58,354 nucleotides of DNA, taken from the IMG/VR virus record IMGVR_UViG_3300046674_000414, positions 1-58,354 of that record; one strand, given 5' to 3'. The DNA comes from a virus. This document shows positions 1 to 58,354 of this stretch, one piece after another. Positions within the stretch are counted from its first letter, which is position 1. Each line of letters begins with the position of its first letter. Made by a program: the position numbers and the translations under genes. The notes beneath the pieces were generated by a model. The model was not told the DNA's origin. It made no database searches and saw only the letters and a program-made list of their open reading frames with translations.

Positions 1-25
1 ACCCCCGCGCGCGCGTGCACGAGAC
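1..25. repeat. Left copy of 25-nt terminal direct repeat
   Basis: ACCCCCGCGCGCGCGTGCACGAGAC is identical to 58330-58354. Contains a (CG)5 tract and the palindrome CGTGCACG. Confidence 0.95.
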
Positions 26-110
26 CGCGGGGGAGGCATTTCTGAGGTGGCGCTGATCAAGATCTTTGCGCGGAACGGGCTAATCGGACATTAGGGTCGG
101 GGGTGGTCGT

Positions 111-617
111 ATGGCCGCGCCCGGCCGCAAGCCGAAGCCTCACCTTCAGGCCGTCCGCGAGGGCAACACTGGCCGCCGGCCGCTTCGCGAGGGCGTCAAG
201 GTCCCGCCGTCCGAGCTGCGCGAGCCGAACTGGCAGGAGCCGTTCCCCACTGTCCCCGACGAGGAGCAGCGGGAGGTCAACACCCGCTGCCGGGAAGTCG
301 CCCGCCGGGAGTGGCGGCGCATCGTCCCGGTGCTGAAGTTCACGGCGGGGCTCGCCGAGGTCGACACGCAGACGGTCATGGACTACTGCATCTGCGTGGC
401 CCGCATTGACCAGTGCGAACGCGTGATCTCGATGCACGGCCTGCTGATGCGGGGCGAGCGGGGCTGGCAGAAGAACGGGGCGACCACGGTCGTCGGCCAG
501 TACCGGCAGCAGCTCGCCCGGTACATCGGGGAGTTGGGGTTGTCGCCGTCCGCGCGGGGCCGGTTGACGCCGCCGGAGGGTGGCGACGATGGCGACGACG
601 ACGATCCCTTCGACTGA
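111..617 (+). CDS. Terminase small subunit (P27-family-like)
   Basis: 168 aa. N-terminal GRKPKP...EGNTGRRP and central ..W..IVP.L......D...V..YC pattern typical of P27-type TerS. Directly upstream of TerL, with HNH across the genome end. Confidence 0.8.
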   Translation: MAAPGRKPKPHLQAVREGNTGRRPLREGVKVPPSELREPNWQEPFPTVPDEEQREVNTRCREVARREWRRIVPVLKFTAGLAEVDTQTVMDYCICVARIDQCERVISMHGLLMRGERGWQKNGATTVVGQYRQQLARYIGELGLSPSARGRLTPPEGGDDGDDDDPFD

Positions 618-2328
618 GCAGCTCTCCCTAGAGGACTGCTCGGAGGGCTTGCCGGTACCGCGGGCGGCACTGTACGAGCTGGGCATGGACGACGAGGAGA
701 TCGCGGATGCGGTCCTGTCGCGACCGCTGGTGTGCGCGTTCCAGATGCCGGAGCAGGATGGCGCCTGGTTCGATGTGGAGGCGGCCCGGCGGGCGTTGAG
801 GGCGATCGAGTCGTTCAAGCACACCAAGGGCCGCTGGGGCGGGACGTTCCTGCGGCTGGCGCCGTGGCAGAAGCTGTGGGTGATCCTGCCGGTTTTCGGC
901 TGGCTGTGGCATGACCCGGAGCTGGAGCGGGCCGTGCGCGTGGTCCGCGCGGTGTGGATCGAGGTCCCGCGGAAGAACGGCAAGAGCACCCTCTCCTCGG
1001 GGATCGGGTTGGCGCTGCTGCTGGCGGACCGGGAGATCGGTGCCGAGGTGTACGCGGCGGCCGGCTCGTTGGAGCAGGCGAGGCGCGTGTTTGACGACGC
1101 GAAGCGCATGGCGCAGACGTCCAAGGCAGTGAAGGGCCGGGCCGAGGTCCTGACCAGCGTGATTCGGGTGCCGCGTACGGGCGGAATCTTCCGAGCGCTA
1201 AGCCGGATTGCGGAGACGGCGCACGGCCTGAACGTGTCCGGCGCGGTGATCGACGAGGTTCACGTCCATAAGAGCCGGGATCTTATCGATGCGATTGAGA
1301 CGGGTACGGGTGCGCGGGATCAGCCGTTGATCGTTTTCATTACGACGGCGGACGATGCGCAAGAGGGCTCGATCTACGACGAGAAGCACGCGTACACCCG
1401 CAAGGTCGCCGAGAACGTCGTGCAGGACCCCGCCCACTACGGGGTGATCTGGGCTGCGGCTGAGACCGACGACCCTTTCGACGAGGCGACCTGGCGACGC
1501 GCGAACCCCGGACTGGGGACATCGCCGACGCTGGCGTATCTGCGGCGCGAGGCGAACAAGGCGCAGTCCACGCCGAATTACTTTCCGACGTTCCTGCGGC
1601 TGTCGCTGAACATCAGAGAGAAGGCATCGACCCGCTGGATCGATGTCCGTTCCTGGGACCGCGTGGCGGGCATGGTCGACGAGGGCGCCCTGAAGGGCCG
1701 CCGGGCATGGGGTGGGCTCGACCTGTCGGCGGTGTCCGACCTGAGCGCGTGGGTTCTGGCTGTGGAGTCGAAGCAGCCGAATGTTGAGGTTGAGTTGGTG
1801 TCCCGGTTCTGGCTGCCGTCGGAGCGGCTGGAGGATCTGCAACGCCAGTTGCAGGTGCCGTTGGCGCAGTGGGCCCGCGAGGGCTTCCTGAAGCTGACCG
1901 AGGGCGACGCGATCGACTACGACACGATTGAGAAGCAGGTCCTCGCGGACTGCAAGCACCTCGATGTGCAGTGGATCGGCTACGACCGCATGTTCGCCGG
2001 CCAGCTCGTACAGAACGTCGACCGCGACACCAAGAGGGGCGTCAAGGTCACGCCGATCGCGCAGACCTTCCTCGGGCTCGGCCCGGCTTCGAAGGAGTTG
2101 GACCGGTTGCTGCTGGAACGGAGATTCCTGCACGGCGGGCATCCGGTCCTGCGCTGGATGTCCGGGTGTGTGGAGACGATCGCGGACGGCAACGACAACT
2201 ATCGGCCGATGAAGCCGGACAGGAAGAAGTCGCAGGCGCGGATCGACGGGATTGCGGCGACGGTGATGGGCCTGGACGGATACCTGCGGCGGCCGAAGGC
2301 GAAGAGCCGGGTGGCGGTCGGATTCTGA
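580..2328 (+). CDS. Terminase large subunit
   Basis: 582 aa. Walker A-like VPRKNGKST. Size and position after TerS fit. Start uncertain (ATG 580, 589 or 685). Confidence 0.9.
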   Translation: MATMATTTIPSTEQLSLEDCSEGLPVPRAALYELGMDDEEIADAVLSRPLVCAFQMPEQDGAWFDVEAARRALRAIESFKHTKGRWGGTFLRLAPWQKLWVILPVFGWLWHDPELERAVRVVRAVWIEVPRKNGKSTLSSGIGLALLLADREIGAEVYAAAGSLEQARRVFDDAKRMAQTSKAVKGRAEVLTSVIRVPRTGGIFRALSRIAETAHGLNVSGAVIDEVHVHKSRDLIDAIETGTGARDQPLIVFITTADDAQEGSIYDEKHAYTRKVAENVVQDPAHYGVIWAAAETDDPFDEATWRRANPGLGTSPTLAYLRREANKAQSTPNYFPTFLRLSLNIREKASTRWIDVRSWDRVAGMVDEGALKGRRAWGGLDLSAVSDLSAWVLAVESKQPNVEVELVSRFWLPSERLEDLQRQLQVPLAQWAREGFLKLTEGDAIDYDTIEKQVLADCKHLDVQWIGYDRMFAGQLVQNVDRDTKRGVKVTPIAQTFLGLGPASKELDRLLLERRFLHGGHPVLRWMSGCVETIADGNDNYRPMKPDRKKSQARIDGIAATVMGLDGYLRRPKAKSRVAVGF

Positions 2329-2335
2329 CGAGGGG

Positions 2336-3754
2336 GTGCTCGTGGCCTCCTTGCAGAAGCTTCAGCCGGGCGAGCCGTTGTGGTGGGTGGAGCGGATGTG
2401 GAAGGAGCTGGCGGAGCGCCGGCGCTACGCCGACCTCATGCGCCAGTACTACTCGGGTAACCACCCGCTGCCGATGATTCCGGAGAAGGCGCGGTCGGGC
2501 TTCCAGCGGCTCCTGAAGCAGTCCCGGTCGAACTATGTGGGCCTGGTCGTGGACGCCACGGCTGAGCGCCTCCAGATCGACGGGTTCCGCCTCGGTCAGA
2601 CGAAGGTCGGCGACCCGGAGCTGTGGCGCATCTGGCAGGCGAACAGCATGGATGCCGATTCTGATCTTCAGCTCACGGAGGCTGTGAAGGTCGGCAGGTC
2701 GTTTGCGCTGGTGGCGCCGAACCCGGACGACGACGCGACTCCGCTGATCACGGCGGAGGATGCGACTCAGGCCATCGTGGCCTACGAGTCGGGCAGCCGC
2801 CGTAAGCGCCGGGCCGGGCTGAAGACGTTTGTCGACGACTGGACTGGAGATATCTGGACGACGCTGTTCGTCGACGGAATGATCTTCAAGTATCGGGCGC
2901 CGGAGCCGCGGGTCGGCACTACGGGGTCGCCGAGGTGGGTGCGGCGTGAAGTCCAGGGCGAGGACTGGCCGGCGCGGAATCCGCTTGAGGCGGTACCGCT
3001 GGTGGAGATTCCGAACCGGCCGGACCTGCTGGGTGAGGCCCACTCGGAGATCGAGGACGTTCTCAACGATCAGGACCGGATCAACAAGACGCTGATCGAC
3101 CGCATGATGGCGCAGGAGTTCTCGGCGTTCCGGCAGCGGTGGATGACCGGCTACGAGGTTCCGGTCGATGACAACGGGCAGCCGATCGAGCCGTTCAAGG
3201 CGGCGGTGGACCGGCTGTGGGTGATCGAGGACGAGAACGTCAAGATCGGCGAGTTCCAGGCGACTGACCTGCGGCCGTACCTGGATTCGGTCGAGTCGGA
3301 TGTCCAGCACATGGCCGCGCGTACGCGGACGCCCGCACAGTACCTGCTGGGCAAGTTGTCCAACGTCAACGGCGAGACGTTGAAGGCGACCGAGTCCGGC
3401 CTGGTGGCGAAGGTGCGGCAGCGGCAGCGTTCCCTCGGTGAGGGGGAGGAAGAAGTGGCGCGGCTGGCGCTGCGGGCCACCGGGGACGATCGGGACCTTT
3501 CGGCGCTCGAGGTGATCTGGCACAACCCGGAGTTCCGTACCGAGGGTGAACTCGTCGATGCGCTGGTGAAGATGTCGACGCTCGGGGTGCCGCGGGAAGC
3601 GCTGTGGGAACGCTGGGGCGCTTCACAGACGGAGATCGCCCAATGGCGCGAACAGGCCGACCAGCAGGCCGCCAGGATTCTCGGCGGGGACCCGGCAAGC
3701 CTCTTCGGGCCGAAGCCGGACGTGACAGGGATCGGCGATGTCGACGCCGACTGA
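2336..3754 (+). CDS. Portal protein
   Basis: 472 aa ORF immediately after TerL. Alternative GTG start at 2342, 5 nt after GAGGGGG. Confidence 0.85.
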   Translation: MLVASLQKLQPGEPLWWVERMWKELAERRRYADLMRQYYSGNHPLPMIPEKARSGFQRLLKQSRSNYVGLVVDATAERLQIDGFRLGQTKVGDPELWRIWQANSMDADSDLQLTEAVKVGRSFALVAPNPDDDATPLITAEDATQAIVAYESGSRRKRRAGLKTFVDDWTGDIWTTLFVDGMIFKYRAPEPRVGTTGSPRWVRREVQGEDWPARNPLEAVPLVEIPNRPDLLGEAHSEIEDVLNDQDRINKTLIDRMMAQEFSAFRQRWMTGYEVPVDDNGQPIEPFKAAVDRLWVIEDENVKIGEFQATDLRPYLDSVESDVQHMAARTRTPAQYLLGKLSNVNGETLKATESGLVAKVRQRQRSLGEGEEEVARLALRATGDDRDLSALEVIWHNPEFRTEGELVDALVKMSTLGVPREALWERWGASQTEIAQWREQADQQAARILGGDPASLFGPKPDVTGIGDVDAD

Positions 3755-4709
3755 CCTCGGGCGCACCCGCTACGAGCAGGTCACGTCCACGATCCGGGCG
3801 ATCATCGACCGGATTCAGCGGATCTGGGGCGGACTGTCGGCGGCGTCCATCGAGGACGACCTGACCGGAGAGGCCGGCGCGGTCATCGTGTCCGCTGTCG
3901 CCGAGGGCCAGCTCGGCGTGGCGGATGCCGCGCAGGCGTACATTGCCGCGCAGATGGTGGCGCAGGGCGGCTCCGCGTTCGCGGAGGCGGCGCTGGTTTC
4001 GGCGGCGTTCGCGGGGGTCGCCCCGGACGGAGGCCCGCTGGAGACGCTGCTGTTCCTGCCCGCGATCGGTGTACGGCGCCGCCTGGCGGTCGGTATGTCG
4101 CCGGAGGAGGCGATGGCGGGCGGCCTGGCCGACATGGCCATGTATGCCTCGACGGCGATCGCCGATGCGGGCCGCTCGTCGGACCAGGTGGCGATGGCCG
4201 CGCATCCGAACTGCGTGGCCTACGTGCGGGTGGTGCAACTGCCTGCGTGCGCCCGCTGCATCGTCCTCTCGGGGCAGATGTACACGCGGTCGGAGGGGTT
4301 CCTGCGGCATCCGAACTGCGACTGTCAGACGCTGCCGTTGCGGGAGCACGAGTGGCCCGACGTGCCGACTCCGCAGCAGATGTTCGAGCAGCTGTCGGCG
4401 CGCGAGCAGCGGCGGACGTTCACGGTTGCGGGCGCGCAGGCGATCAGGTCGGGCGCGGACGTCGGGCAGATCGTCAACGCCCGCCGCGGGATGTCTCAGC
4501 CCGGGGCCCCGACCACCACTGAGGGCATCACCCGGCGCGGCGTGTACGGGCGGCGTGTTCGGCGCGCTGGCGGCGAGTTCGTCCGCTATCCGGGCCAGCG
4601 GTACAGCCAGGCGGTCGGGCCGCGCCTGACCCCGGAGGCGATCTTCGCGCAGGCGCCTGGGCGGCGGGGGCAGCTCAAGCTGTTGCGCCGGTATGGCTAC
4701 ATCGTCTAG
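3738..4709 (+). CDS. MuF-like / SPP1 gp7-family head morphogenesis protein
   Basis: 323 aa. CARCIVLSG...HPNCDC motif, as in gp7-family HPNCRC. Overlaps the portal stop. Confidence 0.75.
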   Translation: MSTPTDLGRTRYEQVTSTIRAIIDRIQRIWGGLSAASIEDDLTGEAGAVIVSAVAEGQLGVADAAQAYIAAQMVAQGGSAFAEAALVSAAFAGVAPDGGPLETLLFLPAIGVRRRLAVGMSPEEAMAGGLADMAMYASTAIADAGRSSDQVAMAAHPNCVAYVRVVQLPACARCIVLSGQMYTRSEGFLRHPNCDCQTLPLREHEWPDVPTPQQMFEQLSAREQRRTFTVAGAQAIRSGADVGQIVNARRGMSQPGAPTTTEGITRRGVYGRRVRRAGGEFVRYPGQRYSQAVGPRLTPEAIFAQAPGRRGQLKLLRRYGYIV

Positions 4710-4762
4710 CCGATCAAGTGTCCCTGCCGCGAGGGCGGGGTGATGGGAAGGAGTCGGCCGCG

Positions 4763-5281
4763 ATGGCTGACGACAGCACGGGCACGACCGACGTCACCGA
4801 CGGCACGGGGTCCGCGACGGACACCGGGCACGACGACGTCGCCGCAGGGCTCGGCGAGGCCGGACAGAAGGCGCTCGCCGCCGAGCGGAAGCGGGCGGCC
4901 ACTGCGGAGCGGGCGGCGAAGGCCCAGCAGAAGCAGGTCGACGACCTCACCGCACAGCTCCGGCAGTACGAGGACGCGAAGAAGACCGACCTCGACAAGC
5001 TGACCGACCGGGCGACCGCCGCGGAGACGACGGCCGCGAGCGCGACGGCGAAGCTGCTGCGCTACGAGATCGCCGCGAGGAAGAAGCTCCCCGCCGAGTG
5101 GGCGGCCCGCCTCCAGGGCGCCACCGCCGAGGAGCTGGAGGCGGACGCGGACCAGTTGCTGGAGGCGCTCGGCACCCAGCAGCAGCGGAGCGCCCCGAAC
5201 TACGACGGCGGTGTGCGTAAGTCGGCTGCCGCCCCGACCGACATGAACGCCCTGATCCGCCGCCAGGCGGGGCTGGGCTGA
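4763..5281 (+). CDS. Scaffolding protein
   Basis: 172 aa, Ala/Glu/Lys-rich coiled-coil. Lies between the MuF-like and capsid genes. RBS GGAAGGAG upstream of ATG 4763 (maximal ORF starts at 4718). Confidence 0.7.
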   Translation: MADDSTGTTDVTDGTGSATDTGHDDVAAGLGEAGQKALAAERKRAATAERAAKAQQKQVDDLTAQLRQYEDAKKTDLDKLTDRATAAETTAASATAKLLRYEIAARKKLPAEWAARLQGATAEELEADADQLLEALGTQQQRSAPNYDGGVRKSAAAPTDMNALIRRQAGLG

Positions 5282-5339
5282 CCCACTTCCCGGCGCGGCT
5301 CGTCCCGGCCGGATCTATCCGAAACGGAGGCACTGAGCC

Positions 5340-6284
5340 GTGCCGTACAACAACATCGTGTCGCGCACCGACGCGGCAGCCCTCATCCCCGAGGAAGTCT
5401 CGAACGAGATGCTCGGGAAGGCGATCGAGCAGTCCGCGACGCTGAGCCTGTTCCGTCGGGTCCCGGTGGGGCGAGGACAGGTCCGCTTCCCGGTCCTGTC
5501 CGCCCTGCCCACCGCCTACTTCGTCACGGGTGACACCGGGCTGAAGCAGACGACCGAGGTCAACTGGACGAACAAGTTCCTCAACATCGAGGAGATCGCG
5601 GCGATCATGCCGGTCCCGGACAATGTCCTGGCCGACGTCGACGCCAACGTCTGGGACGAGGCGTCCCCCCTGATCACCGAGGCGTTCGGGCGCTGCCTCG
5701 ACGCGGCCGTGTTCTTCGGCACCAACGCCCCCGCCAGTTGGCCGACCAACATCGCCGCCGCGGCGACCGCTGCCGGTAACGCGGTGACCGCAAACTCGGC
5801 AGCGGCGGCGGGCGCCTTCTTCGGCGACATCGACAACGGCTACGAGAAGGTCGAGGCCGACGGCTTCGAGGTGACCGGCTTCGTCGGCGCGACATCGGTG
5901 AAGTCGAAGCTGCGCAGGTCGCGTGACTCGCAGGGCAAGAAGCTTGACGAGTCCCGCGTCAACGGCGCCCTGACGCTGGTCGACGGCTACCCGATCATCT
6001 ACCCGATGCGCGGCCTGTTCCCGACTGCCAGCGGTTCGCCGCAGCTGTTCATGGGCGACTGGTCCCAGTACGTCGTCGGGGTGCGGTCGGACATTTCGAT
6101 GAAGATCCTCGACCAGGCCGTCATCCAGGACAACACGGGCGCGATCATCTACAACCTGGCCCAGCAGGACATGACCGCGATCCGGCTGACGTTCCGGGTG
6201 GGCTGGCAGGTCGCGAACACCATCAACAACGACCAGCCGACCGAGGCCAGCCGCTACCCGGTGGCCCGCCTCGACCTGCCGTAA
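5340..6284 (+). CDS. Major capsid protein (HK97 fold family)
   Basis: 314 aa. Region LPTAYFVTGDTGLKQTTEVNWTNKFLNIEEIAAIMPVPDNVLADVD is typical of HK97-type capsids. GTG start after ACGGAGG. Confidence 0.9.
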   Translation: MPYNNIVSRTDAAALIPEEVSNEMLGKAIEQSATLSLFRRVPVGRGQVRFPVLSALPTAYFVTGDTGLKQTTEVNWTNKFLNIEEIAAIMPVPDNVLADVDANVWDEASPLITEAFGRCLDAAVFFGTNAPASWPTNIAAAATAAGNAVTANSAAAAGAFFGDIDNGYEKVEADGFEVTGFVGATSVKSKLRRSRDSQGKKLDESRVNGALTLVDGYPIIYPMRGLFPTASGSPQLFMGDWSQYVVGVRSDISMKILDQAVIQDNTGAIIYNLAQQDMTAIRLTFRVGWQVANTINNDQPTEASRYPVARLDLP

Positions 6285-6297
6285 GGAGGGGTGATTC

Positions 6298-6678
6298 ATG
6301 GTTGCAGGGCGCACGAACGAACCGCGCACGATCGCTGTCACCACGAACTCCACCACCGCCCTCACCGCGGCGGCGGGCACCTTCCAGGAGGAGGACGCCG
6401 GCCGGACCATCACCGGCACCGGCATCCAGGCGGGATCGACGATCGCGTCGGTCACGTCGGACACGGCCGCCACGCTGTCGGCCGCGGCCACCGCGTCGGG
6501 GTCGCCGTCGGTGACGCTCGGGCGGGCCTTGCCGCAGGCGTACGGGTTCACCGGCTGGTCGCCAGAGACCGACGCGGAGTCCGAGACGTACACCGTGGCC
6601 GCAGTGAACGCCGGTACGGCCACGCCGGACCGGATCACGAACACGTTCACGCGGGCAGAGCAGAGGGCGAGGGGCTGA
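6298..6678 (+). CDS. Hypothetical head-associated protein (Thr/Ala-rich)
   Basis: 126 aa. Strong RBS AAGGAGGGG. Directly follows the capsid gene. Confidence 0.6.
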   Translation: MVAGRTNEPRTIAVTTNSTTALTAAAGTFQEEDAGRTITGTGIQAGSTIASVTSDTAATLSAAATASGSPSVTLGRALPQAYGFTGWSPETDAESETYTVAAVNAGTATPDRITNTFTRAEQRARG

Positions 6679-6679
6679 C

Positions 6680-6889
6680 ATGGCGACCGCACGCAAGACG
6701 GCGGCGAAGAAGCCCGAGCTGGTCGAGGGCGAACAGCCCGACGAAGTGCCGGCGTTTGTCGACGAGGTGCACGAGCGGGGCGGCTGGGCGGTCGGCTACG
6801 TGGGCGACCGCGTCGACGACGCGGATGACGACACGTACACCGTCACCGGAGTCCTGAAGGCGGCGCAGGTCGATACGGGCGACGAATAG
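6680..6889 (+). CDS. Hypothetical protein
   Basis: 69 aa acidic ORF, tightly packed between structural genes. Confidence 0.55.
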   Translation: MATARKTAAKKPELVEGEQPDEVPAFVDEVHERGGWAVGYVGDRVDDADDDTYTVTGVLKAAQVDTGDE

Positions 6890-7515
6890 TGGGGGAGGTT
6901 GCCGTGGCTGTGCTTCCTTCGCTGGTGACGGTGACCGACCTCGCCGCGCTGCTCGGCCGCACGTTCACGCCGGAGCAGGAGTTGCAGGCGCAGGCTCTGC
7001 TGGATCAGGCGTCCAGCATCGTCCGCGCCTACGTCCGCCAGGACATCACCCGGGCCACCACGACCGACACGTTCATGATGCGGCGCGTCGATCCCCTGCG
7101 GTACGGGTGCGCGGGCGCGGTAACGCTGCCGCAGCGCCCCGTCGAGGAGGTCGCTGCGGTCGCGGTCGACGGCGTGGCGACGCTGGACTGGTGGCAGGAC
7201 GGCGCCGATCTGCTGATGCGGTCCTGGGCGTGGAACCGGCCTCCTGCGGCGCACCGTCCGCCGCAGGTCACGGTCACCTACACGCATGGGTGGGACCCGG
7301 TCCCCGGGGACATCCAGGCGATCGTGATGCAGGCCGCGAACCGGGTGATCGTCAACCCGTCCGGGGTCCGCTCGGAGACGGTGGGCGGCGAGTCCGTCAC
7401 CTACCTGATCCCGGCGGCCGGCGAGTACCTGGGCGTGCTGCTGTCCCGCACGGAGCAGCGGGTCCTGGACCGGTACCGGCGGACGGCCGGGTCGGTGCGG
7501 CTCGGGGGCGGCTGA
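6889..7515 (+). CDS. Head-to-tail adaptor (gp6-like connector)
   Basis: 208 aa. N-terminal LPSLVTVTDLAALLGRTFTPEQ..QA..LL..AS pattern. Likely real start is GTG 6904, after GGGGGAGG. Confidence 0.7.
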   Translation: MGEVAVAVLPSLVTVTDLAALLGRTFTPEQELQAQALLDQASSIVRAYVRQDITRATTTDTFMMRRVDPLRYGCAGAVTLPQRPVEEVAAVAVDGVATLDWWQDGADLLMRSWAWNRPPAAHRPPQVTVTYTHGWDPVPGDIQAIVMQAANRVIVNPSGVRSETVGGESVTYLIPAAGEYLGVLLSRTEQRVLDRYRRTAGSVRLGGG

Positions 7516-7853
7516 TGTTCTACCTCCAGGACATCGTGATCGTCAGGGCAGGAACGGCCGTGGACGACTACGGCAACGAAAAGCCGGACTGGGGTGCCGC
7601 CGCGGCCCGTACGCAGGTGTCCGGGGTGAACGTCCAGCCCAATGGCGGTTCCGTTGAGGACACCGACGACAAGCAGGTCACAGTGACGGGCTGGCGGCTG
7701 TACACGCCCCGCGGAATGGACCTCGACCTGCGGGAGACCGACCGGGTCGAAGCGTGGAGTACGACGATGCAGGTCACCGGGAAGGTTGCCCGCTGGCCCG
7801 CCCCTGGCGGCGGCGTGCACCACATCGAGGCGGACCTGCGGGAGGTGGCCTGA
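7515..7853 (+). CDS. Head closure / head-tail joining protein
   Basis: 112 aa (MFYLQDIVIVRAG...). ATGA overlap with the upstream stop. Position in the neck module. Confidence 0.65.
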   Translation: MFYLQDIVIVRAGTAVDDYGNEKPDWGAAAARTQVSGVNVQPNGGSVEDTDDKQVTVTGWRLYTPRGMDLDLRETDRVEAWSTTMQVTGKVARWPAPGGGVHHIEADLREVA

Positions 7854-8263
7854 TGGTCAGCGGATCGTTCCGGTACGTGCCGAACCCGAACTTGTTCCGG
7901 GAGTTGGCGCGCTCGCCTGCTGTGCGGGACATGCTGATGCGTCCGGCGGAACGCGGTGCGGCCGTTGCTCAGGCGATCGCCCCGAAGTACACCGGGCCGA
8001 CCTACAGTCCGGCGGTTCAGCGGCACGGCGAGTATGCGGCCAGTGTGTATTCGGCGGCGACTCTCCGGCCGAACGGCTGGCGGGCCGAGTTCGGGGCGAC
8101 CGCCCCGTGGACGCTCCAAGTGGAATTCGGCTCGGGCCGCATCGAGGCGCGCAGGCGTGACAGCCGGGGGCGTTTCCGGTCCGTCCGAGGACGCCCGCAG
8201 GGCGGCCACTCACCGAAGACGCGCACGCTCGGGCGTGCCCTGGACACCCTGAGGAGCACATGA
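7853..8263 (+). CDS. Neck / tail completion protein (HK97 gp10-like)
   Basis: 136 aa. ATGA overlap. Call rests on position and size. Confidence 0.55.
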   Translation: MVSGSFRYVPNPNLFRELARSPAVRDMLMRPAERGAAVAQAIAPKYTGPTYSPAVQRHGEYAASVYSAATLRPNGWRAEFGATAPWTLQVEFGSGRIEARRRDSRGRFRSVRGRPQGGHSPKTRTLGRALDTLRST

Positions 8264-8466
8264 TGCGCATCAAGCTGGCTGCCTGGTACGGCGACAAGGC
8301 CCCTGGTGACGTCATCGACGGCGACGAGGCGACCGTGAAGGCACTGCGCCGCGACGGCCTGGTCGCCGAGATCCTCGGGGCCGAAGAGTCCTCGGTTCCC
8401 GAGCCCGTCGACGACATTGCCGAGGCGGAGATCGTCGCGCCCGAGACGGGTCGCAGGAAGCGGTGA
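8260..8466 (+). CDS. Hypothetical protein
   Basis: 68 aa. ATGA overlap at the start. Lies in the neck module. Confidence 0.55.
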   Translation: MMRIKLAAWYGDKAPGDVIDGDEATVKALRRDGLVAEILGAEESSVPEPVDDIAEAEIVAPETGRRKR

Positions 8467-8882
8467 GCACCCCGCCCCTGTCGGCAATGCCCGACATCGA
8501 GCGGGTGGTCGTCGCCTACCTGCGGGATGTACTGCCACCCGGCACGTCCGTGGGCACGGAATGGCCTCCCGGACTGGAGTCCAAGATGGCCGCCGGGGTT
8601 GTGTCGGCGACCTTGGGGGGCGGAGGGTCGCGGCTGAGGGCCGTGACTGCTGACCGCACCATCGACATCGACGTCTTCGCCGCGACGAAGAAGGATGCGC
8701 GCGACCTTGCCGCAGCGGTGTCGGCCCGGCTGATCGCCGCGCAGGGCACGGTGCAGCCCGGCGCCCGCATCTACGGCGTCGAGGAGACGTCGCTGATCTG
8801 GCTGCCCTACCAGCCGTCCACCGAAACGGACACCATCCCGCGCTACGTCCTCGTGATGAGCATGGTCGTCCGCCCCGCGTAG
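8463..8882 (+). CDS. Tail terminator-like protein
   Basis: 139 aa. GTGA overlap. Last gene before the major tail protein. Confidence 0.55.
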   Translation: MSTPPLSAMPDIERVVVAYLRDVLPPGTSVGTEWPPGLESKMAAGVVSATLGGGGSRLRAVTADRTIDIDVFAATKKDARDLAAAVSARLIAAQGTVQPGARIYGVEETSLIWLPYQPSTETDTIPRYVLVMSMVVRPA

Positions 8883-8965
8883 CTCACCCAACCCGCACCC
8901 CTTTGATCACTTTCACCCGTCGGCTTTCTGCCGTGCGGGTCCTCGCTGTGCCTGGAGGCAACCCG

Positions 8966-9526
8966 ATGGCGAACGACGCCGACAACGTGCGAGTGGGCCT
9001 CAACGGCTCCGTATACATCGCCCCGAAGGGGACGACCGCTCCGACCGATCTGGACGCCGCTTGGGGGGCGGGGTGGGTGGATCTCGGCTACCTGTCGGAC
9101 GACGGGGTGGAGATGTCGTACAGCACGGAGACCGAGGACATCAACGCCTGGCAGTCCCTGAGCCCGGTGCGGAAGGTGCTGACCGGGGTCGACATGACGC
9201 TGGCGTTCACCGCGATCGAGTTGAAGACGTCCACAGTCACGCTGTATTTCCCGAGCGCGACGATGTCGGACGTCTCCGGCACCGTCCACAAGCTGAGCAT
9301 CCCGGCCGCGCCGGACCCCGACGAGCGCGCGTTCGGCCTGGAGTGGGTCGACGGCACGATCAAGAACCGGTTGGTCATCGCGCGCGGTGAAGTCACGGAC
9401 CGGGAGGCCATCACGCTGGCTCGCTCGGGTGCGGTCGGTCTTGGCATGACCGTGTCCGCGTACGCCGACAGCGCGCCGGAGATCGCGGTGTGGCTGTCCA
9501 ACGACCCGGCGTGGTCGGCGGCGTAA
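8966..9526 (+). CDS. Major tail protein
   Basis: 186 aa starting MANDADNVRVGLNGSVYIAPKGT. RBS GGAGGCA. Position upstream of the chaperones. Confidence 0.8.
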   Translation: MANDADNVRVGLNGSVYIAPKGTTAPTDLDAAWGAGWVDLGYLSDDGVEMSYSTETEDINAWQSLSPVRKVLTGVDMTLAFTAIELKTSTVTLYFPSATMSDVSGTVHKLSIPAAPDPDERAFGLEWVDGTIKNRLVIARGEVTDREAITLARSGAVGLGMTVSAYADSAPEIAVWLSNDPAWSAA

Positions 9527-9604
9527 CCCTCAACTCCCCGGCAGGTGTGCGATGCGGGTCGCGCCTGCCGGGGTCCTAACCCGCTACACCTGCAAGGAGA
9601 AGCA

Positions 9605-9934
9605 ATGCCCAGCAAGACCGTGGGGACCGAGGTCGTCGACCTCAACAGCCTCGCTCAGCAGCGACGGGACGCCCTGCCGCAGCCGACCACGTACAACCTC
9701 TTCGGTGTCGAGTTCACGCTCCCGCCGATCAAGGCGCTGCCGTTCGAACTTCAGGAGCGGGTCGGCGACCTCGACAACACCGTCGAGGTCCTCAAGGACC
9801 TCCTGGGCCGGGACAAGGTGCGCGAGATGTATGCGGCCGGATACACCTTCGGCGACCTGGAGTTGATCGCGGGCGAGTGGCAGAAGCGGTCGGGGGTCGA
9901 GCCGGGGGAATCTTCGGCCTCCGCCGATTCCTGA
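9605..9934 (+). CDS. Tail assembly chaperone (G-like, unshifted product)
   Basis: 109 aa. RBS AAGGAGAAG. Lies between the major tail and tape measure genes. Confidence 0.8.
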   Translation: MPSKTVGTEVVDLNSLAQQRRDALPQPTTYNLFGVEFTLPPIKALPFELQERVGDLDNTVEVLKDLLGRDKVREMYAAGYTFGDLELIAGEWQKRSGVEPGESSASADS

Positions 9935-10350
9935 CGGAGTACGGGGAGGCCGTCGAGTGGGACGTGGCCCACTACTGGCCGGGCCGCTCCCTCCTGGAGC
10001 TGTACCGGGGGGAGATGTCGTGGCGTGAGCTGCGCGTCTTCCTCCGCTATCTGCCGCACGACTCGGCGACCGCGCGTGCGGTGCGCGGGGTCACGCCGGA
10101 GGAAGAGACCTGGACGCTCGACCGGCAGCTCCTCGCGAGTGCCGTCGACGCGATCCGGGAGAACACCTTCATGGCGGTCAAGCTGGGCGGCGACCCGAAG
10201 AAGACGGGCCGCTTGAAACCGCCGCGGCCGATCCCGCGCCCCGGTGTCGAGGAACCGCAGAAGGCAAACGTGATCCGGTTCGGCGGCCGTCACGGCTCCG
10301 GAGCGAAACAACTGGCAGGTCTGTTCGGGAGGCCCGCCGCGAACCAGTAG
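9605..10350 (+). CDS. Tail assembly chaperone, -1 frameshift fusion (G-T-like)
   Basis: The -1 frame is open from 9877 to 10350 and overlaps the G ORF end. G5 runs at 9892-9896 and 9904-9908 lie in the overlap. Confidence 0.7.
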
Positions 10351-10363
10351 GTGGGGGTGCGCG

Positions 10364-13300
10364 GTGGCCGGTCCCGGTGGCGTCCTCGTCGGACGCGGAT
10401 ACGTGTCGATCCGGCCCGAGTTCGAGGGCAACTGGTCCCGCTCCGTCAACGCCCGCGCCTCCAGCGCGGGCAGCGCCGGCGCTGGCGCCTTCAGTAAGGC
10501 GTTCGGGGTCGGCCTCAAGGGGATCGGCGCGCTCGCGGGCGTAGCTATCGCGGCGAACCTCAACGCCACCGCCGCCGGTGCGGCCGTCCTGGCGCCCGCA
10601 CTGACGACCGCCGCTGCCGCCGCGGGCGCGCTCAAGCTGGGTCTGTCCGGTGTCGGTGACGCGTTCAAGGCGGCGTTCGCCGACGGTGGTGCGGACGCGA
10701 AGGCGGCGGCCTCGGCGACGAAGGCCGTCGAGGGTGCTCAGCGCGGGCTGGCGAACGCCCAGCGGGCGCTCGCGCAGGCACGCGTGGACGCGGCCAAGCG
10801 CGTCCAGGACGCGCAGCGTGGCGTCCTGGACGCCGAGCGGGACTTGGCGGACGCCCAGCGGGATGCCCGTGATGTGCAGGCGGACCTCAACTCCGCACGC
10901 GTGGAGGCGATGCGGGCGCTGGAGGACATGAACCTGCGCCTGGAGCAGTCGCAGCTGGACGAGCGCGACGCCGTCCTGCGACTGACCGAGGCACAGAAAG
11001 ACCTCACCACCGCGCAGGCGAACCCCGGCACGACGCCGGAACAACTGGCGAAGATCCAGCTCGCCTACGACAAGGCCGCACTGAACCTGCGAGAGCAGCG
11101 CAGCGAGACGAAGCGGCTGACCGACGACACCAAGGCCGCGAACAAGGCCGGCGTCGAGGGAAGTGCCCAAGTCGTCGCGGCGAAGAAGAAGATCTCCGAC
11201 GCGAACGAGACGGTCGCCGACAAGGAGCGCGCGCTCTCGGACGCCCAGCGGGGCGTGGCTGAGGCGCGCGCGGATGGCGCCCGGCAGGTCGCCGACGCAC
11301 AGCGGGCCGTCGCGGACGCTGCGGCGGCCGTCGCGGATGCGCAGGCGGCTGCGGCGGCACAGACATCGCAGCTCGACGAGGCGATGTCCAAGCTGGCGCC
11401 GAACGCGCGGAGTTTCGTCTCCGCGATTCAAGGGCTCGCGCCGGCTTGGACGGACATGCGCCTGTCGGTGCAGAACGCCCTCTTCCAGGGCCTGGACGCC
11501 ACGGTCACGCAGCTCGGCCGTACGACGATCCCGATCCTGAAGCGGCAGCTGACCGGCACCGCAAGCGTCTGGAACGACATCGCGAAGAGCGCGGCGTCCG
11601 GCATCCAGGAGATGGCCAAGTCAGGACTCCTCGACAAGATCCTTTCGGGTGCGACGACGAACCTCGCGGCGTTCAAGGACACCCCGAAGCAGATCCTCAC
11701 CGCGTTCGGCCAGCTCTCGGTCGCCGCGCAGCCTGCGTTCAACCGGCTCCTGACCCAGTTCACCGGGGCGATCAAGTCGTTCACCGACGGCATCGCCAAG
11801 AGCTTCGAGTCGGGCGGTCTTCAGCAGGCCATCGACACCGCGTTCCAGATCCTGTCCGGATTCGGAACCCTCCTCGGCAACGTCCTCGGCGTCGTCTCAC
11901 AGATCTTCAAGGCCGCCGCCGACGCGGGCGGCCAGATCGTCGGCGTGCTCGGAACCGTCTTCGGCGAGATCAAGAAGATCCTCGCGGCGCCCGCCATGCA
12001 GGCCACGCTGAGGCAGCTGTTCACGTCGATCGCGCAGATCGTCGGCGCGCTCGTGCCTGTCATCGGCAGCATCGTGCAGGCGATCGTGCCGCTCATCGCG
12101 GCGCTTGCCCAGCCGATCACCGAACTCGCCGTCGTCCTCGGCCCGGTCCTGACCCAGCTCGTCTCCGTGCTGGGCGCCGCCCTGATGCCGGTCATCAAGG
12201 CGCTCATGCCGGTCCTGGTGCAGGTGGGCACAGCGATCGTGGAGATCGTCCGCGCGGTCATGCCCCTGCTTCAGCCGATCGCCGACCTGATCGCCGGGGT
12301 CATTCTCGCGCTCGCGCCCGCACTGACACCGATCATCGCGGTCATCCAGCAGATCGTCGCCGTACTCATTGGCCCGCTCTCCCGGATCGTCAAGGCACTC
12401 ACGCCGGTCCTGGTGCAGGTCGGCGGAATCATTGCCCAGGTGTTCCAGGCGCTGGAGCCGTTTCTAGCGCCGCTGGTCAGCCTGCTCGGGCAGGTCGCCG
12501 AACTCGTTGCGAAGGTGTTCGCGGCCGCGCTGGGGCAGCTCATGACCGCGCTCAAGCCGCTCCTGCCGATCGGCATGCGCCTGATCAACGAGGTGTTCGG
12601 CGCGCTCACGCCGATCCTGCCCGTGCTGAGCGATGCCATCAGCGTGATCGTGGATGCGTTCCTGTCGATGGTCGGCCCCCTCGGGCAGGCGTACTCCGGC
12701 CTGGCCCAGAAGCTCCTGCCGGTCGTGACGAAGCTCCTGCCGGTCATCGGGGACCTGGCGGGCATCTTCGTGGACGCCCTCGCGGACGTGCTGCCAGTGC
12801 TGGCCGACGCGTTCCTGAAGCTAGTGGCTGCGGTCGTGCCGATTCTGCCGATGCTCGGCGATCTCCTCGGGCTGGCTCTGTCGGTGTCGGTCGGGCTGAT
12901 TGTGCAGTTGCTGCCGTCGCTGGTCGACCTCATCAAGGCGGTTGTGGACCTGGCGGTCGCTCTGGTGCCGATTCTGCCTCCGCTCGCCGAACTGATCGGC
13001 CTGGTGGTGGAGCTTGCGGTCCGTGTCCTGAACTGGCTGCTGCCGCCGCTGTTGAGCCTGGCGAAGTTCCTGATCGGCGGAGTGGCCAAGGCTCTTTCGA
13101 CGGTGATCGGCTGGGTGACCGGCCTCGTCAAGGTGGCCTCCGGCCTGATCGGCTGGGTGGCACGCCTGGGTTCGGCGTTCACTGGACTGCGGGACAAGTC
13201 CATCTCGGCGTGGAACGGGATCAAGAACGGCATCGGGAGCGCCTGGGCGTGGATCAGGCAGAACGTCCTGTCGCCGATCGGTACGTTCTTCACCAAGACG

Positions 13301-14710
13301 ATTCCGGGCTGGGCGGCCACCCTGAAGAACAAGATGGTCGGCGCGTTCGACGCCGCGCGGGCAGGCATCAAGACCGCCTGGGACAAGATCAAGGGAATCG
13401 CCCGGGAGCCCATCCAGTACGTCGTCGACATCGTCTACAACAGGGGCATCGTCGGCGTCTGGAACAAGATCGCGGGCGCGTTCGGCGCGCCCAAGCTGGC
13501 CACCTACAAGTTCGCCCGGGGCGGCATCCTTCCTGGCTACACGCCGGGCCGCGATCCGCACCGGTTCTACTCGCCCACGGGCGGGGCGCTGGAGATGTCC
13601 GGCGGTGAGGCCATCATGCGGCCGGAGTTCACCCGCGGCGTGGGTGCCGGTTTCGTCGGCTACTTCAACCGGCTCGCGAAGAGCCGCGGCGCGGCCGGGG
13701 TCCGGGCGGCTCTGGCGCCGGTCCTCGGCGGGAACCCGGACACGCCGGTCGACCGCTCCCTGCGTTACGCCGACGGCGGGGTGGCGCAGCGCTTCGCGGA
13801 TGGCGGGATTTTCGGCTGGATCAAGAACGCCGGGTCGGCCGTGCTGGGTGCGGGATCGGCGGCGTGGAACAAGGTCAAGGAGGGCGCAAGCTGGCTGACC
13901 GACCTGCTGGAGTCGTCCGCGCGCGCGGGCGTGACGCACGTCGTCGACCCGCTCCTGCGGTCGTTCCCCGGCATGTCCACGGGGTTCGGCCAGATGCTGC
14001 GCCGCATTCCGTCCAGGATGATCGACGCCCTGTTCGGCTACAGCAAGGAGGCCGACAAGCAGGGCGGCGGCGGCCTCGGCGGCCCGAAGATCCAGGCGGC
14101 GCTTCGGTGGGCGAAAACCCAGAATGGGTTGCCGTACCAGTGGGGCGGCAACGGCAACCCCAGCTGGGACTGCTCCGGCCTGATGTCGGCGATCGAGTCC
14201 GTCCTCCGCGGGGAGAAGCCGCATCGCCGCTGGTCGACGCACGCGTTCTCCGGGAAAACAGCGCCCCCCGGCTGGGTGTACCACGGCAACAGCCCGTTCC
14301 GCGTTGGAATCACCGCGGCCGGCGTCGGGCACACGGCGGGCACGCTCGGCGGCACGAAGGTCGAGTCGCGCGGTGGTGACGGTGTGGCCGTCGGCAACAG
14401 GGCCCGCGGCTACAACGACAAGTTGTTCACCTCGTGGTACGGCTTCAAGCCGGGGTCGTATGACTCGGGCGGCTACCTCCAGCCCGGGTTCAACCTCGCC
14501 TACAACGGCACGGGCAGGCCGGAGCCGGTGTTCACGACGGCGCAGGCCAACGCGCTCACCTCGCTCGCGGCGCAGGCCCAGACCGGTCCGGCGCAGTTCG
14601 AGGGCGACCTGTACCTCGACTCGGGCGAACTCCTCGGCGTGGTCCGGGGCGTGATGGATCAGCGGGACCGCCAGCTCGTATCGACCCTGCGCGCCGGCCG
14701 GAAGGGGTGA
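10364..14710 (+). CDS. Tape measure protein with C-terminal NlpC/P60-like peptidase domain
   Basis: 1448 aa with a long Ala/Leu/Val-rich helical core. Near the C-terminus: LPYQWGGNGNPSWDCSGL...GHTAG. Confidence 0.9.
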   Translation: MAGPGGVLVGRGYVSIRPEFEGNWSRSVNARASSAGSAGAGAFSKAFGVGLKGIGALAGVAIAANLNATAAGAAVLAPALTTAAAAAGALKLGLSGVGDAFKAAFADGGADAKAAASATKAVEGAQRGLANAQRALAQARVDAAKRVQDAQRGVLDAERDLADAQRDARDVQADLNSARVEAMRALEDMNLRLEQSQLDERDAVLRLTEAQKDLTTAQANPGTTPEQLAKIQLAYDKAALNLREQRSETKRLTDDTKAANKAGVEGSAQVVAAKKKISDANETVADKERALSDAQRGVAEARADGARQVADAQRAVADAAAAVADAQAAAAAQTSQLDEAMSKLAPNARSFVSAIQGLAPAWTDMRLSVQNALFQGLDATVTQLGRTTIPILKRQLTGTASVWNDIAKSAASGIQEMAKSGLLDKILSGATTNLAAFKDTPKQILTAFGQLSVAAQPAFNRLLTQFTGAIKSFTDGIAKSFESGGLQQAIDTAFQILSGFGTLLGNVLGVVSQIFKAAADAGGQIVGVLGTVFGEIKKILAAPAMQATLRQLFTSIAQIVGALVPVIGSIVQAIVPLIAALAQPITELAVVLGPVLTQLVSVLGAALMPVIKALMPVLVQVGTAIVEIVRAVMPLLQPIADLIAGVILALAPALTPIIAVIQQIVAVLIGPLSRIVKALTPVLVQVGGIIAQVFQALEPFLAPLVSLLGQVAELVAKVFAAALGQLMTALKPLLPIGMRLINEVFGALTPILPVLSDAISVIVDAFLSMVGPLGQAYSGLAQKLLPVVTKLLPVIGDLAGIFVDALADVLPVLADAFLKLVAAVVPILPMLGDLLGLALSVSVGLIVQLLPSLVDLIKAVVDLAVALVPILPPLAELIGLVVELAVRVLNWLLPPLLSLAKFLIGGVAKALSTVIGWVTGLVKVASGLIGWVARLGSAFTGLRDKSISAWNGIKNGIGSAWAWIRQNVLSPIGTFFTKTIPGWAATLKNKMVGAFDAARAGIKTAWDKIKGIAREPIQYVVDIVYNRGIVGVWNKIAGAFGAPKLATYKFARGGILPGYTPGRDPHRFYSPTGGALEMSGGEAIMRPEFTRGVGAGFVGYFNRLAKSRGAAGVRAALAPVLGGNPDTPVDRSLRYADGGVAQRFADGGIFGWIKNAGSAVLGAGSAAWNKVKEGASWLTDLLESSARAGVTHVVDPLLRSFPGMSTGFGQMLRRIPSRMIDALFGYSKEADKQGGGGLGGPKIQAALRWAKTQNGLPYQWGGNGNPSWDCSGLMSAIESVLRGEKPHRRWSTHAFSGKTAPPGWVYHGNSPFRVGITAAGVGHTAGTLGGTKVESRGGDGVAVGNRARGYNDKLFTSWYGFKPGSYDSGGYLQPGFNLAYNGTGRPEPVFTTAQANALTSLAAQAQTGPAQFEGDLYLDSGELLGVVRGVMDQRDRQLVSTLRAGRKG

Positions 14711-14713
14711 GTC

Positions 14714-16945
14714 ATGCCGATCCCCGGGAACTTCCTGTCGGAGACGACGAGCACGGTCGATCCGAACACGTCGGGCTGGGCGGTCAAGACCAACTGCACG
14801 CTCAGCCGCGGTACGGGCGGCACGGTCACTGACGGCTGCCTGCTGATGAAGTCGGTGGCCAGCGGTGAGATGCAGTGTCGGACGGTGGCATCGTATCCGG
14901 TGATCCAGGGCACCGAGTACGTCACCTTCGCGGACGCATCGAGCGGCACGGTGCCGGAGCGGATCGGTATCCGCTGGCTGAACGCGTCGTCCACGGAGAT
15001 CAGTATCACGTGGTCTTTGTCGACGGCGACGGCGACGGCGGCGTGGCATCGGATCGGGGTGGCGGACTGGGCTCCGGACGGTGCGACGCAGGCGCAGGTC
15101 GTGTACTCGTCGACCCCTGCCGCCGGCGGGGTCAACTCGTTCCTCGACAACATCTACTTCGGGCTGCCACAGAGGACCGTGGGCAACCTCCTCAGCGCGA
15201 ATGCGGAGACCAGCGAGCGGGCGTCGGGCTGGGAGTACGTGGCGGTAACGAACTGCACGGTCTCCCGGACGGTCCCGGCGGTGAGTTGGTCGGCTACGAA
15301 CTACTCGGCTGGCGGTCACGTCGCGACGATGACCGTGACGGCGAACGGTGCGGCGGAGTTCCGCAGCACGGACTGGCCGACGGTGACGCCGGGGCAGCAG
15401 TATCTGGGGTACGCCTACCTCAACCCGCCCGCGAGCGGGAGCGCGGCGTGGATCGAGCTGAGGTTCTACAACTCCAGCTTCGCGCAGATCCAGGCAACGC
15501 GGTCGGTGCTCACCGCGCCGGGTACGGGCTGGTACCGGCAACGCGTCTCGGACTATGCCCCGGCGGGCGCGGTGTACGCGACGGTTGCTTTCGGCCTCAG
15601 TGCGGCGACGGCTGGGCAGGTGCTGCGGACGGACGCGGCGGGGATCATCGCCAATCCGCAGGTGTACGCGTCCGTCGCGTCCGTGCTGCCGTTCAGGGAC
15701 GCGTCGTTCGAGGCGACCGCCAGCGGGTGGACGGTCGTCTCCGGGGTGGCGACGCTGGCCCGACTGGAGCCGTGGGGCACGGACGCCCTGGACGGCTCGT
15801 ACTGCATGGCCGTGTCGTCGGCGACCGCCACGACCAGCGTCATCCGCACCGGGCGCTGCCCTGTGGGGGCGGCCGCGGGGCAGGCGTGGACGGTGCAGAC
15901 CGGGGCCAAGGTCGCGTCGGGTGGCTGGACGATCAGCCGGGCGATCCGCTGGTACGACGCCGCGAACGTGGACCTCGGGGCGACGGCGTCGGTGGCGGCT
16001 GCTGCACCGACGCCAGGGTGGTGGCTGCTGGGGATACAGCATATTGCCCCGGCGGGGGCGACGCAGGCGGCGGTGGAGTACACGCTGACGGCGACCGCGA
16101 CGTCGTCGGTGCTGCGGATGGACCGGGTGGGGTTGTGGCAGGCGGTACCGCTGGCGGAGGCCACGGTCACCGCGGCCACGGCGTCGGTGACGGTGACGTT
16201 GCGGGAGCTGACGTCGGGGACGATCACGGTGTGGCGGGTCACCCCGGATGGGGCCCGGACGCTGGTGCGCGGCGTGTCGGGCCTGCTGGACGGGGTCGTG
16301 CAGGCGGCGGACACGCTTGTCATCGAGGACTATGAGGCGCCGCTGGCGACGCCGGTGACGTACTACGCGGAGGTCCGGTCGGGCGGCACGGTCACGCAGA
16401 CCCGGCAGGTCGGCCCCCGCACGATCCCCCATGATGATCCGAATGTGGCGTGGCTGAAGGACCCTGGGAACCCGCAGCGGAACATGCTGGTGATGGTGCA
16501 TCGGGCGCCGGACTGGCAGCGGGAGATCGGGCAGGCTGAGTATCGGGTCCGGGGTCGCCGGAACTCGGTGATCCACTCCGATGTCCGGGGTGGCCTGGCC
16601 GGAGACCTGACTGTGTGGACGCGGTCGGACTCCGAGCGGGCCGCGCTCCACTGGCTCCTCGACAGCGGCAACGTCCTGCTGTGGCAGGCCGTCCCGGGGA
16701 TGGGCGTCGACGACACCTATGTCAGCGTCGGCGCCATCACCGAGGGCCGGGTGAGCCCGGTGGCGACCGAGGTGTGGCGGGAGTGGACGCTCCCCCTCAA
16801 ACAGGCGGACATGCCGGTGACGGTCGGGGTCGCGTCGTCGGCGGGCCGGACGTGGCAGGACATCCTCACCGAGTACGCCACCTGGAACGACGTCCTCGTC
16901 GCCTTCGCCACCTGGGAAAAGGTCCTCCTCAACCAGCCGAAGTAG
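14714..16945 (+). CDS. Distal tail protein (Dit-like) with three N-terminal CBM-like modules
   Basis: 743 aa. Three roughly 160-aa repeats share the pattern ..SGW......C/A.(L/V)SR...G.......W...AP.GAT.A.V, followed by a siphovirus tail-family C-terminal half. Confidence 0.75.
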   Translation: MPIPGNFLSETTSTVDPNTSGWAVKTNCTLSRGTGGTVTDGCLLMKSVASGEMQCRTVASYPVIQGTEYVTFADASSGTVPERIGIRWLNASSTEISITWSLSTATATAAWHRIGVADWAPDGATQAQVVYSSTPAAGGVNSFLDNIYFGLPQRTVGNLLSANAETSERASGWEYVAVTNCTVSRTVPAVSWSATNYSAGGHVATMTVTANGAAEFRSTDWPTVTPGQQYLGYAYLNPPASGSAAWIELRFYNSSFAQIQATRSVLTAPGTGWYRQRVSDYAPAGAVYATVAFGLSAATAGQVLRTDAAGIIANPQVYASVASVLPFRDASFEATASGWTVVSGVATLARLEPWGTDALDGSYCMAVSSATATTSVIRTGRCPVGAAAGQAWTVQTGAKVASGGWTISRAIRWYDAANVDLGATASVAAAAPTPGWWLLGIQHIAPAGATQAAVEYTLTATATSSVLRMDRVGLWQAVPLAEATVTAATASVTVTLRELTSGTITVWRVTPDGARTLVRGVSGLLDGVVQAADTLVIEDYEAPLATPVTYYAEVRSGGTVTQTRQVGPRTIPHDDPNVAWLKDPGNPQRNMLVMVHRAPDWQREIGQAEYRVRGRRNSVIHSDVRGGLAGDLTVWTRSDSERAALHWLLDSGNVLLWQAVPGMGVDDTYVSVGAITEGRVSPVATEVWREWTLPLKQADMPVTVGVASSAGRTWQDILTEYATWNDVLVAFATWEKVLLNQPK

Positions 16946-16956
16946 GGGAGGTCGCG

Positions 16957-18048
16957 GTGTACTCGGTATCCGCCCGCTTCCTCCAGGCCATCGTCGAATC
17001 ACACACCCCGATCACTGAGGTCGCGCTCTTCCGGACAGACGGCAGCGTGGAGCGTCTCGCCCATACGGGCGGGTCGGTGTCGGTGGATCGGGGGTCGGCG
17101 TGCAGGCGGACGTGCACGGTGACGCTCGCGGACGCTGGGCTGATCCCCCGGACCCCGGCCGACAAACTGTCGGTGTACGGGGCCCGGCTGAGGATCTCGC
17201 GCGGGGTGCAGTACTCCGATGGCACGCAGGAGCTGGTGCCGCTCGGGGTGTTCCGTGTCGACGAGGTCGGCGGTGATGTCGACGAGGGCCCGGTCACGAT
17301 CAGCGGCAAGTCGCTGGAGTGCGCAATCGCCGACGACAAGTTCACGGTCCCGTATCGGGCCAGCGGGACGGCGGTCGGCGCGATCACGGCGCTCATCCAG
17401 CGGTCCATCCCGGACGCCATCGTCATCAACGTGGCGACGGATGCGGCGATCGGCCCGCGGACATGGGACGTCGAGGCCGATCCGTGGGCGGCGGTGATCG
17501 AGCTGGCGGCGGCGATCGGCGCCACCGCCTACTGCGACCCGGACGGCGTGTTCACCGTCGCTGAGCTGCCCGACCTGGCGACGGCGACCCCGGTGTGGAC
17601 GATCGCCGCGGGGGAGGGCGGGGCGTACGTGTCCGCCTCCCGCGGGATGACCGCCGACAAGGTCTACAACGCGGTGATGGCGCGCGGCGAGAACACGGAG
17701 GCCAACATCGCCCCGGTGTCAGTGCTGGTCGTCGACAACGACTCAGGCAGCCCGACCTACTGGAGCGGGCCGTTCGGGCGGCGTCCCCTCTTCTACTCCT
17801 CGTCCGTGCTGACGACGACGGCCGCGTGCACGGCGGCGGCCACCCTGCTGCTCCGATCTGCGACCGCCCCCAACGCCTCCGCCGACATCAGCAGCCTGCC
17901 GAACCCTGCGCTGGAGGTGGGGGACGTGCTGCGGGTCGTTTACCCGGACGGCTCCAAGGAGCTGCATCAGATCGCCAGCTTCAGCGTGCCGCTCGATGTC
18001 GGCGGGACCTTCACGATCCAGACCATTTCGGCGAAGGAGGGGGCGTGA
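16957..18048 (+). CDS. Minor tail protein (tail tip/hub-like)
   Basis: 363 aa from GTG 16957, after GGGGAGG. Follows the Dit-like gene. Confidence 0.7.
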   Translation: MYSVSARFLQAIVESHTPITEVALFRTDGSVERLAHTGGSVSVDRGSACRRTCTVTLADAGLIPRTPADKLSVYGARLRISRGVQYSDGTQELVPLGVFRVDEVGGDVDEGPVTISGKSLECAIADDKFTVPYRASGTAVGAITALIQRSIPDAIVINVATDAAIGPRTWDVEADPWAAVIELAAAIGATAYCDPDGVFTVAELPDLATATPVWTIAAGEGGAYVSASRGMTADKVYNAVMARGENTEANIAPVSVLVVDNDSGSPTYWSGPFGRRPLFYSSSVLTTTAACTAAATLLLRSATAPNASADISSLPNPALEVGDVLRVVYPDGSKELHQIASFSVPLDVGGTFTIQTISAKEGA

Positions 18049-18644
18049 GCAATTCGTCGATCATCGCCCTCGCCGATGCTCTCCAGCAGCAGGCCGTGGA
18101 TGCGGGCGCCGACGCCCCGGCGGTGCGTGGCGCGAACTGGCAGATGGCCGTCGTCAGCGCGGTCGCGTCGGACGGCACGCTCACGGCGGGCGGAATACCC
18201 GGCATCCGCAGGGTGGCCCGGTTCATCGATCCGGTGGTGGGCGACACGATCGTCATCACCCAGTCCGCCACCGGCAACTGGCTCGCCCTCGACAGGCTGG
18301 CCACGTCGATCGGGGAGTGGACCGTCCTCCCGCTCGCGTCCGGTTTCAGCGCGGCGGCGGGCTACTACGTTCCGTCGTATCGGATCATCGGCCGCGAGGT
18401 CCAACTCCGGGGCAGTGCCACCAAATCCACCACGCTCGTGTCCGGCGATGTGTGGGCGACACTGCCCGTCGGGGCCCGGCCGGGGACGGACATGGACATC
18501 GTGATGGGCATGACCCACGGCGTCAACGGGGCCAACTACGGGGCCTGCCGGGGCATCGTCCGCGCCAACGGCACCATCGAATACAGGGGCCCGTCCGTGT
18601 CGACGCTGGTGTTCCTGTCTCCCATGAGTTTCTGGATGAGTTGA
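18045..18644 (+). CDS. Minor tail protein
   Basis: 199 aa. GTGA overlap with the upstream stop. Confidence 0.6.
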   Translation: MSNSSIIALADALQQQAVDAGADAPAVRGANWQMAVVSAVASDGTLTAGGIPGIRRVARFIDPVVGDTIVITQSATGNWLALDRLATSIGEWTVLPLASGFSAAAGYYVPSYRIIGREVQLRGSATKSTTLVSGDVWATLPVGARPGTDMDIVMGMTHGVNGANYGACRGIVRANGTIEYRGPSVSTLVFLSPMSFWMS

Positions 18645-18657
18645 GAGGTCCGCACCC

Positions 18658-19287
18658 ATGCCAGACAGCTACGGGCAGAGCATTGCGATCCCCGCGCTCA
18701 CTGAAGCCCCGAATATCGCGGCCGTCGGCGCGGCCATTGACGCCGTGGTCGGCCGCACGGTCCTGCGGTTCGCTTCCGCGTCAGCCCGCGCCGCCAACCT
18801 CGCCGCTCCGGTCGAGGGCATGGTGTCGTGGCTCCAGGACGTCGACCGCGCGTACGTGTACGACGGGGCGGCGTGGGTCGAGCTGGCTCGCGCGCTCACG
18901 ACCCAGTTCGTCGAGGACACCACTAACCGGACCGTGACCAGCACTGGATACGTGAACGGCTCCAGCGCCCTGTCCACCACGATCACAGGCCCCCAGTCCG
19001 GCAAAATTGAGGTGGTCGCGTCGGTGCGCTGCGACAACTCCGTCGGCGCCAACACCTTGTCCAGCTTCAACGCCACCGGCTCCGGCACCGGCACCATCTA
19101 TACGGCCTCCGACGCTCCGGCCATTCAGTGGGCCAACACCGTGTCCGCCGGGCCGTTCGTCGCATCCGCTGTGATCTCCTGCACCCCCGGCGAGACCGTC
19201 ACCGTGATCCTCCAGCACCGGGTCGCCGCCGCATCGACCGGCAACCTCCGCTACCGCAGCCTCAAGGTGCGCCAGATCTGGATCTGA
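18658..19287 (+). CDS. Minor tail protein / fibre-like
   Basis: 209 aa. Last large gene of the tail block. Confidence 0.6.
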   Translation: MPDSYGQSIAIPALTEAPNIAAVGAAIDAVVGRTVLRFASASARAANLAAPVEGMVSWLQDVDRAYVYDGAAWVELARALTTQFVEDTTNRTVTSTGYVNGSSALSTTITGPQSGKIEVVASVRCDNSVGANTLSSFNATGSGTGTIYTASDAPAIQWANTVSAGPFVASAVISCTPGETVTVILQHRVAAASTGNLRYRSLKVRQIWI

Positions 19288-19296
19288 GAGGGCCCC

Positions 19297-19434
19297 GTGT
19301 CCGAACTCCCCACCGAACGGCCGGTAGAGCCGCGCCCCGACGACCACGCCGGCGACCTCGACACTCTGGTCGACATGGGCGTGATTCCGGCGGGGCCGTC
19401 TGAGCCTGAGCCCGTGGCGCCGACCGTGCCGTAA
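19297..19434 (+). CDS. Small hypothetical protein (45 aa)
   Basis: GTG-initiated, Pro/Glu/Asp-rich ORF translated by hand. No clear RBS. Confidence 0.3.
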   Translation: MSELPTERPVEPRPDDHAGDLDTLVDMGVIPAGPSEPEPVAPTVP

Positions 19435-19471
19435 CTGCCCCTTGTCCGCCTGACCTGAAAGGAGGCCGGGC

Positions 19472-20581
19472 GTGCGAATACGTGCTGCTCTGGCCGCACT
19501 GCTCCTGACCCTCGCCGCGCTGCTTGGCGCGTCGGCCCCGGCTGCTGCGGATGATCCGCCGCCGGGCCCGGTCCTGATCGAGGGTGTGGACCTGCACGAT
19601 GTCACGATCAAGCGGTTCGGCGACACGTACTACATGTACGGGTCCCGGTATTCCTGCGGTTTCCAGTGGGGCGTCTCGGGTACGCCGTGGTGCGGCTTCG
19701 GGGTGAGTACGGCGTCGTCGCTGGAGGGGCCGTGGTCCGCTCCGACGCTCCTGTTCCCCGTCAATTCGACCGATCCGTCGACGGGTCGCACCTGGGCGCA
19801 GACCTGCGGCGGGACCGGCCGGGGCTGTTTCAACCCTCGGTTGATCCAGCGCACGGGCTGGGGCTACGACGACGGGGTGTTCATCCTGTGGTTCAACGCT
19901 CCTCGCCACACCGACGACGGGGCCGCGAACGCCTACAACGTGATGGGCTGCAACGGCCCGACCGGCCCGTGCGGCCCGTCGGCGGGCGCCCCGTCCGGCT
20001 CCTTCAATAAGCCGGCGCTCGACCGGTGTCCCGGCAACGGGGACTTCGGGATGATCGAGTCGGGGCAGGGTGGCCGTCCGGCGATTGTCTGCACCGAGCC
20101 GGGCCGGACCGGGCTGGACATTCAGGAACTCAACTGGTCGGGCAGCGGCGGCAATGCGGGCGTGGGCGTGATCCACGTTGCGGGCGTGACGCTCGCTGAG
20201 GGTCCGGGCGGCTGGTGGGATGAGGCGTCGCAGCGTTACGTCCTGACGTACTCGGATCAGGGCTGCGGCTACTGCGCGGGCACCCCGATCGGGTACGCGG
20301 TCTCGTCGTCGCTGTACTCGGGCTGGAGTGCGCCGACCAACGTCGGCTGGGGCGCCCCGACATACGGGAGACGCGCGTTCAATGCGAACTCCTGCGGCGG
20401 TCAGCCCCGCACCGTGACGGTCCTTGATGGCCGCCCGTACCAGATCATCGACCTGTGGCTCGGCACGCGTAACGAGACGCAGGCGCCGACGTTGGTGACG
20501 CCGCTGGACTACACGCCGCGCGCCGGGTCTCCGGGGGACGGCAAGGTCTGGGTGCCGCCGGTCTCCCTCTCCTGCACCTGA
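19472..20581 (+). CDS. Secreted glycoside hydrolase-like beta-propeller (GH43-like)
   Basis: 369 aa. Sec-type signal MRIRAALAALLLTLAALLGASAPAAA. Motifs GDTYYMYGS, SLEGPW and AEGPGGWW...RYVLTYSD resemble five-bladed GH43-type propellers. Confidence 0.65.
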   Translation: MRIRAALAALLLTLAALLGASAPAAADDPPPGPVLIEGVDLHDVTIKRFGDTYYMYGSRYSCGFQWGVSGTPWCGFGVSTASSLEGPWSAPTLLFPVNSTDPSTGRTWAQTCGGTGRGCFNPRLIQRTGWGYDDGVFILWFNAPRHTDDGAANAYNVMGCNGPTGPCGPSAGAPSGSFNKPALDRCPGNGDFGMIESGQGGRPAIVCTEPGRTGLDIQELNWSGSGGNAGVGVIHVAGVTLAEGPGGWWDEASQRYVLTYSDQGCGYCAGTPIGYAVSSSLYSGWSAPTNVGWGAPTYGRRAFNANSCGGQPRTVTVLDGRPYQIIDLWLGTRNETQAPTLVTPLDYTPRAGSPGDGKVWVPPVSLSCT

Positions 20582-20648
20582 CCTGCTCCGCCCCTATCTG
20601 CCCCGTGCCGGTCTGGCCCGGGGTTTCTTCATGCCCTGAGGAGGGCTC

Positions 20649-21509
20649 ATGCCCGAGTTGTGGATGCCGGGCGCGACCCGGCTGGACATAGGCGATCACG
20701 CGCCGACCGACGGCGGCGGCGCAAAGGCGATCGCACACATCACCTGGGATCGCAACGCGAGCGCCGCGAAGCCGCAGGATCTCGTGCCGTACGAGCGGCT
20801 GGTCGACTACTTCGGCCGGAACGCCTCCGGGAAGAAGTCGGCTCCGCACATCCTGTGGGACCCCTTCGGTGGCAGGTTCACCCAGTTCCTCCCGGCGAAC
20901 TCCCGCTCTAAGAGTCTCGCGGACGCGCCGGGCGGTACGCGCACGAACCGCGCGGGCTCGGTCGTGATCCAGATCGAAGCCCTGTTCTTCCCCTACTGCC
21001 GGGTCGACGGCAAGGTGTACGCGAAGTTGACGGACACCCCGTGCGCGGGCTGGCCGGAGCTGCTGGCGTGGGTGCGGTCGTGGGGCGTGCCGGACGTGTG
21101 GCCGATGGGGCGGCCGACGAGCTTCGCGTCGAACCGGTCGGCATCCACCTGGGCGAAGGCGGGTGGCTGGTATGGCCACAGCCAGGTTCCGGAGAACGGC
21201 CACCAGGACCCCGGCTCATGGCCCGCGTTCACGACCGGCGAGGTGAAGCCGACGCCGTCGTTCGAGCCGTTCCCCGGCGCCGCGTTCTTCAAGGTGGGCC
21301 GCCGGTCTCCGATCGTCGCGGCGATGCGGAAGCGCCTGGTCGCGGAGGGCTGCAACCGGTACCAGTCGTCCGCCGACCCGGACGTGTGGGGGTCGGGTGA
21401 CGTCGCCTCGTACGCGGCGTGGCAGCGGCGGCTCGGCTACACGGGGAGTGCCGCCGACGGCGTCCCCGGCGCTACCTCGTGGGCGCGACTCCGCGTCCCC
21501 AACGTCTGA
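20649..21509 (+). CDS. Endolysin (catalytic N-domain plus C-terminal peptidoglycan-binding domain)
   Basis: 286 aa. C-terminal PG_binding_1-like region (V..MR.RL...G......DG..G..S.A..). Adjacent to the holin. Confidence 0.8.
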   Translation: MPELWMPGATRLDIGDHAPTDGGGAKAIAHITWDRNASAAKPQDLVPYERLVDYFGRNASGKKSAPHILWDPFGGRFTQFLPANSRSKSLADAPGGTRTNRAGSVVIQIEALFFPYCRVDGKVYAKLTDTPCAGWPELLAWVRSWGVPDVWPMGRPTSFASNRSASTWAKAGGWYGHSQVPENGHQDPGSWPAFTTGEVKPTPSFEPFPGAAFFKVGRRSPIVAAMRKRLVAEGCNRYQSSADPDVWGSGDVASYAAWQRRLGYTGSAADGVPGATSWARLRVPNV

Positions 21510-21528
21510 TCGAAAGGAACGATTCACC

Positions 21529-21795
21529 ATGTCCGAGATCAACTTCCCCGACGTCGACACGGTCGTGAAGACGGCCGGAACCTACGGCAGAGACCTTGCC
21601 GAGCGTGTCGTGTGGACGTTCCTCGGCGGGACGACGGCGGTCATCGCGGCGGCCGGTCCGGCCGACATGTTCCACGCCTCGTTCTGGCAGGCAGTCGGGA
21701 CCGGGGGCCTCGCGGCCGTCGTGTCCCTCGGGAAGGGGCTGGTGGCCCGCTGGAGAGGGGCGACGAACTCGGCGTCGCTCGCGCGAGGCGTCTGA
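21529..21795 (+). CDS. Holin (r1t-like)
   Basis: 88 aa with two hydrophobic segments (WTFLGGTTAVIAAAG, AVGTGGLAAVVSLG). Follows the endolysin. Confidence 0.7.
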   Translation: MSEINFPDVDTVVKTAGTYGRDLAERVVWTFLGGTTAVIAAAGPADMFHASFWQAVGTGGLAAVVSLGKGLVARWRGATNSASLARGV

Positions 21796-22109
21796 TGACG
21801 GCGCCCGCCCCGGACCCTGGCGTGTACATCCCCAGCGCCCAGATGTACCAGGAGTTGAGATCCCTGAGCGATGGCGTGACCCGGGTCGAGACCAAACTGG
21901 ACGGCATCGGCCAGGGGCTCACGGACCTCGGCAAGGACGTCGCTGATCACGAGTCCAGGCTCCGCGCCCTGGAGGCCATGCCTAAGTCCAGCGACGTCGA
22001 GCCCCGGGTGACCGCTCTTGAGCGGGCCCGGTGGCCGCTGCCGACGGTGGCCGCGCTGACGGCGGTCGGGGCACTCGCGGCGACCCTGTGGCAGGCGGTC
22101 GGCCAGTGA
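21795..22109 (+). CDS. Lysis-cassette membrane protein (coiled-coil, C-terminal TM anchor)
   Basis: 104 aa. ATGA overlap with the holin stop. C-terminal LPTVAALTAVGALAATLW. Confidence 0.6.
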   Translation: MTAPAPDPGVYIPSAQMYQELRSLSDGVTRVETKLDGIGQGLTDLGKDVADHESRLRALEAMPKSSDVEPRVTALERARWPLPTVAALTAVGALAATLWQAVGQ

Positions 22110-22111
22110 CA

Positions 22112-22149
22112 GACGGATGCGCCCCTCCCGGAGGAGGGGCGCATCCGTC
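22112..22149. terminator. Bidirectional stem-loop terminator
   Basis: Perfect 17-bp stem GACGGATGCGCCCCTCC / GGAGGGGCGCATCCGTC with a 4-nt loop, between convergent operons. Confidence 0.8.
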
Positions 22150-22163
22150 ATGTACGGCCGGGT

Positions 22164-22247
22164 CTACGCGTAGCCCCACGTGGTGTCCTCCGGCGCGTAT
22201 CCCCATCCGGGGTCTGCCGGGGTGTGTCTCCAGTGGGTGTCGGCCAT
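22164..22247 (-). CDS. Candidate 27-aa Trp/Tyr-rich peptide
   Basis: MADTHWRHTPADPGWGYAPEDTTWGYA. ATG preceded by GAGGGAGGGG. Last ORF of the leftward operon. Confidence 0.3.
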   Translation of the reverse strand: MADTHWRHTPADPGWGYAPEDTTWGYA

Positions 22248-22336
22248 GTCCCCTCCCTCGATCGGTCGGCAGTACTGCACTACCGGACCGTGATCAATAT
22301 GCCAGGATTCGGCCGCGTTGACGAGATCTTCGGTCC

Positions 22337-22591
22337 TCACTCTCCCGCGGTGAACTTCCCATCTCGACGAGGGGCTCCGTGCCGCCCTTTGCCCGGCCGT
22401 ACGGCGTGCGCGGCGCGCACTTCGTCGGCGTCGTAGAGGGCGTGGGCGCGGCCCTGTGCGTCGATCTGCCGCTCGACGGCGCGCACGCCCCACCGGGACA
22501 GGGTGCCGCGTGCGCTCCCCGGCTGGATGCCGAGGTGCGCGGCGACCTCCCGGATGGTCCACAGGCCGTCTGTTCTGGCAGGGTCGGTCAC
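22337..22591 (-). CDS. Helix-turn-helix DNA-binding protein
   Basis: 84 aa. LWTIREVAAHLGIQPGSARGTLSRWG is HTH-like. Confidence 0.65.
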   Translation of the reverse strand: MTDPARTDGLWTIREVAAHLGIQPGSARGTLSRWGVRAVERQIDAQGRAHALYDADEVRAAHAVRPGKGRHGAPRRDGKFTAGE

Positions 22592-22869
22592 AGGTCCAGG
22601 TCCCCGGCCGCCTCGTCGGCGAACTCCTGGACGCGCTGCACGGCGTCGAGGATCTCCTCGTCGTCGGGGTCCTCACCGGTGACGTGATCGATGAGGGTCG
22701 TGCGGGTGGCGACGATGCGGGTGGCGTGAACGTAGGCTTCGTCCCGCACGTCCAGCTCCCAGTCGCCGCCCTCGTCGTCGGGCCCCTCCTTGTAGTAGAG
22801 GACGGGATGCTCGGCGGGCGAGTCGAAGAGCTGGTGGATGTGGTGGGCGGTGACGGTGACGATGGACAT
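22588..22869 (-). CDS. Hypothetical acidic protein
   Basis: 93 aa, Asp/Glu-rich. RBS AGGGGGG. ATGA overlap with the next gene. Confidence 0.65.
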   Translation of the reverse strand: MSIVTVTAHHIHQLFDSPAEHPVLYYKEGPDDEGGDWELDVRDEAYVHATRIVATRTTLIDHVTGEDPDDEEILDAVQRVQEFADEAAGDLDL

Positions 22870-22919
22870 GATCCCCCCTGGGAATCGCGACGTCGGGGTG
22901 TTTTCCTGCCTGCGACCCC

Positions 22920-22948
22920 ACTATGCATCACGTGATGCGTAGTGGCAA
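22920..22948 (-). promoter_or_regulatory. Leftward promoter TTGCCA-N17-CATAGT with palindromic operator in the spacer
   Basis: Read on the minus strand. The 14-bp perfect palindrome GCATCACGTGATGC (22925-22938) fills the spacer and -10 edge. Confidence 0.55.
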
Positions 22949-22964
22949 GGGTATCGACGCCCCC

Positions 22965-22993
22965 TTGAAGCCGGGTCCGCAATCGGGCATAGT
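22965..22993 (+). promoter_or_regulatory. Rightward promoter TTGAAG-N17-CATAGT
   Basis: Hexamers with 17-nt spacing. Same -10 hexamer as the divergent promoter 16 nt away. Confidence 0.5.
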
Positions 22994-23045
22994 GACCCAC
23001 AGCCGATGGGCCAAGAAATAGGGCAGCCTGCAACGCAGCGCTACC

Positions 23046-23074
23046 TTCATCCCCGCGCACGCGGGGTGCAAGAC
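23046..23074 (+). repeat. CRISPR type I-E repeat-like unit 1
   Basis: TTCAT-CCCCGCGCACGCGGGG-TGCAAGAC. Same 5+16+8 layout as the E. coli I-E repeat, with 14/16 core identity (repeat recalled from memory). Confidence 0.4.
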
Positions 23075-23076
23075 GA

Positions 23077-23104
23077 TATATTCCCGCACACGCGGGGGCT
23101 CGAC
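23077..23104 (+). repeat. CRISPR type I-E repeat-like unit 2
   Basis: TATATT-CCCGCACACGCGGG-GGCTCGAC. TTCCCGCACACGCGGGGG is identical to the core of the S. thermophilus CRISPR4 repeat as I recall it. Confidence 0.4.
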
Positions 23105-23106
23105 CT

Positions 23107-23140
23107 GAAACCCCCACCACCTCCGGGCGGTGGGGGTTTC
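23107..23140 (+). terminator. Stem-loop terminator
   Basis: Perfect 12-bp stem GAAACCCCCACC / GGTGGGGGTTTC with a 10-nt loop, followed by TTCTTC. Confidence 0.65.
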
Positions 23141-23160
23141 TTCATGCCCGAACGCGAAGC

Positions 23161-23195
23161 GCCCCCTGTACAGGAGTTCAACCCGTACAGGGGGC
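23161..23195 (+). terminator. Second stem-loop (terminator or attenuator)
   Basis: Perfect 11-bp stem GCCCCCTGTAC / GTACAGGGGGC with a 13-nt loop. Confidence 0.5.
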
Positions 23196-23263
23196 GCAAC
23201 CACGTCTCCCCGCCACCGGAGAGGAGTACCGTCCTGAGTGTCTAGGTCAGAACGGAGCTAAGT

Positions 23264-24505
23264 ATGCCCGACCCTGCACCCTCGCACGCTGGGGAACAAC
23301 TGAAAGACCTCCGCCTCGGCCGAGGCATGACACAAGAATGCCTCGCCAACAGGGCGAACATCAGCGTCGGAGTGGTGAAGAAACTGGAACGCGGCGGGAC
23401 CGCCCGCGTCGACACCTACCATCGGCTGGCCCGCGCCCTCGGAGTGGAAACTCAGAACCTGTTCGAAACCGACGGGCCCCACTCCACCACGCGGGCCGAC
23501 GACGACAACATCGACCTCATGCCGCTCCGACAGGCCATCGCTCCGGCTGTCACCTTCACAGGCCGTATCGACCCGCCCATCCTGAGCGTCGCCGAACCCA
23601 ACCTTCCGCAGCTTCAACGGACAGCCCGCGCGGTCGGTGTGGCCTACCACAGCGACCGGTACGGGGAGGTCGCCGAACTCCTCCCCACCCTGGTGCAGTC
23701 CGCCCACGCCGCAGTCAGCCACTTCGACACCGGCCCCGACCATGCCGCAGCGATCCGCGTCCGGTCCGATGTCCTACAGATGGCAGGCCGCTACCTCACC
23801 CAGGTCCGCGCCTACGACCTGGCCCACATCGCACTCAGAGACTCAATCCAAGACGCGGCGAAGATCGAAGACATGGAGGCGGTCGCTGCGGCCGTCTACC
23901 AGCAAGGCTGGTTGCTGATGCGGCAGGGGCGCCTAGATGAGGCCGAGAGGGTCAGTGTGGCCACGGCCGACGCGGTCGAGCCGCGTATCTCACGCGCCAC
24001 GCGTCCGGCCCTCGGAGCCTGGGGAAAGTTGCTGGTGCACGGCAGTGCAGCTGCGGCTCGGAACAATCGGCCGACGGAGGCGCGCGAGATCCTGAGGCTC
24101 GGGCGGACTGCTGGTGCCGCGCTGGGGGGTGCTGAAGCAGTTGCGGTTTCCAGCTGGGGGCGGTTCGACTGGCGGACCGTCGCGTTTCAGGGGATCGAGA
24201 ACCAATTGGTGGCGGAGAAGCCGGACCGGGTCCTACGGCTGTCCGAGAGGATGCCGCAGCCTGTGGACAAGAAGGGGCGCGTGTTCATGCGGCGGCATCT
24301 GCTGGACGTGGCGCACGCCCATCTGATGATGCGGCAGCCCGATGAGGCCACCGACATCCTGTACGTGGTGTTCCATGACACCCCGGAGTGGCTGCGCCAT
24401 CAGCGGATGGCTGCGGATACGTTCCGGGAGGTTCTGAAGAAGGGGAAGCGGCGGCGGTTGTCGGCGAAGCAGAGGGAGCTGGCGTCGTTCTTCGGGGCGC
24501 GGTAA
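23264..24505 (+). CDS. XRE-family HTH regulator with long TPR-like C-terminal domain
   Basis: 413 aa. N-terminal LKDLRLGRGMTQECLANRANISVGVVKKLERG, then ~340 aa of helical-repeat sequence. RBS GGAG. Confidence 0.8.
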   Translation: MPDPAPSHAGEQLKDLRLGRGMTQECLANRANISVGVVKKLERGGTARVDTYHRLARALGVETQNLFETDGPHSTTRADDDNIDLMPLRQAIAPAVTFTGRIDPPILSVAEPNLPQLQRTARAVGVAYHSDRYGEVAELLPTLVQSAHAAVSHFDTGPDHAAAIRVRSDVLQMAGRYLTQVRAYDLAHIALRDSIQDAAKIEDMEAVAAAVYQQGWLLMRQGRLDEAERVSVATADAVEPRISRATRPALGAWGKLLVHGSAAAARNNRPTEAREILRLGRTAGAALGGAEAVAVSSWGRFDWRTVAFQGIENQLVAEKPDRVLRLSERMPQPVDKKGRVFMRRHLLDVAHAHLMMRQPDEATDILYVVFHDTPEWLRHQRMAADTFREVLKKGKRRRLSAKQRELASFFGAR

Positions 24506-24588
24506 GGGGCACGTTTCGTGCACCTTGGCCCTGGTGCGCGAAGTGAACGGCCACGTTCCGCGCCTGTTGGTCGGACACTGCTCTCCGT

Positions 24589-24623
24589 ACGGTCACGAGT
24601 GTAAGGCGGATCACCGTGACCGT
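24589..24623 (+). promoter_or_regulatory. Intercistronic hairpin abutting the next RBS
   Basis: 9-bp stem ACGGTCACG / CGTGACCGT with a 17-nt loop. Ends 1 nt before GGAGG of the gene at 24635. Confidence 0.4.
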
Positions 24624-24634
24624 GGAGGCGTGAC

Positions 24635-24955
24635 ATGCCACCCGAGACTGCCCCACCCATCGACGCGCTCACCCTGCTGCACCTGCCGCCCCTCGACGAG
24701 CTGGCGCAGGTGCAGGCCCGGGGCGCCGCCTGCGTCTGGTGTGCCACGCGGCTGGACACGGCGACGGCGGTGGACCTCGGCGAGCGCAAGCACAGCCACT
24801 ACTCGACTTTCCCCCGCGCATGCCGCCCCTGCGTCGGGGACGCTGCGGCCCGGACGCTCCGCGCGCACGCCGGAATGTGCGAGCAGTGCACGGATGACGA
24901 CAGCCGCTGCGAGACCGCGACCGCCCACCGGCAGCTGATCGAGGAGTACCGGTGA
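24635..24955 (+). CDS. Hypothetical Cys-rich protein
   Basis: 106 aa. CVWC...CRPC...CEQC...C pairs. RBS GGAGG. Confidence 0.7.
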   Translation: MPPETAPPIDALTLLHLPPLDELAQVQARGAACVWCATRLDTATAVDLGERKHSHYSTFPRACRPCVGDAAARTLRAHAGMCEQCTDDDSRCETATAHRQLIEEYR

Positions 24956-25125
24956 CCAGCCCGGTGCGCCGGCACCTCCAGGTCGCGTCGATCCGCGTCG
25001 ACGCCGCCTACCGCGCGCTCATGGACCACTGCCAGGACTGCCTGCGGTGTCAGGCCGGGACGACCTGCCGAGCCTCGCAGCGCCTGCGGCGCGCCTGGTA
25101 CGCGGCCCGAGGGGAGCGACCGTGA
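24952..25125 (+). CDS. Hypothetical small Cys-rich protein
   Basis: 57 aa translated by hand (VTSPVRRHLQV...HCQDCLRCQAGTTC...). GTGA overlaps at both ends. Confidence 0.55.
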   Translation: MTSPVRRHLQVASIRVDAAYRALMDHCQDCLRCQAGTTCRASQRLRRAWYAARGERP

Positions 25126-25316
25126 CCACACCCCCGCAGCCCCCCGAGCGTCCGCCGATGACGATCCGGGTGTACACGGTGGACCGCTACGGTACGGTCA
25201 CCAGCGACCGCGGCACCGTCGTCGTGCCGCACGACCCGGACGCGCGACCTGATCCGCTGGGCACGAGGTACCCGCCGTGCGCCTGCCCGCGCTGTCGCCT
25301 CGGAGACACCGGATGA
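25122..25316 (+). CDS. Hypothetical small protein
   Basis: 64 aa (alternative ATG at 25158). Ends ...PPCACPRCRLGDTG. GTGA/ATGA coupling. Confidence 0.55.
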   Translation: MTTPPQPPERPPMTIRVYTVDRYGTVTSDRGTVVVPHDPDARPDPLGTRYPPCACPRCRLGDTG

Positions 25317-25663
25317 CCGCGGGCGCCCCCGGGGCGGACGTTCCGCAGCCCGGCCTGGTCACCATGTGTGCGGCAGCCGCCTGGGTACTCGCGCAGACGA
25401 CGCTGCCCCCGCGGACCACCCGGCTCATCGGCGACGATCTCGCCGCCTGCCTGGAGCAGCTGCTCCCGTGCATTGAGGAGTTGGCCGCCGGTCGGGACGA
25501 CATGCCGACGGTCATGGTCACGATCGGGGAGGTGCGCCGCCACCTGGACCTCCCCGTGCAGGCCGGGGGCCCCGGCGAGACGGAGCGCGTCCGCCGAATC
25601 GCGGTATCCCTCCTGGCACTCCACGCTCACCACGACACGCTCACCGAGGAGGGAAACCGATGA
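25313..25663 (+). CDS. Hypothetical protein
   Basis: 116 aa. ATGA overlaps at both ends. Confidence 0.65.
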   Translation: MTAGAPGADVPQPGLVTMCAAAAWVLAQTTLPPRTTRLIGDDLAACLEQLLPCIEELAAGRDDMPTVMVTIGEVRRHLDLPVQAGGPGETERVRRIAVSLLALHAHHDTLTEEGNR

Positions 25664-25863
25664 AGACCCAGACCAGCTCGCCCGAACCGTTCGACCTGTC
25701 TGTTTCGGCCCCAGCCGCCACCCCCGTGCCCGGCTGTGACCGGTGCGCCGAGCTGGCCCGTGAACGCGGAGAGGCAAGGCGCGCGCGGGACTACTCGCGG
25801 GCGTCGGACTGCGCGGTCGGCATCCGCACCCACGACACCGGCCACCTCGGCACCCCCCTGTAG
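25660..25863 (+). CDS. Hypothetical small protein
   Basis: 67 aa. CDRCAEL...SDCAVGIRTH. Last gene of the operon. Confidence 0.6.
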   Translation: MKTQTSSPEPFDLSVSAPAATPVPGCDRCAELARERGEARRARDYSRASDCAVGIRTHDTGHLGTPL

Positions 25864-25866
25864 ACC

Positions 25867-25905
25867 CCCGCTCCCGGCCTGGGTTGGGGCTCTGCCGGGA
25901 GCGGG
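25867..25905 (+). terminator. Stem-loop terminator
   Basis: 12-bp stem CCCGCTCCCGGC / GCCGGGAGCGGG, 3 nt after the stop codon. Two more GC hairpins follow (about 25913-25948 and 25949-25991). Confidence 0.65.
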
Positions 25906-26130
25906 ACCAGACGGCCGCCCTATCCGATCCCCCGCGGCGGGCGGCCACGACCCGCCGTCGCGCGTCACTCCCCGTGCGCCGACGGCGGGTCACTCGTCGG
26001 CGAGGCGGATCTATGGCCAGAGCCTGTACGGCCGGTTACAGATTCGCACGGGGTGTAAAGGTTTCGTGCATATAGGTGCCCTGGCCAGGGTTCCAATGCG
26101 GCCCGACCTGTTGTTGACTGGGATTCGATA

Positions 26131-26155
26131 GCGCACTCCCAGCCAGGGGGTGCGC
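26131..26155 (-). terminator. Stem-loop terminator of the small XRE gene
   Basis: 10-bp stem GCGCACTCCC / GGGGGTGCGC (one G-U pair), just downstream of the minus-strand stop at 26163. Confidence 0.55.
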
Positions 26156-26162
26156 TGCCGAG

Positions 26163-26414
26163 TCAGCCTCGCAGCAGGTCGGCGACCGGCACTCGCAGCG
26201 CGTCGGCCAGTAGGAGCAGGTCTGCGTAGCGGGGGTCGGTGACCGCGCGCTCGTATCGCTGGATCGTCCGCCGCTCGACCCCCATGCGGTCGGCGAGCTG
26301 GTCCTGTGAGAGGTCTGCGGCTCGCCGGAGGTCGCCGATGTGGCGGCCGAGGGCGATCTGTCTGGCGCGGACCCAGTCGGGTCGGGGGTTACGGCGGACT
26401 GGCACCCGGTACAC
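26163..26414 (-). CDS. XRE-family HTH protein
   Basis: 83 aa. LSQDQLADRMGVERRTIQRYERA. GTG start without an obvious RBS. Confidence 0.7.
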   Translation of the reverse strand: MYRVPVRRNPRPDWVRARQIALGRHIGDLRRAADLSQDQLADRMGVERRTIQRYERAVTDPRYADLLLLADALRVPVADLLRG

Positions 26415-26655
26415 GCTCGAACTGAGGTGATCTTGTGTCAGTACCTAAACTGTCGCTTCCGCCAGCGGCGCCGACCGTGCGGGGCTGGCATATGCCGTAG
26501 GTGTCGATGTAGCGTCCACATATCGAACGTATGTTCACTCGAACGGGTGAATCGTGTCACCGGCCTACATCCGTTCAGTGAAGCGGAGGGTCGAACTCCA
26601 TAGACGTGCCGGGGCCCGGAGATATGGTGCCCCCCTCTCGATGGCGCCCCGGCAC

Positions 26656-26692
26656 AGCAACCCCCGCACTCCAGTCGAGCGCGGGGGTTGCT
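26656..26692. terminator. Stem-loop in the attP left arm
   Basis: 12-bp stem AGCAACCCCCGC / GCGGGGGTTGCT with a 13-nt loop. Confidence 0.4.
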
Positions 26693-26721
26693 CGCTTCCT
26701 GCGTGACCTGCGCAAACGCCA

Positions 26722-26749
26722 TGATCGTTTGGTCGATATTTGGTCGATC
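26722..26749 (+). repeat. attP arm repeat, copy 1 (putative integrase arm-type sites)
   Basis: TGATCGTTTGGTCGATATTTGGTCGATC. 27/28 identical to 26977-27004. Contains TTTGGTCGAT twice. Confidence 0.7.
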
Positions 26750-26818
26750 GACCCTCGTGGCGAGACTGCGTTCAGCATGTAGTGAACGTGTAGGCAGAAT
26801 GGACGAACGGAGTACGAG

Positions 26819-26861
26819 AGAGGCCCCGGACCCTCCCTGAGCTGGGAGAACCGGGGCCTCT
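26819..26861 (-). terminator. Terminator supplied downstream of the tRNA-derived core
   Basis: 11-bp stem AGAGGCCCCGG / CCGGGGCCTCT, immediately 3' (minus strand) of the tRNA acceptor end. Confidence 0.55.
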
Positions 26862-26877
26862 GACCTGATCAACGCTG

Positions 26878-26924
26878 TGCCCTCGGCAGGATTCGAACCT
26901 GCGACACCGGCTTTAGGAGAGCAG
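26878..26924 (-). other. attP core: 3' portion of a tRNA-Arg(CCT) gene
   Basis: Minus strand reads CTCCTAA (anticodon loop, CCT) AGCCG GTGTC GCAGG-TTCGAAT-CCTGC CGAGGGC-A. There is no 5' half, and the 5' anticodon-stem strand is mismatched. Confidence 0.75.
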
Positions 26925-26976
26925 CGTTCACATCCGACATACGTCCTGATCGGACCCGGTGCGGTTGCGCTTCGAG

Positions 26977-27004
26977 TGATCGTTTGGTCGATATTTGGTA
27001 GATC
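26977..27004 (+). repeat. attP arm repeat, copy 2
   Basis: TGATCGTTTGGTCGATATTTGGTAGATC. Overlaps the integrase stop codon. Confidence 0.7.
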
Positions 27005-28298
27005 AACTCGCGCAGTGCTTCCGGAGGTTCACCCGGCCCCACATAGTGCTCATCCCCAGGTTACCCATGGCCCGCCAGAACGTCTCCTCCAGGCCGTCCA
27101 GCCGTTCGGCGCGCATCGAAGGTGTCGGCTTCTGGTAGTGCCGCTTGATGCCCGGCCGCTTATGCCCGGCCGCCTCGAACGCCAGAGGCTCCTTCACCCC
27201 GAGCTCCGACTGCATCGTGTCGTGCAGCGCACGCAACGCCCGCATGTCCAGACCCGGCAGGATCGGCTCCCACGCCGCCCGGTACGCCACCCCCTGCCGC
27301 TTCTCGCGCGCGTCGCGGCCGTCGGCCGCCGGCCGGAAAATGCGCGACCAGTTCCCACGCCGCCACGGCTGCCCCGACGGGGTGCAGAAAATCCGCGCAT
27401 GCGGCCAGTCGGCGAGGTGGTGCCGGATCAGTGTCGCAAGGAACGGCGGCACGTCCACGTCCCGGGTTGAGCCGTCGTTCTTCGTAGGCTCCAGGCGGAT
27501 GGTGTAGCCCTTCTTGCTGCCGTCCTCGTCGCGCTCCTGGTACTCGGCGAACTCCTCTTTGATCCGGATGATCGGGCACACGAACTCGCCCGCGCCCCAC
27601 GGCTGCCGCCGAATCAGCAGCGTGTTGTCCCGATGCAGCCCGAGGCCCTCGCCCCACCGGGGCCCGAGGAACGCCGTCGTCAGCACCCACATGCCGATGG
27701 CCGGCCCGAGCCGCTCCGCCAGGAGGACGGCATCCTCCGGACGTGGGCCGCCGTCCCGCTCGATCTTCGGCGGCTTCATCCACCCCGCGTCGCCCGCCGT
27801 CTCCTTCGTACGCCTGCGCCCGAAGAGCGGGTTCACGGTCACGTACCCGGCGTCCACGGCCGCGGTCATGATGGTCGACATCAAGCTCACCGCGTGCCCG
27901 CGGCTGACGTCCTCGCAGGGCATCGTCTGCTGCCAGGTGTCGACGTCGAACCACGAGATCTTCCGGAGGGGGACGGCGCCCCATCGGGGCAGGATGTCGT
28001 TCTCCAGCCTGTCCCACCGCCTGCTGCCCGTCGCGCCCCGCTTCTTGCGTGACGCCATGAAGGTGCGCGAGAAACTTCCGAACGTCGTGTTGACCTTGTC
28101 CGGGTCGATCCACGTCCCCTCCCGGATCGCCCGCTCCTGCGCCTCCCCCCACTCGATGGCCGCCGTCTTCGTAGGGAATCCGGACTCCGACAGCCACTCC
28201 AGGGCGTGCCCCTCCGGAGCCTTATACAGGACCCGCCAGGTGAACTGCTTCGTCTCTTTACCGTTGCGCATCTTGTAGCGCTTCGTCGCATGAGCCAT
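27003..28298 (-). CDS. int: Tyrosine integrase
   Basis: 431 aa from ATG 28298 (RBS GGAGGGGGGAAG; the 497-aa ORF extends further upstream). SAM-like N-domain and C-terminal catalytic region ...LHDTMQSELG...GHKRPGIKRHY. Next to attP. Confidence 0.9.
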   Translation of the reverse strand: MAHATKRYKMRNGKETKQFTWRVLYKAPEGHALEWLSESGFPTKTAAIEWGEAQERAIREGTWIDPDKVNTTFGSFSRTFMASRKKRGATGSRRWDRLENDILPRWGAVPLRKISWFDVDTWQQTMPCEDVSRGHAVSLMSTIMTAAVDAGYVTVNPLFGRRRTKETAGDAGWMKPPKIERDGGPRPEDAVLLAERLGPAIGMWVLTTAFLGPRWGEGLGLHRDNTLLIRRQPWGAGEFVCPIIRIKEEFAEYQERDEDGSKKGYTIRLEPTKNDGSTRDVDVPPFLATLIRHHLADWPHARIFCTPSGQPWRRGNWSRIFRPAADGRDAREKRQGVAYRAAWEPILPGLDMRALRALHDTMQSELGVKEPLAFEAAGHKRPGIKRHYQKPTPSMRAERLDGLEETFWRAMGNLGMSTMWGRVNLRKHCAS

Positions 28299-28332
28299 GA
28301 GGTCTTCCCCCCTCCGCGTTGCCTCGCCGGGG

Positions 28333-28743
28333 CTACGCCGACCGCCTGATGGAGTAGCTGGCCGGCGAGCGAGCCCACCACGGCGAGCGCTCGGACTGGT
28401 GTTGCGTGATGTAGTGGGCGCCGCGCTCGCTGATGAGGTCCGCGCGCACCGTGTAGGCGATGTACTCGGAGTGGTCGTCGACCGCGACGGCGACACCTCC
28501 GCCCATCACCTCTTGCCGCTCCATTGTGATGGGAATGCGTGGCCCAAGTGGTACGCCAGGCGGCCGGGGGTGCCAGCGTCGCGCCTGCTGCGTGAACAGC
28601 TCGACGAAGACGGGTACACCCTCATCACTGATGTCGTCGTAGTGGAAGTGGAAGCGGCATCCGCTTCCGTCTTCGTAGTCCTCGATCCAGGGCGTGAAGT
28701 ATTTCTCGCCCTGAGCGTGTCTCTTGACCTCGATCGTGAGCAT
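28333..28743 (-). CDS. Hypothetical protein between repressor and integrase
   Basis: 136 aa. Visibly less GC-rich stretch. No family recognised. Confidence 0.6.
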   Translation of the reverse strand: MLTIEVKRHAQGEKYFTPWIEDYEDGSGCRFHFHYDDISDEGVPVFVELFTQQARRWHPRPPGVPLGPRIPITMERQEVMGGGVAVAVDDHSEYIAYTVRADLISERGAHYITQHQSERSPWWARSPASYSIRRSA

Positions 28744-28844
28744 CGCTGCCTAGTCCGATCCGCCGAGTGGTGCCCCCCTCTCGGTGACGGTCTGCGTATG
28801 CAACCACACGTATGGCTGAAATGCACGTACCTCGGATGGGTCAG

Positions 28845-29354
28845 TCAGGAGTCTGCAACCTCGTCGGATTCTCCTGAGAGACCTTGGAGGTAACGGCGCG
28901 GGCCGCGGAATCTGGCGGCGATCCGCGCCACCTCTTCGGGGGTGGCGCCCTTGCGGCCCTGGAGGACGACGATCACATGGCCGTCCTCCTCGCCGGGCCC
29001 CAGGTTGATCACGGCCGTTTCAAGAGTCTCCGCCGTCCGCAGTTCGTACTCAACCGCCGGCGGGAGAGGTAGGGGTGTCGTGTCCTGCGACGCGGGTTCC
29101 GCGTTCTCTGCCCCACCCTCGGGCGATGGGGCGCCTGCGGCGACGCGGTCGGCTGCTCCGTCCGGCCAGCCGAGCAGCTTGGCGTACGCGCGGATAGTCG
29201 CGTTCACCTTGGTGAACTTTCCGGCCTCGATGTTCTGGATGGTCGAACGGCCGACGCCGAGCAGCTCACCTGCTTGCGGCTGAGTGAGTCGGGGTCGGCG
29301 GGCCTCGCGCGCTGCTTGGAGCAGCCCGCCCAGCCTCTGTGTGTGCTCGTCCAT
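28845..29354 (-). CDS. Immunity repressor (XRE-family HTH, CI-like)
   Basis: 169 aa from ATG 29354 (alternative 29384). LTQPQAGELLGVGRSTIQNIEAG. Divergent from a cro-like gene. Confidence 0.8.
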   Translation of the reverse strand: MDEHTQRLGGLLQAAREARRPRLTQPQAGELLGVGRSTIQNIEAGKFTKVNATIRAYAKLLGWPDGAADRVAAGAPSPEGGAENAEPASQDTTPLPLPPAVEYELRTAETLETAVINLGPGEEDGHVIVVLQGRKGATPEEVARIAARFRGPRRYLQGLSGESDEVADS

Positions 29355-29576
29355 GAGTCGACATCTTGGCACAGCGGGTTGCATGCCGACAGCTCAGATC
29401 AGGCGCTTTGACCTGGGCATTAATTGGCACTTTGCGCACCCAGGTTGCATCTCGTCCCACCTGCTCCATGTGTCCGCCCCGCATCGCGCTTACTTCTTGA
29501 GCCTTAAATGTAGGCATCCTGCTTGCTTATGCCCTCAGGGTGTGCGCAGAATGTGTGTGTGAGGCCCAACGGAACC
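29355..29576. promoter_or_regulatory. Divergent repressor/cro control region with repeated TTGGCAC and GGTTGCAT motifs
   Basis: TTGGCAC at 29366 and 29424. GGTTGCAT at 29377 and 29443. Relatively AT-rich intergenic DNA. Confidence 0.65.
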
Positions 29577-29774
29577 ATGATCAGAGGCATTCGCCTAGGC
29601 AGGAAGTTGAGCCTTCGTGAGCTTGAGGCTCGAACCGGCCTGAATCGTGGATACCTGTCACGCCTGGAACGTGAGCAGGTCCACGACGTCGGCTCTGAGC
29701 AGGTCCGCCGGGTCGCCAAGGCCCTCCGAGTGCCGGAGGAGCTCCTGATCGCAACAGAGGAGACGACGCCGTGA
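29577..29774 (+). CDS. Cro-like XRE HTH protein
   Basis: 65 aa. LSLRELEARTGLNRGYLSRLERE. Divergent from the repressor. Confidence 0.75.
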   Translation: MIRGIRLGRKLSLRELEARTGLNRGYLSRLEREQVHDVGSEQVRRVAKALRVPEELLIATEETTP

Positions 29775-30064
29775 CCGTCAAGGCCACGAGGATGCGCAGG
29801 GCCCCCGCAAAGGCCCCGAACATGCCCAACTCCCTTTCCCCGGGCGCGAGTTCGCTAGAGGCCGAATTTCGACGGTGGACGCCGGAGGAGGTCATCGAGA
29901 GGCAGCTGCTCCCGTACCGCAGTGCGCGGATGCTCCGTCAGAAGTGCTACCGCCGCGAACTGTTCTGCCACAGCGACGGCGGCCGTATCACCTTCACCGC
30001 CGATGACCTGCGCCGCAACAACGAGATCGGCGCGCAGGTCCCGTTCGCGCCCCCGGCCGCCTGA
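29771..30064 (+). CDS. Excisionase-family HTH protein (candidate Xis)
   Basis: 97 aa. WTPEEV...RMLRQKCYRRELFCHSDGGRITFTADDLRR resembles HTH_17/excisionase. GTGA overlap with cro. Confidence 0.5.
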   Translation: MTVKATRMRRAPAKAPNMPNSLSPGASSLEAEFRRWTPEEVIERQLLPYRSARMLRQKCYRRELFCHSDGGRITFTADDLRRNNEIGAQVPFAPPAA

Positions 30065-30153
30065 CCCCACTCACGCCGAAGGGCCGCCCTCCATGCCCGG
30101 CTGACGGCCCCGCGACTCGGCGACTCAACCCCACTGTGAAAGGAGGAGCCTCC

Positions 30154-31002
30154 GTGGCTCCATCATCCCTTGAACCGCGCGAGGTCGTGAAGCTCGACCT
30201 CTCCGCCGGTTCGATCGACACCGTCATGGTCGACGGTGAACCCCACGTCGTGTTCCGTCCGGCTGTCGAGGCGATCGGGCTGGACTACTCGTCGCAGCTT
30301 CGCAAGCTCCGCGACCGTTCGTGGGCCAACCGTAGGGATATCCCCACGGTTGCCGAGGATGGCAAGAACCGCCAGATGGTCGCGGTGGACGTGCGCACTT
30401 TCCTCATGTGGCTCGCCACGGTGAACGAGAACAAGGTCGCCGACGGCGTCCGTCAGACCTTGATCGCCTATCAGCAGGAGACGACGATCGCGGTCAACGC
30501 CTACTGGACGCAGGGCGGCGCGATCAACCCCGCAGCGTCGGTGGAGCAGGTGCACGAACTGCGGACCCAGCTCGACGGCGTGGAGCGTGCGCAGGTCGCC
30601 CGCGAGCGTCTGTCGGCGATGGGCGTGGCGAAGCAGTTTGGTCTCGTGAACTCGTCGTACGTGGAGGCGATGGCGCGTACGGAGCTGGCGCGGATGAACG
30701 GTGAGGAGCCGGACATCGACCCGGCGGACATCACGATCACCTGCGACGAGTTCCTTGCGCAGAAGAACATCCACGCTGCCGACCTGGCGTCGGCGCGCAC
30801 CCGGTTGGGGAAGACGGTGGCCGCCCTGTATCGGGCGCGGTACGGCCGGGACCCGCAGAAGGTGAAGCGGCCGATCCACGGGGTGCATCGGGACGTGGCG
30901 GTGTACACGCATCGGGACGTCGACTTGTTCGACACAGCGTGGGCGGAGGTCGGCCGGCACTACGACGTGCAGGGCGCGATCGAGCTGGGCGGTGCGGCGT
31001 GA
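30154..31002 (+). CDS. Antirepressor (P22 Ant N-terminal domain-like)
   Basis: 282 aa from GTG 30154, after AAGGAGGAG. VVFRPAVEAIGLDYSSQLRKLRDRSW. Confidence 0.7.
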   Translation: MAPSSLEPREVVKLDLSAGSIDTVMVDGEPHVVFRPAVEAIGLDYSSQLRKLRDRSWANRRDIPTVAEDGKNRQMVAVDVRTFLMWLATVNENKVADGVRQTLIAYQQETTIAVNAYWTQGGAINPAASVEQVHELRTQLDGVERAQVARERLSAMGVAKQFGLVNSSYVEAMARTELARMNGEEPDIDPADITITCDEFLAQKNIHAADLASARTRLGKTVAALYRARYGRDPQKVKRPIHGVHRDVAVYTHRDVDLFDTAWAEVGRHYDVQGAIELGGAA

Positions 31003-31370
31003 GCGAGTCGACGGCGTCGGTGTTCGGCGCGCAGGGTGCGGCTGTTGCGGCGTTGGCTGCGCTGGTCGGCAGGTTCGGTGATCTGCCGGGCGGTTACGTG
31101 ACGATCCACTCCCAGTTCTCGGCGTCGAGGCCGGTGAAGTTGGGGTTGGCGTTGCAGTCGCCGCAGGCGTTCGAGGCGTGGCGGGCCGCTCTGGGGGTTG
31201 CTCCCGAGTCGGTGGTTCTGTCGGCCTGGGAGGGCTCGGTGTGGTTGGCGGCCGAGGTGGTCTTCGAGGGCGTGACGGTGAAGCCGGACGGGTTCAACGT
31301 CCCGCTGGAGCCCGAGGTGGCGTCCGCGACGCAGGAGCCCGCCGGGTCCTCTGAGGAGGTGTCGGCGTGA
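30999..31370 (+). CDS. Hypothetical protein
   Basis: 123 aa. GTGA overlap. Confidence 0.6.
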   Translation: MSESTASVFGAQGAAVAALAALVGRFGDLPGGYVTIHSQFSASRPVKLGLALQSPQAFEAWRAALGVAPESVVLSAWEGSVWLAAEVVFEGVTVKPDGFNVPLEPEVASATQEPAGSSEEVSA

Positions 31371-32281
31371 GCGGCATCGTCGTGGAGATCACCCTGGGTC
31401 GGTTCGATCATCGCCGTCCGGTGGAGCGTCAGACGTATGTCGCGGCGACGGTCCCGGCGGCGTCGGCGTTCTGGCGGCTGCCTGCGGGGCTGTACGCGGA
31501 GATCGCGGCGCTTCCGTGGGATGAGGCCCTGGATGCGGTCTTGGCCTGCCACCGGGAGACGGGTCTCGTTCCGGAGGTGCGGGATGAGCGGTTGTGGGAG
31601 GACCGGGAGTCGGTCCGGGTGTGGCTGGCTGACGGGGAGCACCGGGCGGCGATGCGGTCGGCGTGGTTGACGCAGCATGTGGAGCGGGACCCGCTGACCA
31701 GGTCGCTGCACGAGCGCGTGATCGCCCAGGATGCGGAGATCGAGCGGCTGCGCGGCGAGCTTCAGGCGCTCAGGTCTGAACGCTCCGGCAGGCATGACGG
31801 TCTGGCTGCTGCGGTGGGCTACTGGTCGGGCACTGAGTGGCCGGACCTGATCGCCGTCGTGACTGCCTACACGACGACGGCCATCGTCCTCGGGCAGGGG
31901 CGCGACCGGCTGATGGCTCGGGTCGCCGAGCTGGAGGCGGAGCGCCGGAAGTACGTCGGCGCGGAGCCGACGATCGCCGAGGGGACGACGTCACGCACCG
32001 CGTACCCGCCCGTGCTTCCGTGGGCCGCGCTGATGGACGACGAGGATCTCGCCGGGTTCCTGGACGAGGTGGCGGATGTTGTGGTCGCGAACGAGGGCGG
32101 CCCGGCCCGGCTCGCGGAGGTCGAGGCGGCGTGTGCCCGGTGGCGTCTGATCGCCGAGGCGCAGCACGCCCACAACACAGCACCCGGCCCGGACGTCCAG
32201 CCGGACGGGATCACGCGGCTGACGGCCCCGACGCAGGCCCTCCAGGCCGAGGGCGGCGCGGAGACGGGCGGTGCGTCGTGA
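31367..32281 (+). CDS. Hypothetical protein
   Basis: 304 aa. GTGA overlap. Coiled-coil segments. Confidence 0.7.
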   Translation: MSGIVVEITLGRFDHRRPVERQTYVAATVPAASAFWRLPAGLYAEIAALPWDEALDAVLACHRETGLVPEVRDERLWEDRESVRVWLADGEHRAAMRSAWLTQHVERDPLTRSLHERVIAQDAEIERLRGELQALRSERSGRHDGLAAAVGYWSGTEWPDLIAVVTAYTTTAIVLGQGRDRLMARVAELEAERRKYVGAEPTIAEGTTSRTAYPPVLPWAALMDDEDLAGFLDEVADVVVANEGGPARLAEVEAACARWRLIAEAQHAHNTAPGPDVQPDGITRLTAPTQALQAEGGAETGGAS

Positions 32282-32391
32282 CCGGCCTGGAGTGGCTGTT
32301 CTCCGGCGCCCTGGTCTGGTCGGTGTGGTTCGCGTACTGCGCGGTCGACGCCCCGACGCTGGCGATCCGGTGGAAGCGGGGCCGCCGATGA
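32278..32391 (+). CDS. Small membrane protein
   Basis: 37 aa (VTGLEWLFSGALVWSVWFAYCAV...). GTGA/ATGA overlaps. Confidence 0.45.
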   Translation: MTGLEWLFSGALVWSVWFAYCAVDAPTLAIRWKRGRR

Positions 32392-32576
32392 TCCCCCGCC
32401 CGCTGGGTTGCGACGGCGACCACTGCGACTACGAGGACGGCGGCGTGTGGGTGCACGTCGACTGCTCCCTGGCTGCCTCGCCGCGCGGGGCTCGCGAGAT
32501 CCGGCACCCGTCGATGGCCCGCACCCGCAGCCACCTGACCACCAACCCCCTGCCCAAGCCCCGGAGGACCCCGTGA
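32388..32576 (+). CDS. Hypothetical protein
   Basis: 62 aa. ATGA overlap. Confidence 0.5.
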   Translation: MIPRPLGCDGDHCDYEDGGVWVHVDCSLAASPRGAREIRHPSMARTRSHLTTNPLPKPRRTP

Positions 32577-33181
32577 CTGAGTACCCGGAGAGCGCGGCGG
32601 GGTTCGCCCGCGACACGGCCGACCACCAGATGGTCATCCTGCACGACGACGGCCTGTACCGGCACCTGCGGTTCACCAACCCGGCAGCCGACGGGCACAC
32701 CCCGTTCGAGCTGATCACGTGGCCGTACAACCTCGTCGTCAAGGCCGGGTGGACGTTCCACTTCGACATCGACGCCACGCCGGACATGCTCTGCCTGTTC
32801 CGGAAGACCGCATTCCCCGGCGAGATCAACCCCGGCTACTGGTCCGAGAAGGTCCGCGCCGGACGCGACGAGGTCAGTGGCTTCTCCGACGACCTCTTCG
32901 AGCAGCAGGTGAAGGCGCACGTCGTCGCCGCGATTCGCGAGGGCGATGCCCCACGCGGCATCGGGGCGGCGGTCACTCGCGACATCTTCGCGTGGGGTGA
33001 CATCAGCCACGAGGTGGGCGCCCGCAGGGAGTTGGAGGACTTCCGCTACGAGGGCTGGTCGTTCGGCGAGACGTGGGAGTGGGACTTCTCCGACTACACG
33101 CCGGGCTTCCTGCACTGCTGCCACGCGATCCGTCGCGGCGTCGAGATGTGGGACGCCGTCCGGAAGGCGGTGGCCGCGTGA
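32573..33181 (+). CDS. Hypothetical protein
   Basis: 202 aa. GTGA overlap. Confidence 0.65.
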   Translation: MTEYPESAAGFARDTADHQMVILHDDGLYRHLRFTNPAADGHTPFELITWPYNLVVKAGWTFHFDIDATPDMLCLFRKTAFPGEINPGYWSEKVRAGRDEVSGFSDDLFEQQVKAHVVAAIREGDAPRGIGAAVTRDIFAWGDISHEVGARRELEDFRYEGWSFGETWEWDFSDYTPGFLHCCHAIRRGVEMWDAVRKAVAA

Positions 33182-33453
33182 ACGCCGAGGAGTTCAACGC
33201 CCGCTACCCGGTCGGTACGCCGGTGATCGCCTACCCGTTCGTGCGTCCCGATGACCCGGTCGCGATCCGCTACCGCGAGGCCGTGGCGGCGGGCCTGCCC
33301 CGTAAGCCCGAGGACGACCCGTGCATCCGGCTGGTGACCCGCACCCGGAGCCGCGCGGAGGTGCTGGGCGGCCACACCGATGTCGTGTGGGTCGACGGGC
33401 ACGGCGCCTGCATCACCCTCACCCACATCGACGTTCGCGGGGGTGCAGAGTGA
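33178..33453 (+). CDS. Hypothetical protein
   Basis: 91 aa. GTGA overlap. Confidence 0.6.
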   Translation: MNAEEFNARYPVGTPVIAYPFVRPDDPVAIRYREAVAAGLPRKPEDDPCIRLVTRTRSRAEVLGGHTDVVWVDGHGACITLTHIDVRGGAE

Positions 33454-33833
33454 CCGCCCGCCAGTGGTTGTACGAGCGGCTGACGGGCGCGCACATCGCG
33501 CCGGATGAGGCCACCACGGGCCTCGACACCTACCGGGCCGAGGTGATCGCCAAGGCGGTCGGGCGCCTGCGGGCCATCCCCGTCGACTGCACCGCGCTCA
33601 CCGGCCCGGTCTGGTACGGCGACGGCTGGAACTCGGCGATCACCTGCTTGGAGGAGATCACCGACTACCAGCGGCCGGACGACGAGGCGTACCCCGGCGA
33701 ACTCCAGCGGCTCCGCGCACTCGTCCTCGGGCTGAGGGTTGCCGCGCTCCGCAAGGAGGATCTGGCGGAGGTGCGGCGGCTCCTCGCGGTGCACGCCCAG
33801 CACGAGACGGCAGCACAGGGGCGGACCCGATGA
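33450..33833 (+). CDS. Hypothetical protein
   Basis: 127 aa. GTGA overlap. Confidence 0.6.
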   Translation: MTARQWLYERLTGAHIAPDEATTGLDTYRAEVIAKAVGRLRAIPVDCTALTGPVWYGDGWNSAITCLEEITDYQRPDDEAYPGELQRLRALVLGLRVAALRKEDLAEVRRLLAVHAQHETAAQGRTR

Positions 33834-34069
33834 CCACCTCCAGCCGTGAGGCCCGCCTGACAGCCACCCTCGCCCTCATCGAGGCCAGCGGCGGCAAGTG
33901 GAGCGCGGGCCGTCTCCACTGCCACCGCAGGGCCCACGGCGGGCCCGTCCAACGCGGCACCGCCCGCCGCGACCTCGCCGCACTCCACCAGCGCGGACAC
34001 CTCCACAAGCGCGGGCCGCACGACGGCCGCTACTACACCCCCACGATCCGAGAGGACGGCCGCTCATGA
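33830..34069 (+). CDS. Hypothetical basic protein (possible winged-helix)
   Basis: 79 aa. ATGA overlap. Confidence 0.55.
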   Translation: MTTSSREARLTATLALIEASGGKWSAGRLHCHRRAHGGPVQRGTARRDLAALHQRGHLHKRGPHDGRYYTPTIREDGRS

Positions 34070-34362
34070 GCACCGTGTGCTCCCATGACGCCTCGCACCC
34101 GCTGGCCGGGCAGACCGTGACCGTGGTCGCCGACCTGGCCGGCGCCGGTTCCGGCCCTCACGCGTACCAGGTCGAGGACTGGGCGGACCGTGTCTACGGC
34201 CGCTCCTGGATGGGCATGAACGGAAACCCCTCCGCCCTGTACTACGCGATGCGGGCCGGTTTCTCGGACCGTCGCATCCCGACCGACGACGAGGTCGTCT
34301 ACGGCAAGGTCGGCAACCGCGCCTTCCTCGTCCACCACAGCGAGATCGCGGGTGAGGCGTGA
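34066..34362 (+). CDS. Hypothetical protein
   Basis: 98 aa. ATGA overlap. Confidence 0.6.
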   Translation: MSTVCSHDASHPLAGQTVTVVADLAGAGSGPHAYQVEDWADRVYGRSWMGMNGNPSALYYAMRAGFSDRRIPTDDEVVYGKVGNRAFLVHHSEIAGEA

Positions 34363-34844
34363 GCAGGCGTGCGATCCGCCCCCAGGTCGACCACCAGCAG
34401 GCTGCTGCCGCGCTCCGGGCCCGGCCCGGGGTGTGGCTGACGGTCGCCGAGTACCGCAACGCCGACACCGTCCGATCCATCAGGGACCGCATCCGCACCG
34501 GGCAGCACGACGTCGGCCGCTGGTACCAGCCCGCCGGCGCCTACGAGACCCGCACCGCCCTCACCGACGACGGCACCCTCCTGGAAGCCCGCTACCTGCC
34601 GGAGGCCCGCTACCACCCGGCCCGCCGCCGTACCCCGCCCGTCGCCACGATGCTCGCGCAGACCGACGCCGCCCGCGTCCTCGGGCAGATCGACCGCCGC
34701 GAGGTCGTCGCCGGGCCGGAGGGTGCCCGTCGGATCGCCGCCCGCCACCAGGCCGCCTACGGCGACGTGTGGAACGACGACGCCGACAACGACCAGGCGT
34801 GGGCCGACGCCATCGACAGCATCAGCGCGGGCGGTGGCGCGTGA
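34359..34844 (+). CDS. Hypothetical protein
   Basis: 161 aa. GTGA overlap. Confidence 0.6.
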   Translation: MSRRAIRPQVDHQQAAAALRARPGVWLTVAEYRNADTVRSIRDRIRTGQHDVGRWYQPAGAYETRTALTDDGTLLEARYLPEARYHPARRRTPPVATMLAQTDAARVLGQIDRREVVAGPEGARRIAARHQAAYGDVWNDDADNDQAWADAIDSISAGGGA

Positions 34845-35695
34845 CGACCGCTATCGAAGCCCCGCAGATCGTGGACGGGTTGTCGGCCGAGTCGTACCAC
34901 GGTGATAGATCCTCGATCTCCTCCTCCGGACTCCGCGCGCTCCTCGCCCCGGGCTGCCCCGCCCAGTTCAAGTACGACCGCGACCATCCGGCCGCGCCGA
35001 AGCGGGAGTTCGACCTCGGGCACGCCGCGCACCTGATGGTGCTGGGCGAGGGCCCCGAGTTGAAGGTCGTCGACTTCCCGGACTGGCGGAAGAAGGACGC
35101 CCAGACCGAGCGCGACGAGGCGTACGCCGCCGGGCAGGTCCCTCTCCTCGCCAAGGACCACGGCATGGTCCAGGAGATGGTCGCCGCAATCCGCCGGCAT
35201 CCCGTCGCCGGGCCGCTGTTCACCCCTGGCGCGGGCGTCGCCGAGCAGTCGATCTACTGGACCGATCCGGCGACCGGAGTGCGCTGCCGCTGCCGTCCCG
35301 ACTGGATGCCGCGTCGCCGCGACGGCCGTCTCGTCGTCGTCGACTACAAGACCGCCAAGGCGGTCGACCCGGAGGCGCTCGCCAAGGCCGTGTACGAACG
35401 CGGCTACCACGCACAGGCCGCGTTCTACCTCGCGGGAGTCAAGGCCGCCGGGTTGCACGGCGATCAGGAGCCCGCGTTCGTCTTCGTCTTCCAGTCGAAG
35501 ACAGCGCCGTACCTGGTGCACCTTGTCGAACTCGACTTCCCCGCGCTCGCCCTCGGCGCCGCGCGGAACGAACGGGCCCTGCGGATCTACGCCGAGTGCC
35601 AGCGCACCGGCATCTGGCCGGGCTTCAACGACGCCATCACCTACCTGCCGCTGCCGCCCTGGGCGGAGAAGCGCGACGAACAGGAGTACCTGTGA
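34841..35695 (+). CDS. PD-(D/E)XK exonuclease (RecE/Cas4-like)
   Basis: 284 aa. RPDW...RLVVVDYKTAK (D..D-x-K) and YHAQAAFY motifs. Coupled to an annealing-protein gene. Confidence 0.75.
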   Translation: MTTAIEAPQIVDGLSAESYHGDRSSISSSGLRALLAPGCPAQFKYDRDHPAAPKREFDLGHAAHLMVLGEGPELKVVDFPDWRKKDAQTERDEAYAAGQVPLLAKDHGMVQEMVAAIRRHPVAGPLFTPGAGVAEQSIYWTDPATGVRCRCRPDWMPRRRDGRLVVVDYKTAKAVDPEALAKAVYERGYHAQAAFYLAGVKAAGLHGDQEPAFVFVFQSKTAPYLVHLVELDFPALALGAARNERALRIYAECQRTGIWPGFNDAITYLPLPPWAEKRDEQEYL

Positions 35696-36510
35696 ACCAG
35701 CCCGTCCCCCTCCCGTCCACGACGATGCCGACCCGTATCGGCCAGGGCACCGCCGTGGAGCAGTCCCGCGCCGCCGCCGAGGTGCAGGCCGCAGTCGTCG
35801 TCGCCCAGCAGTGCCCCCGCAACATTCAGTCGGCGGTCGCCGAGATGCGGGAGTCCTGCAAGCAGATGGCGCTCGCCGAGCGCGCCTTCTACCGCTACCC
35901 CAAGGGCGGCCAGACCATCACCGGCGCGTCCGTCCACCTCGCCCGAGAGCTGGCCCGCTGCTGGGGCAACGTCCAGTACGGCCTCGTCGAGATGCGGCGC
36001 GACGACGACTACGGGCAGTCCGAGATGCAGGCGTTCGCGTGGGACGTGCAGACCAACTCCCGCAACAGCTCGACGTTCGTCGTGCCGCACCGCCGGGACA
36101 CGAAGGACGGCCCGAAGCAGGTCACCGACATGCGGGACATCTACGAGCTGAACACCAACAACGGTGCCCGCCGGGTCCGCGAGGCGATCTTCGCGATTCT
36201 CCCGCCCTGGTTCGTCGAAGAGGCCAAGGAACTGTGCAACCAGACGCTGCGGGACGGCGGCGGAAAGCCGCTCGCGCAGCGCGTCGCCGACGCCGTCAAG
36301 GCGTTCGAGGGGATCGGCGTCACCGCCGACCGGATCGAAGCTCGGCTGGGCCATGCCTCGGGGAAGTGGACCGAGCACGACGTCGCCCAGTTGATCGTCA
36401 TCTACAAGTCGGTCCAGCGCGGCGAGGTTTCCGCCGAGGACGAGTTCCCGGCGCCCCGCGTCAGCAGCGACGAACTGACCGGCGGGAAGCCGCCTACGGC
36501 CGACGCATAG
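35692..36510 (+). CDS. Single-strand annealing recombinase (RecT/Red-beta-like by context)
   Basis: 272 aa. GTGA overlap with the exonuclease. GASVHLARELARCWGNVQYG segment. Confidence 0.6.
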   Translation: MNQPVPLPSTTMPTRIGQGTAVEQSRAAAEVQAAVVVAQQCPRNIQSAVAEMRESCKQMALAERAFYRYPKGGQTITGASVHLARELARCWGNVQYGLVEMRRDDDYGQSEMQAFAWDVQTNSRNSSTFVVPHRRDTKDGPKQVTDMRDIYELNTNNGARRVREAIFAILPPWFVEEAKELCNQTLRDGGGKPLAQRVADAVKAFEGIGVTADRIEARLGHASGKWTEHDVAQLIVIYKSVQRGEVSAEDEFPAPRVSSDELTGGKPPTADA

Positions 36511-36580
36511 CCCTGTCCCCGCACCGGGCTCCCGCCCGCCGAAATCAGGCGGGGGCCCGGCCTCCTCAGGAGACCACAAC

Positions 36581-36991
36581 ATGCACCAGCAGAACACCAG
36601 AGGTCCGCTCGACTGGCGCCTGACGCTCCCCTTCATCTCCCGCCGCCGCTACGCCGCCGACCTGGCCGCCGTGATCGCTGACCGCGAGCGCCTGCGCAGC
36701 GAGCGGAACCAGTTCGCCAAGGACCGTGACGCGGTCGCCGCGACCGCCTGCCGGGAGGTCGATGAGGCGCACCGCGCGATGGCCCGCCTGGAGGCGGATC
36801 TCGACCAGGCCCGCCGCCGGGTCGCGGACCGCACCGGCATGGTGCCACTGGCCGACTACGAGGCGGAGAAGAAGCGCGCCGACCGCATCCAGGCCCGCCT
36901 CGACCAGGCCCTCGGGCTCGACTCGGTCGACATCCTCGACGGCCGGCACTGGCAGGAGACCCGGCAGGACAAGGGCACGGTGCGGCCGTGA
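36581..36991 (+). CDS. Hypothetical coiled-coil protein
   Basis: 136 aa. RBS CAGGAGACC. Confidence 0.6.
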   Translation: MHQQNTRGPLDWRLTLPFISRRRYAADLAAVIADRERLRSERNQFAKDRDAVAATACREVDEAHRAMARLEADLDQARRRVADRTGMVPLADYEAEKKRADRIQARLDQALGLDSVDILDGRHWQETRQDKGTVRP

Positions 36992-37224
36992 CCCCTCTCC
37001 TTGCCGCCGCGCTCCTCGTGGTCCTCGTGGCCGGGACGCTCGCCGCCCGCTGGGCGGTGCGTCCGGTCGGCCGTCACCGCGCCGGCGTCCCGGCTCCGGT
37101 CGACGCCTGGTGCCGGTCCTGCCGCCACACGACCCGGCACGCGATCCTCCGCGTCCACGGCGAGCACATCTGCCGCAGCTGCGGATGCCTCAACACTGCC
37201 GTCGCCGAGGGGATGACGTCCTGA
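36988..37224 (+). CDS. Membrane-anchored zinc-ribbon protein
   Basis: 78 aa. N-terminal TM LLAAALLVVLVAG, then CRSC...CRSC. Confidence 0.55.
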   Translation: MTPLLAAALLVVLVAGTLAARWAVRPVGRHRAGVPAPVDAWCRSCRHTTRHAILRVHGEHICRSCGCLNTAVAEGMTS

Positions 37225-37466
37225 TGGTCAGCGGAGGCAACTTTCGCGGCGGCGGGTTCGCCATCCCCGCGGACAACCCCGACATCCGCCGACGGGCCGC
37301 CCTGTATGTCGCCGGTATCGCCCGCGACGCGGCCGACGCCCGACAACTCCTCGACGCGCTCGGCCTCCTCGAAGCCCCCGCGCCCGCGCGCCGGAAGCGA
37401 ACCGACCCACCGACCACGACCACCACCGACTGCCCCATCAACACCCGCACGAGGAGGGACTCGTGA
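37224..37466 (+). CDS. Hypothetical protein
   Basis: 80 aa. ATGA overlap. Confidence 0.5.
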   Translation: MVSGGNFRGGGFAIPADNPDIRRRAALYVAGIARDAADARQLLDALGLLEAPAPARRKRTDPPTTTTTDCPINTRTRRDS

Positions 37467-37765
37467 CCCGCATCGTCCACACCGCGACCGTCCCGGACAC
37501 GGCTGAACGGCCGGGTGCCTGGAGGGAGTCGGCGGTCTGCGCGGGTGTCGACCCCGAGCTGTTCTTCCCGGCCAAGGGTGACGCCTACGCGGCCTCCAGG
37601 GCCCGCCGGATCTGTGCGGCCTGCCCAGTCCGTATGGAGTGCCTGGAGGACGCCCTCCAGCGCGAGGCGGGGCGCGGCTTCCAGAGCAGGCACGGCATCG
37701 TCGGCGGGCTGGGCCCGAGGAAGCGCTACGACCTGAACGTCGCCCGCCGCAAGGCCGCCGCGTGA
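37463..37765 (+). CDS. WhiB-like transcription factor
   Basis: 100 aa. Four Cys in the WhiB arrangement (C..22..C-x2-C-x5-C) followed by GIVGG. Confidence 0.85.
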   Translation: MTRIVHTATVPDTAERPGAWRESAVCAGVDPELFFPAKGDAYAASRARRICAACPVRMECLEDALQREAGRGFQSRHGIVGGLGPRKRYDLNVARRKAAA

Positions 37766-38052
37766 TCGCCGTCTGCACGCACTGGATCGGCAGTGAGCGC
37801 CGTCACTGCGGGGCGACGGACGGGGTGCGCCGGTACGTCAACAGCACCGTGTGCCCCGCGCATACCCCGTCCGCGCTCGCCGGGCGTCCGGAACCCGAGC
37901 CGGGCCCGGGGATGCCGGCCGCCGCCTGGGCGACCGCGTCGCCGATCTCCGACTCCCGTGTGCACGACCAGCGGGCCATCGCGAGCGGGAAGCGCCGGGC
38001 CAGCCCGCACACCTACAAGGCGGCACGCGCCGCCATCGACAAGACCATCTGA
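37762..38052 (+). CDS. Hypothetical protein
   Basis: 96 aa. GTGA overlap. Confidence 0.55.
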   Translation: MIAVCTHWIGSERRHCGATDGVRRYVNSTVCPAHTPSALAGRPEPEPGPGMPAAAWATASPISDSRVHDQRAIASGKRRASPHTYKAARAAIDKTI

Positions 38053-38060
38053 GGAGACCG

Positions 38061-38387
38061 ATGAACATCACCAACCCGACCCGGCCGCTCTTCGGCCCCG
38101 GCCGCGTCCTTCTCGGCTATGAGGATCAGGAGTGGGCGGTGTGGGTGTCCGGCATGGACGAACTCCACGACGCCGACACCCTGGACGCCGCGCTGGAACT
38201 GGCGGGCGAACTGAACGGGACCTTCGCGCAGCTCCGCTACAACGCGCCCGGCCTCGACGACCCGTCGTACGTCCTCGGCGCGGTCGTCCTCCGCCACGGC
38301 TACGCGTGGACCGCCGCCACCGAACACCGCCTCGGACTCGCCTGCGGCAAACCCGACTGCGACTCCTGCCCGACACCGACCACCTGA
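38061..38387 (+). CDS. Hypothetical protein
   Basis: 108 aa. RBS GAGGAGACC. Confidence 0.6.
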   Translation: MNITNPTRPLFGPGRVLLGYEDQEWAVWVSGMDELHDADTLDAALELAGELNGTFAQLRYNAPGLDDPSYVLGAVVLRHGYAWTAATEHRLGLACGKPDCDSCPTPTT

Positions 38388-38395
38388 CCCGACAA

Positions 38396-38420
38396 CCCCG
38401 CCGCGCTGCTTGCGGCGGGG
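38396..38420 (+). terminator. Stem-loop
   Basis: 9-bp stem CCCCGCCGC / GCGGCGGGG with a 7-nt loop. Confidence 0.5.
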
Positions 38421-38440
38421 CCCGCCCCAAGGAGACCACG

Positions 38441-38887
38441 ATGACCGACCACCCGTACACCGACGACGACCTCCGCGCCGAAGCCGCCCGCCAGCACTCC
38501 TCTCTCACCGAGGACCCCGACTTCATGGGCGTCGGCGAGCAGATGGAGGACCGCTATGCCCAGTCGACCGTCATCGACGAGGACCCCGACTTCGAGCGGG
38601 AAGGCAGCACATGGGGGGAGCTGCTGCCGTACAACCACGACGACGGCAACGCCTACAACGAGGCGCAGCGGAAGATCCACAACCTGATCAACGGCGCCGC
38701 CGACGTGTCCCGGTGGGCCGTCGACCTCGGCGCCGACGGGCTGGAGCCCTCGCCCGACGTCCTCAACCTGGACGGCGACAACGGCCCCTTCATCCGCGTG
38801 CACTTCGCCTTCGACCCGGCCATGCCCGAGCGCGAACGCCAGCGCTTCTCCCTCGGCCTCGCCCAGGTCATCGCGGACGCCCTCTAG
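38441..38887 (+). CDS. Highly acidic hypothetical protein
   Basis: 148 aa with a very high Asp/Glu content. RBS AAGGAGACC. Flanked by stem-loops. Confidence 0.7.
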   Translation: MTDHPYTDDDLRAEAARQHSSLTEDPDFMGVGEQMEDRYAQSTVIDEDPDFEREGSTWGELLPYNHDDGNAYNEAQRKIHNLINGAADVSRWAVDLGADGLEPSPDVLNLDGDNGPFIRVHFAFDPAMPERERQRFSLGLAQVIADAL

Positions 38888-38922
38888 CCACCCTCCCTGG
38901 CGGCCGTCCCCCACGGCTGCCA

Positions 38923-38959
38923 CCCCGGGAGCCCGCACTTCCCCGACGGGCTCCCGGGG
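38923..38959 (+). terminator. Stem-loop terminator
   Basis: Perfect 13-bp stem CCCCGGGAGCCCG / CGGGCTCCCGGGG with an 11-nt loop. Confidence 0.6.
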
Positions 38960-38983
38960 CCCCGACTACCGCGAAAGGGCTCC

Positions 38984-39364
38984 GTGATGAGCGTGTACTT
39001 CCACGGCGGATACCCCGGTCTCAAGCCCGGCGACCTGATCCTGCCGCCCGACCTGTCGGGTACCGACCACCGCCTGTCGCGCACTGCGGCCGAACTCGGC
39101 GGCCCCGCCTACTCGACCCGCACGGACGTCGTCTACGTGACGACGGGCCGCGATGTGGCCCGCGCGTTCGCCGCGTTCTACCCCGACGGCGCCCTCTACC
39201 GGGTCCATCCGCACGGCGACCTGGAGCCCGACCCCGACAGCGGCATCCCCGGCCTGTCGTGGCAGTGCCCGACAGCCGAAGTGATCGCGGTCGTCGACCC
39301 GGCCGTCCTGTTCCGCACACGCCGCCCGGAGCGGTGGGTCCGGATGCTCACACCCACCGACTGA
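38984..39364 (+). CDS. Arr-like (rifampin-type) ADP-ribosyltransferase
   Basis: 126 aa. YFHGGYPGLKPGDLI, VVYVTTGRDVARAFA and YRVHPHGDLEPDPD parallel the FYHGT / IYFS / IVEPTG..EDDP blocks of mycobacterial Arr as I recall them. Confidence 0.6.
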   Translation: MMSVYFHGGYPGLKPGDLILPPDLSGTDHRLSRTAAELGGPAYSTRTDVVYVTTGRDVARAFAAFYPDGALYRVHPHGDLEPDPDSGIPGLSWQCPTAEVIAVVDPAVLFRTRRPERWVRMLTPTD

Positions 39365-39397
39365 CCACAGCACGCAGCCCCGCGCAGGAGAACGACC

Positions 39398-39646
39398 GTG
39401 ACCGCTCAGCAACCCATCGACGCCCTCCTCGACGCGTACGTGGACCAACGCAGCGCCCTGCGCCGCGTACTCGCCCTCGTCGCCTGCCACGCAGACGAAA
39501 TCGCCGCAGACCCCGCCCTCGTCCTCAAGGCCCTGGACGCCCACCCCAGGTGCGTCGCCATCTGCCCGCCCGGATGCACCGGCGACTGCGAACCCCACCG
39601 CGCCGTCTGGGAGCGCTACACCGCCCTCGACCCCAGCCGCAGCTAG
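39398..39646 (+). CDS. Hypothetical protein
   Basis: 82 aa. GTG after GCAGGAGAA. Confidence 0.55.
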   Translation: MTAQQPIDALLDAYVDQRSALRRVLALVACHADEIAADPALVLKALDAHPRCVAICPPGCTGDCEPHRAVWERYTALDPSRS

Positions 39647-39660
39647 CCGCACACGACACA

Positions 39661-39679
39661 GCCCCGCACACGGCGGGGC
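39661..39679. terminator. Bidirectional stem-loop
   Basis: GCCCCGC-ACACG-GCGGGGC, between convergent genes. Confidence 0.5.
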
Positions 39680-39696
39680 CGGAAGGAGGAGGGGTG

Positions 39697-39888
39697 TCAG
39701 GAGTCGGCGATGTTCTTCGCGGCGGCGACATCGCGCTGGCGCTTCCGCCATGCGTTGACCTCGCGGACGACGTACATGCGGATGTCTGCGGCGCGCGCAA
39801 TGCCCTTCTCCTTGCACGCCTTCTCGTAGTCGGACCACACGTCGTCCCCGATGCGGACCATGCGGCCGGTCGTCCCCTTCGTCGTCAT
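39697..39888 (-). CDS. Ribbon-helix-helix (Arc/CopG-like) protein
   Basis: 63 aa. MVRIGDDVWSDYEKACKEKGIARAADIRMYVVREV fits strand-helix-helix. Lone minus-strand gene. Confidence 0.65.
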   Translation of the reverse strand: MTTKGTTGRMVRIGDDVWSDYEKACKEKGIARAADIRMYVVREVNAWRKRQRDVAAAKNIADS

Positions 39889-39940
39889 GTCGACAGGGTA
39901 GCCGACCGTTCATCGGCAACACACCCCACTCGACCTGCGC

Positions 39941-39988
39941 GTATTGCTTATGTATTGCGGGTGACTGTACACCCCGAGGTAAGATTGC
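39941..39988. promoter_or_regulatory. Tandem GTATTGC repeats and putative replication-operon promoter
   Basis: GTATTGC at 39941 and 39952 (11-bp phasing). GATTGC at 39983. TTGCGG-N19-TAAGAT on the + strand. Confidence 0.45.
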
Positions 39989-40073
39989 GATCACGTCAGG
40001 CGAGCGAAAGGCCGCCCTGAAAGGGGGTCTGGTTCCTCATGCCCTGACCAGCACGACCGAGAAGAGATCGCAC

Positions 40074-41102
40074 GTGAGAATCCGGCGCAGCAGGCCGACG
40101 GGAGACTTCCTACAAGTCCCCAACGCCACCGTGCGGGACGACCGACTCAGCCACATGGCGCGCGGCATCCTCGTCGAACTCCTCAGCCGCCCCGACGGCT
40201 GGGAGGCGACCGCCGACGACATATGGCGCGCATCGGTCGCGAAGCACGGAAAGGCAAGCCCCGGCCGCCGCGCCTTCCGCGCCGCCTTCGCCGAGCTCAA
40301 GGATCACGGGTACCTCACGTCCGAACGCACCGTCCTCGCCGGAGGTCAGCACGGCACCGTGCTCGCCGTATCCGACATTCCCGCAGGTGGCACCGACGTA
40401 CCACCTGCCGGTACGTCGGTGCCACCTGCGAAGACGGACGTTTCCCCAGCTCAGTCCGACGTACCACACGCTGGTACGTCGGAAGGGGCCTCCGACGTAC
40501 CACGCGCTGGTACGTCGGAGCGACCTGCGGAAACACCCGAAACGCCAGCTCGCGCCGACGTACCACCTGCCGGTACGTCGGACTCGCCTGCGGAAACAAC
40601 CAAAACCGCAGGTCGCTCCGACGTACCACACGCTGGTACGTCCTCTTATAAACACGGTGAGAACACGGAGGGGAACACGTCCTCCCCCCCCCCCCCCCCG
40701 CAGCGGCAGGAAGACGAGGACGAAGACCTCACCGTCTTCGGAGCGTTCTGGGTCACCTTCCCCAAGAGCCGCGACCGCCCGGCCACCCTCGCCGCCTGGC
40801 GCAACGCCATCGCCAAAGGCGCCGACCCCAAGAAGATCGTCGAAGCCGCCCAGGCGTACGCCCGCGAACGCGCCGGTGAAGAACCCCGCTTCACCAAGTT
40901 CTCCGCCAACTGGCTGCGCGACGAACGCTACGAAGACGACTACGCGCAGCCCGAGCCGGGCGGCCTCCCCCAACTCCGCGCGCTCCCCAGCCCCCGCCAC
41001 ATCACCACCCGCGAGGACGCCGCCCTCGCCAAACGCAACGCCTCCCGCGCCCTCCTCGACCAGCTCGCCGACCAACTCCGCGCATCAGGAGACAACCAGT
41101 GA
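40074..41102 (+). CDS. Replication initiator / replisome organiser with internal origin repeats
   Basis: 342 aa. N-terminal winged-helix-like domain (FLQVPNATVRDDRLSHMARGILVELLS). Central SDVPxAGTS repeats are encoded by iterons. Confidence 0.7.
   Translation: MRIRRSRPTGDFLQVPNATVRDDRLSHMARGILVELLSRPDGWEATADDIWRASVAKHGKASPGRRAFRAAFAELKDHGYLTSERTVLAGGQHGTVLAVSDIPAGGTDVPPAGTSVPPAKTDVSPAQSDVPHAGTSEGASDVPRAGTSERPAETPETPARADVPPAGTSDSPAETTKTAGRSDVPHAGTSSYKHGENTEGNTSSPPPPPQRQEDEDEDLTVFGAFWVTFPKSRDRPATLAAWRNAIAKGADPKKIVEAAQAYARERAGEEPRFTKFSANWLRDERYEDDYAQPEPGGLPQLRALPSPRHITTREDAALAKRNASRALLDQLADQLRASGDNQ
40393..40643. repeat. Five 27-bp palindromic iterons (candidate ori)
   Basis: CCGACGTACCAC-NN-GC-N-GGTACGTCGG at 40393, 40456, 40492, 40555 and 40618 (the last is imperfect). 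Followed by TCTTATAAACA. Confidence 0.75.
40684..40699 (+). repeat. C16 homopolymer tract inside the initiator gene
   Basis: 16 consecutive C counted. Encodes part of SSPPPPPQ. Confidence 0.95.
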
Positions 41103-41800
41103 CCCCCGACCAAGTCCCCGCTCTCCTCAAGCAAGTCAGCTACGCCGACCCCCGACTCCTCCCCGCCGACCCCCAAGAACTCCTCGGCCTCGCCGCACTC
41201 TGGGCCACCGTCCTCGCCGACGTCCCCACCGACTTCGCCATGAACGCCGTCGGCGAGCACTACGCCACCAGCCCCTTCCCCATCAAGCCCTCCGACATCG
41301 CCGACCGCTGGAACACCAAAGTCCGCGACCGCCTCAACCGTGACAACGGCACCTTCGAACCCGGCGACCACCCCGGCCTCGACCCCGACGACATCGGCGG
41401 CTACCTCGCCGCCCTCCGAGGACAACGCCAAGCCGTCGCCCAAGGCATCCAGCAGCCCAGCAACGTCAAGGCCATCACCGCCGGACCCGCCGCCGACGAA
41501 GTCACCGCCCGCCTGAAGACCCTCGGGACCTACATCCCCCGCCAGGTCGACGACGTCCTCGACGCCCACCGGCCCGTCAAGGCCGCACGCCGCGCCGCGC
41601 TGATCGCCGGAGAACCCGACGCCCTCTCGGTGCCCTGCGACTGGTGCCAGGCCAACGTGAACGAGCCGTGCCGCTCCCGCCGCATCAGCCCCAACGGCGC
41701 GGCCACCTCCAACAAGCGGCGCTCCACCCCCCACCCGTCCCGCGTCGACGACGCCCGCACCGCGATGACCGAGCAGCAGGAAGAGACGGCTACCCCGTGA
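41099..41800 (+). CDS. Hypothetical protein (C-terminal zinc-finger-like)
   Basis: 233 aa. GTGA overlap. CDWCQANVNEPCRSRR...HPSR. Confidence 0.65.
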   Translation: MTPDQVPALLKQVSYADPRLLPADPQELLGLAALWATVLADVPTDFAMNAVGEHYATSPFPIKPSDIADRWNTKVRDRLNRDNGTFEPGDHPGLDPDDIGGYLAALRGQRQAVAQGIQQPSNVKAITAGPAADEVTARLKTLGTYIPRQVDDVLDAHRPVKAARRAALIAGEPDALSVPCDWCQANVNEPCRSRRISPNGAATSNKRRSTPHPSRVDDARTAMTEQQEETATP

Positions 41801-42114
41801 ACGACCAGCCCGTTCACCGCGACGACATCACCGCCCTCCGCAGAGAAGGCGACCTCAAGGCGTACATGCAGCAACTCCGTGCCGAAGGCCGCGCCCGCCT
41901 CAACACCCCGCCCCCGACCCGGCCTTCGCACAAACGCCGGAAGTGGGGCGCGATCCCGATCCCGCCCGACCACAAGCCCGGCCAATGGCCACCGGGAACC
42001 TCACCGCCCGGCCCCGCCCCCGAACGGCAGCGCGACCCCGAGGACTGGGCCGACGCCGTGCACCGCTACCGCGCCGAACAGCGCCGCACCCTCACCGAAA
42101 GGGAAGCGCCGTGA
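41797..42114 (+). CDS. Hypothetical protein
   Basis: 105 aa. GTGA overlap. Confidence 0.55.
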   Translation: MNDQPVHRDDITALRREGDLKAYMQQLRAEGRARLNTPPPTRPSHKRRKWGAIPIPPDHKPGQWPPGTSPPGPAPERQRDPEDWADAVHRYRAEQRRTLTEREAP

Positions 42115-42248
42115 CCGCCCCGCCCGGCACCCGCTGCACCAGCCCTCGCGGCCGGCGGATACCCGTCGACAGCCACGACGCCCGCAAACACGCCCACAGC
42201 TCTGCCCCCGTCGCCAGCCGGAAGGAGGCCGGTACATGGCCAGCCTGA
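42111..42248 (+). CDS. Small hypothetical protein
   Basis: 45 aa. GTGA overlap. GC-rich third positions. Confidence 0.4.
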   Translation: MTAPPGTRCTSPRGRRIPVDSHDARKHAHSSAPVASRKEAGTWPA

Positions 42249-42484
42249 GGTGCGCCCTGTGCAAGAGGGGTTTGCGGACGCCGGAGTCGCGGGCGGTGGG
42301 TGTGGGGCCTGTGTGCGCCAGGAAGCTGGCCGGATCGCCGCCTCCCGGCCGAACGGGCGCCCCGAGTCCCCCAGTCGCACCACGCGCCCCGCAACGCCTC
42401 ACACGGCCACACAGCCCCGACGTCATCCCCGGACAGACCCAACTCCCGCTCACCGCCATGCAACCCACCCTCTGGAGCCTGTAG
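42236..42484 (+). CDS. Hypothetical protein (CxxC...GPVCARK motif)
   Basis: 82 aa. RBS GGAAGGAGG. MASLRCALCKRGLRTPESRAVGVGPVCARK. Confidence 0.6.
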   Translation: MASLRCALCKRGLRTPESRAVGVGPVCARKLAGSPPPGRTGAPSPPVAPRAPQRLTRPHSPDVIPGQTQLPLTAMQPTLWSL

Positions 42485-42727
42485 ATGAATCCGCCCGTCA
42501 CCTCCGTCGCCGAGCCCCGCTACCCCCTGCTCGTGGCTCTCCCCGGAGGGCGTGTCCAGCACGCCGCCCGCCTCGTCGGGACCGGCCCGGCAGTTACCAC
42601 CCTCTGCCGCAAGCGCGGCACCCCCGTAGGCGACGGCGCCGGGCTGCCGTACTGCCGGGCCTGCGCTAACAAGCCCAACCCGATCAGCCAGCAGACGGGC
42701 CGTCGACCCACCCCAGGCCCCGCGTGA
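42485..42727 (+). CDS. Hypothetical protein
   Basis: 80 aa. Starts directly after the upstream TAG. Confidence 0.55.
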   Translation: MNPPVTSVAEPRYPLLVALPGGRVQHAARLVGTGPAVTTLCRKRGTPVGDGAGLPYCRACANKPNPISQQTGRRPTPGPA

Positions 42728-42792
42728 ACGGCCGGCCGCCCGCGTTGGAGCCGCGGGCGGCCGTGCCCCCACCCCACCACACACCTCTGGAG

Positions 42793-43800
42793 ATGACCAT
42801 GACCGACCCGACCACCCCACCCGCCGACCGGGCCGCCCTCCGCGACCGCATCCGTCGCGTCCTCTGCGAGGCTGACGGCGACGGCGTCTTGTGGGGTACC
42901 GACATGCTGGAGCCCGACGAGTACGGCGAAGTCGCCGACATGGTGCTCGCGGTGCTCCCCGACGCCGCCCGCTACCGGGCGGCATGGAGCAGCGCCCGGC
43001 GGCGCGCGCAGGCGTACGGCGAGGGCATCCTCCGCGTCGTCGAGGACCGCGAGCAGTGGCAGAAGTGGTGCCGTCAGGCCGAGGCCGAGCGCCCGTTGTC
43101 GCCGTACTTCGAGCACCCCGAGTGCGGCTTCCGTTGGCACGGCCGCGACGGCATGGACGTACCACTGCGGGACGGTCAGCCCGTCTGCCCGCGCTGCGAA
43201 CTGACCAAGACGCAGAAGCAGCTTGACCACAGCCTGCGGCGTCGCGAGGAAGTCGGGGTGGAGTGCAAGCGGCGCGGCCGGAACGTGCTGGAGCAGGCCG
43301 AACGCCTCGTCCGTTTGGAGCGCGAGTTGGACGGCGTGCGCGACCAACTCGGCAAGGAGATGCTGCGGGCCGACGACGCTGGCTCCGCGCTGGATCGGTT
43401 CCGCCGGGCCATCAGCCGTCTGGCCGCGCACACCGCCGGTTTTCAGGACGTCCTCGACGAGTCCGACCGTGGTCCGTGGGGCAAGACCATCGGCGCTGAC
43501 ATCGCCGAACTGAGCCGCATGGCCGCCGAGGCGCGGGATGCTGGCACGCAGGACAACGAGGCGCTGCAATGCGTCTGCGGCGACCCGGTCCATCTCCAGG
43601 ACGACGCCGACCCGACGAGCTGGATTCACAGCCCCGGCTCCGAAACTCGCTGCCTCGACGCCCGGCCCCGCTGCCCGCACTGCCGCATGCCTCACGACCT
43701 GACGCCGTCCATGGCCCTCGCCTGCGCGTCCGTACGCGCCAGCATCCGTGATGCGCACCCCACTTCGACGGCGCCGCTCACCGAGGAGCGGCAGTCGTGA
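42793..43800 (+). CDS. Hypothetical protein with Cys clusters and coiled-coil
   Basis: 335 aa from ATG 42793 (maximal ORF starts at 42724). Confidence 0.65.
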   Translation: MTMTDPTTPPADRAALRDRIRRVLCEADGDGVLWGTDMLEPDEYGEVADMVLAVLPDAARYRAAWSSARRRAQAYGEGILRVVEDREQWQKWCRQAEAERPLSPYFEHPECGFRWHGRDGMDVPLRDGQPVCPRCELTKTQKQLDHSLRRREEVGVECKRRGRNVLEQAERLVRLERELDGVRDQLGKEMLRADDAGSALDRFRRAISRLAAHTAGFQDVLDESDRGPWGKTIGADIAELSRMAAEARDAGTQDNEALQCVCGDPVHLQDDADPTSWIHSPGSETRCLDARPRCPHCRMPHDLTPSMALACASVRASIRDAHPTSTAPLTEERQS

Positions 43801-44054
43801 TCGCCGAGGCCGTCGACACGCTGATCACCCTGGGCTGGGCGGCGCTGGCGTGGCTGGTCGTCCTGTCCGCCGCCGCGACCGTCGCCGTGCTCGCCGTGGC
43901 GGGGGTCGCCGGGTGGGGCGCGCGTGCCGCGCGGAGGGGGCTGTGCGGGGCTCTCGCGGCCGTACGGGCGCACAGGACACTCCGCGACCGGACGCCGCCC
44001 CGCGACGCGCCACGGGGGCGCGCAGGGATTCCAGCACTCACGGAGGACACATGA
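43797..44054 (+). CDS. Membrane protein
   Basis: 85 aa. GTGA overlap. Long hydrophobic N-terminus. Confidence 0.55.
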   Translation: MIAEAVDTLITLGWAALAWLVVLSAAATVAVLAVAGVAGWGARAARRGLCGALAAVRAHRTLRDRTPPRDAPRGRAGIPALTEDT

Positions 44055-44518
44055 ACACCCGACTCACCCCCCATCAGCTCGCCGAACTCAAGCCCCTCGC
44101 GGCCGTCATCGAACACGCCATCCAGAACGCCCCCGTCCGCCTCGGCACCGACGATTGGGGAACCGTCCTCGCCGCCCGCATCCTCGCCGAGGTGAGCGTG
44201 TACATGGGCCGCACCCTCGGCTCCGACGCCCCCGTCCTCGCCGAGATCCAGGCCGAACGGGCACGGCAGGACGCCAAGTGGGGCGAGCAGAACCACTCCG
44301 ACGGCACCGGCAGCACCGAGCAGCAGAAACAGGCCAAGGACGCTCGCCGCTGGTGCCAGGACGCATTCGGATCCGGCTACGGCACCTGGTCCGACGTCCT
44401 CGCCGAGGAAGTCGCCGAGGCCAACGCCGAGCGCGACCCCGCCAAGCTCCGCGCCGAACTGCTCCAGGTCGCCGCCGTCGCAGTCGCCTGGATCTCCGCG
44501 ATCGACCGCCGCACCTGA
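44051..44518 (+). CDS. MazG-like nucleotide pyrophosphohydrolase
   Basis: 155 aa. RQDAKWGEQNH...LAEEVAEANAE...LLQVAAVAVAWI pattern. Confidence 0.6.
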   Translation: MNTRLTPHQLAELKPLAAVIEHAIQNAPVRLGTDDWGTVLAARILAEVSVYMGRTLGSDAPVLAEIQAERARQDAKWGEQNHSDGTGSTEQQKQAKDARRWCQDAFGSGYGTWSDVLAEEVAEANAERDPAKLRAELLQVAAVAVAWISAIDRRT

Positions 44519-44574
44519 CCGTCCCGCCGGGGCTCACCCCGAGCCCCGGCCCAACACCCGCCCCTGGAGGGCAC

Positions 44575-44982
44575 ATGACACCCGCCGAAGAGCTTCGCGC
44601 CGCCGCCGACAAGCTGCGCAAGCTGACCGCCGACCTCGGAGACTGCCGAGGCCCCTGGTACGTCGTGAACCGCGAACAGCGTCCGTACCCCCAGCGCATC
44701 GACAACATCGGCGTGCCCTACATCGTCGCCAGCACCACAACCGACCCCTCCCACCCGCCGACGATCGCCGACTACATCGTCGCCATGCACCCTCGCGTCG
44801 GCCTCGCACTCGCCGACTGGCTGGACGCCGCCGCGCACTCCCACAAGTGCAGCATCCAGGCCGCTGGCGACGTGTTCCGTGACGACCCGGACGGGCGGAC
44901 CGCGTGGCTCACCACCGGCTCCGGCGCCCCGTCGCCCGAGGCGCTCGCCGTGGCCCGCGCGATCCTCGGGACGACCCCGTGA
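44575..44982 (+). CDS. Hypothetical protein
   Basis: 135 aa. RBS GGAGGG. Confidence 0.6.
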   Translation: MTPAEELRAAADKLRKLTADLGDCRGPWYVVNREQRPYPQRIDNIGVPYIVASTTTDPSHPPTIADYIVAMHPRVGLALADWLDAAAHSHKCSIQAAGDVFRDDPDGRTAWLTTGSGAPSPEALAVARAILGTTP

Positions 44983-45305
44983 CGGCCCGCCGTCGCGCGT
45001 ACGCCTGCCAGGTCGTCGCCGCACTGTGTCTCGCCGCCGCCCTCGTGGCCGTTCCGCAGGGCGCCCTCTACGCGATCCCCGGCATCGTCGGCGCGGTCCT
45101 CCTCGCATGGGCCGCCACCCGCTACCGGGCCGAGCACCGGGAGCTACTTGCTCGGCACGAGCAAGCCCGCCGGGCGGCCGTCGTCATCCCCGACCCGCGC
45201 CCGCCCGCCGACGGCACCCCGCTCACCGGGCACGAGCGGGCCGCGTGGGCGCGACTCGTCGCCACCTACCACCTCACCGACCGCGACCCCAGGAGCACGC
45301 CGTGA
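44979..45305 (+). CDS. Membrane protein
   Basis: 108 aa with two hydrophobic helices. GTGA overlap. Confidence 0.55.
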   Translation: MTARRRAYACQVVAALCLAAALVAVPQGALYAIPGIVGAVLLAWAATRYRAEHRELLARHEQARRAAVVIPDPRPPADGTPLTGHERAAWARLVATYHLTDRDPRSTP

Positions 45306-45562
45306 CGGACCGCCACACCGTCGACTCGATCACCAGCGACAACCTTGACGAGCTGTACGCGCGCATCGCCACCCTCGAACACGTCGCCGCCGGGAACAAG
45401 CGGCACGTCCAACTGATCGCCCCCGACCTGGAACGCGCTGAGGCCGCCCTCGACCGGGTCCGCGCGCTCGCCGAGGACATCCGCCACGGCGCCGCCTGGA
45501 CCGCCAACCACGCCGCCATCGCCGACCGGATCAACGCCGCCATCGACCAGCCCAGCACCTGA
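45302..45562 (+). CDS. Hypothetical protein
   Basis: 86 aa. GTGA overlap. Confidence 0.55.
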   Translation: MTDRHTVDSITSDNLDELYARIATLEHVAAGNKRHVQLIAPDLERAEAALDRVRALAEDIRHGAAWTANHAAIADRINAAIDQPST

Positions 45563-45622
45563 CCCCACCCCGCCCAACCGATCCACCAGGCGCGCACTCG
45601 CGCGCGCAGCACGGAGGAAGAA

Positions 45623-46072
45623 ATGACCATCACCCGCTACCGCAAGCGCCCCATCGAAGTCGACACCATCCAGTGGACCGGCGACAACGAAGCCGAGGTC
45701 CAGGCTTTCACCGGCGGCGCGAGTCGCTTCTATGCCCTCGACGCGGAGGACCGCGAAGGCTCCGACGACCCCGAGGCCACCGCTGCCGTCTTCGACAAGC
45801 TGCACTCGACCTGGGTGCTCGTCTACACCGGCCAGCACGTCGTGCGGGGAGTGAAAGGCGAGTACTACCCGATCGCCGAGGACGTGCTCGCCGAGACATA
45901 CGAAACCGTCCAGGACGCCCGTCCGGTGTCCCCCGTCAGCGCTCTCTACGAACGGTGGGTGAAGGCCGGTCCTCCTCCGCTCGGTGTGTCCATGGCCCGT
46001 TGGTGGGACGCCCGCCTCGTCGAACTGCACAACGCGATCCACCCGGCCGCCGACCAGACCGCGGAGAAGTGA
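45623..46072 (+). CDS. Hypothetical protein
   Basis: 149 aa. RBS GGAGGAAG. Confidence 0.65.
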   Translation: MTITRYRKRPIEVDTIQWTGDNEAEVQAFTGGASRFYALDAEDREGSDDPEATAAVFDKLHSTWVLVYTGQHVVRGVKGEYYPIAEDVLAETYETVQDARPVSPVSALYERWVKAGPPPLGVSMARWWDARLVELHNAIHPAADQTAEK

Positions 46073-46075
46073 CAC

Positions 46076-46561
46076 ATGGCCCAGTACCTCGACCACACCG
46101 CCGTCGCCCAGAAGCTCCTCGACCAGCAGGGCGACATCACCCGCCTCACTGCCGAGCGGGACGGCGCGTACCGCGAGCGCGCCCACCTCGTCGCGCTCCT
46201 CGCCGCCATGACCGACGGCGCCGTCATCACCCCCGCCACCGACATCGACGAGCCGGGCTGGCAGATCGTCTACCTCAACCTAGGCGGACGGCAGGCGTCC
46301 TGGCACATCAGCCCGCGCGACGCCGACCTCTTCCGGCACGTCGAGCGCGTCGACTCCAACGACCCGCGCGGCCACTGGGACGGACACACCACCGAGGAGA
46401 AGTACGCCGGGATCGCCGCGCTCTCCGGGCACACGTCCACTACCCAGCACCCGGACGGCCAGCAGATCGCGGGCGCGATCATCACCACCCTCCAGCAGCG
46501 CGGCTACTCCCTCCCCGCCACCACCGTCCACGCCCTCGTCGACGCCATCCTCGACCTGTAG
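46076..46561 (+). CDS. Hypothetical protein (WDGH motif)
   Basis: 161 aa. Confidence 0.65.
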   Translation: MAQYLDHTAVAQKLLDQQGDITRLTAERDGAYRERAHLVALLAAMTDGAVITPATDIDEPGWQIVYLNLGGRQASWHISPRDADLFRHVERVDSNDPRGHWDGHTTEEKYAGIAALSGHTSTTQHPDGQQIAGAIITTLQQRGYSLPATTVHALVDAILDL

Positions 46562-46570
46562 GAGATCGCC

Positions 46571-46861
46571 ATGGACCAGAACGCACGCCGCGCCCGCATC
46601 ATCAACATGCGGAAGACCCCGCCGCGCCCGCGCATCGTCTCCCCCAACCAGCCCGACCAGACCCGGACCACCTACTTCATCCAGTCCCGCCCCGCCGCGA
46701 GCCAGCCCTGGCAGCGCGCTTCGGGGGTCGACGCCTCCTGGGAGTCGAAGGACAAGGCCCTGGAGAAACTCGCCATCCGGCGCGAGATGCAGCCGACGTG
46801 GGAGCACCGGCTGATGGAGCGCGTCACCACGGTCACCGAGCAGCCCGCCACGGAGGACTGA
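46571..46861 (+). CDS. Hypothetical protein
   Basis: 96 aa. Confidence 0.6.
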   Translation: MDQNARRARIINMRKTPPRPRIVSPNQPDQTRTTYFIQSRPAASQPWQRASGVDASWESKDKALEKLAIRREMQPTWEHRLMERVTTVTEQPATED

Positions 46862-46941
46862 CCCGCGACGAAGGGGGGCGCGCTTCCCGGGCGCGCACCC
46901 ACCGGCAAGACCGCACCCGTACGACCCGCAAGGAGCTCCGC

Positions 46942-47631
46942 ATGACCGACCCGTGTGCTGCCGCCACCTGCACCCGCACCCTCTACGACACCGAGACCGC
47001 CCTCCAGCAGCGGCTCTGCACCCCCTGCATCCGCGCCATCCGGACCTGGCTGGCCGCCGAACTCCCCCTCCAGATCACGGTCCTGGAGGCGTCGCTCCAG
47101 CGGGAGACCACCGGCCAGCCCTCCGGACGCGGCACCCGCACCGCACCCCTCCCCGGCCGCGAGGACGTGATCAACCTGATCGGGCCCGCCGCCTGGGGCA
47201 CCGTCACCGACCGGCACCGCGACCAGACCGGCGCGGTCCCCATCGTCGGCGTCCTCACCAGCTGGGTGCGACTGATCTGCGAGGAGCGCCGCTGGGACGG
47301 GCCCGACACCGCCAGCATCCAGGCATACGCCGCGTGGCTCGCCCACCCGCCGCTCCTCGACTGGACCGCCCGGCAAGGCTGGGCGGGGGAGATGCGCGAC
47401 GAGCTGGCCAGCCTCATGAGCGCGGTCCGGACGGCGACCAGCGTCCGGCCCCGGCGACGCCCCATCGCCCAGCCCTGCCCCCGGTGTGACGCCCTCACCC
47501 TCACCCGCGTCGACGGCGACACCTACGCCGACTGCGCCGACTGCGGGGCCATGTACTCGCGCGACGAGCTGGCGCTCGCGGCGCGCATCACAGTCGCCCG
47601 ACGCGACACGGACGCCGCCGTGGCATCCTGA
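46942..47631 (+). CDS. Hypothetical Cys-rich protein
   Basis: 229 aa. RBS AAGGAG. N- and C-terminal CxxC pairs. Confidence 0.65.
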   Translation: MTDPCAAATCTRTLYDTETALQQRLCTPCIRAIRTWLAAELPLQITVLEASLQRETTGQPSGRGTRTAPLPGREDVINLIGPAAWGTVTDRHRDQTGAVPIVGVLTSWVRLICEERRWDGPDTASIQAYAAWLAHPPLLDWTARQGWAGEMRDELASLMSAVRTATSVRPRRRPIAQPCPRCDALTLTRVDGDTYADCADCGAMYSRDELALAARITVARRDTDAAVAS

Positions 47632-47709
47632 AACCCGCGCTCGTTGTCTGCCCGCGGGAAACCCGGGCACCCGAGAACCAGTCGGCCCACAGCCAACGAC
47701 GCAGCCCGC

Positions 47710-47737
47710 CTGCCCCACCTCCACCAGGGTGGGGCAG
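47710..47737 (+). terminator. Stem-loop
   Basis: 10-bp stem CTGCCCCACC / GGTGGGGCAG with an 8-nt loop. Confidence 0.5.
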
Positions 47738-47802
47738 ACGGGCACGGGCCCGGCCCCACAGACCACCTGACAGCACCACCGGGCATCCGTCATGCTGGGA
47801 GG

Positions 47803-47961
47803 ATGCCTAACCAGGACCCGCCCTGTAGCGCGTGCGGCGGCACAGGGCTCACCGAGCACGAGACGCACACCGTCGAGACAGACCAGGACGGGAATCAGAA
47901 GCCGGTCGTCCACCGGTACACCGGAGCCTGCAACAGTTGCAACGGCTCCGGGAAGTCCTGA
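47803..47961 (+). CDS. Small DnaJ-type zinc-finger protein
   Basis: 52 aa. CSACGGTG...CNSCNGSG. RBS GGGAGG. Confidence 0.55.
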   Translation: MPNQDPPCSACGGTGLTEHETHTVETDQDGNQKPVVHRYTGACNSCNGSGKS

Positions 47962-47975
47962 CCAAGGAGGACCGC

Positions 47976-48254
47976 ATGCGACAGATCCACGTCTGCCTCC
48001 ACTGCCGATGCCACTACCTGCCCCCCGAACACCCCACCGACCCCCACGCGGGCGCCACCGCTGTCCACTGCGGACAGACCGAGTGCGCCCGCATCGTCCC
48101 CGCCATGGTCCGCGGCCTCGGTATGCCCGAAGCTTGGCTCGCCGACAAGGCGCGTAAAGCCGCCGGTGTCGCCGGAGAGCCGAGGGTCGCCAGGGCCCAA
48201 GGGCAGCGCGTACGCCGAGGCGCACCCGGCGGACGGCGAAGCAAACTCCTGTAG
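47976..48254 (+). CDS. Hypothetical protein
   Basis: 92 aa. RBS AAGGAGG. Confidence 0.6.
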   Translation: MRQIHVCLHCRCHYLPPEHPTDPHAGATAVHCGQTECARIVPAMVRGLGMPEAWLADKARKAAGVAGEPRVARAQGQRVRRGAPGGRRSKLL

Positions 48255-48327
48255 TCGGCCCCCGGCATATCCTGTGGCCGCCGGCCTGCCGTAACGCTCT
48301 GGCGGCACGCCGGCGCTGCTACAACGC

Positions 48328-48362
48328 GAAGCCCCGCCTCAACTCCACTGAGGCGGGGCTTC
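48328..48362. terminator. Bidirectional stem-loop terminator
   Basis: Perfect 14-bp stem GAAGCCCCGCCTCA / TGAGGCGGGGCTTC with a 7-nt loop, between convergent genes. Confidence 0.8.
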
Positions 48363-48377
48363 GTTGCGTGCGCGGGG

Positions 48378-48647
48378 CTACTCAGGTTGGGGCTTGTTCG
48401 GCCCGCGCCCCCTGGTGGATCGCTTGCGGAAGAACGCCTCGATCGGCCCCCAAGGCATCGCCCAGGCGTTTCCGATCCGCATCCAGCGTTCGCGGGGGAC
48501 AGGCCATGCGGGGTCCGTGTCGGCGATGTGCCGTACGCCCTGCCGGGTGATGGGGCGGGGGAGGTAGTCGCCCGCGTTGAGGCGTCTGGCGATCTCGGTG
48601 AACGTCACCATCTCGGGGATTCCGCCCCCTTCGTCATCGTCCGGCAT
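48378..48647 (-). CDS. HTH DNA-binding protein (lone inverted gene)
   Basis: 89 aa. VTFTEIARRLNAGDYLPRPITRQGVRHIA. RBS GGAAGGTGG. Confidence 0.65.
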   Translation of the reverse strand: MPDDDEGGGIPEMVTFTEIARRLNAGDYLPRPITRQGVRHIADTDPAWPVPRERWMRIGNAWAMPWGPIEAFFRKRSTRGRGPNKPQPE

Positions 48648-48662
48648 GGCACCACCTTCCCA

Positions 48663-48697
48663 GAGTACTTGTCAAAGCGCCAGTACTCCCTTAGTCT
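48663..48697 (+). promoter_or_regulatory. Promoter TTGTCA-N17-TAGTCT bracketed by the inverted repeat GAGTACT/AGTACTC
   Basis: Hexamers at 48669-48674 and 48692-48697. The 7-bp inverted repeat at 48663-48669 / 48682-48688 flanks the -35. Confidence 0.55.
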
Positions 48698-48709
48698 CGA
48701 AACGCACGA

Positions 48710-48821
48710 AGCCCCGACCGCGTGGTGACACACGAGGCCGGGGCTGAACGGCGGCGGGGCCCGGTGGTGACACACCGAGCCCCGCCTCAACCCCGGTCCG
48801 ACGGTGACACGTCGGCCCGGG
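48710..48821 (+). promoter_or_regulatory. Leader with three stem-loops, each exposing GGTGACAC
   Basis: Hairpins at 48710-48745, 48753-48786 and 48792-48821. The GGTGACAC motif sits at 48724, 48766 and 48803, in or spanning the loops. Confidence 0.6.
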
Positions 48822-48850
48822 TCAGCCATCCACCTGCTTCACCAGGAGGA

Positions 48851-49543
48851 ATGACCATGGCCGATCGTAACGGCCCCCGCACCCCCGAGCCCACCCCGCG
48901 TACCCGCCGCGTCATCGCCGCCGGCTACGTCCGCCGCGGACCCCTCTCGCCCGCCGCCGCCCGCATGCAGGCGCTCCGCGAGTCCATCGCCCACCGCATC
49001 CTCACCAGCCGCCACATGACCGACGCCCGGCTCCTCGACGTCGCCCGCGTCCGCTCGATCATCCTCCTCACCGTCCGCCACCCCCACGGCGACCGCCCCT
49101 ACAGCATCTACGCCTTCCGCCAGGCCACCCCCATCGAGTGCGACCCCGGCCTCGCCAACCCCAGCCAGCCCGGCGACTGGATCAGCATCCACTGGCGCGA
49201 CGGACAGTACGACGACCTCCCCCACCTCACCGCCGACATCACCACCTGGGCCCACCACCACGCCGCCACCCGCATCGCCCACCTCCACCGCCGCACCGCC
49301 GACCACTACCGGCAGACGGCAGACGGCCACCCGATGAACGAGCCCCAGACCCAGACCCAGCGCCGTCGCCTCGTCGCCGCCGGATGGGTCCGCCGCGCAC
49401 CCGAGCCCGAGCAGGACCCCTCGGCCCGGCTCGCCGCCCTGCACCGCCTCTGCCGCGCCGACTACCAGCAGGCCGCCCCCCAGCGCACCGGCCGCAACCG
49501 CCGCGACGACGCCCACCCCATCGAGGCGGTGCACGCCCGATGA
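48851..49543 (+). CDS. Hypothetical protein with internal repeat
   Basis: 230 aa. RBS AGGAGGA. RRVIAAGYVRRGP... near the N-terminus and RRLVAAGWVRRAP... near the C-terminus. Confidence 0.65.
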   Translation: MTMADRNGPRTPEPTPRTRRVIAAGYVRRGPLSPAAARMQALRESIAHRILTSRHMTDARLLDVARVRSIILLTVRHPHGDRPYSIYAFRQATPIECDPGLANPSQPGDWISIHWRDGQYDDLPHLTADITTWAHHHAATRIAHLHRRTADHYRQTADGHPMNEPQTQTQRRRLVAAGWVRRAPEPEQDPSARLAALHRLCRADYQQAAPQRTGRNRRDDAHPIEAVHAR

Positions 49544-49800
49544 CGGACACCTCGCCCACCCCCGCCCCGGCCTCCGACCTGCGCGCACTGCTGGACGCCG
49601 TCCGGACCGCGCTCACCCTGCCCGCCGACACCCCCGACCACGACCGGCGCATGCTCGACCGCGCCGCCCTCGTCCGCGCCGTCGTCGACGGCCTCCTCGC
49701 CGAGGACCTCCCCGACATCGCCTGGGACACCGGCTACCTCCAGCGCAAGGTCGCCCTGGAGGAGCAGGCCGCCGCCGCCGAGCGCGGAGGTGAGGGCTGA
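49540..49800 (+). CDS. Hypothetical protein
   Basis: 86 aa. ATGA overlap. Confidence 0.55.
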   Translation: MTDTSPTPAPASDLRALLDAVRTALTLPADTPDHDRRMLDRAALVRAVVDGLLAEDLPDIAWDTGYLQRKVALEEQAAAAERGGEG

Positions 49801-49991
49801 TGGGCTGGTTCCGCCGCGAGCAGACCGCCCGCGACTACCCCGCCGCTGGCACCTCCGTCACCGGCCCCGCCGACCGCTTCCACCGTGCCAAAACCACCGG
49901 CGCCAAGCGCGCCGCCCGCAAAGGCCAGGCGTGGGAAGACCGCGACCGCGCCCAGGACACCAAGGGCCGCTGGTACCGGCCCGCCCGCTGA
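49800..49991 (+). CDS. Hypothetical basic protein
   Basis: 63 aa. ATGA-type overlap. Confidence 0.5.
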   Translation: MGWFRREQTARDYPAAGTSVTGPADRFHRAKTTGAKRAARKGQAWEDRDRAQDTKGRWYRPAR

Positions 49992-50004
49992 CCCACCCCA
50001 GACC

Positions 50005-50042
50005 GGCCGGCCCCCGCAACCCCCAGCGCGCGGGGGCCGGCC
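50005..50042 (+). terminator. Stem-loop terminator
   Basis: 13-bp stem GGCCGGCCCCCGC / GCGGGGGCCGGCC with a 12-nt loop. Confidence 0.6.
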
Positions 50043-50060
50043 TCCACCACGGGACACCAC

Positions 50061-50318
50061 GTGAACCTGAAGAAGGCCCGCGCCCGGCGCGCAGCCAACG
50101 CCCGCCACCGCGCCCTCATGACCATCGCCAGCCACGTCATCGCGCGACACGTCCGCCTGGGCGACACCAGTACGGCCACCGCCGAGGTCATCGCCATCGC
50201 CTTCGGCCGACACCAGCTGCGCATCACCGACGACGAGGCCCTCGACTACCTCAACGCCCAACTCGCGGAACGGTCCCTCCCGCTCTGCCCGCAGACCACC
50301 GCAAGGGGGGACGCGTGA
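50061..50318 (+). CDS. Hypothetical protein
   Basis: 85 aa. GTG start. Confidence 0.5.
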   Translation: MNLKKARARRAANARHRALMTIASHVIARHVRLGDTSTATAEVIAIAFGRHQLRITDDEALDYLNAQLAERSLPLCPQTTARGDA

Positions 50319-51445
50319 CCACCCGCGAACTCACCCGGGGTCAGATCATCGTGCTCGGCGCGGCCACGGTCACGATGCTCGCCGTCGGCAGCATCGGCGC
50401 CGTCGGCACCTACAGCAACGTCGTCTCCGAGTTCCACCGCGAGGCGACCGCCGCCGGGGTCGTCGCCGCCGGGGAGGGCCTCACCCTGATCCTCGCCCTC
50501 ACCATGCTCGGCCTCACCATGCTCGGACAGACCGCACCCCTCTGGGTCCGCGGCGGCATGTGGCTCGCCCCCCTGTCCGCCTGCGCCACCGGCATCGCCA
50601 TCGCCGACGGGCTCCGCAACCAGGCCGTGTACGCGATCACCCCCCTTGCCATGTCCGGCGCCGCCGAAGGACTCGGCCTGATCGCCCGCCGCATCGTCAT
50701 CTATCGCACCGGCCGCGACGCCGACGCCGACCGCCGCAACGCCGCCGTCGTGCAGCAACTCGCCTACCAGCAGGCCCTCGCCAACGGCCACCCCGACAAG
50801 GACGTCCAGCAGGCCGCCACCCGGAAGGCATGGAAACTCATCGGCCGCGTCGGCGCCAGCGACCAGCAGCTCGGCGCGGGCCTTGTCGACGTCTCCCGCG
50901 AGCGGCTGGTCGCCGGCGCCGATCACGCGCTCGGCCAGATGCTCGCCCTCGGGCCCGGAGGCGTTGCGCCCCCTGTTGCGCCCGCCCCGCGCCCGGCCAG
51001 CGCCACCGACCGGCTCCGCACCCACCTCGGCGCCATGGACCCCGCCGACGCCATCCGATTCGCAGCAGCCGCACGACCTGATGCGCCCCTGCCCGAACTC
51101 GCCACGATCCTCGCCACCTACGACATCCACGTCGACCCCGTCGCCATCGCCCTGGTCCTCGCTCAGCAAGACCCCCAGTACACCGTCGAGCGACCTGATG
51201 CGGGCGTTGCGCCGCAGGTCAGCGCCCTGCCCGCGCTGAACGTGCAGGGCGCCGTCGAAGAGGCCGCAACCGCCCTCGGGCCGACCGCATCAGCCCGCGA
51301 CATCGCCGAGCACCTGGAGCAGATCCGGCGGCTCGTCGTCCCCGAGAACCACATCAGATCAGCCCTCTCCCGGGCCGCCGCGAAGAAGACCGAGCAACCG
51401 GGCGCAGCACCCGGCGCCGACCTGATGCGGGACGGCTACAACTGA
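50315..51445 (+). CDS. Four-TM membrane protein with soluble C-terminal domain (DUF2637-like)
   Basis: 376 aa. Four hydrophobic helices in the first ~130 aa. GTGA overlap. Confidence 0.6.
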   Translation: MTTRELTRGQIIVLGAATVTMLAVGSIGAVGTYSNVVSEFHREATAAGVVAAGEGLTLILALTMLGLTMLGQTAPLWVRGGMWLAPLSACATGIAIADGLRNQAVYAITPLAMSGAAEGLGLIARRIVIYRTGRDADADRRNAAVVQQLAYQQALANGHPDKDVQQAATRKAWKLIGRVGASDQQLGAGLVDVSRERLVAGADHALGQMLALGPGGVAPPVAPAPRPASATDRLRTHLGAMDPADAIRFAAAARPDAPLPELATILATYDIHVDPVAIALVLAQQDPQYTVERPDAGVAPQVSALPALNVQGAVEEAATALGPTASARDIAEHLEQIRRLVVPENHIRSALSRAAAKKTEQPGAAPGADLMRDGYN

Positions 51446-51509
51446 TGCCCGCCCCGCTCCTGCCGCCCCGCCCGTACCCATCGCCACTCCCATCCGCTAG
51501 GAGCCTGCC

Positions 51510-51833
51510 GTGCTGCTCGCCACCCTCCTCGTCACATCCGGGCTCCTCCCCGGCGTGGCTACCGGCTGGTACGTCCACCGCCGCCACGGACTGCTGCTCG
51601 CGGTCCTCGCGGGCGCCGGTGTCACCCTGGCGTTGCCGTTCCTGCTGCTGTCGACGCTGATCCTGTTCCCGCCCGCCGGGTTCGTCCTCGGCGTGATCGC
51701 CGGGGCCACCGCCCTGCGGGCCTACGACGAGGGCCGCATCTGGACCGGCACCGCCCTCGTCGGCGCCGCCGCCGTGGCGTTCTCCTGCGCCAGCTGGGGG
51801 GCGTCGGATCTCGGGTGGGCGGCCCTGGGATGA
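51510..51833 (+). CDS. Multi-pass membrane protein
   Basis: 107 aa, almost entirely hydrophobic. GTG after TAGGAG. Confidence 0.6.
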   Translation: MLLATLLVTSGLLPGVATGWYVHRRHGLLLAVLAGAGVTLALPFLLLSTLILFPPAGFVLGVIAGATALRAYDEGRIWTGTALVGAAAVAFSCASWGASDLGWAALG

Positions 51834-52426
51834 GCGACCGGACCCCCATCACCCCGACCCGCATCATCCCCGCAGGGAAGCCCCTCCCCGCCCCCGCCCC
51901 GGCGGGACCGCCCAAGCCTCCACCGCCACCCCGACCCCCGGCGCCTCCCGCCGTCCCGGACCCACTCCCGGACTGGTGGGGGCGGCCACCCGGGCTGACC
52001 GGACCGCCACCCCCACCGCCGCCCGTCCCCGTGGACGTCCACGTCACCGTCACCATCGACCACGGCCCGCTCGTCCCCATCGCCCCGGAGCCCGGACCGC
52101 GCTGGTACAGGCGATTCCGGATCGGCTACAACGCGGCCTGCGCCGCCGCCGGATTCATGATCTGCGGCCCGTGGGCATGGACCCTCGCCTCCATCCGGAC
52201 CGACTCCCTCGCCGGAGCCTGGGTCGCCGCCATCATCCCCGGCGCCGTCATCTACCTGATCGACAACGCGAGGCAGGTCGAAGCCGACTACGCCGACGAG
52301 CGACTGATAGCGCCCCGCCTCCGCGCCGCGATCACCCGCACCCTCCTCTGGGCCGAAGCCGCCGCCGTCGCCCTCAGCCTGCCGATCACCACGCTCGTCT
52401 ACCTCATCACCGGAGTGCAGCCGTGA
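51830..52426 (+). CDS. Pro-rich membrane protein
   Basis: 198 aa. ~75-aa Pro-rich N-terminus (PPKPPPPPRPPAPP), then three hydrophobic helices. ATGA overlap. Confidence 0.6.
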   Translation: MSDRTPITPTRIIPAGKPLPAPAPAGPPKPPPPPRPPAPPAVPDPLPDWWGRPPGLTGPPPPPPPVPVDVHVTVTIDHGPLVPIAPEPGPRWYRRFRIGYNAACAAAGFMICGPWAWTLASIRTDSLAGAWVAAIIPGAVIYLIDNARQVEADYADERLIAPRLRAAITRTLLWAEAAAVALSLPITTLVYLITGVQP

Positions 52427-53016
52427 GCACCACCCTGGCCGCCGGAGCCAGCCAGTACACCACCAGCGCGATCACCACCGCCGGATTCGCTGTCGGCCTC
52501 GCCCTCCTCGCCGCCGAACTCTGGCGCTGGTACAAAGGCGGCGGCGGCAAAGGCGCCAAGGGGAAAGGCGGCGACGATGGGGGAGGCGCTGCCCGCAACC
52601 CCAAAGCCCTCATCCCCCTCGCCCTCGGCATCGTGTGCGGCATCCTCATGGTCGCCTGCCCCGCCGGACTCCTCGGCCTCACCAGCGGATTCCTCCGCTG
52701 GGGCGGCAACGGTGCAGGCGGACTCGCCATGGACTGGCTCACCGGCCAGAAAGCCGCCCCCCTCGGCACCGCCGCCACCCCCACCCTCGACGGCTACGGC
52801 GCCGTCATCGTCACCGCCCTCACCCTCAGCCTCTGGCTCCTCCGCAAATCCATCGCCAAAGCCGTCAAGGGCAAGTGGAAGAAAGGCGTCCTGATCGGCG
52901 TACTCCTGTGCATCAGCACCGGCACCGCCGCCATGGTCGCGCAGACCGTCGTCGGCAGCACCAACGACCTCGGCCGCTTCGTGTTCGGCCAGCTCGCCAC
53001 CGGGACCTTCGTGTGA
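52423..53016 (+). CDS. Multi-pass membrane protein with Gly/Lys-rich loop
   Basis: 197 aa. GTGA overlap. Confidence 0.6.
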   Translation: MSTTLAAGASQYTTSAITTAGFAVGLALLAAELWRWYKGGGGKGAKGKGGDDGGGAARNPKALIPLALGIVCGILMVACPAGLLGLTSGFLRWGGNGAGGLAMDWLTGQKAAPLGTAATPTLDGYGAVIVTALTLSLWLLRKSIAKAVKGKWKKGVLIGVLLCISTGTAAMVAQTVVGSTNDLGRFVFGQLATGTFV

Positions 53017-53816
53017 GCGCGCCGCCGACCACCGTGCAGTGGCTGCGCCGGGCCGTCGACCGCATCAGCATCGGCTCCGGCCGCCGCGCCACCCAGATCA
53101 CCGCCGCCGCCCTCCGAGCCGTACGGCGCACCTGGGGCGCCGGAAAGGGATGGCTGGAGGAAGCGACAGGGATCATCTCCTGGGTGCTCCGCGCGGCCCT
53201 CCTGCTCCTCGCCGCCCTCATCGCCCGCAAGGTCGTCACGGCGGTCGCGAGCGGCCTGTACGAGCGGATCACCCACGGCGGCGCGCCCTGGCTCCTCTGG
53301 AGCGCCGCCCTCGCCTGGACCATCGCCGCCTACCGCGCCGGCGCCGAAGGGTGGACGCCCAAGCGGGACGACGAGGACACGTCGACGACCGTCAGCGAAG
53401 ACGAGGGCGGCGGAGAACCGGAAGACCCCCACGCCGGCTTCCGCATCGAGCTGGCGCTCGCTCTCCACGCCGTCGGCTCCCCGCACGCGCACATCAGTGC
53501 CCTCGCCGAGTATCTGGGCGCCCCCGCCAACCGCGTCCGCGCCGCCCTCACGGAGGTCGGAATCCCCATCTCCGGCGGGGTGCGGATGCGGGGGCGGCCG
53601 GTCGCGGTCTCTCCGGGCGTCAAGCGGCAGGACTTTCCGCCCCTCCCCCCTACCGGACGAGAGGACACTCCGGGAGGGCCGTTGACCAGCAACAACAACA
53701 GCAACAACAGCGCCGACGAGGGGCCCCGAGAGGGGTTGCGTGTAGAGCGCACACACGGCGGGATCACCATCTACGACCTCGCCGACACCCACCGCCACCA
53801 CAAGACCACCGACTGA
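53013..53816 (+). CDS. Membrane protein with acidic linker and C-terminal soluble domain
   Basis: 267 aa. Overlaps the upstream stop. Two to three TM helices, then DDEDTSTTVSEDEGGGEPED. Confidence 0.6.
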   Translation: MSAPPTTVQWLRRAVDRISIGSGRRATQITAAALRAVRRTWGAGKGWLEEATGIISWVLRAALLLLAALIARKVVTAVASGLYERITHGGAPWLLWSAALAWTIAAYRAGAEGWTPKRDDEDTSTTVSEDEGGGEPEDPHAGFRIELALALHAVGSPHAHISALAEYLGAPANRVRAALTEVGIPISGGVRMRGRPVAVSPGVKRQDFPPLPPTGREDTPGGPLTSNNNSNNSADEGPREGLRVERTHGGITIYDLADTHRHHKTTD

Positions 53817-53885
53817 ACAGGGACCCACCCATGCGCGCCGCTGAAGCCGCCGACCGCGCCGTCGGCGGGAAGGAACTATTCCGAC

Positions 53886-54572
53886 ATGACCATTACCACC
53901 GGACTTGCCACCCGCGAGGGCACAGCCCTCGACATCGCCGACGCCGCCCGCGTCTACCGCCTCGAGGACGGCACCGTCGGCGCCGCCGTCATCGACGGCA
54001 TCGGCCACGGACTGCACACCTCGGCGACCTCGCCCATACTCTCCGAGGTCGCCGCCCGCTACACCGCCCACCGGGGCGCCCTGCCGGGCATCCTTGCCGC
54101 GGGACTCCTCGTCGCTGACCGGGGCCCGGACGGCGACGAGGCCGACGCCGTAGCCGTCACCGCGATCGTGGACCGCATCGGCATCCGCGTCGCGTGGGTC
54201 GGCGACTGCCGCGCCTACGGATGGGACGGCACCCACCTGACCCTCTACACCACGGACCAGACCATGGGCCAGTGGGTCCGCCAGTTCGGCCCCCCGGTCG
54301 AGATCGCCGAGACCTACGACGACTGGGTCCGCGTCTCGCTGCACTCCGCGACCGTCGCCACCACCCGCGAGATCGACGTCCCCGACCCGCTGCTCATCCT
54401 CACCAGCGACGGAGTCCACGACCAGGTCGCTCACGACGTCATGGAGCACCTGATCCGCGACCACGCCACGGACCCGCAGGCGCTCGCCGACGCCCTGGTC
54501 GCCGCCGCCCGACCGGACAACCAGGACTACCGCGACGACGCCACCGCCATCGTGATCAGCCGCAACACATAA
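53886..54572 (+). CDS. PP2C-family Ser/Thr phosphatase
   Basis: 228 aa. IDGIGHG, VGDCRAYGW, LTSDGVHDQV and YRDDATAIVI match PPM motifs. RBS GGGAAGGAA. Confidence 0.75.
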   Translation: MTITTGLATREGTALDIADAARVYRLEDGTVGAAVIDGIGHGLHTSATSPILSEVAARYTAHRGALPGILAAGLLVADRGPDGDEADAVAVTAIVDRIGIRVAWVGDCRAYGWDGTHLTLYTTDQTMGQWVRQFGPPVEIAETYDDWVRVSLHSATVATTREIDVPDPLLILTSDGVHDQVAHDVMEHLIRDHATDPQALADALVAAARPDNQDYRDDATAIVISRNT

Positions 54573-54637
54573 CCGCACCGGTCGGGCGGCGTACGCTCGT
54601 AGCAACATCCACGCACGCTCTGGCTGGATGGTGGACC

Positions 54638-54673
54638 GGGCCTCGCCGTGCACCCCCCGACGCGGCGAGGCCC
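54638..54673 (+). terminator. Stem-loop terminator
   Basis: 11-bp stem GGGCCTCGCCG / CGGCGAGGCCC with a 14-nt loop, after the phosphatase gene. Confidence 0.6.
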
Positions 54674-54702
54674 GCCCCGTTTCCGGCCGTCAAGAGGGCT
54701 GC

Positions 54703-54731
54703 TGGACATTCGGCGATCACTGCTGCATAAT
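54703..54731 (+). promoter_or_regulatory. Strong sigma70(HrdB)-like promoter TGGACA-N17-CATAAT
   Basis: Best consensus match seen in the window. Followed by a leader hairpin at 54770-54791 (AGCCCCCG/CGGGGGCT, then TTCG). Confidence 0.6.
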
Positions 54732-54813
54732 CCGATGCCAGCAGCACACCTGCGCCCACACGCCACACCAGCCCCCGCCAAACCGGGGGCTTTCGCATGC
54801 TCAGGGGGTGACC

Positions 54814-55053
54814 ATGCCCCCCACCGACGAGCCCGGCCGCGACGCCGACGGGACCATCTGGTTCACCATCCGGCAGGCCAGCGACTTCCTCGGCGTGCAC
54901 GTGCAGACGATCTACAGCTGGGAACGCCGAGGCCGCCTCGACCGAGACGACGCCCACCGCGACGAACACGGGCGACGCATCTACACCCAGCAGCAGATCG
55001 CACGCGCCGAACGCGCCGCGAGACACAACACGCCCGGCCTCCGCGCCGCCTGA
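54814..55053 (+). CDS. MerR/excisionase-family HTH protein
   Basis: 79 aa. WFTIRQASDFLGVHVQTIYSWERRGRL. Confidence 0.75.
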   Translation: MPPTDEPGRDADGTIWFTIRQASDFLGVHVQTIYSWERRGRLDRDDAHRDEHGRRIYTQQQIARAERAARHNTPGLRAA

Positions 55054-55069
55054 CGCCCTGGGGGTGACC

Positions 55070-55231
55070 GTGGCCGTCCCGAGCGAAGAGCAGGCCCTCG
55101 ACAACGCCGCCCGACTCCTGGGGCGCGCCGAGATCGAGCTGACCAACCTGCCGCTCATGGAACGCCTCGAAGGTCTCGCGGACTCCTGGCTCGCACTCGC
55201 CAACATCCTGCGCGAACGCGAACGCGCCTGA
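55070..55231 (+). CDS. Small hypothetical helical protein
   Basis: 53 aa translated by hand (VAVPSEEQALDNAARLLGRAEIEL...). GTG after GGGGGTGACC. Confidence 0.45.
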   Translation: MAVPSEEQALDNAARLLGRAEIELTNLPLMERLEGLADSWLALANILRERERA

Positions 55232-55247
55232 CCGACAGGAGGTGACC

Positions 55248-56312
55248 GTGGCCTTCCCCGCCGGAACCCCCGTCGTGACCCTGACCGGCACCCTCCCCTC
55301 CGCCGTCGCGGGCACCGGATACGGCGGGCAGATCGTCTGCACCCCCTCCGCACTCCTCACCGACCCCACACGCCACGCCATCTACCCCGGCGGCGGCAAG
55401 ACCGACATCATCAACGGCGAGTTCAGCGTCCAACTCATCCCCAACAACGCGGCCGGGATCGAGCCTGACGGATGGCGCTGGTACGTCGACATCCAACCCG
55501 CACGCGGTGGACAACGGGCTGCGTTCTGGGCCGACATCCACGGCAACAACGGCGACACCATCCACCTCGACACGCTCATCCCCACACAAGCCCCCGGCGG
55601 CGGCACCACCGGAACCCCTGGGAAGTCGGCGTACGAGGTCGCCGTCGAGCAGGGCTACACCGGCACCGTCACCCAGTGGCTAGCAAGCCTCGTCGGACCC
55701 CAAGGACCCGCCGGGCCGACCGGAGCGACTGGCGCAACCGGGGCCGCCGGAGCAACCGGGGCGCAGGGGGCAACGGGAGCGACCGGCCCCAAGGGCGATA
55801 CCGGAGACACCGGACCCCAAGGCGCACCCGGAACCCCCGCCGACATGGCGCGCGTACAGGCCCTCGAAACCGAGATGCCGACCAAGGCCGACCTCGATGG
55901 CGCGACCTTCACGGGCGACGTCCTCCTGCGCGGCGCCAACCTCACCGTCGAACGCGACGACGAAACCGGCGCCTACCGCTTCCGCGTCACCGGCGGCGGC
56001 CTCGACCTCGAAGTCGCAGGCATGGACGTCATCGTCAGCCTCTGGCAGAACCCCGACTTCAGCGGCGCGCAGACGGCGATGATGCGCTGGGAACCCGCCG
56101 GACCCCACCTCATCGGCCGCGTCCAGATCGGCACCGGACCGTACGACGTCGTCCACGACCTCGACGCCGCAGGCAACCGCCTCGGCTTCTACGGGGTCGC
56201 CTCCGTCACCCGGCAGACCGTGAACGGACAGTGGGGCGACGGAACCGCTGGCGAATCGCTCGCCGCCGCCCTCGACGCGCTCGGCCTCATCGACGACCAG
56301 ACCACCCCGTAG
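55248..56312 (+). CDS. Collagen-like tail fibre protein
   Basis: 354 aa. 16 uninterrupted Gly-X-Y triplets (GPQGPAGPTGATGATGAAGATGAQGATGATGPKGDTGDTGPQGAPGTP). GTG 55248 after ACAGGAGG. Confidence 0.8.
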   Translation: MAFPAGTPVVTLTGTLPSAVAGTGYGGQIVCTPSALLTDPTRHAIYPGGGKTDIINGEFSVQLIPNNAAGIEPDGWRWYVDIQPARGGQRAAFWADIHGNNGDTIHLDTLIPTQAPGGGTTGTPGKSAYEVAVEQGYTGTVTQWLASLVGPQGPAGPTGATGATGAAGATGAQGATGATGPKGDTGDTGPQGAPGTPADMARVQALETEMPTKADLDGATFTGDVLLRGANLTVERDDETGAYRFRVTGGGLDLEVAGMDVIVSLWQNPDFSGAQTAMMRWEPAGPHLIGRVQIGTGPYDVVHDLDAAGNRLGFYGVASVTRQTVNGQWGDGTAGESLAAALDALGLIDDQTTP

Positions 56313-56321
56313 GAGGCCGCC

Positions 56322-56654
56322 ATGCCCCGCACCGCCCTCGCCCCCGTCCAGGCCACCCGCGCCGGAACCGTCCTCCCGGCCGCAACCGCTGGGGACGTCG
56401 TCAACGGCAACAGCGTCGCCAACGACGGCCGCATCGCCCTCATCGTCAAGAACACCAACGGCGCCGCGACCGCGCGGACGGTCACCTTCGCGTTCACGAA
56501 GACCGTCGACGGACAAGCCGTCACCGCCCGCTCCGAGACCATCCCCGCAGGCGAAACCCAGGTGTTCGGCCCCTTCCCGCCCACCGACTACGGCACCACC
56601 CTCGCCGTCAACGCCGACAACGCCGAACTTACCGTCCAGGTCATTCGCATCTGA
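56322..56654 (+). CDS. Hypothetical (likely virion-associated) protein
   Basis: 110 aa. RBS AGGAGG. Follows the fibre gene. Confidence 0.6.
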   Translation: MPRTALAPVQATRAGTVLPAATAGDVVNGNSVANDGRIALIVKNTNGAATARTVTFAFTKTVDGQAVTARSETIPAGETQVFGPFPPTDYGTTLAVNADNAELTVQVIRI

Positions 56655-56683
56655 CACCACCTCAACCCGCAGAGGAAACCCGC

Positions 56684-56875
56684 ATGGCCCATTACCTGAT
56701 CAGCTACCTCGATGGCCAGGATGAAACCATCCAAGCCGACGGCGTCGAGTTCGACTCCGACGCCCGCGACTACACCTTCCACACCAACGGTCACGCCGTC
56801 GCGCTCGCGCCAGCGGCCAACGTCCGCAGCATCGTGCGCCAGAGCGACGAGGACACGGTGGAGGTGACCGCCTGA
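56684..56875 (+). CDS. Hypothetical protein
   Basis: 63 aa. RBS AGAGGAAA. Confidence 0.5.
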   Translation: MAHYLISYLDGQDETIQADGVEFDSDARDYTFHTNGHAVALAPAANVRSIVRQSDEDTVEVTA

Positions 56876-57219
56876 TGGCCCGCCTCCAGATCCTCGAACT
56901 CCCCGAAGGCTCCGACGACGACCGGCCGCCGTTCGTCCTCGTCATCGACCAGGCTCCGCGCGACGAGTCCGCTTTTGAAGCGTTCCGCCGCGACCTCGCC
57001 GATGGCGCCGTAGCCGAGCGCGTAGGCGCCCGCGCAGTGCTGGTCTTCGAGGAGACCGTCGAGATCCCCGCGAACGAAGTCTCCGTCGACCCCGACGGAT
57101 ACCCGCTCAAGATCCGTGTCGAGCCCGACTTCGAAGCCTTCCGGGCGCAGGTCCAAGACGAGATCGCGAGAGCGCAAGCCGAGATCGCCGACGGGCTCAA
57201 GAAGGTGACGCGCCCATGA
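56875..57219 (+). CDS. Hypothetical acidic protein
   Basis: 114 aa. ATGA overlap. Confidence 0.6.
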   Translation: MARLQILELPEGSDDDRPPFVLVIDQAPRDESAFEAFRRDLADGAVAERVGARAVLVFEETVEIPANEVSVDPDGYPLKIRVEPDFEAFRAQVQDEIARAQAEIADGLKKVTRP

Positions 57220-57467
57220 GCATCACGGAACCTCGCGGCGCCGTCATCGAGATCATCGAAAAGGGCCGGGCAACCAGCAACGCCACCGCAGGCGACAGCG
57301 TCATCGTCCCCAACGACGTACGCATCAACGGGCAATCCCTACTCACCTCAGCAGACGACCCCGTCATCGTGCACGAGGTGAGCACGCGCGCGGACGACTG
57401 CGTACGCGTCACGCTTACGCTCCTCGCCCGCCGCGTGTCCATCCGCGCCGAGAACGACCCCGGCTAG
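57216..57467 (+). CDS. Hypothetical protein
   Basis: 83 aa. ATGA overlap. Confidence 0.55.
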   Translation: MSITEPRGAVIEIIEKGRATSNATAGDSVIVPNDVRINGQSLLTSADDPVIVHEVSTRADDCVRVTLTLLARRVSIRAENDPG

Positions 57468-57667
57468 TCCCGGAACGAGCCATCGTGACGGCGCTGGTGG
57501 TTCGACAGCAGATGCTTGCACTGCGGACAGTGCTTCATCCCGCCCCGCTTCACCACCCAACTGATCCCCGCCGTACACAAGTGCAGGAAACCAGCAGCCC
57601 AGTCCTGCACCATCCGCACCAGACCCGGTTTCGTACACGTCGTGCAATCACGACACCCGGTAGCCAT
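57464..57667 (-). CDS. Cys-rich zinc-ribbon protein (lone inverted gene)
   Basis: 67 aa. CRDCTTC...CPQCKH. Strong RBS AGAGGGGGG. Stop overlaps the convergent gene's stop. Confidence 0.65.
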   Translation of the reverse strand: MATGCRDCTTCTKPGLVRMVQDWAAGFLHLCTAGISWVVKRGGMKHCPQCKHLLSNHQRRHDGSFRD

Positions 57668-57744
57668 TTTCAGACCCCCCTCTTTCCAGAACCCCCCTGG
57701 CTCCTGAAGACGTGGACGCTACCCCAGCACAGGAGGTTCCGGCC

Positions 57745-58092
57745 ATGCCCTCACGGCTCCCGCCTCCATGCTCACGACCCGGATGCGACCAGACCAAACC
57801 GTGCCCCACACACGGCCGCGACACCCGCACCCGAGGCAACCCCCACCAACGCGGCTACGGCACCAAGCACCGCGACCGCTTCCGACGCGGTGTACTTGAT
57901 GCCCAACCCGTATGCGTCCTCTGTCGTCGAGCGTCCGCTACCGAAGCCGACCACTGGCCACGCTCACGTCAGCAACTCGAACACCAGGGCCTCGACGCAG
58001 ACGATCCGCAGTACGGACGCGGACTGTGCAAGCCCTGCCACAGCAGCGAGACCGCACGGCATCAGCCGGGCGGCTGGGCGGCCGAACGGTGA
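57745..58092 (+). CDS. HNH endonuclease (terminase-associated)
   Basis: 115 aa from ATG 57745, after AGGAGG. ...CVLCRR..ATEADHWP...LCKPCHSSET. Last gene before the genome end and TerS. Confidence 0.85.
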   Translation: MPSRLPPPCSRPGCDQTKPCPTHGRDTRTRGNPHQRGYGTKHRDRFRRGVLDAQPVCVLCRRASATEADHWPRSRQQLEHQGLDADDPQYGRGLCKPCHSSETARHQPGGWAAER

Positions 58093-58329
58093 CCCAAAAG
58101 CGGTCAACAGCAGCCTCCAGGCGTCGCGGCGACCTCAGAGCAGACACCGAGAGACGCGCAACGCCGGTCACAACCCGCCGCGCGGCACTCGGCACCCCGA
58201 ACGCCGCGATCGCCGACCCGCGATCGTGAGCCAGCGGCCCGGACCGGCGCCGACCGAGCCGCCCAGACAACTCAGCGCCAAGGCGGCCCCGGGCGCTCCG
58301 GCCGGCACCTGCCCCCCGGGTGGGGGCGC

Positions 58330-58354
58330 ACCCCCGCGCGCGCGTGCACGAGAC
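58330..58354. repeat. Right copy of 25-nt terminal direct repeat
   Basis: Identical to 1-25. Confidence 0.95.

Follow-up and report, generated by a model that had tools for sequence, protein, structure and literature searches.

Positions 23000–23146 of the window (the whole 58,354-nt stretch of viral DNA that was analysed) appear to hold a gene for a small non-coding RNA that descends from type I-E CRISPR repeats, and we conclude with moderate confidence that its product is most likely an RNA decoy against CRISPR. The parts are set out in Table 1; transcription, binding of Cas6e and inhibition are inferred. The promoter would give an RNA of ~145 nt in which a leader of 46 nt is followed by two adjacent repeat-type hairpins and then by an intrinsic terminator. 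Both hairpins copy the Cas6e-binding stem-loop, each from a different Streptomycetaceae I-E repeat variant; neither has kept the 8-nt 5′ handle, and no usable spacer lies between them. The Cas6e of the host would bind the hairpins and perhaps cut there, and Cas7 may be collected as well by the leader-to-hairpin product, which would measure ~67 nt between start site and cleavage site. Such a product, having no proper handle, would give no working Cascade, and Cas6e and Cascade subunits would be drawn away from the host's own crRNAs.

Table 1. Features of the cassette and of the divergent operon beside it, numbered on the window.
Feature	Positions	Strand	Basis or remark
−35/−10-like site TTGAAG-N17-CATAGT	22965–22993 (TTGAAG 22965–22970; CATAGT 22988–22993)	+	Sequence; putative
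Leader, ~46 nt	23000–23045	+	Unique to this phage
Unit 1, I-E pseudo-repeat TTCAT-CCCCGCGCACGCGGGG-TGCAAGAC	23046–23074	+	Sequence
Unit 2, I-E pseudo-repeat TATATT-CCCGCACACGCGGG-GGCTCGAC	23077–23104	+	Sequence
Intrinsic terminator (stem 23107–23140), tail TTCTTCATG	23107–23146	+	Predicted
Divergent promoter TTGCCA-N17-CATAGT (acidic-protein/HTH operon)	22918–22948	−	Predicted
28-bp palindrome CCACTATGCATCAC/GTGATGCGTAGTGG, likely operator	22918–22945		Overlaps divergent promoter
Acidic-protein gene, 93 aa	22588–22869	−	No known family
HTH-protein gene, 84 aa	22337–22591	−	phrog_34233/phrog_597

With its terminase, portal and capsid genes, the window looks like a complete phage contig, and the phage that carries the cassette is probably a temperate Streptomyces phage. 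Among cultured phages, BLAST searches with the region and with 50 kb of the window gave no close relative; the phage is a singleton. A sequence-only reading had drawn attention to two abutting repeat-like units here; a direct check of the letters reproduced the sequence and coordinates of both exactly and bore out the absence of a spacer (GA, 2 nt, is all that separates units 1 and 2), and no Cas family was found among the open reading frames scanned in the window, as had been claimed. The gap from hairpin to hairpin is 16 nt, made up of the 8-nt handle position, 2–3 nt and a 5-nt flank. The motif CCCGCNNNNGCGGG has three copies in the 58 kb, counting both strands, where 1.29 are expected; two of the three lie 31 nt apart in direct orientation and are identical at 16 of 18 positions, and the pair of hairpin units exceeds chance. 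The downstream regulator gene has four relatives in IMG/VR at which the stretch that contains the cassette is absent, and in cassette-less relatives of that gene an equivalent terminator stands directly 3′ of the preceding plus-strand gene; judged by this comparison, the cassette behaves as an accessory module. The region returned no Rfam family and nothing relevant even at a permissive threshold, and ARAGORN found no tRNA, which makes a tRNA-derived attP core unlikely here.

Alignment establishes the repeat identity of the hairpins. The hairpin of unit 1 (CCCCGC-GCAC-GCGGGG, 23051–23066) together with the preceding T forms TCCCCGCGCACGCGGGG; this agrees at 17/17 positions, those of the loop among them, with CTGCTCCCCGCGCACGCGGGGATGGTCCC, the dominant I-E repeat of Streptomyces. 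The main I-E repeat of at least 13 Streptomyces species contains TCCCCGCGCACGCGGGG exactly (arrays L008, L013, L015, L017/48, L054, L060, L061, L078, L083, L086, L092, L098 and L103). Unit 2 matches the Kitasatospora/Actinosynnema repeat variant TCCCCGCACACGCGGGGG at 17 of 18 positions, with a single C>U change (a G-U wobble) relative to the repeats of Kitasatospora (L122), Actinosynnema (L010) and Nocardiopsis (L058). The comparisons that the sequence-only reading had made hold: TTCCCGCACACGCGGGGG of unit 2 is identical over 18/18 positions to the Streptococcus repeat GTTTTTCCCGCACACGCGGGGGTGATCC (L029), and for unit 1 the Streptomyces repeat proves the better comparison. That reading had also proposed comparing the units with the I-E repeats of candidate hosts, and would have been weakened if none came close; plausible hosts hold repeats with a stem-loop identical to that of unit 1, so this objection falls. 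The stem-loop is preserved in the window units and matches the I-E repeats of Streptomyces, the presumed host genus.

The claimed likeness to I-E repeats holds for the hairpins and fails for the flanks, including the 8-nt 5′ handle, so that neither unit is a full-length match. Unit 1 is flanked by TTCA and TGCAAGAC and unit 2 by TATAT and GGCTCGAC, neither of which is ATGGTCCC-like. Against more than 120 arrays gathered in this analysis (a set distinct from the SRUFinder database), the best whole-unit scores were 23/33 and 21/33, which counts against a decoy. The exact match of unit 1 covers 17 of 29 nt (59%); the best extended match, 22/23 over 82% of a Nocardiopsis repeat, is in the opposite orientation, and the flanks, if anything, fit slightly better reversed (reverse-complemented unit 1 reads TGC-hairpin-ATG), within chance. 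The base 3′ of the cleavage site is U or G in the units rather than A, and Cas6e cutting may therefore fail. Set beside a genuine Streptomyces I-E repeat (CTGCTCCCCGCGCACGCGGGGATGGTCCC), unit 1 has an identical stem (6 bp), GCAC loop and closing T (17/17), and the unit length of 28–29 nt is shared; the differences lie in the 5′ flank, in the 8-nt handle and in the U-A closing pair, which has become U-U in unit 1 and G-U in unit 2. Unlike a genuine array, the window has no 32-nt spacers, array or cas genes. Of the 59 viral contigs that contain the 17-mer TCCCCGCGCACGCGGGG, 46 have an I-E hairpin next to it or a flank that resembles a handle, and on these contigs it is mostly diagnostic of I-E repeats. 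One candidate for a single unit, combining the 5′ flank of unit 1 with the 3′ flank of unit 2 (L150), was rejected as a chance match inside an HNH-like gene.

Of the flanking signals described by the sequence-only reading, the terminator is strong and a promoter-like site is present, but the latter scores only 8/12 to consensus, just under the threshold of the promoter scan, and this counts against a decoy. Its support comes instead from the −10 box, which is common to related cassettes: gCATAGTGa in the window matches the gCCATAGTGg box upstream of related pseudo-repeat cassettes. Transcription is predicted to start near 23000. The terminator hairpin has 12 perfect and two inner pairs (−29.4 kcal/mol, z = −6.5), and the terminators and tails of the family (TTCGTCAT, CTTCCTCATGCC) are of the same kind. 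The predicted folds of units 1 and 2 have energies of −12.6 and −10.4 kcal/mol, respectively. The stem of unit 2 reaches 7 bp (five Watson–Crick and two G-U pairs, with an ACAC loop) in plus-strand RNA only, and the orientation of the family cassettes agrees with a plus-strand reading of the window cassette. In the minimum-energy fold of the whole transcript, however, unit 1 pairs with unit 2 in a nested structure instead of forming two hairpins, which also speaks against a decoy.

Related cassettes occur in Streptomyces phages and prophages, and the family relationship is established by sequence comparison. Its members have a CATAGTG −10 box, a series of I-E pseudo-repeats of which the last is degenerate, and a terminator ending in TTCGTCA, and homologous cassettes keep the order promoter, pseudo-repeats, degenerate last repeat, terminator (for example L127, L128, L185/186, L191, L437 and ZL12). 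The CATAGTG box is kept upstream of the cassettes in L134, L152, L185/186, L191, L205, L225, L273 and L303, and the 3′ flank of unit 1, TGCAAGAC, resembles the degenerate last-repeat flanks TTGCGAAG and ATACGAAA of related cassettes. Most relatives have pseudo-spacers of 20–21 nt (hairpin gaps of 33–36 nt), the range among close family members being 13–27 nt, and internal repeats of the family carry canonical handles; by its layout, the window cassette stands at the spacer-less end of the family, and the other members bear pseudo-spacers. L191 is a prophage in a sequenced Streptomyces genome (GCA_044757425.1). Some of the pseudo-spacers of relatives contain CAGGGGCGTGCA. No match to relatives' pseudo-spacers was found in the CRISPR loci examined (8-kb loci), and a pattern search of viral contigs with both units together gave 0 matches. 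Among the matches listed in a metagenome scan for abutting I-E hairpins, REP-like inverted pairs (GTCATCCCCGCGAAAGCGGGGAC…) dominate.

Comparable I-E pseudo-repeat cassettes, unannotated and with a TACGGT or TACGAT −10 box, are present in the cultured phage ZL12 and in the Cumberbatch cluster, whose phages grow on S. sanglieri. The Cumberbatch cassette has six units; the aligned cassettes of the cluster differ by one substitution in 381 nt, so that this alignment has no covariation to analyse. The sequence-only reading knew of no such element in Streptomyces phages. This stands for the literature searched, in which we found no description of a repeat-mimicking RNA element in these phages, but not for their sequences, since ZL12, Cumberbatch and the relatives of Cumberbatch carry cassettes.

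Gene order links the cassettes to a conserved HTH gene. In L128, L185/186, L191 and L437, a homologue of the 84-aa HTH protein is encoded no more than 1 kb from an I-E pseudo-repeat cassette, which gives linkage in about five of the about 13 loci that carry the gene; the HTH gene near these cassettes is preceded by one for a small acidic protein. Across 13 related loci, the small gene ahead of the HTH gene varies. The 93-aa protein (pI 4.15, 24 D/E versus 5 K/R) is 48% identical (E = 4e-14) to an 85-aa acidic protein of L191, whose gene precedes the HTH gene beside the L191 cassette. Two families of small acidic proteins accompany the cassettes; in L438, a relative of the family A protein, both the HTH gene and a cassette are missing. 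Palindromes stand at the equivalent position in L128 (TATGCCTCAC/GTGAGGCA) and ZL12 (CCTTGCAGTAC/GTACTGCAAGG). In acr–aca loci a variable small gene is followed by an HTH gene that is conserved, and the promoter contains an inverted repeat; the operon resembles such a pair, with the HTH gene in an Aca-like position, and the 93-aa protein may be regarded as a candidate protein anti-CRISPR. The acidic and HTH proteins gave no match in Pfam, among PHROG functions or in the PDB, and none to a known Acr or Aca family in these collections, and close-relative searches of viral contigs with both proteins found nothing. A word-indexed protein search with the 93-aa protein returned only the protein itself, despite the 48%-identical homologue in L191, and its single-sequence AlphaFold model is poor (pLDDT 51).

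The cassette could also be a decayed remnant, a non-functional leftover of a spacer-bearing Cracr-type mini-array that has lost its first repeat and pseudo-spacer and in which promoter and terminator remain; we consider this unlikely. The window has neither the pseudo-spacers nor the canonical internal handles of its close family members, both units have degenerate flanks and the leader departs from the conserved leader hairpin of the family past CCGATGGG. Only L203 and L129 were found with a further copy of the abutting layout, and its lack of other close relatives also tells against a decoy. Decay would nevertheless have spared both stems, which are perfect, both loops, which are natural I-E loop variants, and the −10 box and terminator, which are intact. 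Moreover, the hairpin alone is essential for a decoy (PMC10651486), and the last repeats of intact cassettes normally have similarly degenerate flanks. It is quite unlikely that the RNA is a guide with a promoter-set 5′ end, made up of a handle-like AUGGGCCA (23006–23013), a 32-nt guide (23014–23045) and unit 1 as the 3′ hairpin, bound by Cas6e; and it is no more likely that a host or rival-element sequence is its target, which host Cascade would cleave, or repress as Cracr/crlRNAs do. The case for a guide starts from the leader 8-mer ATGGGCCA. It resembles the I-E 5′ handle ATGGTCCA/ATGGCCCC, and 7/8 of its positions agree with ATGGTCCA, the handle of a pseudo-repeat in L191. Its distance to unit 1 is exactly 32 nt, the canonical spacing; a handle position weight matrix ranks it among the top 0.8% of 8-mers in the window and gives no other leader position a positive score. 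The relatives clearly bear guides, and Cracr arrays of type I-E have been documented in viruses (bioRxiv 10.1101/2024.10.29.618823). The handle was observed post hoc, however, with a chance of ~0.01–0.02 at spacings of 31–33 nt and ~0.14 at any spacing of 18–36 nt, and CCGATGGGCC may descend from an arm of the family leader hairpin; ATGGGCCA may be a remnant of the arm CCGTCGGGCG. There is no upstream hairpin to set a 5′-OH handle end, 5–7 extra nt would precede the handle, and searches of phage and plasmid collections and of the fetched loci gave no significant match to the 32-mer. A protospacer search with 23001–23050 gave only chance-level matches, to Burkholderia and Neorhizobium plasmids. 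Against family pseudo-spacers the similarity of the 32-mer is at the level of shuffles, and an apparent likeness of the leader to the pseudo-spacers of L293 and ZL12 (shared TAGGGCA) was discarded because 176/300 shuffles scored equally well. The best match of 3413 spacers from fetched arrays to the window was 23/25, at chance level; none clearly targets the phage, which is a point against a decoy. We give as little credence to an extended version, in which unit 2 would be an extra Cas6e sink, the 5′ end of a viral crRNA would arise by a Cas6e-independent route, with no upstream repeat required for loading, and Cascade would be redirected at a host defence locus or rival phage within a widespread three-part island, or to the notion that this anti-CRISPR island would join the RNA to new acidic Acr-like families and a new Aca-like HTH protein.

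Convergence had been the caveat of the sequence-only reading, and lookalike hairpins do exist: CCCCGC-N4/5-GCGGGG occurs elsewhere in plain terminators, inside genes (as PRARG codons; L150) and in REP-like elements, and the hairpin at 39661–39679 that it had singled out is indeed a plain bidirectional terminator between convergent genes. Units 1 and 2 could on this basis be ordinary GC-rich hairpins of a 70% GC genome (tandem terminators, an insulator or an RNA-stabilising element) that have converged on the repeat and are unrelated to CRISPR, the more so as their flanks have no I-E features and the same stem is found in REP-like inverted pairs and within coding sequence. We regard this as distinctly improbable. 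A GC-rich hairpin with an immediate T-run is found only at 23107–23140, a separate strong terminator immediately downstream, and the units are followed by TGCAAGAC and GGCTCGAC; their loop and closing T are identical to those of real repeats, and they are two direct copies 31 nt apart, against ~1.3 hairpins expected in the whole window. The caveat is largely removed by what the window has in common with unmistakable cassettes that contain full I-E repeats: the −10 box, the flank of the last repeat, the terminator with its tail, and the genes linked to the cassette. A small protein encoded by ORF79 (23006–23245, plus strand), with the hairpins as incidental HPRARG and FPHTRG codons, is very improbable. 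This ATG-initiated 79-codon frame does cover both units, and the 17-mer is found inside genuine genes elsewhere (L150), but its GC3 is 0.70 against 0.81–0.94 in neighbouring genes, no frame stands out, and it would read across the strong terminator and a conserved hairpin upstream of the next gene; the region is probably non-coding.

I-E systems are common in Streptomyces and their activity there is poorly understood. To our knowledge, Racr (2023) and Cracr (preprint 2024–26) elements have been tested in Proteobacteria only. The kind of element is known from other bacteria. If the RNA acts as a decoy, repeat mimicry would extend to Streptomyces phages, a decoy would be reducible to the bare Cas6e hairpin, and hairpins would be stackable, each copying a different host repeat variant; the six-unit Cumberbatch cassette suggests the same stacking strategy. 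The conserved HTH gene marks cassettes, and the linked acidic proteins are candidates for new anti-CRISPR proteins, with the HTH protein as a candidate regulator. Since cultured phages of the Cumberbatch cluster and ZL12 carry related cassettes, experiments are feasible now. RNAs of this type could disturb genome editing based on endogenous I-E systems in Streptomyces, and present SRU finders would overlook units in which only the hairpin is kept.

Three known kinds of viral repeat element can be compared with the cassette. Virus-borne mini-CRISPR arrays, which serve inter-virus conflicts (Medvedeva et al., 2019, PMC6858448), likewise place repeat units on a virus without cas genes and depend on host Cas proteins, but they carry full-length spacers against rival viruses, whereas the window has none between its units and its sole candidate guide (23014–23045) has no detectable target. 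Cracr elements are viral CRISPR-like regulatory RNAs, which also occur as Cracr arrays (Liu et al., bioRxiv 10.1101/2024.10.29.618823). A Cracr pseudo-spacer is expected to be complementary to a host cas promoter or to a toxin gene that CRISPR guards. The relatives resemble them: L127, L128, L185/186, L191, L437 and ZL12 place I-E pseudo-repeats around pseudo-spacers of 20–21 nt, sometimes several, and the relatives are co-located with putative acr genes. The window shares the promoter box, last repeat and terminator of these relatives, but has 2–3 nt between its repeats in place of a pseudo-spacer of ~20–24 nt, and this spacing makes it Racr-like.

Racrs are anti-CRISPR RNAs whose genes are solitary repeat units (Camara-Wilpert et al., Nature 2023, PMC10651486), and I-E Racrs have been shown to work in Pseudomonas (PMC10651486). 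For a full match, SRUFinder asks for a solitary unit that covers 90% or more of a known repeat with an identity of 90% or more (PMC10651486). The window instead has two abutting, non-identical units; only 17–18 of their 28–29 nt match a repeat, and because only the hairpins mimic it neither unit reaches this published full-length SRU level. The presumed host here is Streptomyces. As in Racrs, the cassette is phage-borne, on a mobile element, intergenic and away from any array, has no cas genes and has a promoter-like site directly upstream; it copies the I-E repeat stem-loop with neither a functional spacer nor a functional 5′ handle, and it lies beside a small-protein/HTH operon, as racr genes adjoin acr genes. 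The active product of RacrIF1 is a stretch of 70–76 nt from the start site to the stem-loop (PMC10651486), close in size to the ~67-nt product predicted for the window, and its stem-loop is essential and its handle dispensable (PMC10651486). The published mechanism of RacrIF1 fits the window cassette, in which a start-site-to-hairpin product is predicted, the stem-loop is kept and the handle is missing.

The window is a phage genome, with terminase, portal, capsid and lysis genes, an ORF of tape-measure size and a central regulatory region. Its DNA matches are only patchy (Streptomyces phages Kromp, VWB, RP3 and ZL12), and for this reason we regard it as a singleton Streptomyces phage. The cassette under study, consisting of a promoter-like box, a leader, two direct type I-E repeat-like hairpins (units 1 and 2) and a terminator, lies in a 394-nt intergenic gap, with the leftward gene for a 93-aa protein on one side and, on the other, a rightward gene that encodes an HTH-TPR regulator of 413 aa. 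Elsewhere, nucleotides 26870-28200 resemble the attP region of RP3, an S. rimosus actinophage, at ~76% identity; the 497-aa ORF found there gave no Pfam match at 1e-5. This region is probably an integration module and might help to name the host.

Features of the window and of related loci (L-numbers denote fetched comparison loci; positions refer to the window unless a locus is named)
Feature	Position	Strand	Details
Terminase gene	580-2328		
Portal gene	2336-3754		
Capsid gene	5340-6284		
Tape-measure-sized ORF			
Endolysin gene	20649-21509		lysis cassette
Holin gene	21526-21795		lysis cassette
Leftward operon	22337-22869	-	93-aa acidic protein (pI 4.15), 84-aa HTH protein
93-aa protein gene	22588-22869	-	
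Promoter-like site	22965-70 + 22988-93	+	TTGAAG-N17-CATAGT
Leader	between promoter-like site and unit 1	+	~46 nt
Unit 1	23046-23074	+	TTCAT-CCCCGCGCACGCGGGG-TGCAAGAC
Dinucleotide	between units 1 and 2		GA
Unit 2	23077-23104	+	TATATT-CCCGCACACGCGGG-GGCTCGAC
Dinucleotide	between unit 2 and terminator		CT
Terminator hairpin	23107-23140		-29.4 kcal/mol, z = -6.5; then TTCTTCATG
HTH-TPR regulator gene	23264-24505	+	413 aa, phrog_5823
497-aa ORF	27003-28496	-	in RP3 attP-like region
L127 cassette			GTGCTCCCTGCGCATGCGGGGGTGGTCC, 22 nt, CTGCTCCCCGCGCACGCGGGGATAAGCCC, then CCCCCACCttggGGTGGGGG CTTCCTCATGCC
L128 cassette			CTGCTCCCCGCTCCGTGCGGGGTTGGCCC, 21 nt, TTGCTCCCCGCGCACGCGGGGTTGCGAAG, then terminator + CTTCGTCGTG
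L185/186 cassette, 5' part			CATAGTG -10 box, leader, two repeats flanking 21-nt insert
L185/186 cassette, 3' part			last repeat ends ATACGAAAG, then terminator + TTCGTCAT
Acidic/HTH pairs	L191 2747-3219; L128 551-1550; L185 2708-3213; L437 2708-3228		
Shared-core pseudo-spacers	L185 3267-3287; L293 ~2830-2850, 2879-2900; L303 ~3960-3980		

The promoter-like site, both units and the terminator hairpin have the sequences described in the sequence-only reading. Three copies of the motif CCCGCNNNNGCGGG are present in the window versus 1.3 expected; two of them are units 1 and 2, which lie 31 nt apart in direct orientation and are 16/18 identical. Searches for an Rfam family or a tRNA at the unit region found neither. 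Folded locally, units 1 and 2 reach -12.6 and -10.4 kcal/mol, respectively, and the terminator is stable. For the transcript as a whole, the minimum-energy prediction is not two hairpins but a nest (23051-23097) in which the 5' arm of unit 1 pairs with the 3' arm of unit 2, as their palindromic stems are near-identical; this may be a conformational switch or a mere prediction artefact.

Both units were compared with CRISPR repeats, as that reading had proposed. One genome per species was scanned for the core CCCGC[AG]CACGCGGGG at CRISPR spacing, and the consensus repeats of the set of at least 120 I-E loci, many of them actinomycete, were used. Unit 1 agrees with the common Streptomyces repeat (CTGCTCCCCGCGCACGCGGGGATGGTCCC, with small variants; at least 13 Streptomyces loci) at 17 of 17 positions across its closing T, stem and loop. 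The core of unit 2 (TTCCCGCACACGCGGGGG) has 18/18 identity to a Streptococcus repeat, in agreement with the sequence-only reading, and 17/18 to those of Kitasatospora (L122), Actinosynnema (L010) and Nocardiopsis (L058), where one difference makes a U-G wobble of a C-G pair. With its two wobbles unit 2 forms a 7-bp stem on the + strand RNA only, an indication that the + strand is the functional one. The 5' flanks and 8-nt handle positions are unlike every repeat among the at least 120 arrays listed, where the best whole-unit scores were 23/33 and 21/33.

A search of 2.9 million viral contigs with the unit 1 17-mer gave 59 loci, 46 of them with a handle-like flank or with a further I-E hairpin no more than ~100 nt away. 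Small cassettes in phage contigs of high GC account for several of the loci, and their terminator is strikingly like that of the window. A search for a CATAGTG box with an I-E hairpin downstream of it returned a coherent set (L134, L152, L185/186, L191, L205, L225, L273, L303 and the window). Common to the window and this set are the -10 box (gCATAGTGa versus gCCATAGTGg), a 3' flank of the last-repeat type (GGGGTGCAAGAC versus GGGGTTGCGAAG and GGGGATACGAAAG) and a terminator with a TTC(G/T)TCAT tail. Gaps between I-E hairpin pairs in viral contigs peak at a 20-21-nt insert, whereas the window has 2-3 nt; nearly abutting pairs are rare, with L203 and L129 alone found in these contigs. The window cassette shares ancestry with the pseudo-repeat cassettes, and in this family context the units very probably derive from I-E repeats; the caveat of convergence raised earlier was fair by sequence alone, but is largely removed by this context.

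In related cassettes, a short leader hairpin of the form CCG(C/T)CGG-N4-6-CCG(A/G)CGG (GGGCGG in L191) is conserved after the CATAGTG box and directly before the first pseudo-repeat (L185 3318-3340, L191, L225, L273 and L303); the window retains CCGATGG only. Pseudo-spacers, the inserts between pseudo-repeats, have a core (C/A)AGGGGCGT(A/G) that is common to different cassettes at equal distance from the handle, which suggests that Streptomyces hosts hold one conserved target for them all. Further shared motifs are CAGGGGCGTGCA (L293 and L303) and AAGGGCAG..TGCA.

The cassette is linked to the leftward acidic-protein/HTH operon, and a 28-bp palindrome overlaps the promoter of this operon (TTGCCA-N17-CATAGT). 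A large protein collection contains 26 relatives of the HTH protein, the named ones from Streptomyces and Actinacidiphila. Among ~13 loci that encode an HTH homologue and for which the genomic context was obtained (11 retrieved loci, L128 and the window), five have an I-E pseudo-repeat cassette at most 1 kb from the HTH homologue: the window, L128, L185/186, L191 and L437. A small gene precedes the HTH gene in every case, and varies; in the cassette-bearing loci it encodes one of two acidic families (A and B; pI ~4.1-4.2), neither with a match in Pfam, function-known PHROGs or the PDB. Family A comprises the window protein and an 85-aa protein of L191 (48% identity, E = 4e-14), a homologue that a word-indexed protein search missed, and family B the proteins of L128, L185 and L437 (47% identity, E = 3e-33). 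Phage ZL12 is laid out alike, with a leftward unannotated small ORF (its start region the same as that of L128), a palindromic operator and a cassette. A variable acidic protein, a conserved HTH protein and a promoter palindrome make up the classic acr-aca layout, although the resemblance is positional only; racr (RNA anti-CRISPR) genes have been reported beside acr genes (PMC10651486).

On the other side, a hairpin (23159-23197; 16-bp stem GCGCCCCCTGTACAGG/CCCGTACAGGGGGCGC) and a palindrome (23229-23255; CCGTCCTGA...TCAGAACGG) are kept upstream of the HTH-TPR gene in four distant IMG/VR relatives (L001-L004, ~2880-2990), and are probably an insulating terminator and the operator/promoter (-10 TACCGT/TAGCGT) of this gene. 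It follows that a conserved promoter region (TACCGT/TAGCGT, ~23227) belongs to the HTH-TPR gene itself, which is independent of the 22965-22993 promoter. All four relatives lack the acidic/HTH operon and the units; in L001 and L003 the equivalent of the terminator at 23107-23146 directly follows the preceding + strand gene, in L001 with the tail TTCGTCATGCCC of the window. The cassette behaves like an accessory module.

The bare hairpin is not unique to CRISPR: genes can contain the unit 1 17-mer in the form of PRARG codons (L150), and a REP-like family is built on the same stem as I-E repeats. This element, inverted pairs of GTCATCCCCGCGAAAGCGGGGACCC...GGGTCCCCGCTTTCGCGGGGATGAC (for example L325 4503-4552), is very abundant among the metagenome matches listed (L313-L432) and will contaminate hairpin-based searches for repeat mimics. 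The similar hairpin at 39661-39679 that had been noted from the sequence (CCCCGC-ACACG-GCGGGG, 5-nt loop) is an ordinary bidirectional terminator rather than a repeat unit; it lies between convergent genes that end at 39646 (+) and ~39700 (-). Units 1 and 2 are unlikely to be ordinary terminator hairpins themselves, given the family context and their lack of T-runs. Nor are they likely to lie within a protein-coding ORF, as the one spanning them has a GC3 of 0.70 versus 0.81-0.94 in the real neighbouring genes; it runs through the terminator, and the region is non-coding by composition.

The cassette is possibly a decayed, non-functional leftover, given its degenerate flanks and that no second example of its layout was found, but the two stems and their loops, as well as the promoter box and the terminator, have stayed intact. 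We doubt that it specifies a guide RNA made of the handle-like ATGGGCCA (23006-23013), a 32-mer and unit 1. ATGGGCCA is 7/8 identical to one family handle, falls in the top 0.8% on a handle PWM and lies exactly 32 nt from unit 1; however, the observation is post hoc, ATGGGCCA may be a remnant of the family leader hairpin, a search for a target of the 32-mer found none and the likeness of the 32-mer to family pseudo-spacers is not significant.

Anti-CRISPR function via a hairpin decoy is the best explanation, and the one towards which we lean. Transcription would start from the 22965-22993 site and the RNA would fold into two local hairpins, which co-transcriptional folding would favour over the nested minimum-energy fold. 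Cas6e of I-E systems is a single-turnover enzyme that stays on its hairpin; its binding to the unit hairpins would titrate Cas6e and Cas7, and two hairpins with different loops would let the RNA cover more host repeat variants. The original observation is confirmed and its interpretation as an RNA anti-CRISPR supported as a candidate: a hairpin-only, tandem, two-variant Racr-like RNA of a Streptomyces phage, within a three-part module which recurs and merits experimental follow-up.

No papers on such elements in Streptomyces phages were found in the literature searched, so that the earlier statement that none was known holds for that literature, but not for the sequences of cultured phages, which contain unannotated cassettes. 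ZL12 (GQ919031, ~83820-84010; L434 1130-1320) has three pseudo-repeats and a terminator ending TTCGTCAT. Cumberbatch (MT451982, 34596-34960; L433 1190-1500; also L439-L441) belongs to a cluster with Piccadilly, Ignacio and Vondra in which six pseudo-repeats with six different loops lie between genes 54 and 55, essentially identical in four aligned genomes.

Racrs are solitary repeat units of phages and plasmids, detected by at least 90% identity over at least 90% of the repeat, and two I-E Racrs are functional in Pseudomonas (PMC10651486). RacrIF1 needs its stem-loop but not its 5' handle; the active species, which runs for 70-76 nt from the transcription start to where Cas6f cuts, nucleates a Cas6f-Cas7f filament without Cas5 and Cas8 (PMC10651486). 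In the window, the stretch between the predicted start (~23000) and the expected site of Cas6e cutting (after G23066) is ~67 nt long and matches the RacrIF1 design, whereas the units neither reach 90% identity over 90% of a repeat nor are solitary. A survey taking in I-E arrays and Actinomycetota describes Cracrs, mini-arrays of viruses whose pseudo-spacers (21-24 nt) steer Cas proteins towards cas promoters or toxin genes (bioRxiv 10.1101/2024.10.29.618823). The relatives of the window fit this build; the window itself has no pseudo-spacer and hence lies outside it. The window cassette can be described as Racr-like in its working and of Cracr-type descent, a strict member of neither class as now defined.

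Follow-up and report, generated by a model that had tools for sequence, protein, structure and literature searches.

A Phage Arr-like ADP-Ribosyltransferase and an Acidic Protein Gene in a Mosaic Accessory Region of a Temperate Streptomyces Phage

Introduction

The members of the PF12120 (Arr) superfamily of mono-ADP-ribosyltransferases that have been tested, the divergent Arr-X included, all modify rifamycins (PMC8492726, PMC13246000), and the HGT motif is 100% conserved in the tested Arr proteins (PMC8492726, PMC6092378). Besides the Arr enzymes encoded by chromosomal or integron resistance genes, Arr-family transferases have been noted in Microbacterium and Gordonia phages and in the Sinorhizobium phage PBC5 by Iyer, Burroughs, Anantharaman and Aravind in 2022 (PMC9503650), who consider rifamycin inactivation as the "straightforward interpretation" of these phage enzymes. 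The phage Arr-like type of gene is thus already annotated and discussed in the literature.

Two other described systems are relevant to the locus presented here. Ocr (gp0.3 of phage T7) and ArdA are small, strongly acidic DNA-mimic proteins with an anti-restriction role. The charge density of Ocr amounts to about -0.24 per residue. Phage morons are autonomous inserts made up of a promoter, a gene and a terminator, and Hendrix-type mosaicism is the exchange of modules at gene boundaries.

The locus occurs at 38.0-39.7 kb of a stretch of DNA of 58,354 nucleotides (IMG/VR record IMGVR_UViG_3300046674_000414), hereafter referred to as the window, which corresponds to a new, metagenome-derived temperate Streptomyces siphophage of about 58 kb. 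Two genes of the + strand are of special concern, namely ORF A (38441-38887), encoding an acidic protein of 148 aa from the uncharacterised family phrog_34277, and ORF B (38987-39364), encoding an Arr-like transferase of 125 aa. A preliminary description of the sequence had regarded ORF A as an autonomous moron, ORF B as an enzyme possibly conferring rifamycin tolerance to a lysogen, and both genes as a possible counter-defence islet. The Arr fold with its H-Y-D residues, the cassette nature of ORF A and the downstream hairpins were all recovered in the present analysis, whereas the islet, the moron and the rifamycin substrate and tolerance lost ground. As it stands, the locus amounts to a mosaic accessory region of an ordinary kind, and the data as a whole are probably best explained by an exchange slot occupied by a member of a phage branch of Arr with a remodelled acceptor side (ORF B) and by an independent cargo gene (ORF A).

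The Early Operon and Its Exchange Slot

The phage gene set of the window comprises a terminase, a portal, a major capsid protein, a tape-measure protein, an integrase, Ant and a replication initiator. A PD-(D/E)XK nuclease and a WhiB protein are encoded upstream of the region of ORF A and ORF B, and the segment from 38.0 to 39.7 kb would form the variable tail of an early operon in which recombination genes are followed by WhiB. This tail would serve as a slot where related phages trade small accessory genes at exact gene boundaries, ORF A and ORF B being presumably two unrelated cargo genes that share the slot by chance. Megablast of positions 37800-40100 against 50,697 phage genomes yielded zero matches.

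In a prophage of S. acidiscabies (L141), the same flanks, the same hairpins and a 99%-identical ORF B are found, and ORF A is replaced by two other ORFs. The left flank of the swap site, which includes an acidic ORF of 108 aa with a net charge of -9 (gene call at 38061..38387, + strand; zero Pfam and zero PHROG matches), is conserved with 92% DNA identity to L141 4621-5287, and the right flank is 97.6% identical to L141 5902-6400. The blastn homology between the two sequences ends at 38446 and restarts at 38888. ORF A therefore behaves as a cassette, as had been suggested previously, being present or absent with boundaries located exactly at its start and stop codons. The 82-aa Cys-rich ORF at 39398..39646 (+ strand), the final + strand gene of the operon, is a further insertion/deletion cassette that is missing in L141. 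Next to it, a 63-aa ORF (39697..39888, - strand), conserved at 74% in L141 and without any match in a Pfam search, is convergent with the operon and marks the end of the transcription unit; the replication-initiator gene (40074-41102) lies beyond this ORF.

Similarly to phage morons and to Hendrix-type mosaics, ORF A is swapped between conserved flanks at codon-exact breakpoints, with hairpins at both junctions. It differs from them by the lack of a detectable promoter, by a base composition typical of the phage (GC3 of 0.96), and by hairpins that remain in the flanks whichever cargo lies between them. A scan for sigma-70-like promoters between 36500 and 41500 revealed no site, although a promoter may have escaped it, Streptomyces promoters being diverse, and the upstream hairpin ends only 8 nt before the ribosome-binding site of ORF A and 20 nt before its ATG. 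With no promoter-like site, so short a spacing and hairpins that belong to the conserved flanks, ORF A looks unlike an autonomous moron.

Fold and Catalytic Core of the Arr-like Transferase

Homologues of ORF B start at the ATG at 38987, which gives 125 aa, and a 99%-identical homologue (P0001) has the same length. An alternative GTG start at 38984 gives the 126-aa reading used in the preliminary description, in which all four quoted sequence blocks were found; the numbering of the catalytic residues H7, Y51 and D83 refers to this 126-aa form. The suggested parallel with the H-Y-D residues of Arr is confirmed by profile alignment, which pairs H7, Y51 and D83 with H19, Y49 and D84 of Arr-ms, respectively. 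Both the AlphaFold2 model (pLDDT 92.7) and the profiles lead to the Arr fold. Foldseek searches of the model against the PDB gave 2HW2 and 9IAF as top matches (E 3e-6 to 9e-6, probability 1.0, TM 0.54-0.61), all subsequent matches having E >0.1, and the family profile of ORF B recovered only Arr from the PDB (2HW2/9IAF, E 0.0019) with the catalytic triad aligned. Alignment with a canonical Arr profile of five sequences by hhalign reached 95.2% probability (E 2.5e-8) over 107 columns. ORF B shares with Arr-ms (2HW2) the same small ADP-ribosyltransferase fold, a similar size (125 versus 143 aa) and the conserved "YxVEPxGxxExDP" strand and loop. As judged from its sequence and its predicted structure, ORF B belongs, with its set of catalytic residues intact, to a large phage branch of the Arr (PF12120) superfamily, the phage "HGG" clade, and it would perform the NAD+-dependent mono-ADP-ribosylation of an acceptor during early infection.

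At E<=1e-3, this clade counts 1,221 cluster representatives (clusters at 50% identity), covers actinobacterial and some proteobacterial phages, and includes fusions with NUDIX, DUF5131 and SEC-C. Homologues of ORF B occur in 50 IMG/VR loci, and at most genome loci of the clade the majority of the neighbours also occur on viral contigs. Among 142 representatives, H7 is conserved in 140, Y51 in 125 (with Phe in 14 others) and D83 in 139, within a near-invariant NAD+-binding core of the form FHGG..PGL..GD, VVY and ALYxVxPxGxxEPDPD; the Pfam Arr-ms model is matched at E<=0.01 by 97 of these 142 sequences. ORF B itself belongs to phrog_17296 (E 3e-42), as do the phage-borne transferases noted previously. 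In tblastn searches, its matches extend from gp70 of the Streptomyces phage TurkishDelight (55% identity, E 2e-27) to Gordonia phages (about 40%, E 1e-10 to 3e-14) and Sinorhizobium PBC5 (37%), and Arthrobacter phages are matched as well. Homologues in the TurkishDelight, Gordonia, Microbacterium, Arthrobacter and Sinorhizobium PBC5 phages carry the annotation "ADP-ribosyltransferase" (SEA-PHAGES). ORF B is thus a direct homologue of the known phage-borne Arr-family transferases, found in the same early-region context near WhiB; what differs is that the present analysis sets out explicitly which rifampin contacts have been lost.

Two other assignments of ORF B were considered and discarded. 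A Pfam match to "Optomotor-blind" (E 0.009, below the cut-off) was attributed to chance. A toxin-antitoxin reading was rejected in view of the hypervariable neighbours of the gene and of the 82-aa ORF, which is missing beside the 99%-identical ORF B.

Remodelled Acceptor Side of ORF B

The residues of Arr-ms in contact with rifampin were taken from the literature (PMC6092378, PMC8492726). With an identity of only about 22% to Arr-ms, ORF B departs from Arr in several places. The HGT motif is replaced by HGG, of which G9 is invariant in the 142 clade representatives (142/142). The S[NH][YF] NAD-loop of Arr is replaced by a helical segment that is 13 residues longer, in which S32 aligns and the window reads S-R-T. 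In the rifampin-binding loop of site 1 (residues 87-95 of Arr-ms), a deletion of six residues removes T88-P93, including K90, K91 and L92. ORF B starts after F9, so that the N-terminal arm is missing, and ends before L133, A139 and I141; in site 2 (126-133, M[RK][DE]xL), L130 is a threonine. According to hhalign, only P96, S99 and M126 among the rifampin-contact residues have equivalents in ORF B. Across the wider clade, conservation does not extend to the C-terminal helix.

Since ORF B ends within helix alpha2 and its acceptor side is remodelled, the acceptor is probably not bound in the way rifampin is bound in Arr-ms. The equivalents of M126, P96 and S99 being retained, a hydrophobic pocket could nevertheless persist. 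The argument on the pocket is based on sequence and profile alignments and on predicted secondary structure.

Possible Acceptors of the Transferase

These features have to be weighed against the interpretation of ORF B as a genuine Arr, which would inactivate the rifamycins of neighbouring actinomycetes and thereby shield the host RNA polymerase needed by the phage. Arr is indeed the closest relative of ORF B in structure and profile, and the only significant one, the H-Y-D residues are conserved in the clade and the three contact equivalents are kept; all the tested PF12120 enzymes, from the divergent Arr-X to the metagenomic Arr-wd1 to Arr-wd4, act on rifamycins; and the clade has its hosts among soil actinomycetes, one of them an Amycolatopsis (P0104). 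The interpretation is nonetheless unlikely with respect to the low identity, the HGG motif found throughout the clade representatives, the altered site 1, site 2 and protein ends, and the unconserved C-terminal helix. ORF B also reaches only 16.2 bits (E 0.012) with the Pfam Arr-ms model, whose gathering score is 25, and an NCBIfam search gave no match at E<=1, Arr included. Moreover, the gene forms part of translationally packed early lytic operons, not of lysogeny modules. The rifamycin substrate envisaged in the preliminary description is therefore doubtful, because most of the rifampin contacts of Arr-ms are deleted, replaced or located beyond the ends of ORF B, and the rifamycin tolerance of a lysogen is equally doubtful because ORF B sits in an early lytic operon.

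Among the candidate acceptors, a macromolecular host or defence target comes first, albeit tentatively; a small molecule other than a rifamycin is a lesser possibility, a rifamycin-type ansamycin is improbable, and an inactive ORF B appears more improbable still. Since all tested members of PF12120 act on rifamycins, the default expectation favours rifamycins more than this ranking does. It is tentatively proposed that the "HGG" clade is made up of minimal, NAD+-dependent transferases directed at a new acceptor and not of rifamycin resistance enzymes and, as a separate part of the same proposal, that ORF A represents a new decoy or DNA-mimic family. Depending on the role of the enzyme, the new acceptor may be a host or defence macromolecule, modified for takeover or counter-defence, or an anti-phage secondary metabolite of actinomycetes.

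If the loss of the pocket reflects another acceptor, the clade would constitute a widespread and unstudied group of phage ADP-ribosyltransferases serving host takeover or neutralising chemical or enzymatic defences. If instead rifamycins are the acceptors of the clade, an antibiotic-inactivating enzyme missed by the HMMs used for resistance genes would be carried by temperate phages of soil actinomycetes; these HMMs would overlook ORF B because it falls below both the Pfam and the NCBIfam cut-offs. ORF B consists of one small, well-folding protein, convenient for acceptor tests.

The Acidic Protein ORF A and Its Family

The acidic character of ORF A is readily confirmed, all the strings quoted previously (DDDLRAE, EDPDF, DEDPDFERE and YNHDDGN) being found in the 148-aa protein. 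It contains 20 Asp and 12 Glu residues versus 1 Lys and 10 Arg, which results in a calculated pI of 4.20 and a net charge of -21. Among the 89 genes called in the window (median pI 6.15), none has a larger absolute net charge than ORF A, and only two have a lower pI. It is no unique outlier, the ORF at 22588-22869(-) being more charge-dense.

ORF A is an independent cargo gene belonging to a Streptomyces-prophage family of at least 582 clusters. The net charge of the family has a median of -21 and ranges from -29 to -13, and eleven positions carry an acidic residue in 80% or more of the members. Invariant non-acidic residues include Y6, T7, Q18, W58, S90 and W92. The predicted fold (model pLDDT 85) is of the mixed alpha/beta type, with a long N-terminal helix followed by an acidic loop, a beta-hairpin and a C-terminal helix. 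No match was obtained by tblastn of ORF A against the 50,697 phage genomes, and no isolated phage of that collection therefore carries it. Longer homologues of about 160-235 aa contain no Pfam domain that hints at a function. Single-sequence searches of the PDB produced matches to designed repeat proteins and to GFP, which were rejected as spurious sums of weak repeats.

With low confidence, ORF A could be a protein made in large amounts that binds its target stoichiometrically or serves as a decoy, possibly by mimicking a nucleic acid. A more precise version of this idea makes it an anti-restriction or anti-defence DNA mimic of the Ocr/ArdA type, abundant early in infection, whose transcript the downstream hairpins would stabilise or terminate. 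The gene is indeed preceded by a strong ribosome-binding site, AAGGAG (38429..38434, + strand; read from the sequence), 6 nt before the ATG, the charge is maintained across the family, a strong downstream hairpin recurs in it, and the location in an accessory slot of the early operon, with presence/absence polymorphism, is in keeping with such a role; like Ocr and ArdA, ORF A is small, strongly acidic and located among early phage genes. In contrast to this general resemblance, sequence, profile and fold similarities to these proteins are lacking, since no Pfam family was found at E<=1 in a search covering ocr and ArdA, a profile search of the PDB gave no match, and the confident model found no fold match in the PDB by Foldseek (best E ~1). 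With -0.14 per residue, ORF A is less densely charged than Ocr, and other proteins of the window are equally or more charge-dense. Several aromatic and polar residues are invariant, which hints at one particular protein partner; as far as conservation can tell, the invariant non-acidic positions are less in keeping with a generic DNA mimic than with an enzyme or with a protein that binds a defined partner. The Ocr/ArdA-type reading appears rather improbable. Since the folds of DNA mimics are diverse, the mismatch in fold speaks against membership of this group more than against such a function. ORF A may found a new acidic decoy or DNA-mimic family specific to temperate phages of Streptomyces, and its members are accessible candidates for a novel anti-defence decoy of these phages.

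Association of ORF A with ORF B

The two genes had also been considered as a possible counter-defence islet, which would pair a DNA-mimic anti-restriction protein with a transferase acting on a defence target. Both are small early accessory genes, and they are adjacent in the window as well as on a second metagenome contig with the same genes (L001). They also occur near each other in a prophage of S. griseoviridis (L005/L015), and locus tags place homologues of the two at a distance of three genes in Streptomyces sp. JV185. Against these examples, only about 1 in 30 Arr-like loci has the acidic gene in its vicinity. The window itself apart, ORF A was found within 10 kb of ORF B in one distinct locus out of about 60 Arr-like loci, and the gene order is reversed there. 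Conversely, an Arr-like gene is present at 1 of 72 ORF A loci within flanks of 6 kb, and this locus again corresponds to the S. griseoviridis prophage (L096 and L015 denote one contig). Both genes have hypervariable surroundings, WhiB being the commonest upstream gene, and the 99%-identical ORF B of S. acidiscabies goes without ORF A. PADLOC detected nothing in ORF A, ORF B and their neighbours, and other defence-related matches were also absent. The neighbourhood data largely refute the co-functional islet, which now appears very improbable; the sharing of a slot by independent cargo genes is preferred.

Stem-Loops Flanking ORF A

The stem-loops reported on both sides of ORF A, at 38396-38420 and 38923-38959, are present in the sequence. 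The upstream one (38396..38420, + strand) is a GC-rich structure with a 10-bp stem, a 5-nt loop and no U-tract, which forms part of the conserved flank and not of the cassette; it also occurs in L141 with a flipped loop (GCTGCTT versus AAGCAGC). Its folding energy is -22.9 kcal/mol (z -1.96), and it is borderline when taken alone because 7 of 200 shuffled sequences fold equally well. Downstream of ORF A, two adjoining GC-rich hairpins devoid of a U-tract (38898-38922 and 38923-38959, + strand) occupy the conserved right flank; the gap containing both of them (38888-38983) folds at -54.3 kcal/mol (z -4.99), and none of 200 shuffles was as good.

The strong hairpin downstream of ORF A recurs in the family. 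A hairpin of -25 kcal/mol or less is located within 100 nt downstream in 58% of 69 ORF A-family loci versus 19% of background genes (Fisher p 6e-11), gap statistics being approximate since the genes of the related loci were called by a crude GC3-based method. The stems differ in sequence among these loci. The fact that members of the ORF A family usually precede a strong hairpin without a U-tract points to a place at or near the end of the transcript. The hairpins at 38898..38959 may act as an attenuator, a terminator or a stabiliser of the 3'-end. None of the hairpins flanking ORF A is followed by a T-run, a scan for consensus terminators between 36500 and 41500 found nothing, and, the U-tract being absent, transcription termination may not be assured. 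The hairpins are a property of the slot and not of the ORF A gene itself.

The possibility that the hairpins correspond to integron-like attC sites was dismissed, there being no integron integrase, the boundaries being located at codons, not inside repeats, and the stem sequence of the 38923-38959 hairpin recurring, among the loci compared, only in L001, whose genes are those of the window. An Rfam search of 37700-40100 returned sub-threshold matches only (Twister-P5 with 23 bits versus a gathering score of 37.6, and a microRNA), which were not retained. The adjoining hairpin at 38898-38922 is an addition to the stem-loops listed in the preliminary description.

Fold and catalytic residues of the Arr-like protein

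The gene at 38987-39364 (+ strand, alternative GTG start at 38984; ORF B) most likely starts at ATG 38987, where its homologues also begin, and then encodes a protein of 125 aa. Its product had been likened to the H-Y-D blocks of Arr, the rifampin ADP-ribosyltransferase (PF12120). Taken alone, ORF B yields a sub-threshold Arr-ms match in Pfam (E 0.012, 16.2 bits for a gathering score of 25) and no match in NCBIfam. A profile of its family (45 sequences) searched against all PDB sequences retrieves only Arr entries, namely the Arr-ms structure 2HW2 and 9IAF (E 0.0019) and, more weakly, Arr-2; in the profile alignment, residues H7, Y51 and D83 fall on H19, Y49 and D84 of Arr-ms. Comparison by hhalign with a canonical Arr profile, built from five sequences of annotated plasmid genes, gives a probability of 95.2% (E 2.5e-8) over 107 columns. 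The AlphaFold2 model (pLDDT 92.7, pTM 0.86) submitted to Foldseek matches 2HW2 (E 3e-6) and 9IAF (E 9e-6) with a probability of 1.0 and TM ~0.6; no other PDB entry lies below E 0.1, and the next matches are the A chains of cholera toxin, another ADP-ribosyltransferase.

An exhaustive HMMER search for the clade of phage and prophage relatives of ORF B yields 1,221 cluster representatives (50% identity) with E<=1e-3, of which 616 reach E<=1e-10. Among 142 clade representatives, 97 match Pfam Arr-ms at E<=0.01, and the catalytic residues are nearly always retained (H7 in 140, Y51 or F in 139, D83 in 139). The profile, model and residue evidence therefore bears out the proposed resemblance as regards the fold and the catalytic residues. 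Domain architecture varies within the clade (representatives P0338, P0308 and P0300): some members have the Arr-like domain lodged inside a DUF5131 protein (phage Gp37/Gp68 family) or joined to NUDIX, and others display zinc motifs of the SEC-C or Lar type, or have a CxxC insertion within the loop on the NAD side.

Arr-family genes of phages have already been annotated and discussed. Homologues detected by tblastn include gp70 of the Streptomyces phage TurkishDelight (55% identity), Gordonia phages (16 records), Microbacterium phages (24 records), an Arthrobacter phage and the Sinorhizobium phage PBC5, most of them annotated as 'ADP-ribosyltransferase'. The same phage groups were named by Iyer et al. 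2022 as carriers of rifampin-transferase-family enzymes, with rifamycin-like antibiotics or, alternatively, diffusible anti-viral compounds as proposed targets (PMC9503650). No experimental study of a phage Arr-like member was found in the literature.

Comparison with rifamycin-modifying Arr

The rifamycin-modifying Arr enzymes are characterized by an HGT motif (100%) as well as S[NH][YF], by Y49 and D84, by two rifampin sites, RIF site 1 (87-95) and RIF site 2 (126-133, M[RK][DE]xL), and by the hydrophobic contacts F9, F39, A139 and I141 (PMC6092378, PMC8492726). As read from the hhalign alignment, HGT is replaced in ORF B by HGG, G9 being invariant in all 142 clade representatives, and the S[NH][YF] loop by a segment longer by 13 residues, for which three short helices are predicted. 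RIF site 1 has suffered a 6-residue deletion (T88-P93, including K90, K91 and L92), L130 aligns with a threonine, and ORF B starts past F9 and stops short of L133, A139 and I141; equivalents exist for P96, S99 and M126 only (P89, S92 and M121). In the wider clade (142 representatives) no conservation is seen in the C-terminal helix, whereas the NAD+ core is nearly invariant.

These motif changes and lost contacts therefore indicate that the acceptor site of ORF B is remodelled. Judged by its sequence, ORF B is not a canonical Arr, and its clade would consist of pocket-stripped relatives of this enzyme; rifampin, on the alignment, could hardly be bound in the 2HW2 manner. As a caveat, all PF12120 enzymes tested so far act on rifamycins, including Arr-X, the cleft of which is only partly conserved (PMC8492726). 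A rifamycin as the acceptor of ORF B appears doubtful, and so does the rifamycin tolerance of a lysogen that had been proposed for it.

The acidic protein and its family

Both ORFs and every peptide string quoted in the preliminary description are found in the window; its observation is confirmed and its interpretation partly supported. The gene at 38441-38887 (+ strand; ORF A) encodes 148 aa, with 20 D and 12 E for 1 K and 10 R, a net charge of -21 and a computed pI of 4.20, in agreement with the acidic character reported. None of the other called genes (89 in all, median pI 6.15) has so large a net charge, and only two have a lower pI. A 93-aa ORF at 22588-22869 (minus strand), with the tail/lysis region on one side and the integrase on the other, is even more densely charged (net -19, 25.8% D+E, pI 4.15) and matches nothing in Pfam and PADLOC.

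ORF A belongs to phrog_34277 (E 1e-65), a family without assigned function that counts no fewer than 582 clusters (90% identity), nearly all from Streptomyces genomes or metagenomes; no homologue was found in sequenced phage isolates, and Pfam, NCBIfam, PADLOC and a PDB profile search gave no match. In the AlphaFold2 model (pLDDT 85, pTM 0.69), a long N-terminal helix is predicted to be followed by an acidic variable loop, two helices, a β-hairpin and a C-terminal helix, and Foldseek finds no match in the PDB (best E ~1). The negative charge is a trait of the whole family (median -21, range -29 to -13), with 11 positions where 80% or more of its members have an acidic residue; among the residues that are not acidic, Y6, T7, Q18, W58, S90 and W92 are invariant. 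The DNA-mimic role proposed for ORF A stands as a candidate function.

Hairpins and cassette exchange

Both stem-loops described as bracketing ORF A are real, although the upstream one (38396-38420) is borderline when compared with shuffled sequence (z -1.96). Two adjacent hairpins, 38898-38922 and 38923-38959, lie in the 96-nt gap 3' of the gene (z -4.99, none of 200 shuffles as good); together with the upstream one, they account for every perfect short-loop inverted repeat in 37700-40100. None is followed by a U-tract, and consensus scans of 36500-41500 for terminators and sigma-70 promoters found none. A comparison of 69 non-redundant ORF A loci with 498 background genes showed that 58% versus 19% are followed within 100 nt by a hairpin of <=-25 kcal/mol (Fisher p 6e-11), and that upstream hairpins occur in 22% versus 8% (p 0.0014). 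The stems, of 11-14 bp, are GC-rich, vary in sequence between loci, and precede C/A-rich sequence devoid of a U-tract. The recurrence of these hairpins therefore indicates that the ORF A gene tends toward a transcript end or attenuation point, a position that fits an abundantly expressed terminal gene and does not reveal the function.

In a Streptomyces acidiscabies prophage (CP122560, locus L141) with a 99% identical ORF B, blastn aligns window 37780-38446 at 92% and 38888-39386 at 97.6% identity; homology is therefore lost 6 nt inside ORF A and regained at the first base past its stop codon. The corresponding slot (5282-5901 of L141) holds two other small acidic ORFs of 96 and 109 aa, net -10 each. 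All three hairpins (one upstream, two downstream) and the ribosome-binding site are part of the conserved flanks. This exchange is classic gene-boundary mosaicism and supports the cassette-like nature ascribed to ORF A. The 82-aa ORF at 39398-39646 is missing from the otherwise collinear L141 and so forms a second insertion/deletion cassette of the same slot. The idea of an autonomous moron (promoter-gene-terminator) is not supported, since the upstream hairpin lies just 8 nt from the ribosome-binding site and 20 nt from the ATG, with no promoter detected. The 109-aa protein has relatives (cluster 31) that recur beside Arr-like genes at other loci. The upstream hairpin is kept in L141 (5236-5261) but with its 7-nt loop reverse-complemented (GCTGCTT versus AAGCAGC), which reads as a hairpin-loop inversion polymorphism.

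Genomic association of the two genes

The proposal of a linked counter-defence islet is not supported by the 62 loci collected for relatives of ORF B, of which genomes supplied 12 and IMG/VR 50. Apart from the window, an ORF A homologue occurs within 10 kb in one distinct prophage only, that of S. griseoviridis (fetched twice, L005 = L015), where it lies downstream of the ORF B relative; essentially the same prophage alone provides an Arr-like gene among 72 ORF A loci. According to locus tags, Streptomyces sp. JV185 has both homologues three genes apart. What surrounds the two genes is hypervariable, and the sole recurrent neighbour is WhiB, 2-4 genes upstream. ORF B relatives typically lie close against the adjoining genes, with median gaps of -1 and -4 nt that resemble the background, and show no hairpin enrichment.

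Organization of the phage

The window (58,354 bp, 70% G+C) is a temperate Streptomyces siphophage that looks complete. Its PHROG matches comprise the large terminase (580-2328), the portal and major capsid proteins, the tape-measure protein (10364-14710), an integrase of the tyrosine type on the minus strand (27003-28496), an Ant-like anti-repressor and the replication initiator (40074-41102). ORF A and ORF B lie at the end of a + strand early operon, in which genes overlap by 4 bp from ~33.2 kb to 37.8 kb; upstream occur a PD-(D/E)XK nuclease (34841-35695), a 272-aa protein (phrog_3657, no assigned function) and the WhiB regulator (37463-37765). The 82-aa ORF, Cys-rich with a CPPGCTGDCEPH motif, directly follows ORF B, ahead of a convergent minus-strand 63-aa ORF (39697-39888) and the replication module.

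A GC-rich palindrome (2-33) at the extreme left end precedes the gene 111-617, itself located before the large terminase, and may be linked to a genome end or cos site. Perfect GC-rich hairpins at 22112-22149 (17-bp) and 48327-48363 (15-bp), with loops of 4-7 nt, are likely further transcript-end structures. Within the replication-initiator gene, a tandem array of imperfect 63-nt and 99-nt units (40378-40642) encodes a 'DVPxAGTS' peptide repeat, each unit containing inverted repeats of 21-24 nt, e.g., CGCAGGTGGCACCGACGTACC / GGTACGTCGGTGCCACCTGCG; the array resembles a replication origin of the iteron type situated inside the gene for the initiator.

Follow-up and report, generated by a model that had tools for sequence, protein, structure and literature searches.

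Coliphage 186 (pR/pL), phage P2 (Pe/Pc) and pCF10 (prgQ/prgX) each have promoters that face one another, with overlapping transcripts, a leftward gene for a small repressor and an operator over the rightward promoter. The overlap region of pCF10 also yields an antisense RNA that attenuates the transcript running the other way. The systems CopG and RNAII of pMV158, CopB and CopA/CopT of R1, and RNA I/RNA II of ColE1 combine a small repressor at the promoter with an antisense RNA complementary to the leader. Sense and antisense RNAs of these systems have multiple hairpins, the loops of which initiate pairing and set specificity. Post-initiation regulation in Streptomyces phages is almost unexplored; neither the literature searched nor Rfam offered an antitermination, antisense or RNA-operator system of such a kind for these phages.

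We analyzed a viral DNA stretch of 58,354 nucleotides (IMG/VR record IMGVR_UViG_3300046674_000414, hereafter the window), in which a small leftward gene and a rightward operon are separated by a promoter, a palindromic operator and a leader with three hairpins (Table 1). The region is best read as a self-contained regulatory cassette of Streptomyces temperate phages. We tentatively favor a face-to-face promoter switch, in which overlapping structured leaders would interact through U-turn loops.

Table 1. Predicted features of the cassette and its surroundings, in window coordinates.
Feature	Position	Strand	Details
Terminator-like GC-rich hairpin	48329–48361	.	13 bp; arms AAGCCCCGCCTCA / TGAGGCGGGGCTT; from sequence and minus-strand fold
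Small gene (89 aa)	48378–48647	-	GC3 0.85; 69 homologue clusters, all Streptomyces
Operator O1	48663–48688	.	GAGTACT-N12-AGTACTC palindrome (half-sites 48663–48669 and 48682–48688); encloses -35 of rightward promoter
Predicted rightward promoter PR	48669–48697	+	TTGTCA (48669–74), 17-nt spacer, TAGTCT (48692–97)
Hairpin 1	48710–48745	+	7+2+4 bp, A.C and G.A mismatches; loop GUGACA 48725–30
Hairpin 2	48753–48786	+	8+5 bp, one C.A mismatch; loop GUGACA 48767–72
Hairpin 3	48792–48821	+	5+6 bp, U.C mismatch; loop GUGACA 48804–09
Shine-Dalgarno helix	48830–48849	+	CCACCUG...CAGGAGG; AGGAGG 48844–49 paired with conserved upstream CCUG
First gene of operon (228 aa)	48857–49543	+	duplicated RRRxxAAGxVRR motif
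Inferred leftward promoter PL, -10 hexamer	48864–48869	-	TACGAT; within first-gene codons 3–5

The rightward promoter was found where the original prediction had placed it, with its -35 inside the GAGTACT/AGTACTC inverted repeat; a strict sigma-70 promoter scan of the window called neither PR nor PL. Transcription from PR is predicted to start at about 48704, 5–7 nt ahead of hairpin 1. The pattern TTGnnn-N17/18-TAnnnT is kept upstream of hairpin 1 in relatives, at a distance of ~13 nt from the hairpin in most loci and 29–38 nt in the group of loci L122, L127 and L129. A palindrome lies over the promoter in these relatives, either around the -35 or between or over the -35 and -10; it keeps this place while its lineage-specific sequence switches from lineage to lineage. 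In several lineages, the half-sites of O1 recur in a second palindrome, which overlaps the minus-strand TAnnnT hexamer described below. Among plasmids, blastn matched the promoter-operator part alone, in a 90-kb Streptomyces plasmid. The GC-rich hairpin just past the end of the small minus-strand gene closes this gene as well as the rightward genes upstream and appears terminator-like for both directions, while failing the strict U-tract scan.

Codon usage and the number of homologue clusters mark the small leftward open reading frame as a real gene, but its earlier label as a helix-turn-helix gene is not established, as it gave no Pfam or PHROG hit; a PDB profile search returned spurious hits only. 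Its AlphaFold (AF2) model (pLDDT 76.5) has a strand-helix-helix-strand-strand-helix order compatible with a winged helix. Foldseek yielded no match at E < 0.1 (best E = 0.38), and the matches at E 1–3 were Mu transposase, TraN and forkhead winged helices. Homologues share the motif VTFTEIA...ITRQGVRHIADTDPxWP, and the protein ends in the tail RxRxxRGRG. The modeled fold suggests that the product is probably a winged-helix DNA-binding regulator, and presumably the reader of the AGTACT operator half-sites. The GUGACA loop is unchanged across different small-protein families and operator types, and the small protein is therefore unlikely to read the loops.

The three GC-rich hairpins proposed for the leader are present in the sequence and were recovered by RNAfold, along with one more helix, a small one that covers the Shine-Dalgarno sequence (MFE -90 kcal/mol, z = -5.45; none of 200 shuffles equaled it). 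A repeated octamer sits at the loop of each hairpin, as predicted; the loop itself, however, is the hexamer GUGACA, flanked by the paired G and C of the octamer, and in hairpin 3, where the octamer had been taken for the whole loop, these outer bases form the closing pair. Neither is the octamer restricted to the leader, as a first look by eye had suggested: three additional copies at 5529 (+), 26554 (-) and 51619 (-), none within a hairpin, make six in the window versus 3.0 ± 1.6 expected. What exceeds chance is the cluster of three octamers within 80 nt, each in a loop. A complementary RNA partner was also sought: wherever else the octamer or its complement occurs in the window or in phage VWB, it lies outside loops. 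A palindrome, GTGACACA, occurs in VWB only, after gp56.

Hairpin 2 is the best conserved of the three, with compensatory changes in 7 of 13 pairs, and its C.A mismatch is a U.G pair on the minus strand. The loop-proximal stem of hairpin 3 is ACG/CGU versus the usual GUG/CAC, a compensatory change. The motif CCUG-N7–9-CAGG is conserved in the alignment with U.G variants (helix 5, 73% paired), which weakly suggests that the Shine-Dalgarno helix is conserved across relatives. Reading the hairpins as coding sequence (open reading frames giving 'VVTH' and 'VCHH') was rejected: the units are spaced 42 and 37 nt apart, which disrupts the frame, and the real start has a strong Shine-Dalgarno sequence ahead of it. 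By-eye comparison of the loops with the operator, the -35 or the 16S rRNA 3' end gave nothing consistent across loop types, and a broad scan for hexaloop hairpins was uninformative in this GC-rich genome.

The cassette of promoter, operator and three-hairpin leader keeps its position in ~30 loci of Streptomyces phages, prophages and viral contigs. The same array occurs in the same context in phage VWB (15630–15732, ahead of gp22), the sole blastn match among deposited phages, as well as in seven Streptomyces or actinobacterial genomes, in viral contigs and in three metagenome contigs, with one array per genome. A first scan for three copies of GGTGACAC yielded unrelated tandem or coding repeats plus one true locus, and was replaced by searches with 12-mer pairs and later with a loop-agnostic pattern. 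Stems covary among the related phages, as the original prediction required: 85.8% of alignment cells are paired versus 79.0% in shuffles, and 23 of 44 pairs have double changes versus 12.4 in shuffles, a number that none of 500 shuffles reached (slid registers, ≤46%). RNAalifold scored 12 of 23 pairs as compensatory, and all 67 hairpin instances fold, with 8–15 bp. The loop-proximal GGUG/CACC is conserved far beyond what pairing needs. Only this 14-nt top is common to the three units of an array; each of hairpins 1, 2 and 3 has a stem of its own, conserved between orthologous positions. Hairpin number varies from one to three, with one or two in plasmid-like phages and a single hairpin in the relatives of the window's first gene (L238, L239), so three hairpins are not essential. 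Similar GGUG-N6-CACC hairpins with different loops also close leftward genes, and part of the motif may thus be a general hairpin style of these phages; additional terminal hairpins of this style are present, among them two in L193 that share the loop GUGCAA. Rfam 15 contained no family at gathering threshold (top match Scr3202, 26.1 bits versus 52). Literature on the octamer, VWB stem-loops, U-less terminators, phiC31 inverted repeats and antisense leaders, with the VWB and phiC31 genome papers outside its coverage, did not describe the element.

Eleven loop types were found over the arrays, all of the form N-U-N-R-N-R. Loops are almost always identical within one array and different between phages. 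Three like loops were seen for GUGACA, GUUGCA, GUCGCA, GUGAGA, UUGGAG and CUGGAA, in arrays from sets collected by protein homology or by the loop-agnostic pattern and hence with no condition on loop sequence. Some arrays resemble intermediates: L185 has AUGACA/AUGACA/AUGACG, L220 GUGACA/GUAGCA/GUAGCA and L236 GUGGCA/GUUGCG/GUGGCA. L229 and L236 are close relatives by small gene and leader (69% identical over the entire pairwise alignment) and have nearly the same stems, but all three loops differ; between L184 and L185, the loops underwent three parallel G-to-A changes. At least six complete three-fold loop switches have occurred. Since loops are alike within an array yet differ between phages, a sequence-specific partner appears to read them. 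The proposal that the loops are specifically recognized thereby gains strong, if indirect, support from their matched-but-variable pattern, but no partner was found. Taken from sequence comparison, the pattern points to a sequence-specific RNA control step that is undescribed in actinophages.

Signals on the opposite strand, which the original prediction had not noted, include a putative facing promoter, a U-rich tail at hairpin 1 and better pairing. A minus-strand TAnnnT is found at fixed register in 22 of 24 listed loci (two near-identical) and also in L238 and L239. It is, with one exception, the single copy within 75 nt downstream of the Shine-Dalgarno sequence, and its T1, A2 and T6 are invariant and its middle variable despite unrelated first genes. 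Because this hexamer is fixed in codons 3–5 of unrelated genes, a facing promoter and an antisense RNA of ~160 nt are implied, and PL may accordingly be active and this RNA made. The predicted start of PL is close to the start codon of the first gene; no recognizable -35 accompanies it. Read on the minus strand, hairpin 1 leads into the U-rich tail GGGGCUUCGUGCGUUUCG, and its 5' A-rich flank (consensus AAAGCCCCG) reads GGGGCUUU; tails of the GGGGCUUUGUG type fail a strict test of at least five T in eight. There are 44 A.C mismatches that turn into G.U pairs on the minus strand versus 14 plus-strand G.U pairs, and in 20 of 23 loci the array is more stable as minus-strand RNA, with a mean advantage of 5.5 kcal/mol; these counts are not phylogenetically independent. 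The minus-strand RNA of the window folds at -103.1 kcal/mol (z = -5.58).

Downstream of AGGAGG, in-frame ATGs lie at 48851 and 48857, the latter with the better Shine-Dalgarno spacing. The first gene of the window has only four homologue clusters besides itself. Further along the operon, the predicted PP2C phosphatase was identified as PP2C/SpoIIE; a block described by the original prediction as membrane proteins also follows the first gene. VWB and phiC31 have been reported to carry SpdB2-like proteins (PMC4447253).

In the face-to-face switch that we favor, PR would be closed by the small DNA-binding protein at its palindromic operator and would face PL, which lies ~170 bp off in the opening codons of the operon under control. 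The intervening DNA would be transcribed both ways into two fully complementary, highly structured RNAs: a sense leader with three hairpins and the helix that covers the ribosome-binding site, together with a ~160-nt antisense RNA spanning the whole leader, including the ribosome-binding site and start codon, that would stop at the U-rich tail of hairpin 1 or continue into the small regulator gene. The hexaloops, with a U-N-R U-turn core on the sense strand, would be the contact points for fast loop-loop pairing of the two RNAs, also in trans between RNAs of co-resident phages, and loop positions 3–5 would determine specificity. A cis-antisense pair is complementary by construction, and simple antisense control therefore does not require like loops. 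With like loops, the first hairpins to emerge from two converging polymerases could pair, sense hairpin 1 and antisense hairpin 3' being otherwise non-complementary; such pairing between nascent 5' hairpins of the two strands, or else an effect in trans, may be the reason for loop identity. The downstream operon would in this way come under control after initiation, by translation block, RNA decay or polymerase collision, in addition to operator repression. Both the kissing of the loops and its effect on expression are put forward here as what the arrangement would predict.

It is also possible, at somewhat lower probability, that a protein binds the array on the sense leader, in the manner of boxB/N or of a translational operator; this phage-encoded RNA-binding protein would alter read-through, stability or translation. 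Such a protein, probably oligomeric, would recognize the GGUG/CACC top, U2 and R6 and read positions 1 and 3–5, and loop code and protein would co-evolve into specificity groups. This is the most direct account of identity within arrays and difference between phages, including the parallel changes of L184 and L185, and the conservation of GGUG/CACC near the loop, far more than pairing demands, also speaks for it. The location right after an operator-controlled promoter resembles that of lambda nutL, and further terminal hairpins of the same style, such as the GUGCAA pair of L193, suggest a reader with several targets. Against it, no candidate protein emerged: first genes come from three or more unrelated families, the genes after them also differ, no conserved protein partner adjoins the array across loci, and no RNA-binding domain was detected in the scanned neighboring genes of the window. 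The same GUGACA loop stands alongside different small-protein families and operator types, each genome has a single array, and downstream terminators are not above chance (five U-tract sites versus 4.6 expected at 44–58.3 kb, none on the plus strand, in a scan that does not reach U-less terminators). Candidates for a co-varying neighbor protein were sought among the first genes and in the flanks of L184, L185, L188 and L193; none was universal or tracked the loops. A 400-aa HTH_31 protein, present only in the GUUGCA group and L186, was likewise set aside.

We consider it improbable that the hairpins are structural punctuation with no specific reader, either as tandem terminators or insulators that halt leftward transcription before PR or as 5' stem-loops that stabilize the rightward mRNA, with loop identity arising from triplication and local homogenization. 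The U-rich tail and better pairing on the minus strand would suit such a role, as would the start of hairpin 1 only 5–7 nt from the predicted 5' end and a hairpin count of one to three, and hairpin clusters have been proposed as transcription terminators (PMC8355165). This leaves the at least six three-fold loop switches and the N-U-N-R-N-R constraint unexplained, and homogenization of whole hairpins is excluded because the stems of hairpins 1, 2 and 3 differ mutually yet are conserved at orthologous positions. No U run was found in the plus-strand tails after hairpins 1–3, so that these lack the GC-rich hairpin followed by a U tract of intrinsic or hairpin-cluster terminators, a pattern that hairpin 1 partly shows on the minus strand; mycobacterial RNA polymerase has been reported to need a U tract (PMC3993855). 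Least probable is that the sites act in DNA, as three GGTG-N6-CACC sites for a dimeric protein (iterons), recombinase core sites with a matching 6-bp center or extruded cruciforms: inverted arms around an asymmetric identical 6-bp center do resemble iterons and tyrosine-recombinase core sites, and the centers switch together across copies, but the outer arms vary freely yet remain complementary, which duplex binding does not need, the fixed place between promoter, Shine-Dalgarno helix and facing -10 and the N-U-N-R-N-R form suit RNA better, the attP of VWB is 15 kb off, spacings of 35–42 bp are not helically phased, and the positive supercoiling expected from facing transcription would disfavor cruciforms.

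A further proposal, possible though less likely than not, is that the hexaloops constitute a programmable specificity code, with a constant scaffold (GGUG/CACC top, U2, R4, R6), a variable triplet and a dedicated reader, so that loop type sets cross-regulation groups. Reading would fall either to the antisense RNA of the same phage, working in trans, or to a phage protein. If true, this would be an RNA-based layer of immunity or exclusion that evolves through three-fold loop switching, and the first RNA-hairpin-based regulatory specificity system described for actinophages. The cassette is compact, modular and widespread, and natural variants that differ in the loops only (L229/L236, L184/L185) make the question of the loop reader testable. 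As it heads accessory operons, in the window one with a PP2C phosphatase, it may set the timing of prophage genes that alter host physiology. Orthogonal hairpin-reader pairs from a high-GC host would be useful regulatory parts for Streptomyces engineering.

The parallels initially drawn to boxB/N, put and coat-protein operators were not supported. No boxA was seen by eye, downstream terminators are not in excess in the U-tract scan and there is no conserved N-like gene, because first genes belong to several unrelated families. As in the lambda nut system (boxA and boxB, with N), a hairpin with a specific loop lies just after an operator-controlled early promoter and the loop differs between related phages. 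However, boxB is a single hairpin with a stem of ~5 bp and a GNRA-like pentaloop, whereas here three hairpins have stems of 11–14 bp (8–15 bp over all instances) and N-U-N-R-N-R hexaloops; lambda has sites in more than one operon and an arginine-rich N protein encoded in the operon under control, and here there is one array per genome and no conserved protein of that sort. The two put stem-loops of HK022 modify RNA polymerase in cis with no help from a phage protein, and phages that share a host polymerase should therefore share their sequence; the present loops instead vary and co-change within one host genus. The coat-protein operators of MS2 and PP7 are bulged-purine hairpins over the start codon or ribosome-binding site; here, the matched-loop hairpins end at least 23 nt before the Shine-Dalgarno sequence and internal mismatches have no fixed position.

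ANTAR regulators occur in actinobacteria, and their dual-hexaloop RNAs are likewise leader elements in which hairpins with six-base loops stand in tandem. Those loops conserve A1 and G4 on short stems, in contrast to N-U-N-R-N-R loops on long stems with mostly G at position 1 and A or G at position 4; neither ANTAR target RNAs nor put RNA gave an Rfam match at E ≤ 10. The inverted repeats of phiC31 are repressor operators in a Streptomyces temperate phage, also repeated palindromes linked to early transcription. The recovered motif, CCTACTCACGTGAGTAGG, with ~15–31 copies of its 10-mers across the genome, is unrelated in sequence and forms a perfect duplex palindrome that is not displayed in a loop, and these sites were rejected as relatives of the array. 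Type III toxin-antitoxin (ToxI-like) loci combine near-identical direct repeats in tandem, ~34–36 nt long, with a terminator and a conserved endoribonuclease gene, while here the stems differ and the downstream gene is not conserved.

Closest are the countertranscript systems and the face-to-face switches. The cassette shares with pMV158, R1 and ColE1 the probable small repressor at the promoter, the putative antisense RNA complementary to the leader, right before the translation signals of the first gene, and the multi-hairpin form of RNAs whose loops would initiate pairing and confer specificity; U-turn loops characterize these systems, and the YUNR U-turn has been described as general among recognition loops of antisense systems (PMC4485353). 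The U-N-R core occurs in all eleven loop types, and the preceding base is a pyrimidine in two of the eleven by the criterion of that paper; position 1 is G or A in the other nine, so the full YUNR consensus is absent from these. The plasmid systems control a replication gene and have the repressor upstream in the operon, versus a phage operon and a divergent repressor gene here, and none has three mutually identical loops. Relative to coliphage 186, P2 and pCF10, the facing promoters proposed for this cassette would give an overlap of ~155 nt that is filled by three matched-loop hairpins, and the module lies apart from the main immunity region, at least in VWB, and heads varied accessory operons.

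The promoter, inverted repeat and three hairpins of the original prediction were all confirmed in the sequence (table). The observation is real and conserved, and its anatomy correct in the main. RNAfold reproduced the three hairpins and added a small helix over the Shine-Dalgarno sequence (leader MFE -90 kcal/mol, z = -5.45; 0 of 200 shuffles as stable). The octamer taken for the 8-nt loop of hairpin 3 has its outer G and C paired, and therefore the loop is the hexamer GUGACA, as in each hairpin. Nor is the octamer absent elsewhere in the window, which holds six copies against 3.0 +/- 1.6 expected, the three extra ones all outside hairpins; what lies beyond chance is that three copies, all in loops, fall inside 80 nt. 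The open frames 48722-48856 (+) and 48605-48829 (-), giving VVTH and VCHH, respectively, are high-G+C artefacts and not genes; gene callers may extend the operon's first gene (48857-49543) upstream through the hairpins, where both strands are open.

Features of the window's cassette, loops of related arrays and hairpins ending leftward genes
Feature	Position or locus	Strand	Sequence or loop	Remark
Left operator half-site	48663-69		GAGTACT	
-35	48669-74		TTGTCA	enclosed by GAGTACT/AGTACTC
Right operator half-site	48682-88		AGTACTC	
Hexamer	48692-97		TAGTCT	17 nt after TTGTCA
Hairpin 1	48710-45	+		RNAfold
Hairpin 2	48753-86	+		RNAfold
Hairpin 3	48792-821	+		RNAfold
Small helix	over Shine-Dalgarno sequence	+	CCACCUG/CAGGAGG	RNAfold
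Inferred leftward -10	48869-48864	-	TACGAT	
Array loops	L180, L183		GUUGCA x3	distant small-protein homologues
Array loops	L188		GUGAGA x3	
Array loops	L193, L229		GUCGCA x3	
Array loops	L190, L191, L217		GUUGCA x3	
Array loops	L206		UUGGAG x3	
Array loops	L226		CUGGAA x3	
Array loops	L185		AUGACA/AUGACA/AUGACG	intermediate-looking
Array loops	L220		GUGACA/GUAGCA/GUAGCA	intermediate-looking
Array loops	L236		GUGGCA/GUUGCG/GUGGCA	intermediate-looking
Terminal hairpin	L190 3614-3641		GUGGAA	
Terminal hairpin	L191 4643-4670		CGUCAA	
Terminal hairpins	L193 962-1033		GUGCAA twice	tandem
Terminal hairpin	L125 about 3500-3535		GUGACA	
Terminal hairpin	L136 2571-2598		GUGCAC	

When 50,697 phage records were searched with the region by sensitive blastn, Streptomyces phage VWB was the sole match (15630-15732, 78.5% identity), covering the hairpin stretch alone in a part of VWB without annotation. 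VWB has the same layout as the window, with the small leftward gene gp21 followed by TTGACA-N18-TACGTT, three hairpins, each GGUG[GUGACA]CACC, then CCUGCU...CAGGAG and gp22; its -35 is surrounded by another palindrome than that of the window (GAACCTCTT...AAGAGGTTC). Pattern scans placed this cassette of operator-covered promoter and hairpin leader in seven Streptomyces or actinobacterial genomes, in viral contigs and in three metagenome contigs, while more loci were recovered via homologues of the small leftward protein and others by a scan with stem tops fixed and loops free. The promoter palindrome is lineage-dependent in sequence and kept in position, and hairpin number varies among relatives: plasmid-like phages carry one plain hairpin and one GGUG[CUUCAA]CACC hairpin, and relatives of the window's first gene a single hairpin whose larger loop includes GUGAGA. 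No Rfam family matched (top score 26 bits, threshold 52) and the literature search found no description of this conserved cassette. A few kb from the cassette of an uncultured Actinomycetota genome (L130 6780-7960) lie ~15 copies of a unit of ~72-73-bp period with the hairpin GCGATCCTCCGCCGTCCCGGAGGACGAC, spaced as expected of a CRISPR array.

The window (58,354 bp, G+C content 70%) carries terminase, portal, capsid and tail genes on the plus strand of its first 21 kb and therefore has the appearance of a full temperate phage genome of the Streptomyces type. Its cassette heads the final 9.5 kb up to the genome end, which encode a PP2C/SpoIIE phosphatase, as had been foreseen for the downstream operon, and proteins of unknown function. 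Also encoded in the downstream operon are a MerR/HTH_17-type protein (54628-55053, E = 2e-7) and a collagen triple-helix repeat protein (55242-56312, E = 8e-9), and TGGACA-N17-CATAAT at 54703-54731 is promoter-like. RTRRVIAAGYVRRGP and RRRLVAAGWVRRAP are motifs of the first-gene product, the former close to its N-terminus and the latter close to its C-terminus; the short products of the first genes in L122, L130, L176, L180 and L188 contain related RR(V/L)(I/V)AA motifs. The VWB cassette is placed between the early/replication genes and the gp22-gp32 block, which precedes terminase; the genes for the cro-like repressor (gp2) and the integrase, at 0.2-2.9 kb, are far away from it. Both phiC31 and VWB have been noted to carry SpdB2-like spreading proteins (PMC4447253).

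The lone inverted gene at 48378-48647 (minus strand) is real, with homologues in 69 clusters, every one Streptomyces and unnamed; the HTH identity also claimed for it is plausible from the predicted fold. Pfam and PHROG searches gave no match. The AlphaFold model (pLDDT 76.5) has the order strand-helix-helix-strand-strand-helix, like winged-helix or excisionase-like proteins, and Foldseek returned nothing at E < 0.1. The annotated TTG start of VWB gp21 (L121 2692-2970) overlaps the rightward promoter -35, and the true start seems to be an internal ATG (MTIADICTEHGVSRQTL...) that follows GGTGATGAG, from which gp21 would be a short excisionase-like helix-turn-helix protein. Homologues of the small protein are numerous on contigs of ~88-93 kb (L181, L182, L186, L187, L189; 65-93 kb overall), and the carriers include the Streptomyces libani plasmid AP023409.1, which suggests a family of plasmid-like prophages with a reduced cassette.

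Stem covariation, which the original prediction sought in relatives, was found. In a MAFFT alignment of 23 leaders scored against the window's structure, 85.8% of cells were paired (79.0% in shuffles) and 23 of 44 pairs had two-sided changes (12.4 in shuffles); none of 500 shuffles attained any of these measures, and slid registers gave at most 46% paired. RNAalifold independently scored 12 of 23 pairs as compensatory. Hairpin 2 is the clearest case (7 of 13 pairs compensatory), and hairpin 3 has ACG/CGU in the window where other loci have GUG/CAC. All 67 hairpin instances folded, with 8-15 bp each, and the four loop-adjacent base pairs are nearly always GGUG/CACC. Judged by these substitutions, the stems are under selection.

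Loops are matched within arrays and variable between phages (table). The loci showing this variation were retrieved with no condition on loop sequence, and therefore the identity within arrays is not a search artefact. Whole-hairpin homogenisation fails as an explanation because each of the three hairpins has a stem unlike those of the other two and conserved between phages at its own position. Close relatives in small gene and leader, L229 and L236 have almost equal stems and differ in all three loops, and L184 and L185 are separated by an identical G-to-A change in every loop. All 11 array loop types fit N-U-N-R-N-R, with U2 invariant, purines at positions 4 and 6, and positions 1, 3 and 5 free. 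U-N-R is the U-turn core usual in recognition loops of antisense systems (PMC4485353), although most loop types here lack the pyrimidine that comes before it in the full YUNR consensus. These patterns give strong indirect support to loops read by a sequence-specific partner; matched yet variable, they are the main new result and, together with the facing promoter described below, worth follow-up. VWB has a perfect inverted repeat of the loop heptamer and its complement (GTGACACAAGGTGTGTCAC, L179 46932-46950), 13 nt past the stop of gp56, an annotated transcriptional regulator; neither the window nor the other loci showed an equivalent.

First genes belong to several unrelated families, yet their first codons are similar (MxDRI/T) because of a TAnnnT hexamer on the opposite strand. 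It stands at a fixed register in 22 of 24 listed loci (two near-identical), within 75 nt past the Shine-Dalgarno sequence, ends ~20 nt before the Shine-Dalgarno complement and is, with one exception, the sole such hexamer in that stretch (TACGAT, TACCAT, TACTCT, TACTAT, TAAGGT, TAGGGT, TAGCAT, TAGATT); the remaining two loci have CATAAT and AAGATT. T1, A2 and T6 never change and the three central positions are free, a conservation that is that of a -10 element, here of a putative leftward promoter (PL) facing the rightward one (PR). The hexamer is also kept in relatives of the window's first gene. In several lineages it is overlapped by a second palindrome with the half-sites of the first operator (GTACTG...CAGTAC), and the two operators, ~190 bp apart around the array, make DNA looping possible. 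This palindrome (e.g. GTACTTGCGC...GCGCAGTAC) lies in the first ~35 nt of the first gene in L180, L183, L188, L190, L191, L220, L229 and L236 and is absent from the window.

Ungapped stems contain 44 A.C/C.A mismatches, which are G.U on the opposite strand, versus 14 plus-strand G.U pairs. Predicted stabilities favour the minus-strand array in 20 of 23 loci (mean advantage 5.5 kcal/mol; Wilcoxon p = 0.0002, relatedness not corrected), and in the window the minus RNA reaches -103.1 kcal/mol (z = -5.58) with hairpin 2 a perfect 14-bp helix. Ahead of hairpin 1 is a conserved A-rich flank, AAAGCCCCG, whose minus-strand reading, GGGGCUUUGUG, is similar to the imperfect U tails that actinobacterial terminators have; no U tails follow the plus-strand hairpins. 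Counter to this minus-strand signal, the N-U-N-R-N-R pattern holds in the plus-strand reading, and extra same-style hairpins ending leftward genes show loops of GUNNNA type when read on the strand that is transcribed there (L125, L193, L190; table). Both strands are thus probably transcribed and folded. Such terminal hairpins, after the small regulator or the following HTH_31 gene, are often of GGUG-N6-CACC or G-hexaloop-C style, with loops unlike the array loops of the same locus; the L125 loop, read on the array's strand, is the exact complement of its array loops.

We tentatively read the cassette as face-to-face promoters with loop-loop pairing of complementary RNAs. The small protein would repress PR at the operator while PL fires toward it, and transcription starting leftward close to the start codon of the first gene would yield RNA complementary to the whole leader, Shine-Dalgarno sequence included. 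The ~155-nt overlap would produce complementary three-hairpin RNAs whose matched U-turn loops nucleate pairing; the antisense RNA would cover the operon's ribosome-binding site and either stop at hairpin 1' or continue into the small gene. A simple cis-antisense pair does not need identical loops. Identity would be useful if the earliest hairpins from converging polymerases pair (sense hairpin 1 with antisense hairpin 3', otherwise non-complementary) or if RNAs of co-resident phages act on one another; we infer one or the other as the reason for it.

The main rival, a loop-reading protein acting in the manner of N on boxB, is the simplest account of matched loops; we consider it somewhat less likely than the first reading. 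However, no gene that is conserved or co-varies turned up near the array, and one GUGACA loop accompanies differing small-protein families and operators. One first-gene family of ~100-116 aa (VWB gp22, L184, L185, L193, L123, L127, L134, L220, L167) ends in a C-terminal TRGEYALRLR, in which the residue just ahead of the last LR may be R, C, L, N or H in loci whose loops differ, the cases being too few and too confounded by relatedness to call co-variation. A plain terminator, insulator or stabiliser is improbable, leaving the concerted loop switches unexplained. Sites acting at the DNA level, for instance iterons or recombinase cores, do not explain covarying outer stems and are least probable.

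Among known systems, the boxB/N, put and coat-protein operator parallels drawn in the original prediction fail as memberships on the features tested, as do ANTAR targets and ToxI-like repeats, and the phiC31 repressor sites differ in motif. Face-to-face promoter switches operate in phages 186 and P2 and plasmid pCF10, and on the proposed reading these are among the closest functional parallels. The others are plasmid systems under countertranscript control, in which a small repressor works alongside an antisense RNA, as CopG and RNAII do in pMV158 (PMC4485353).
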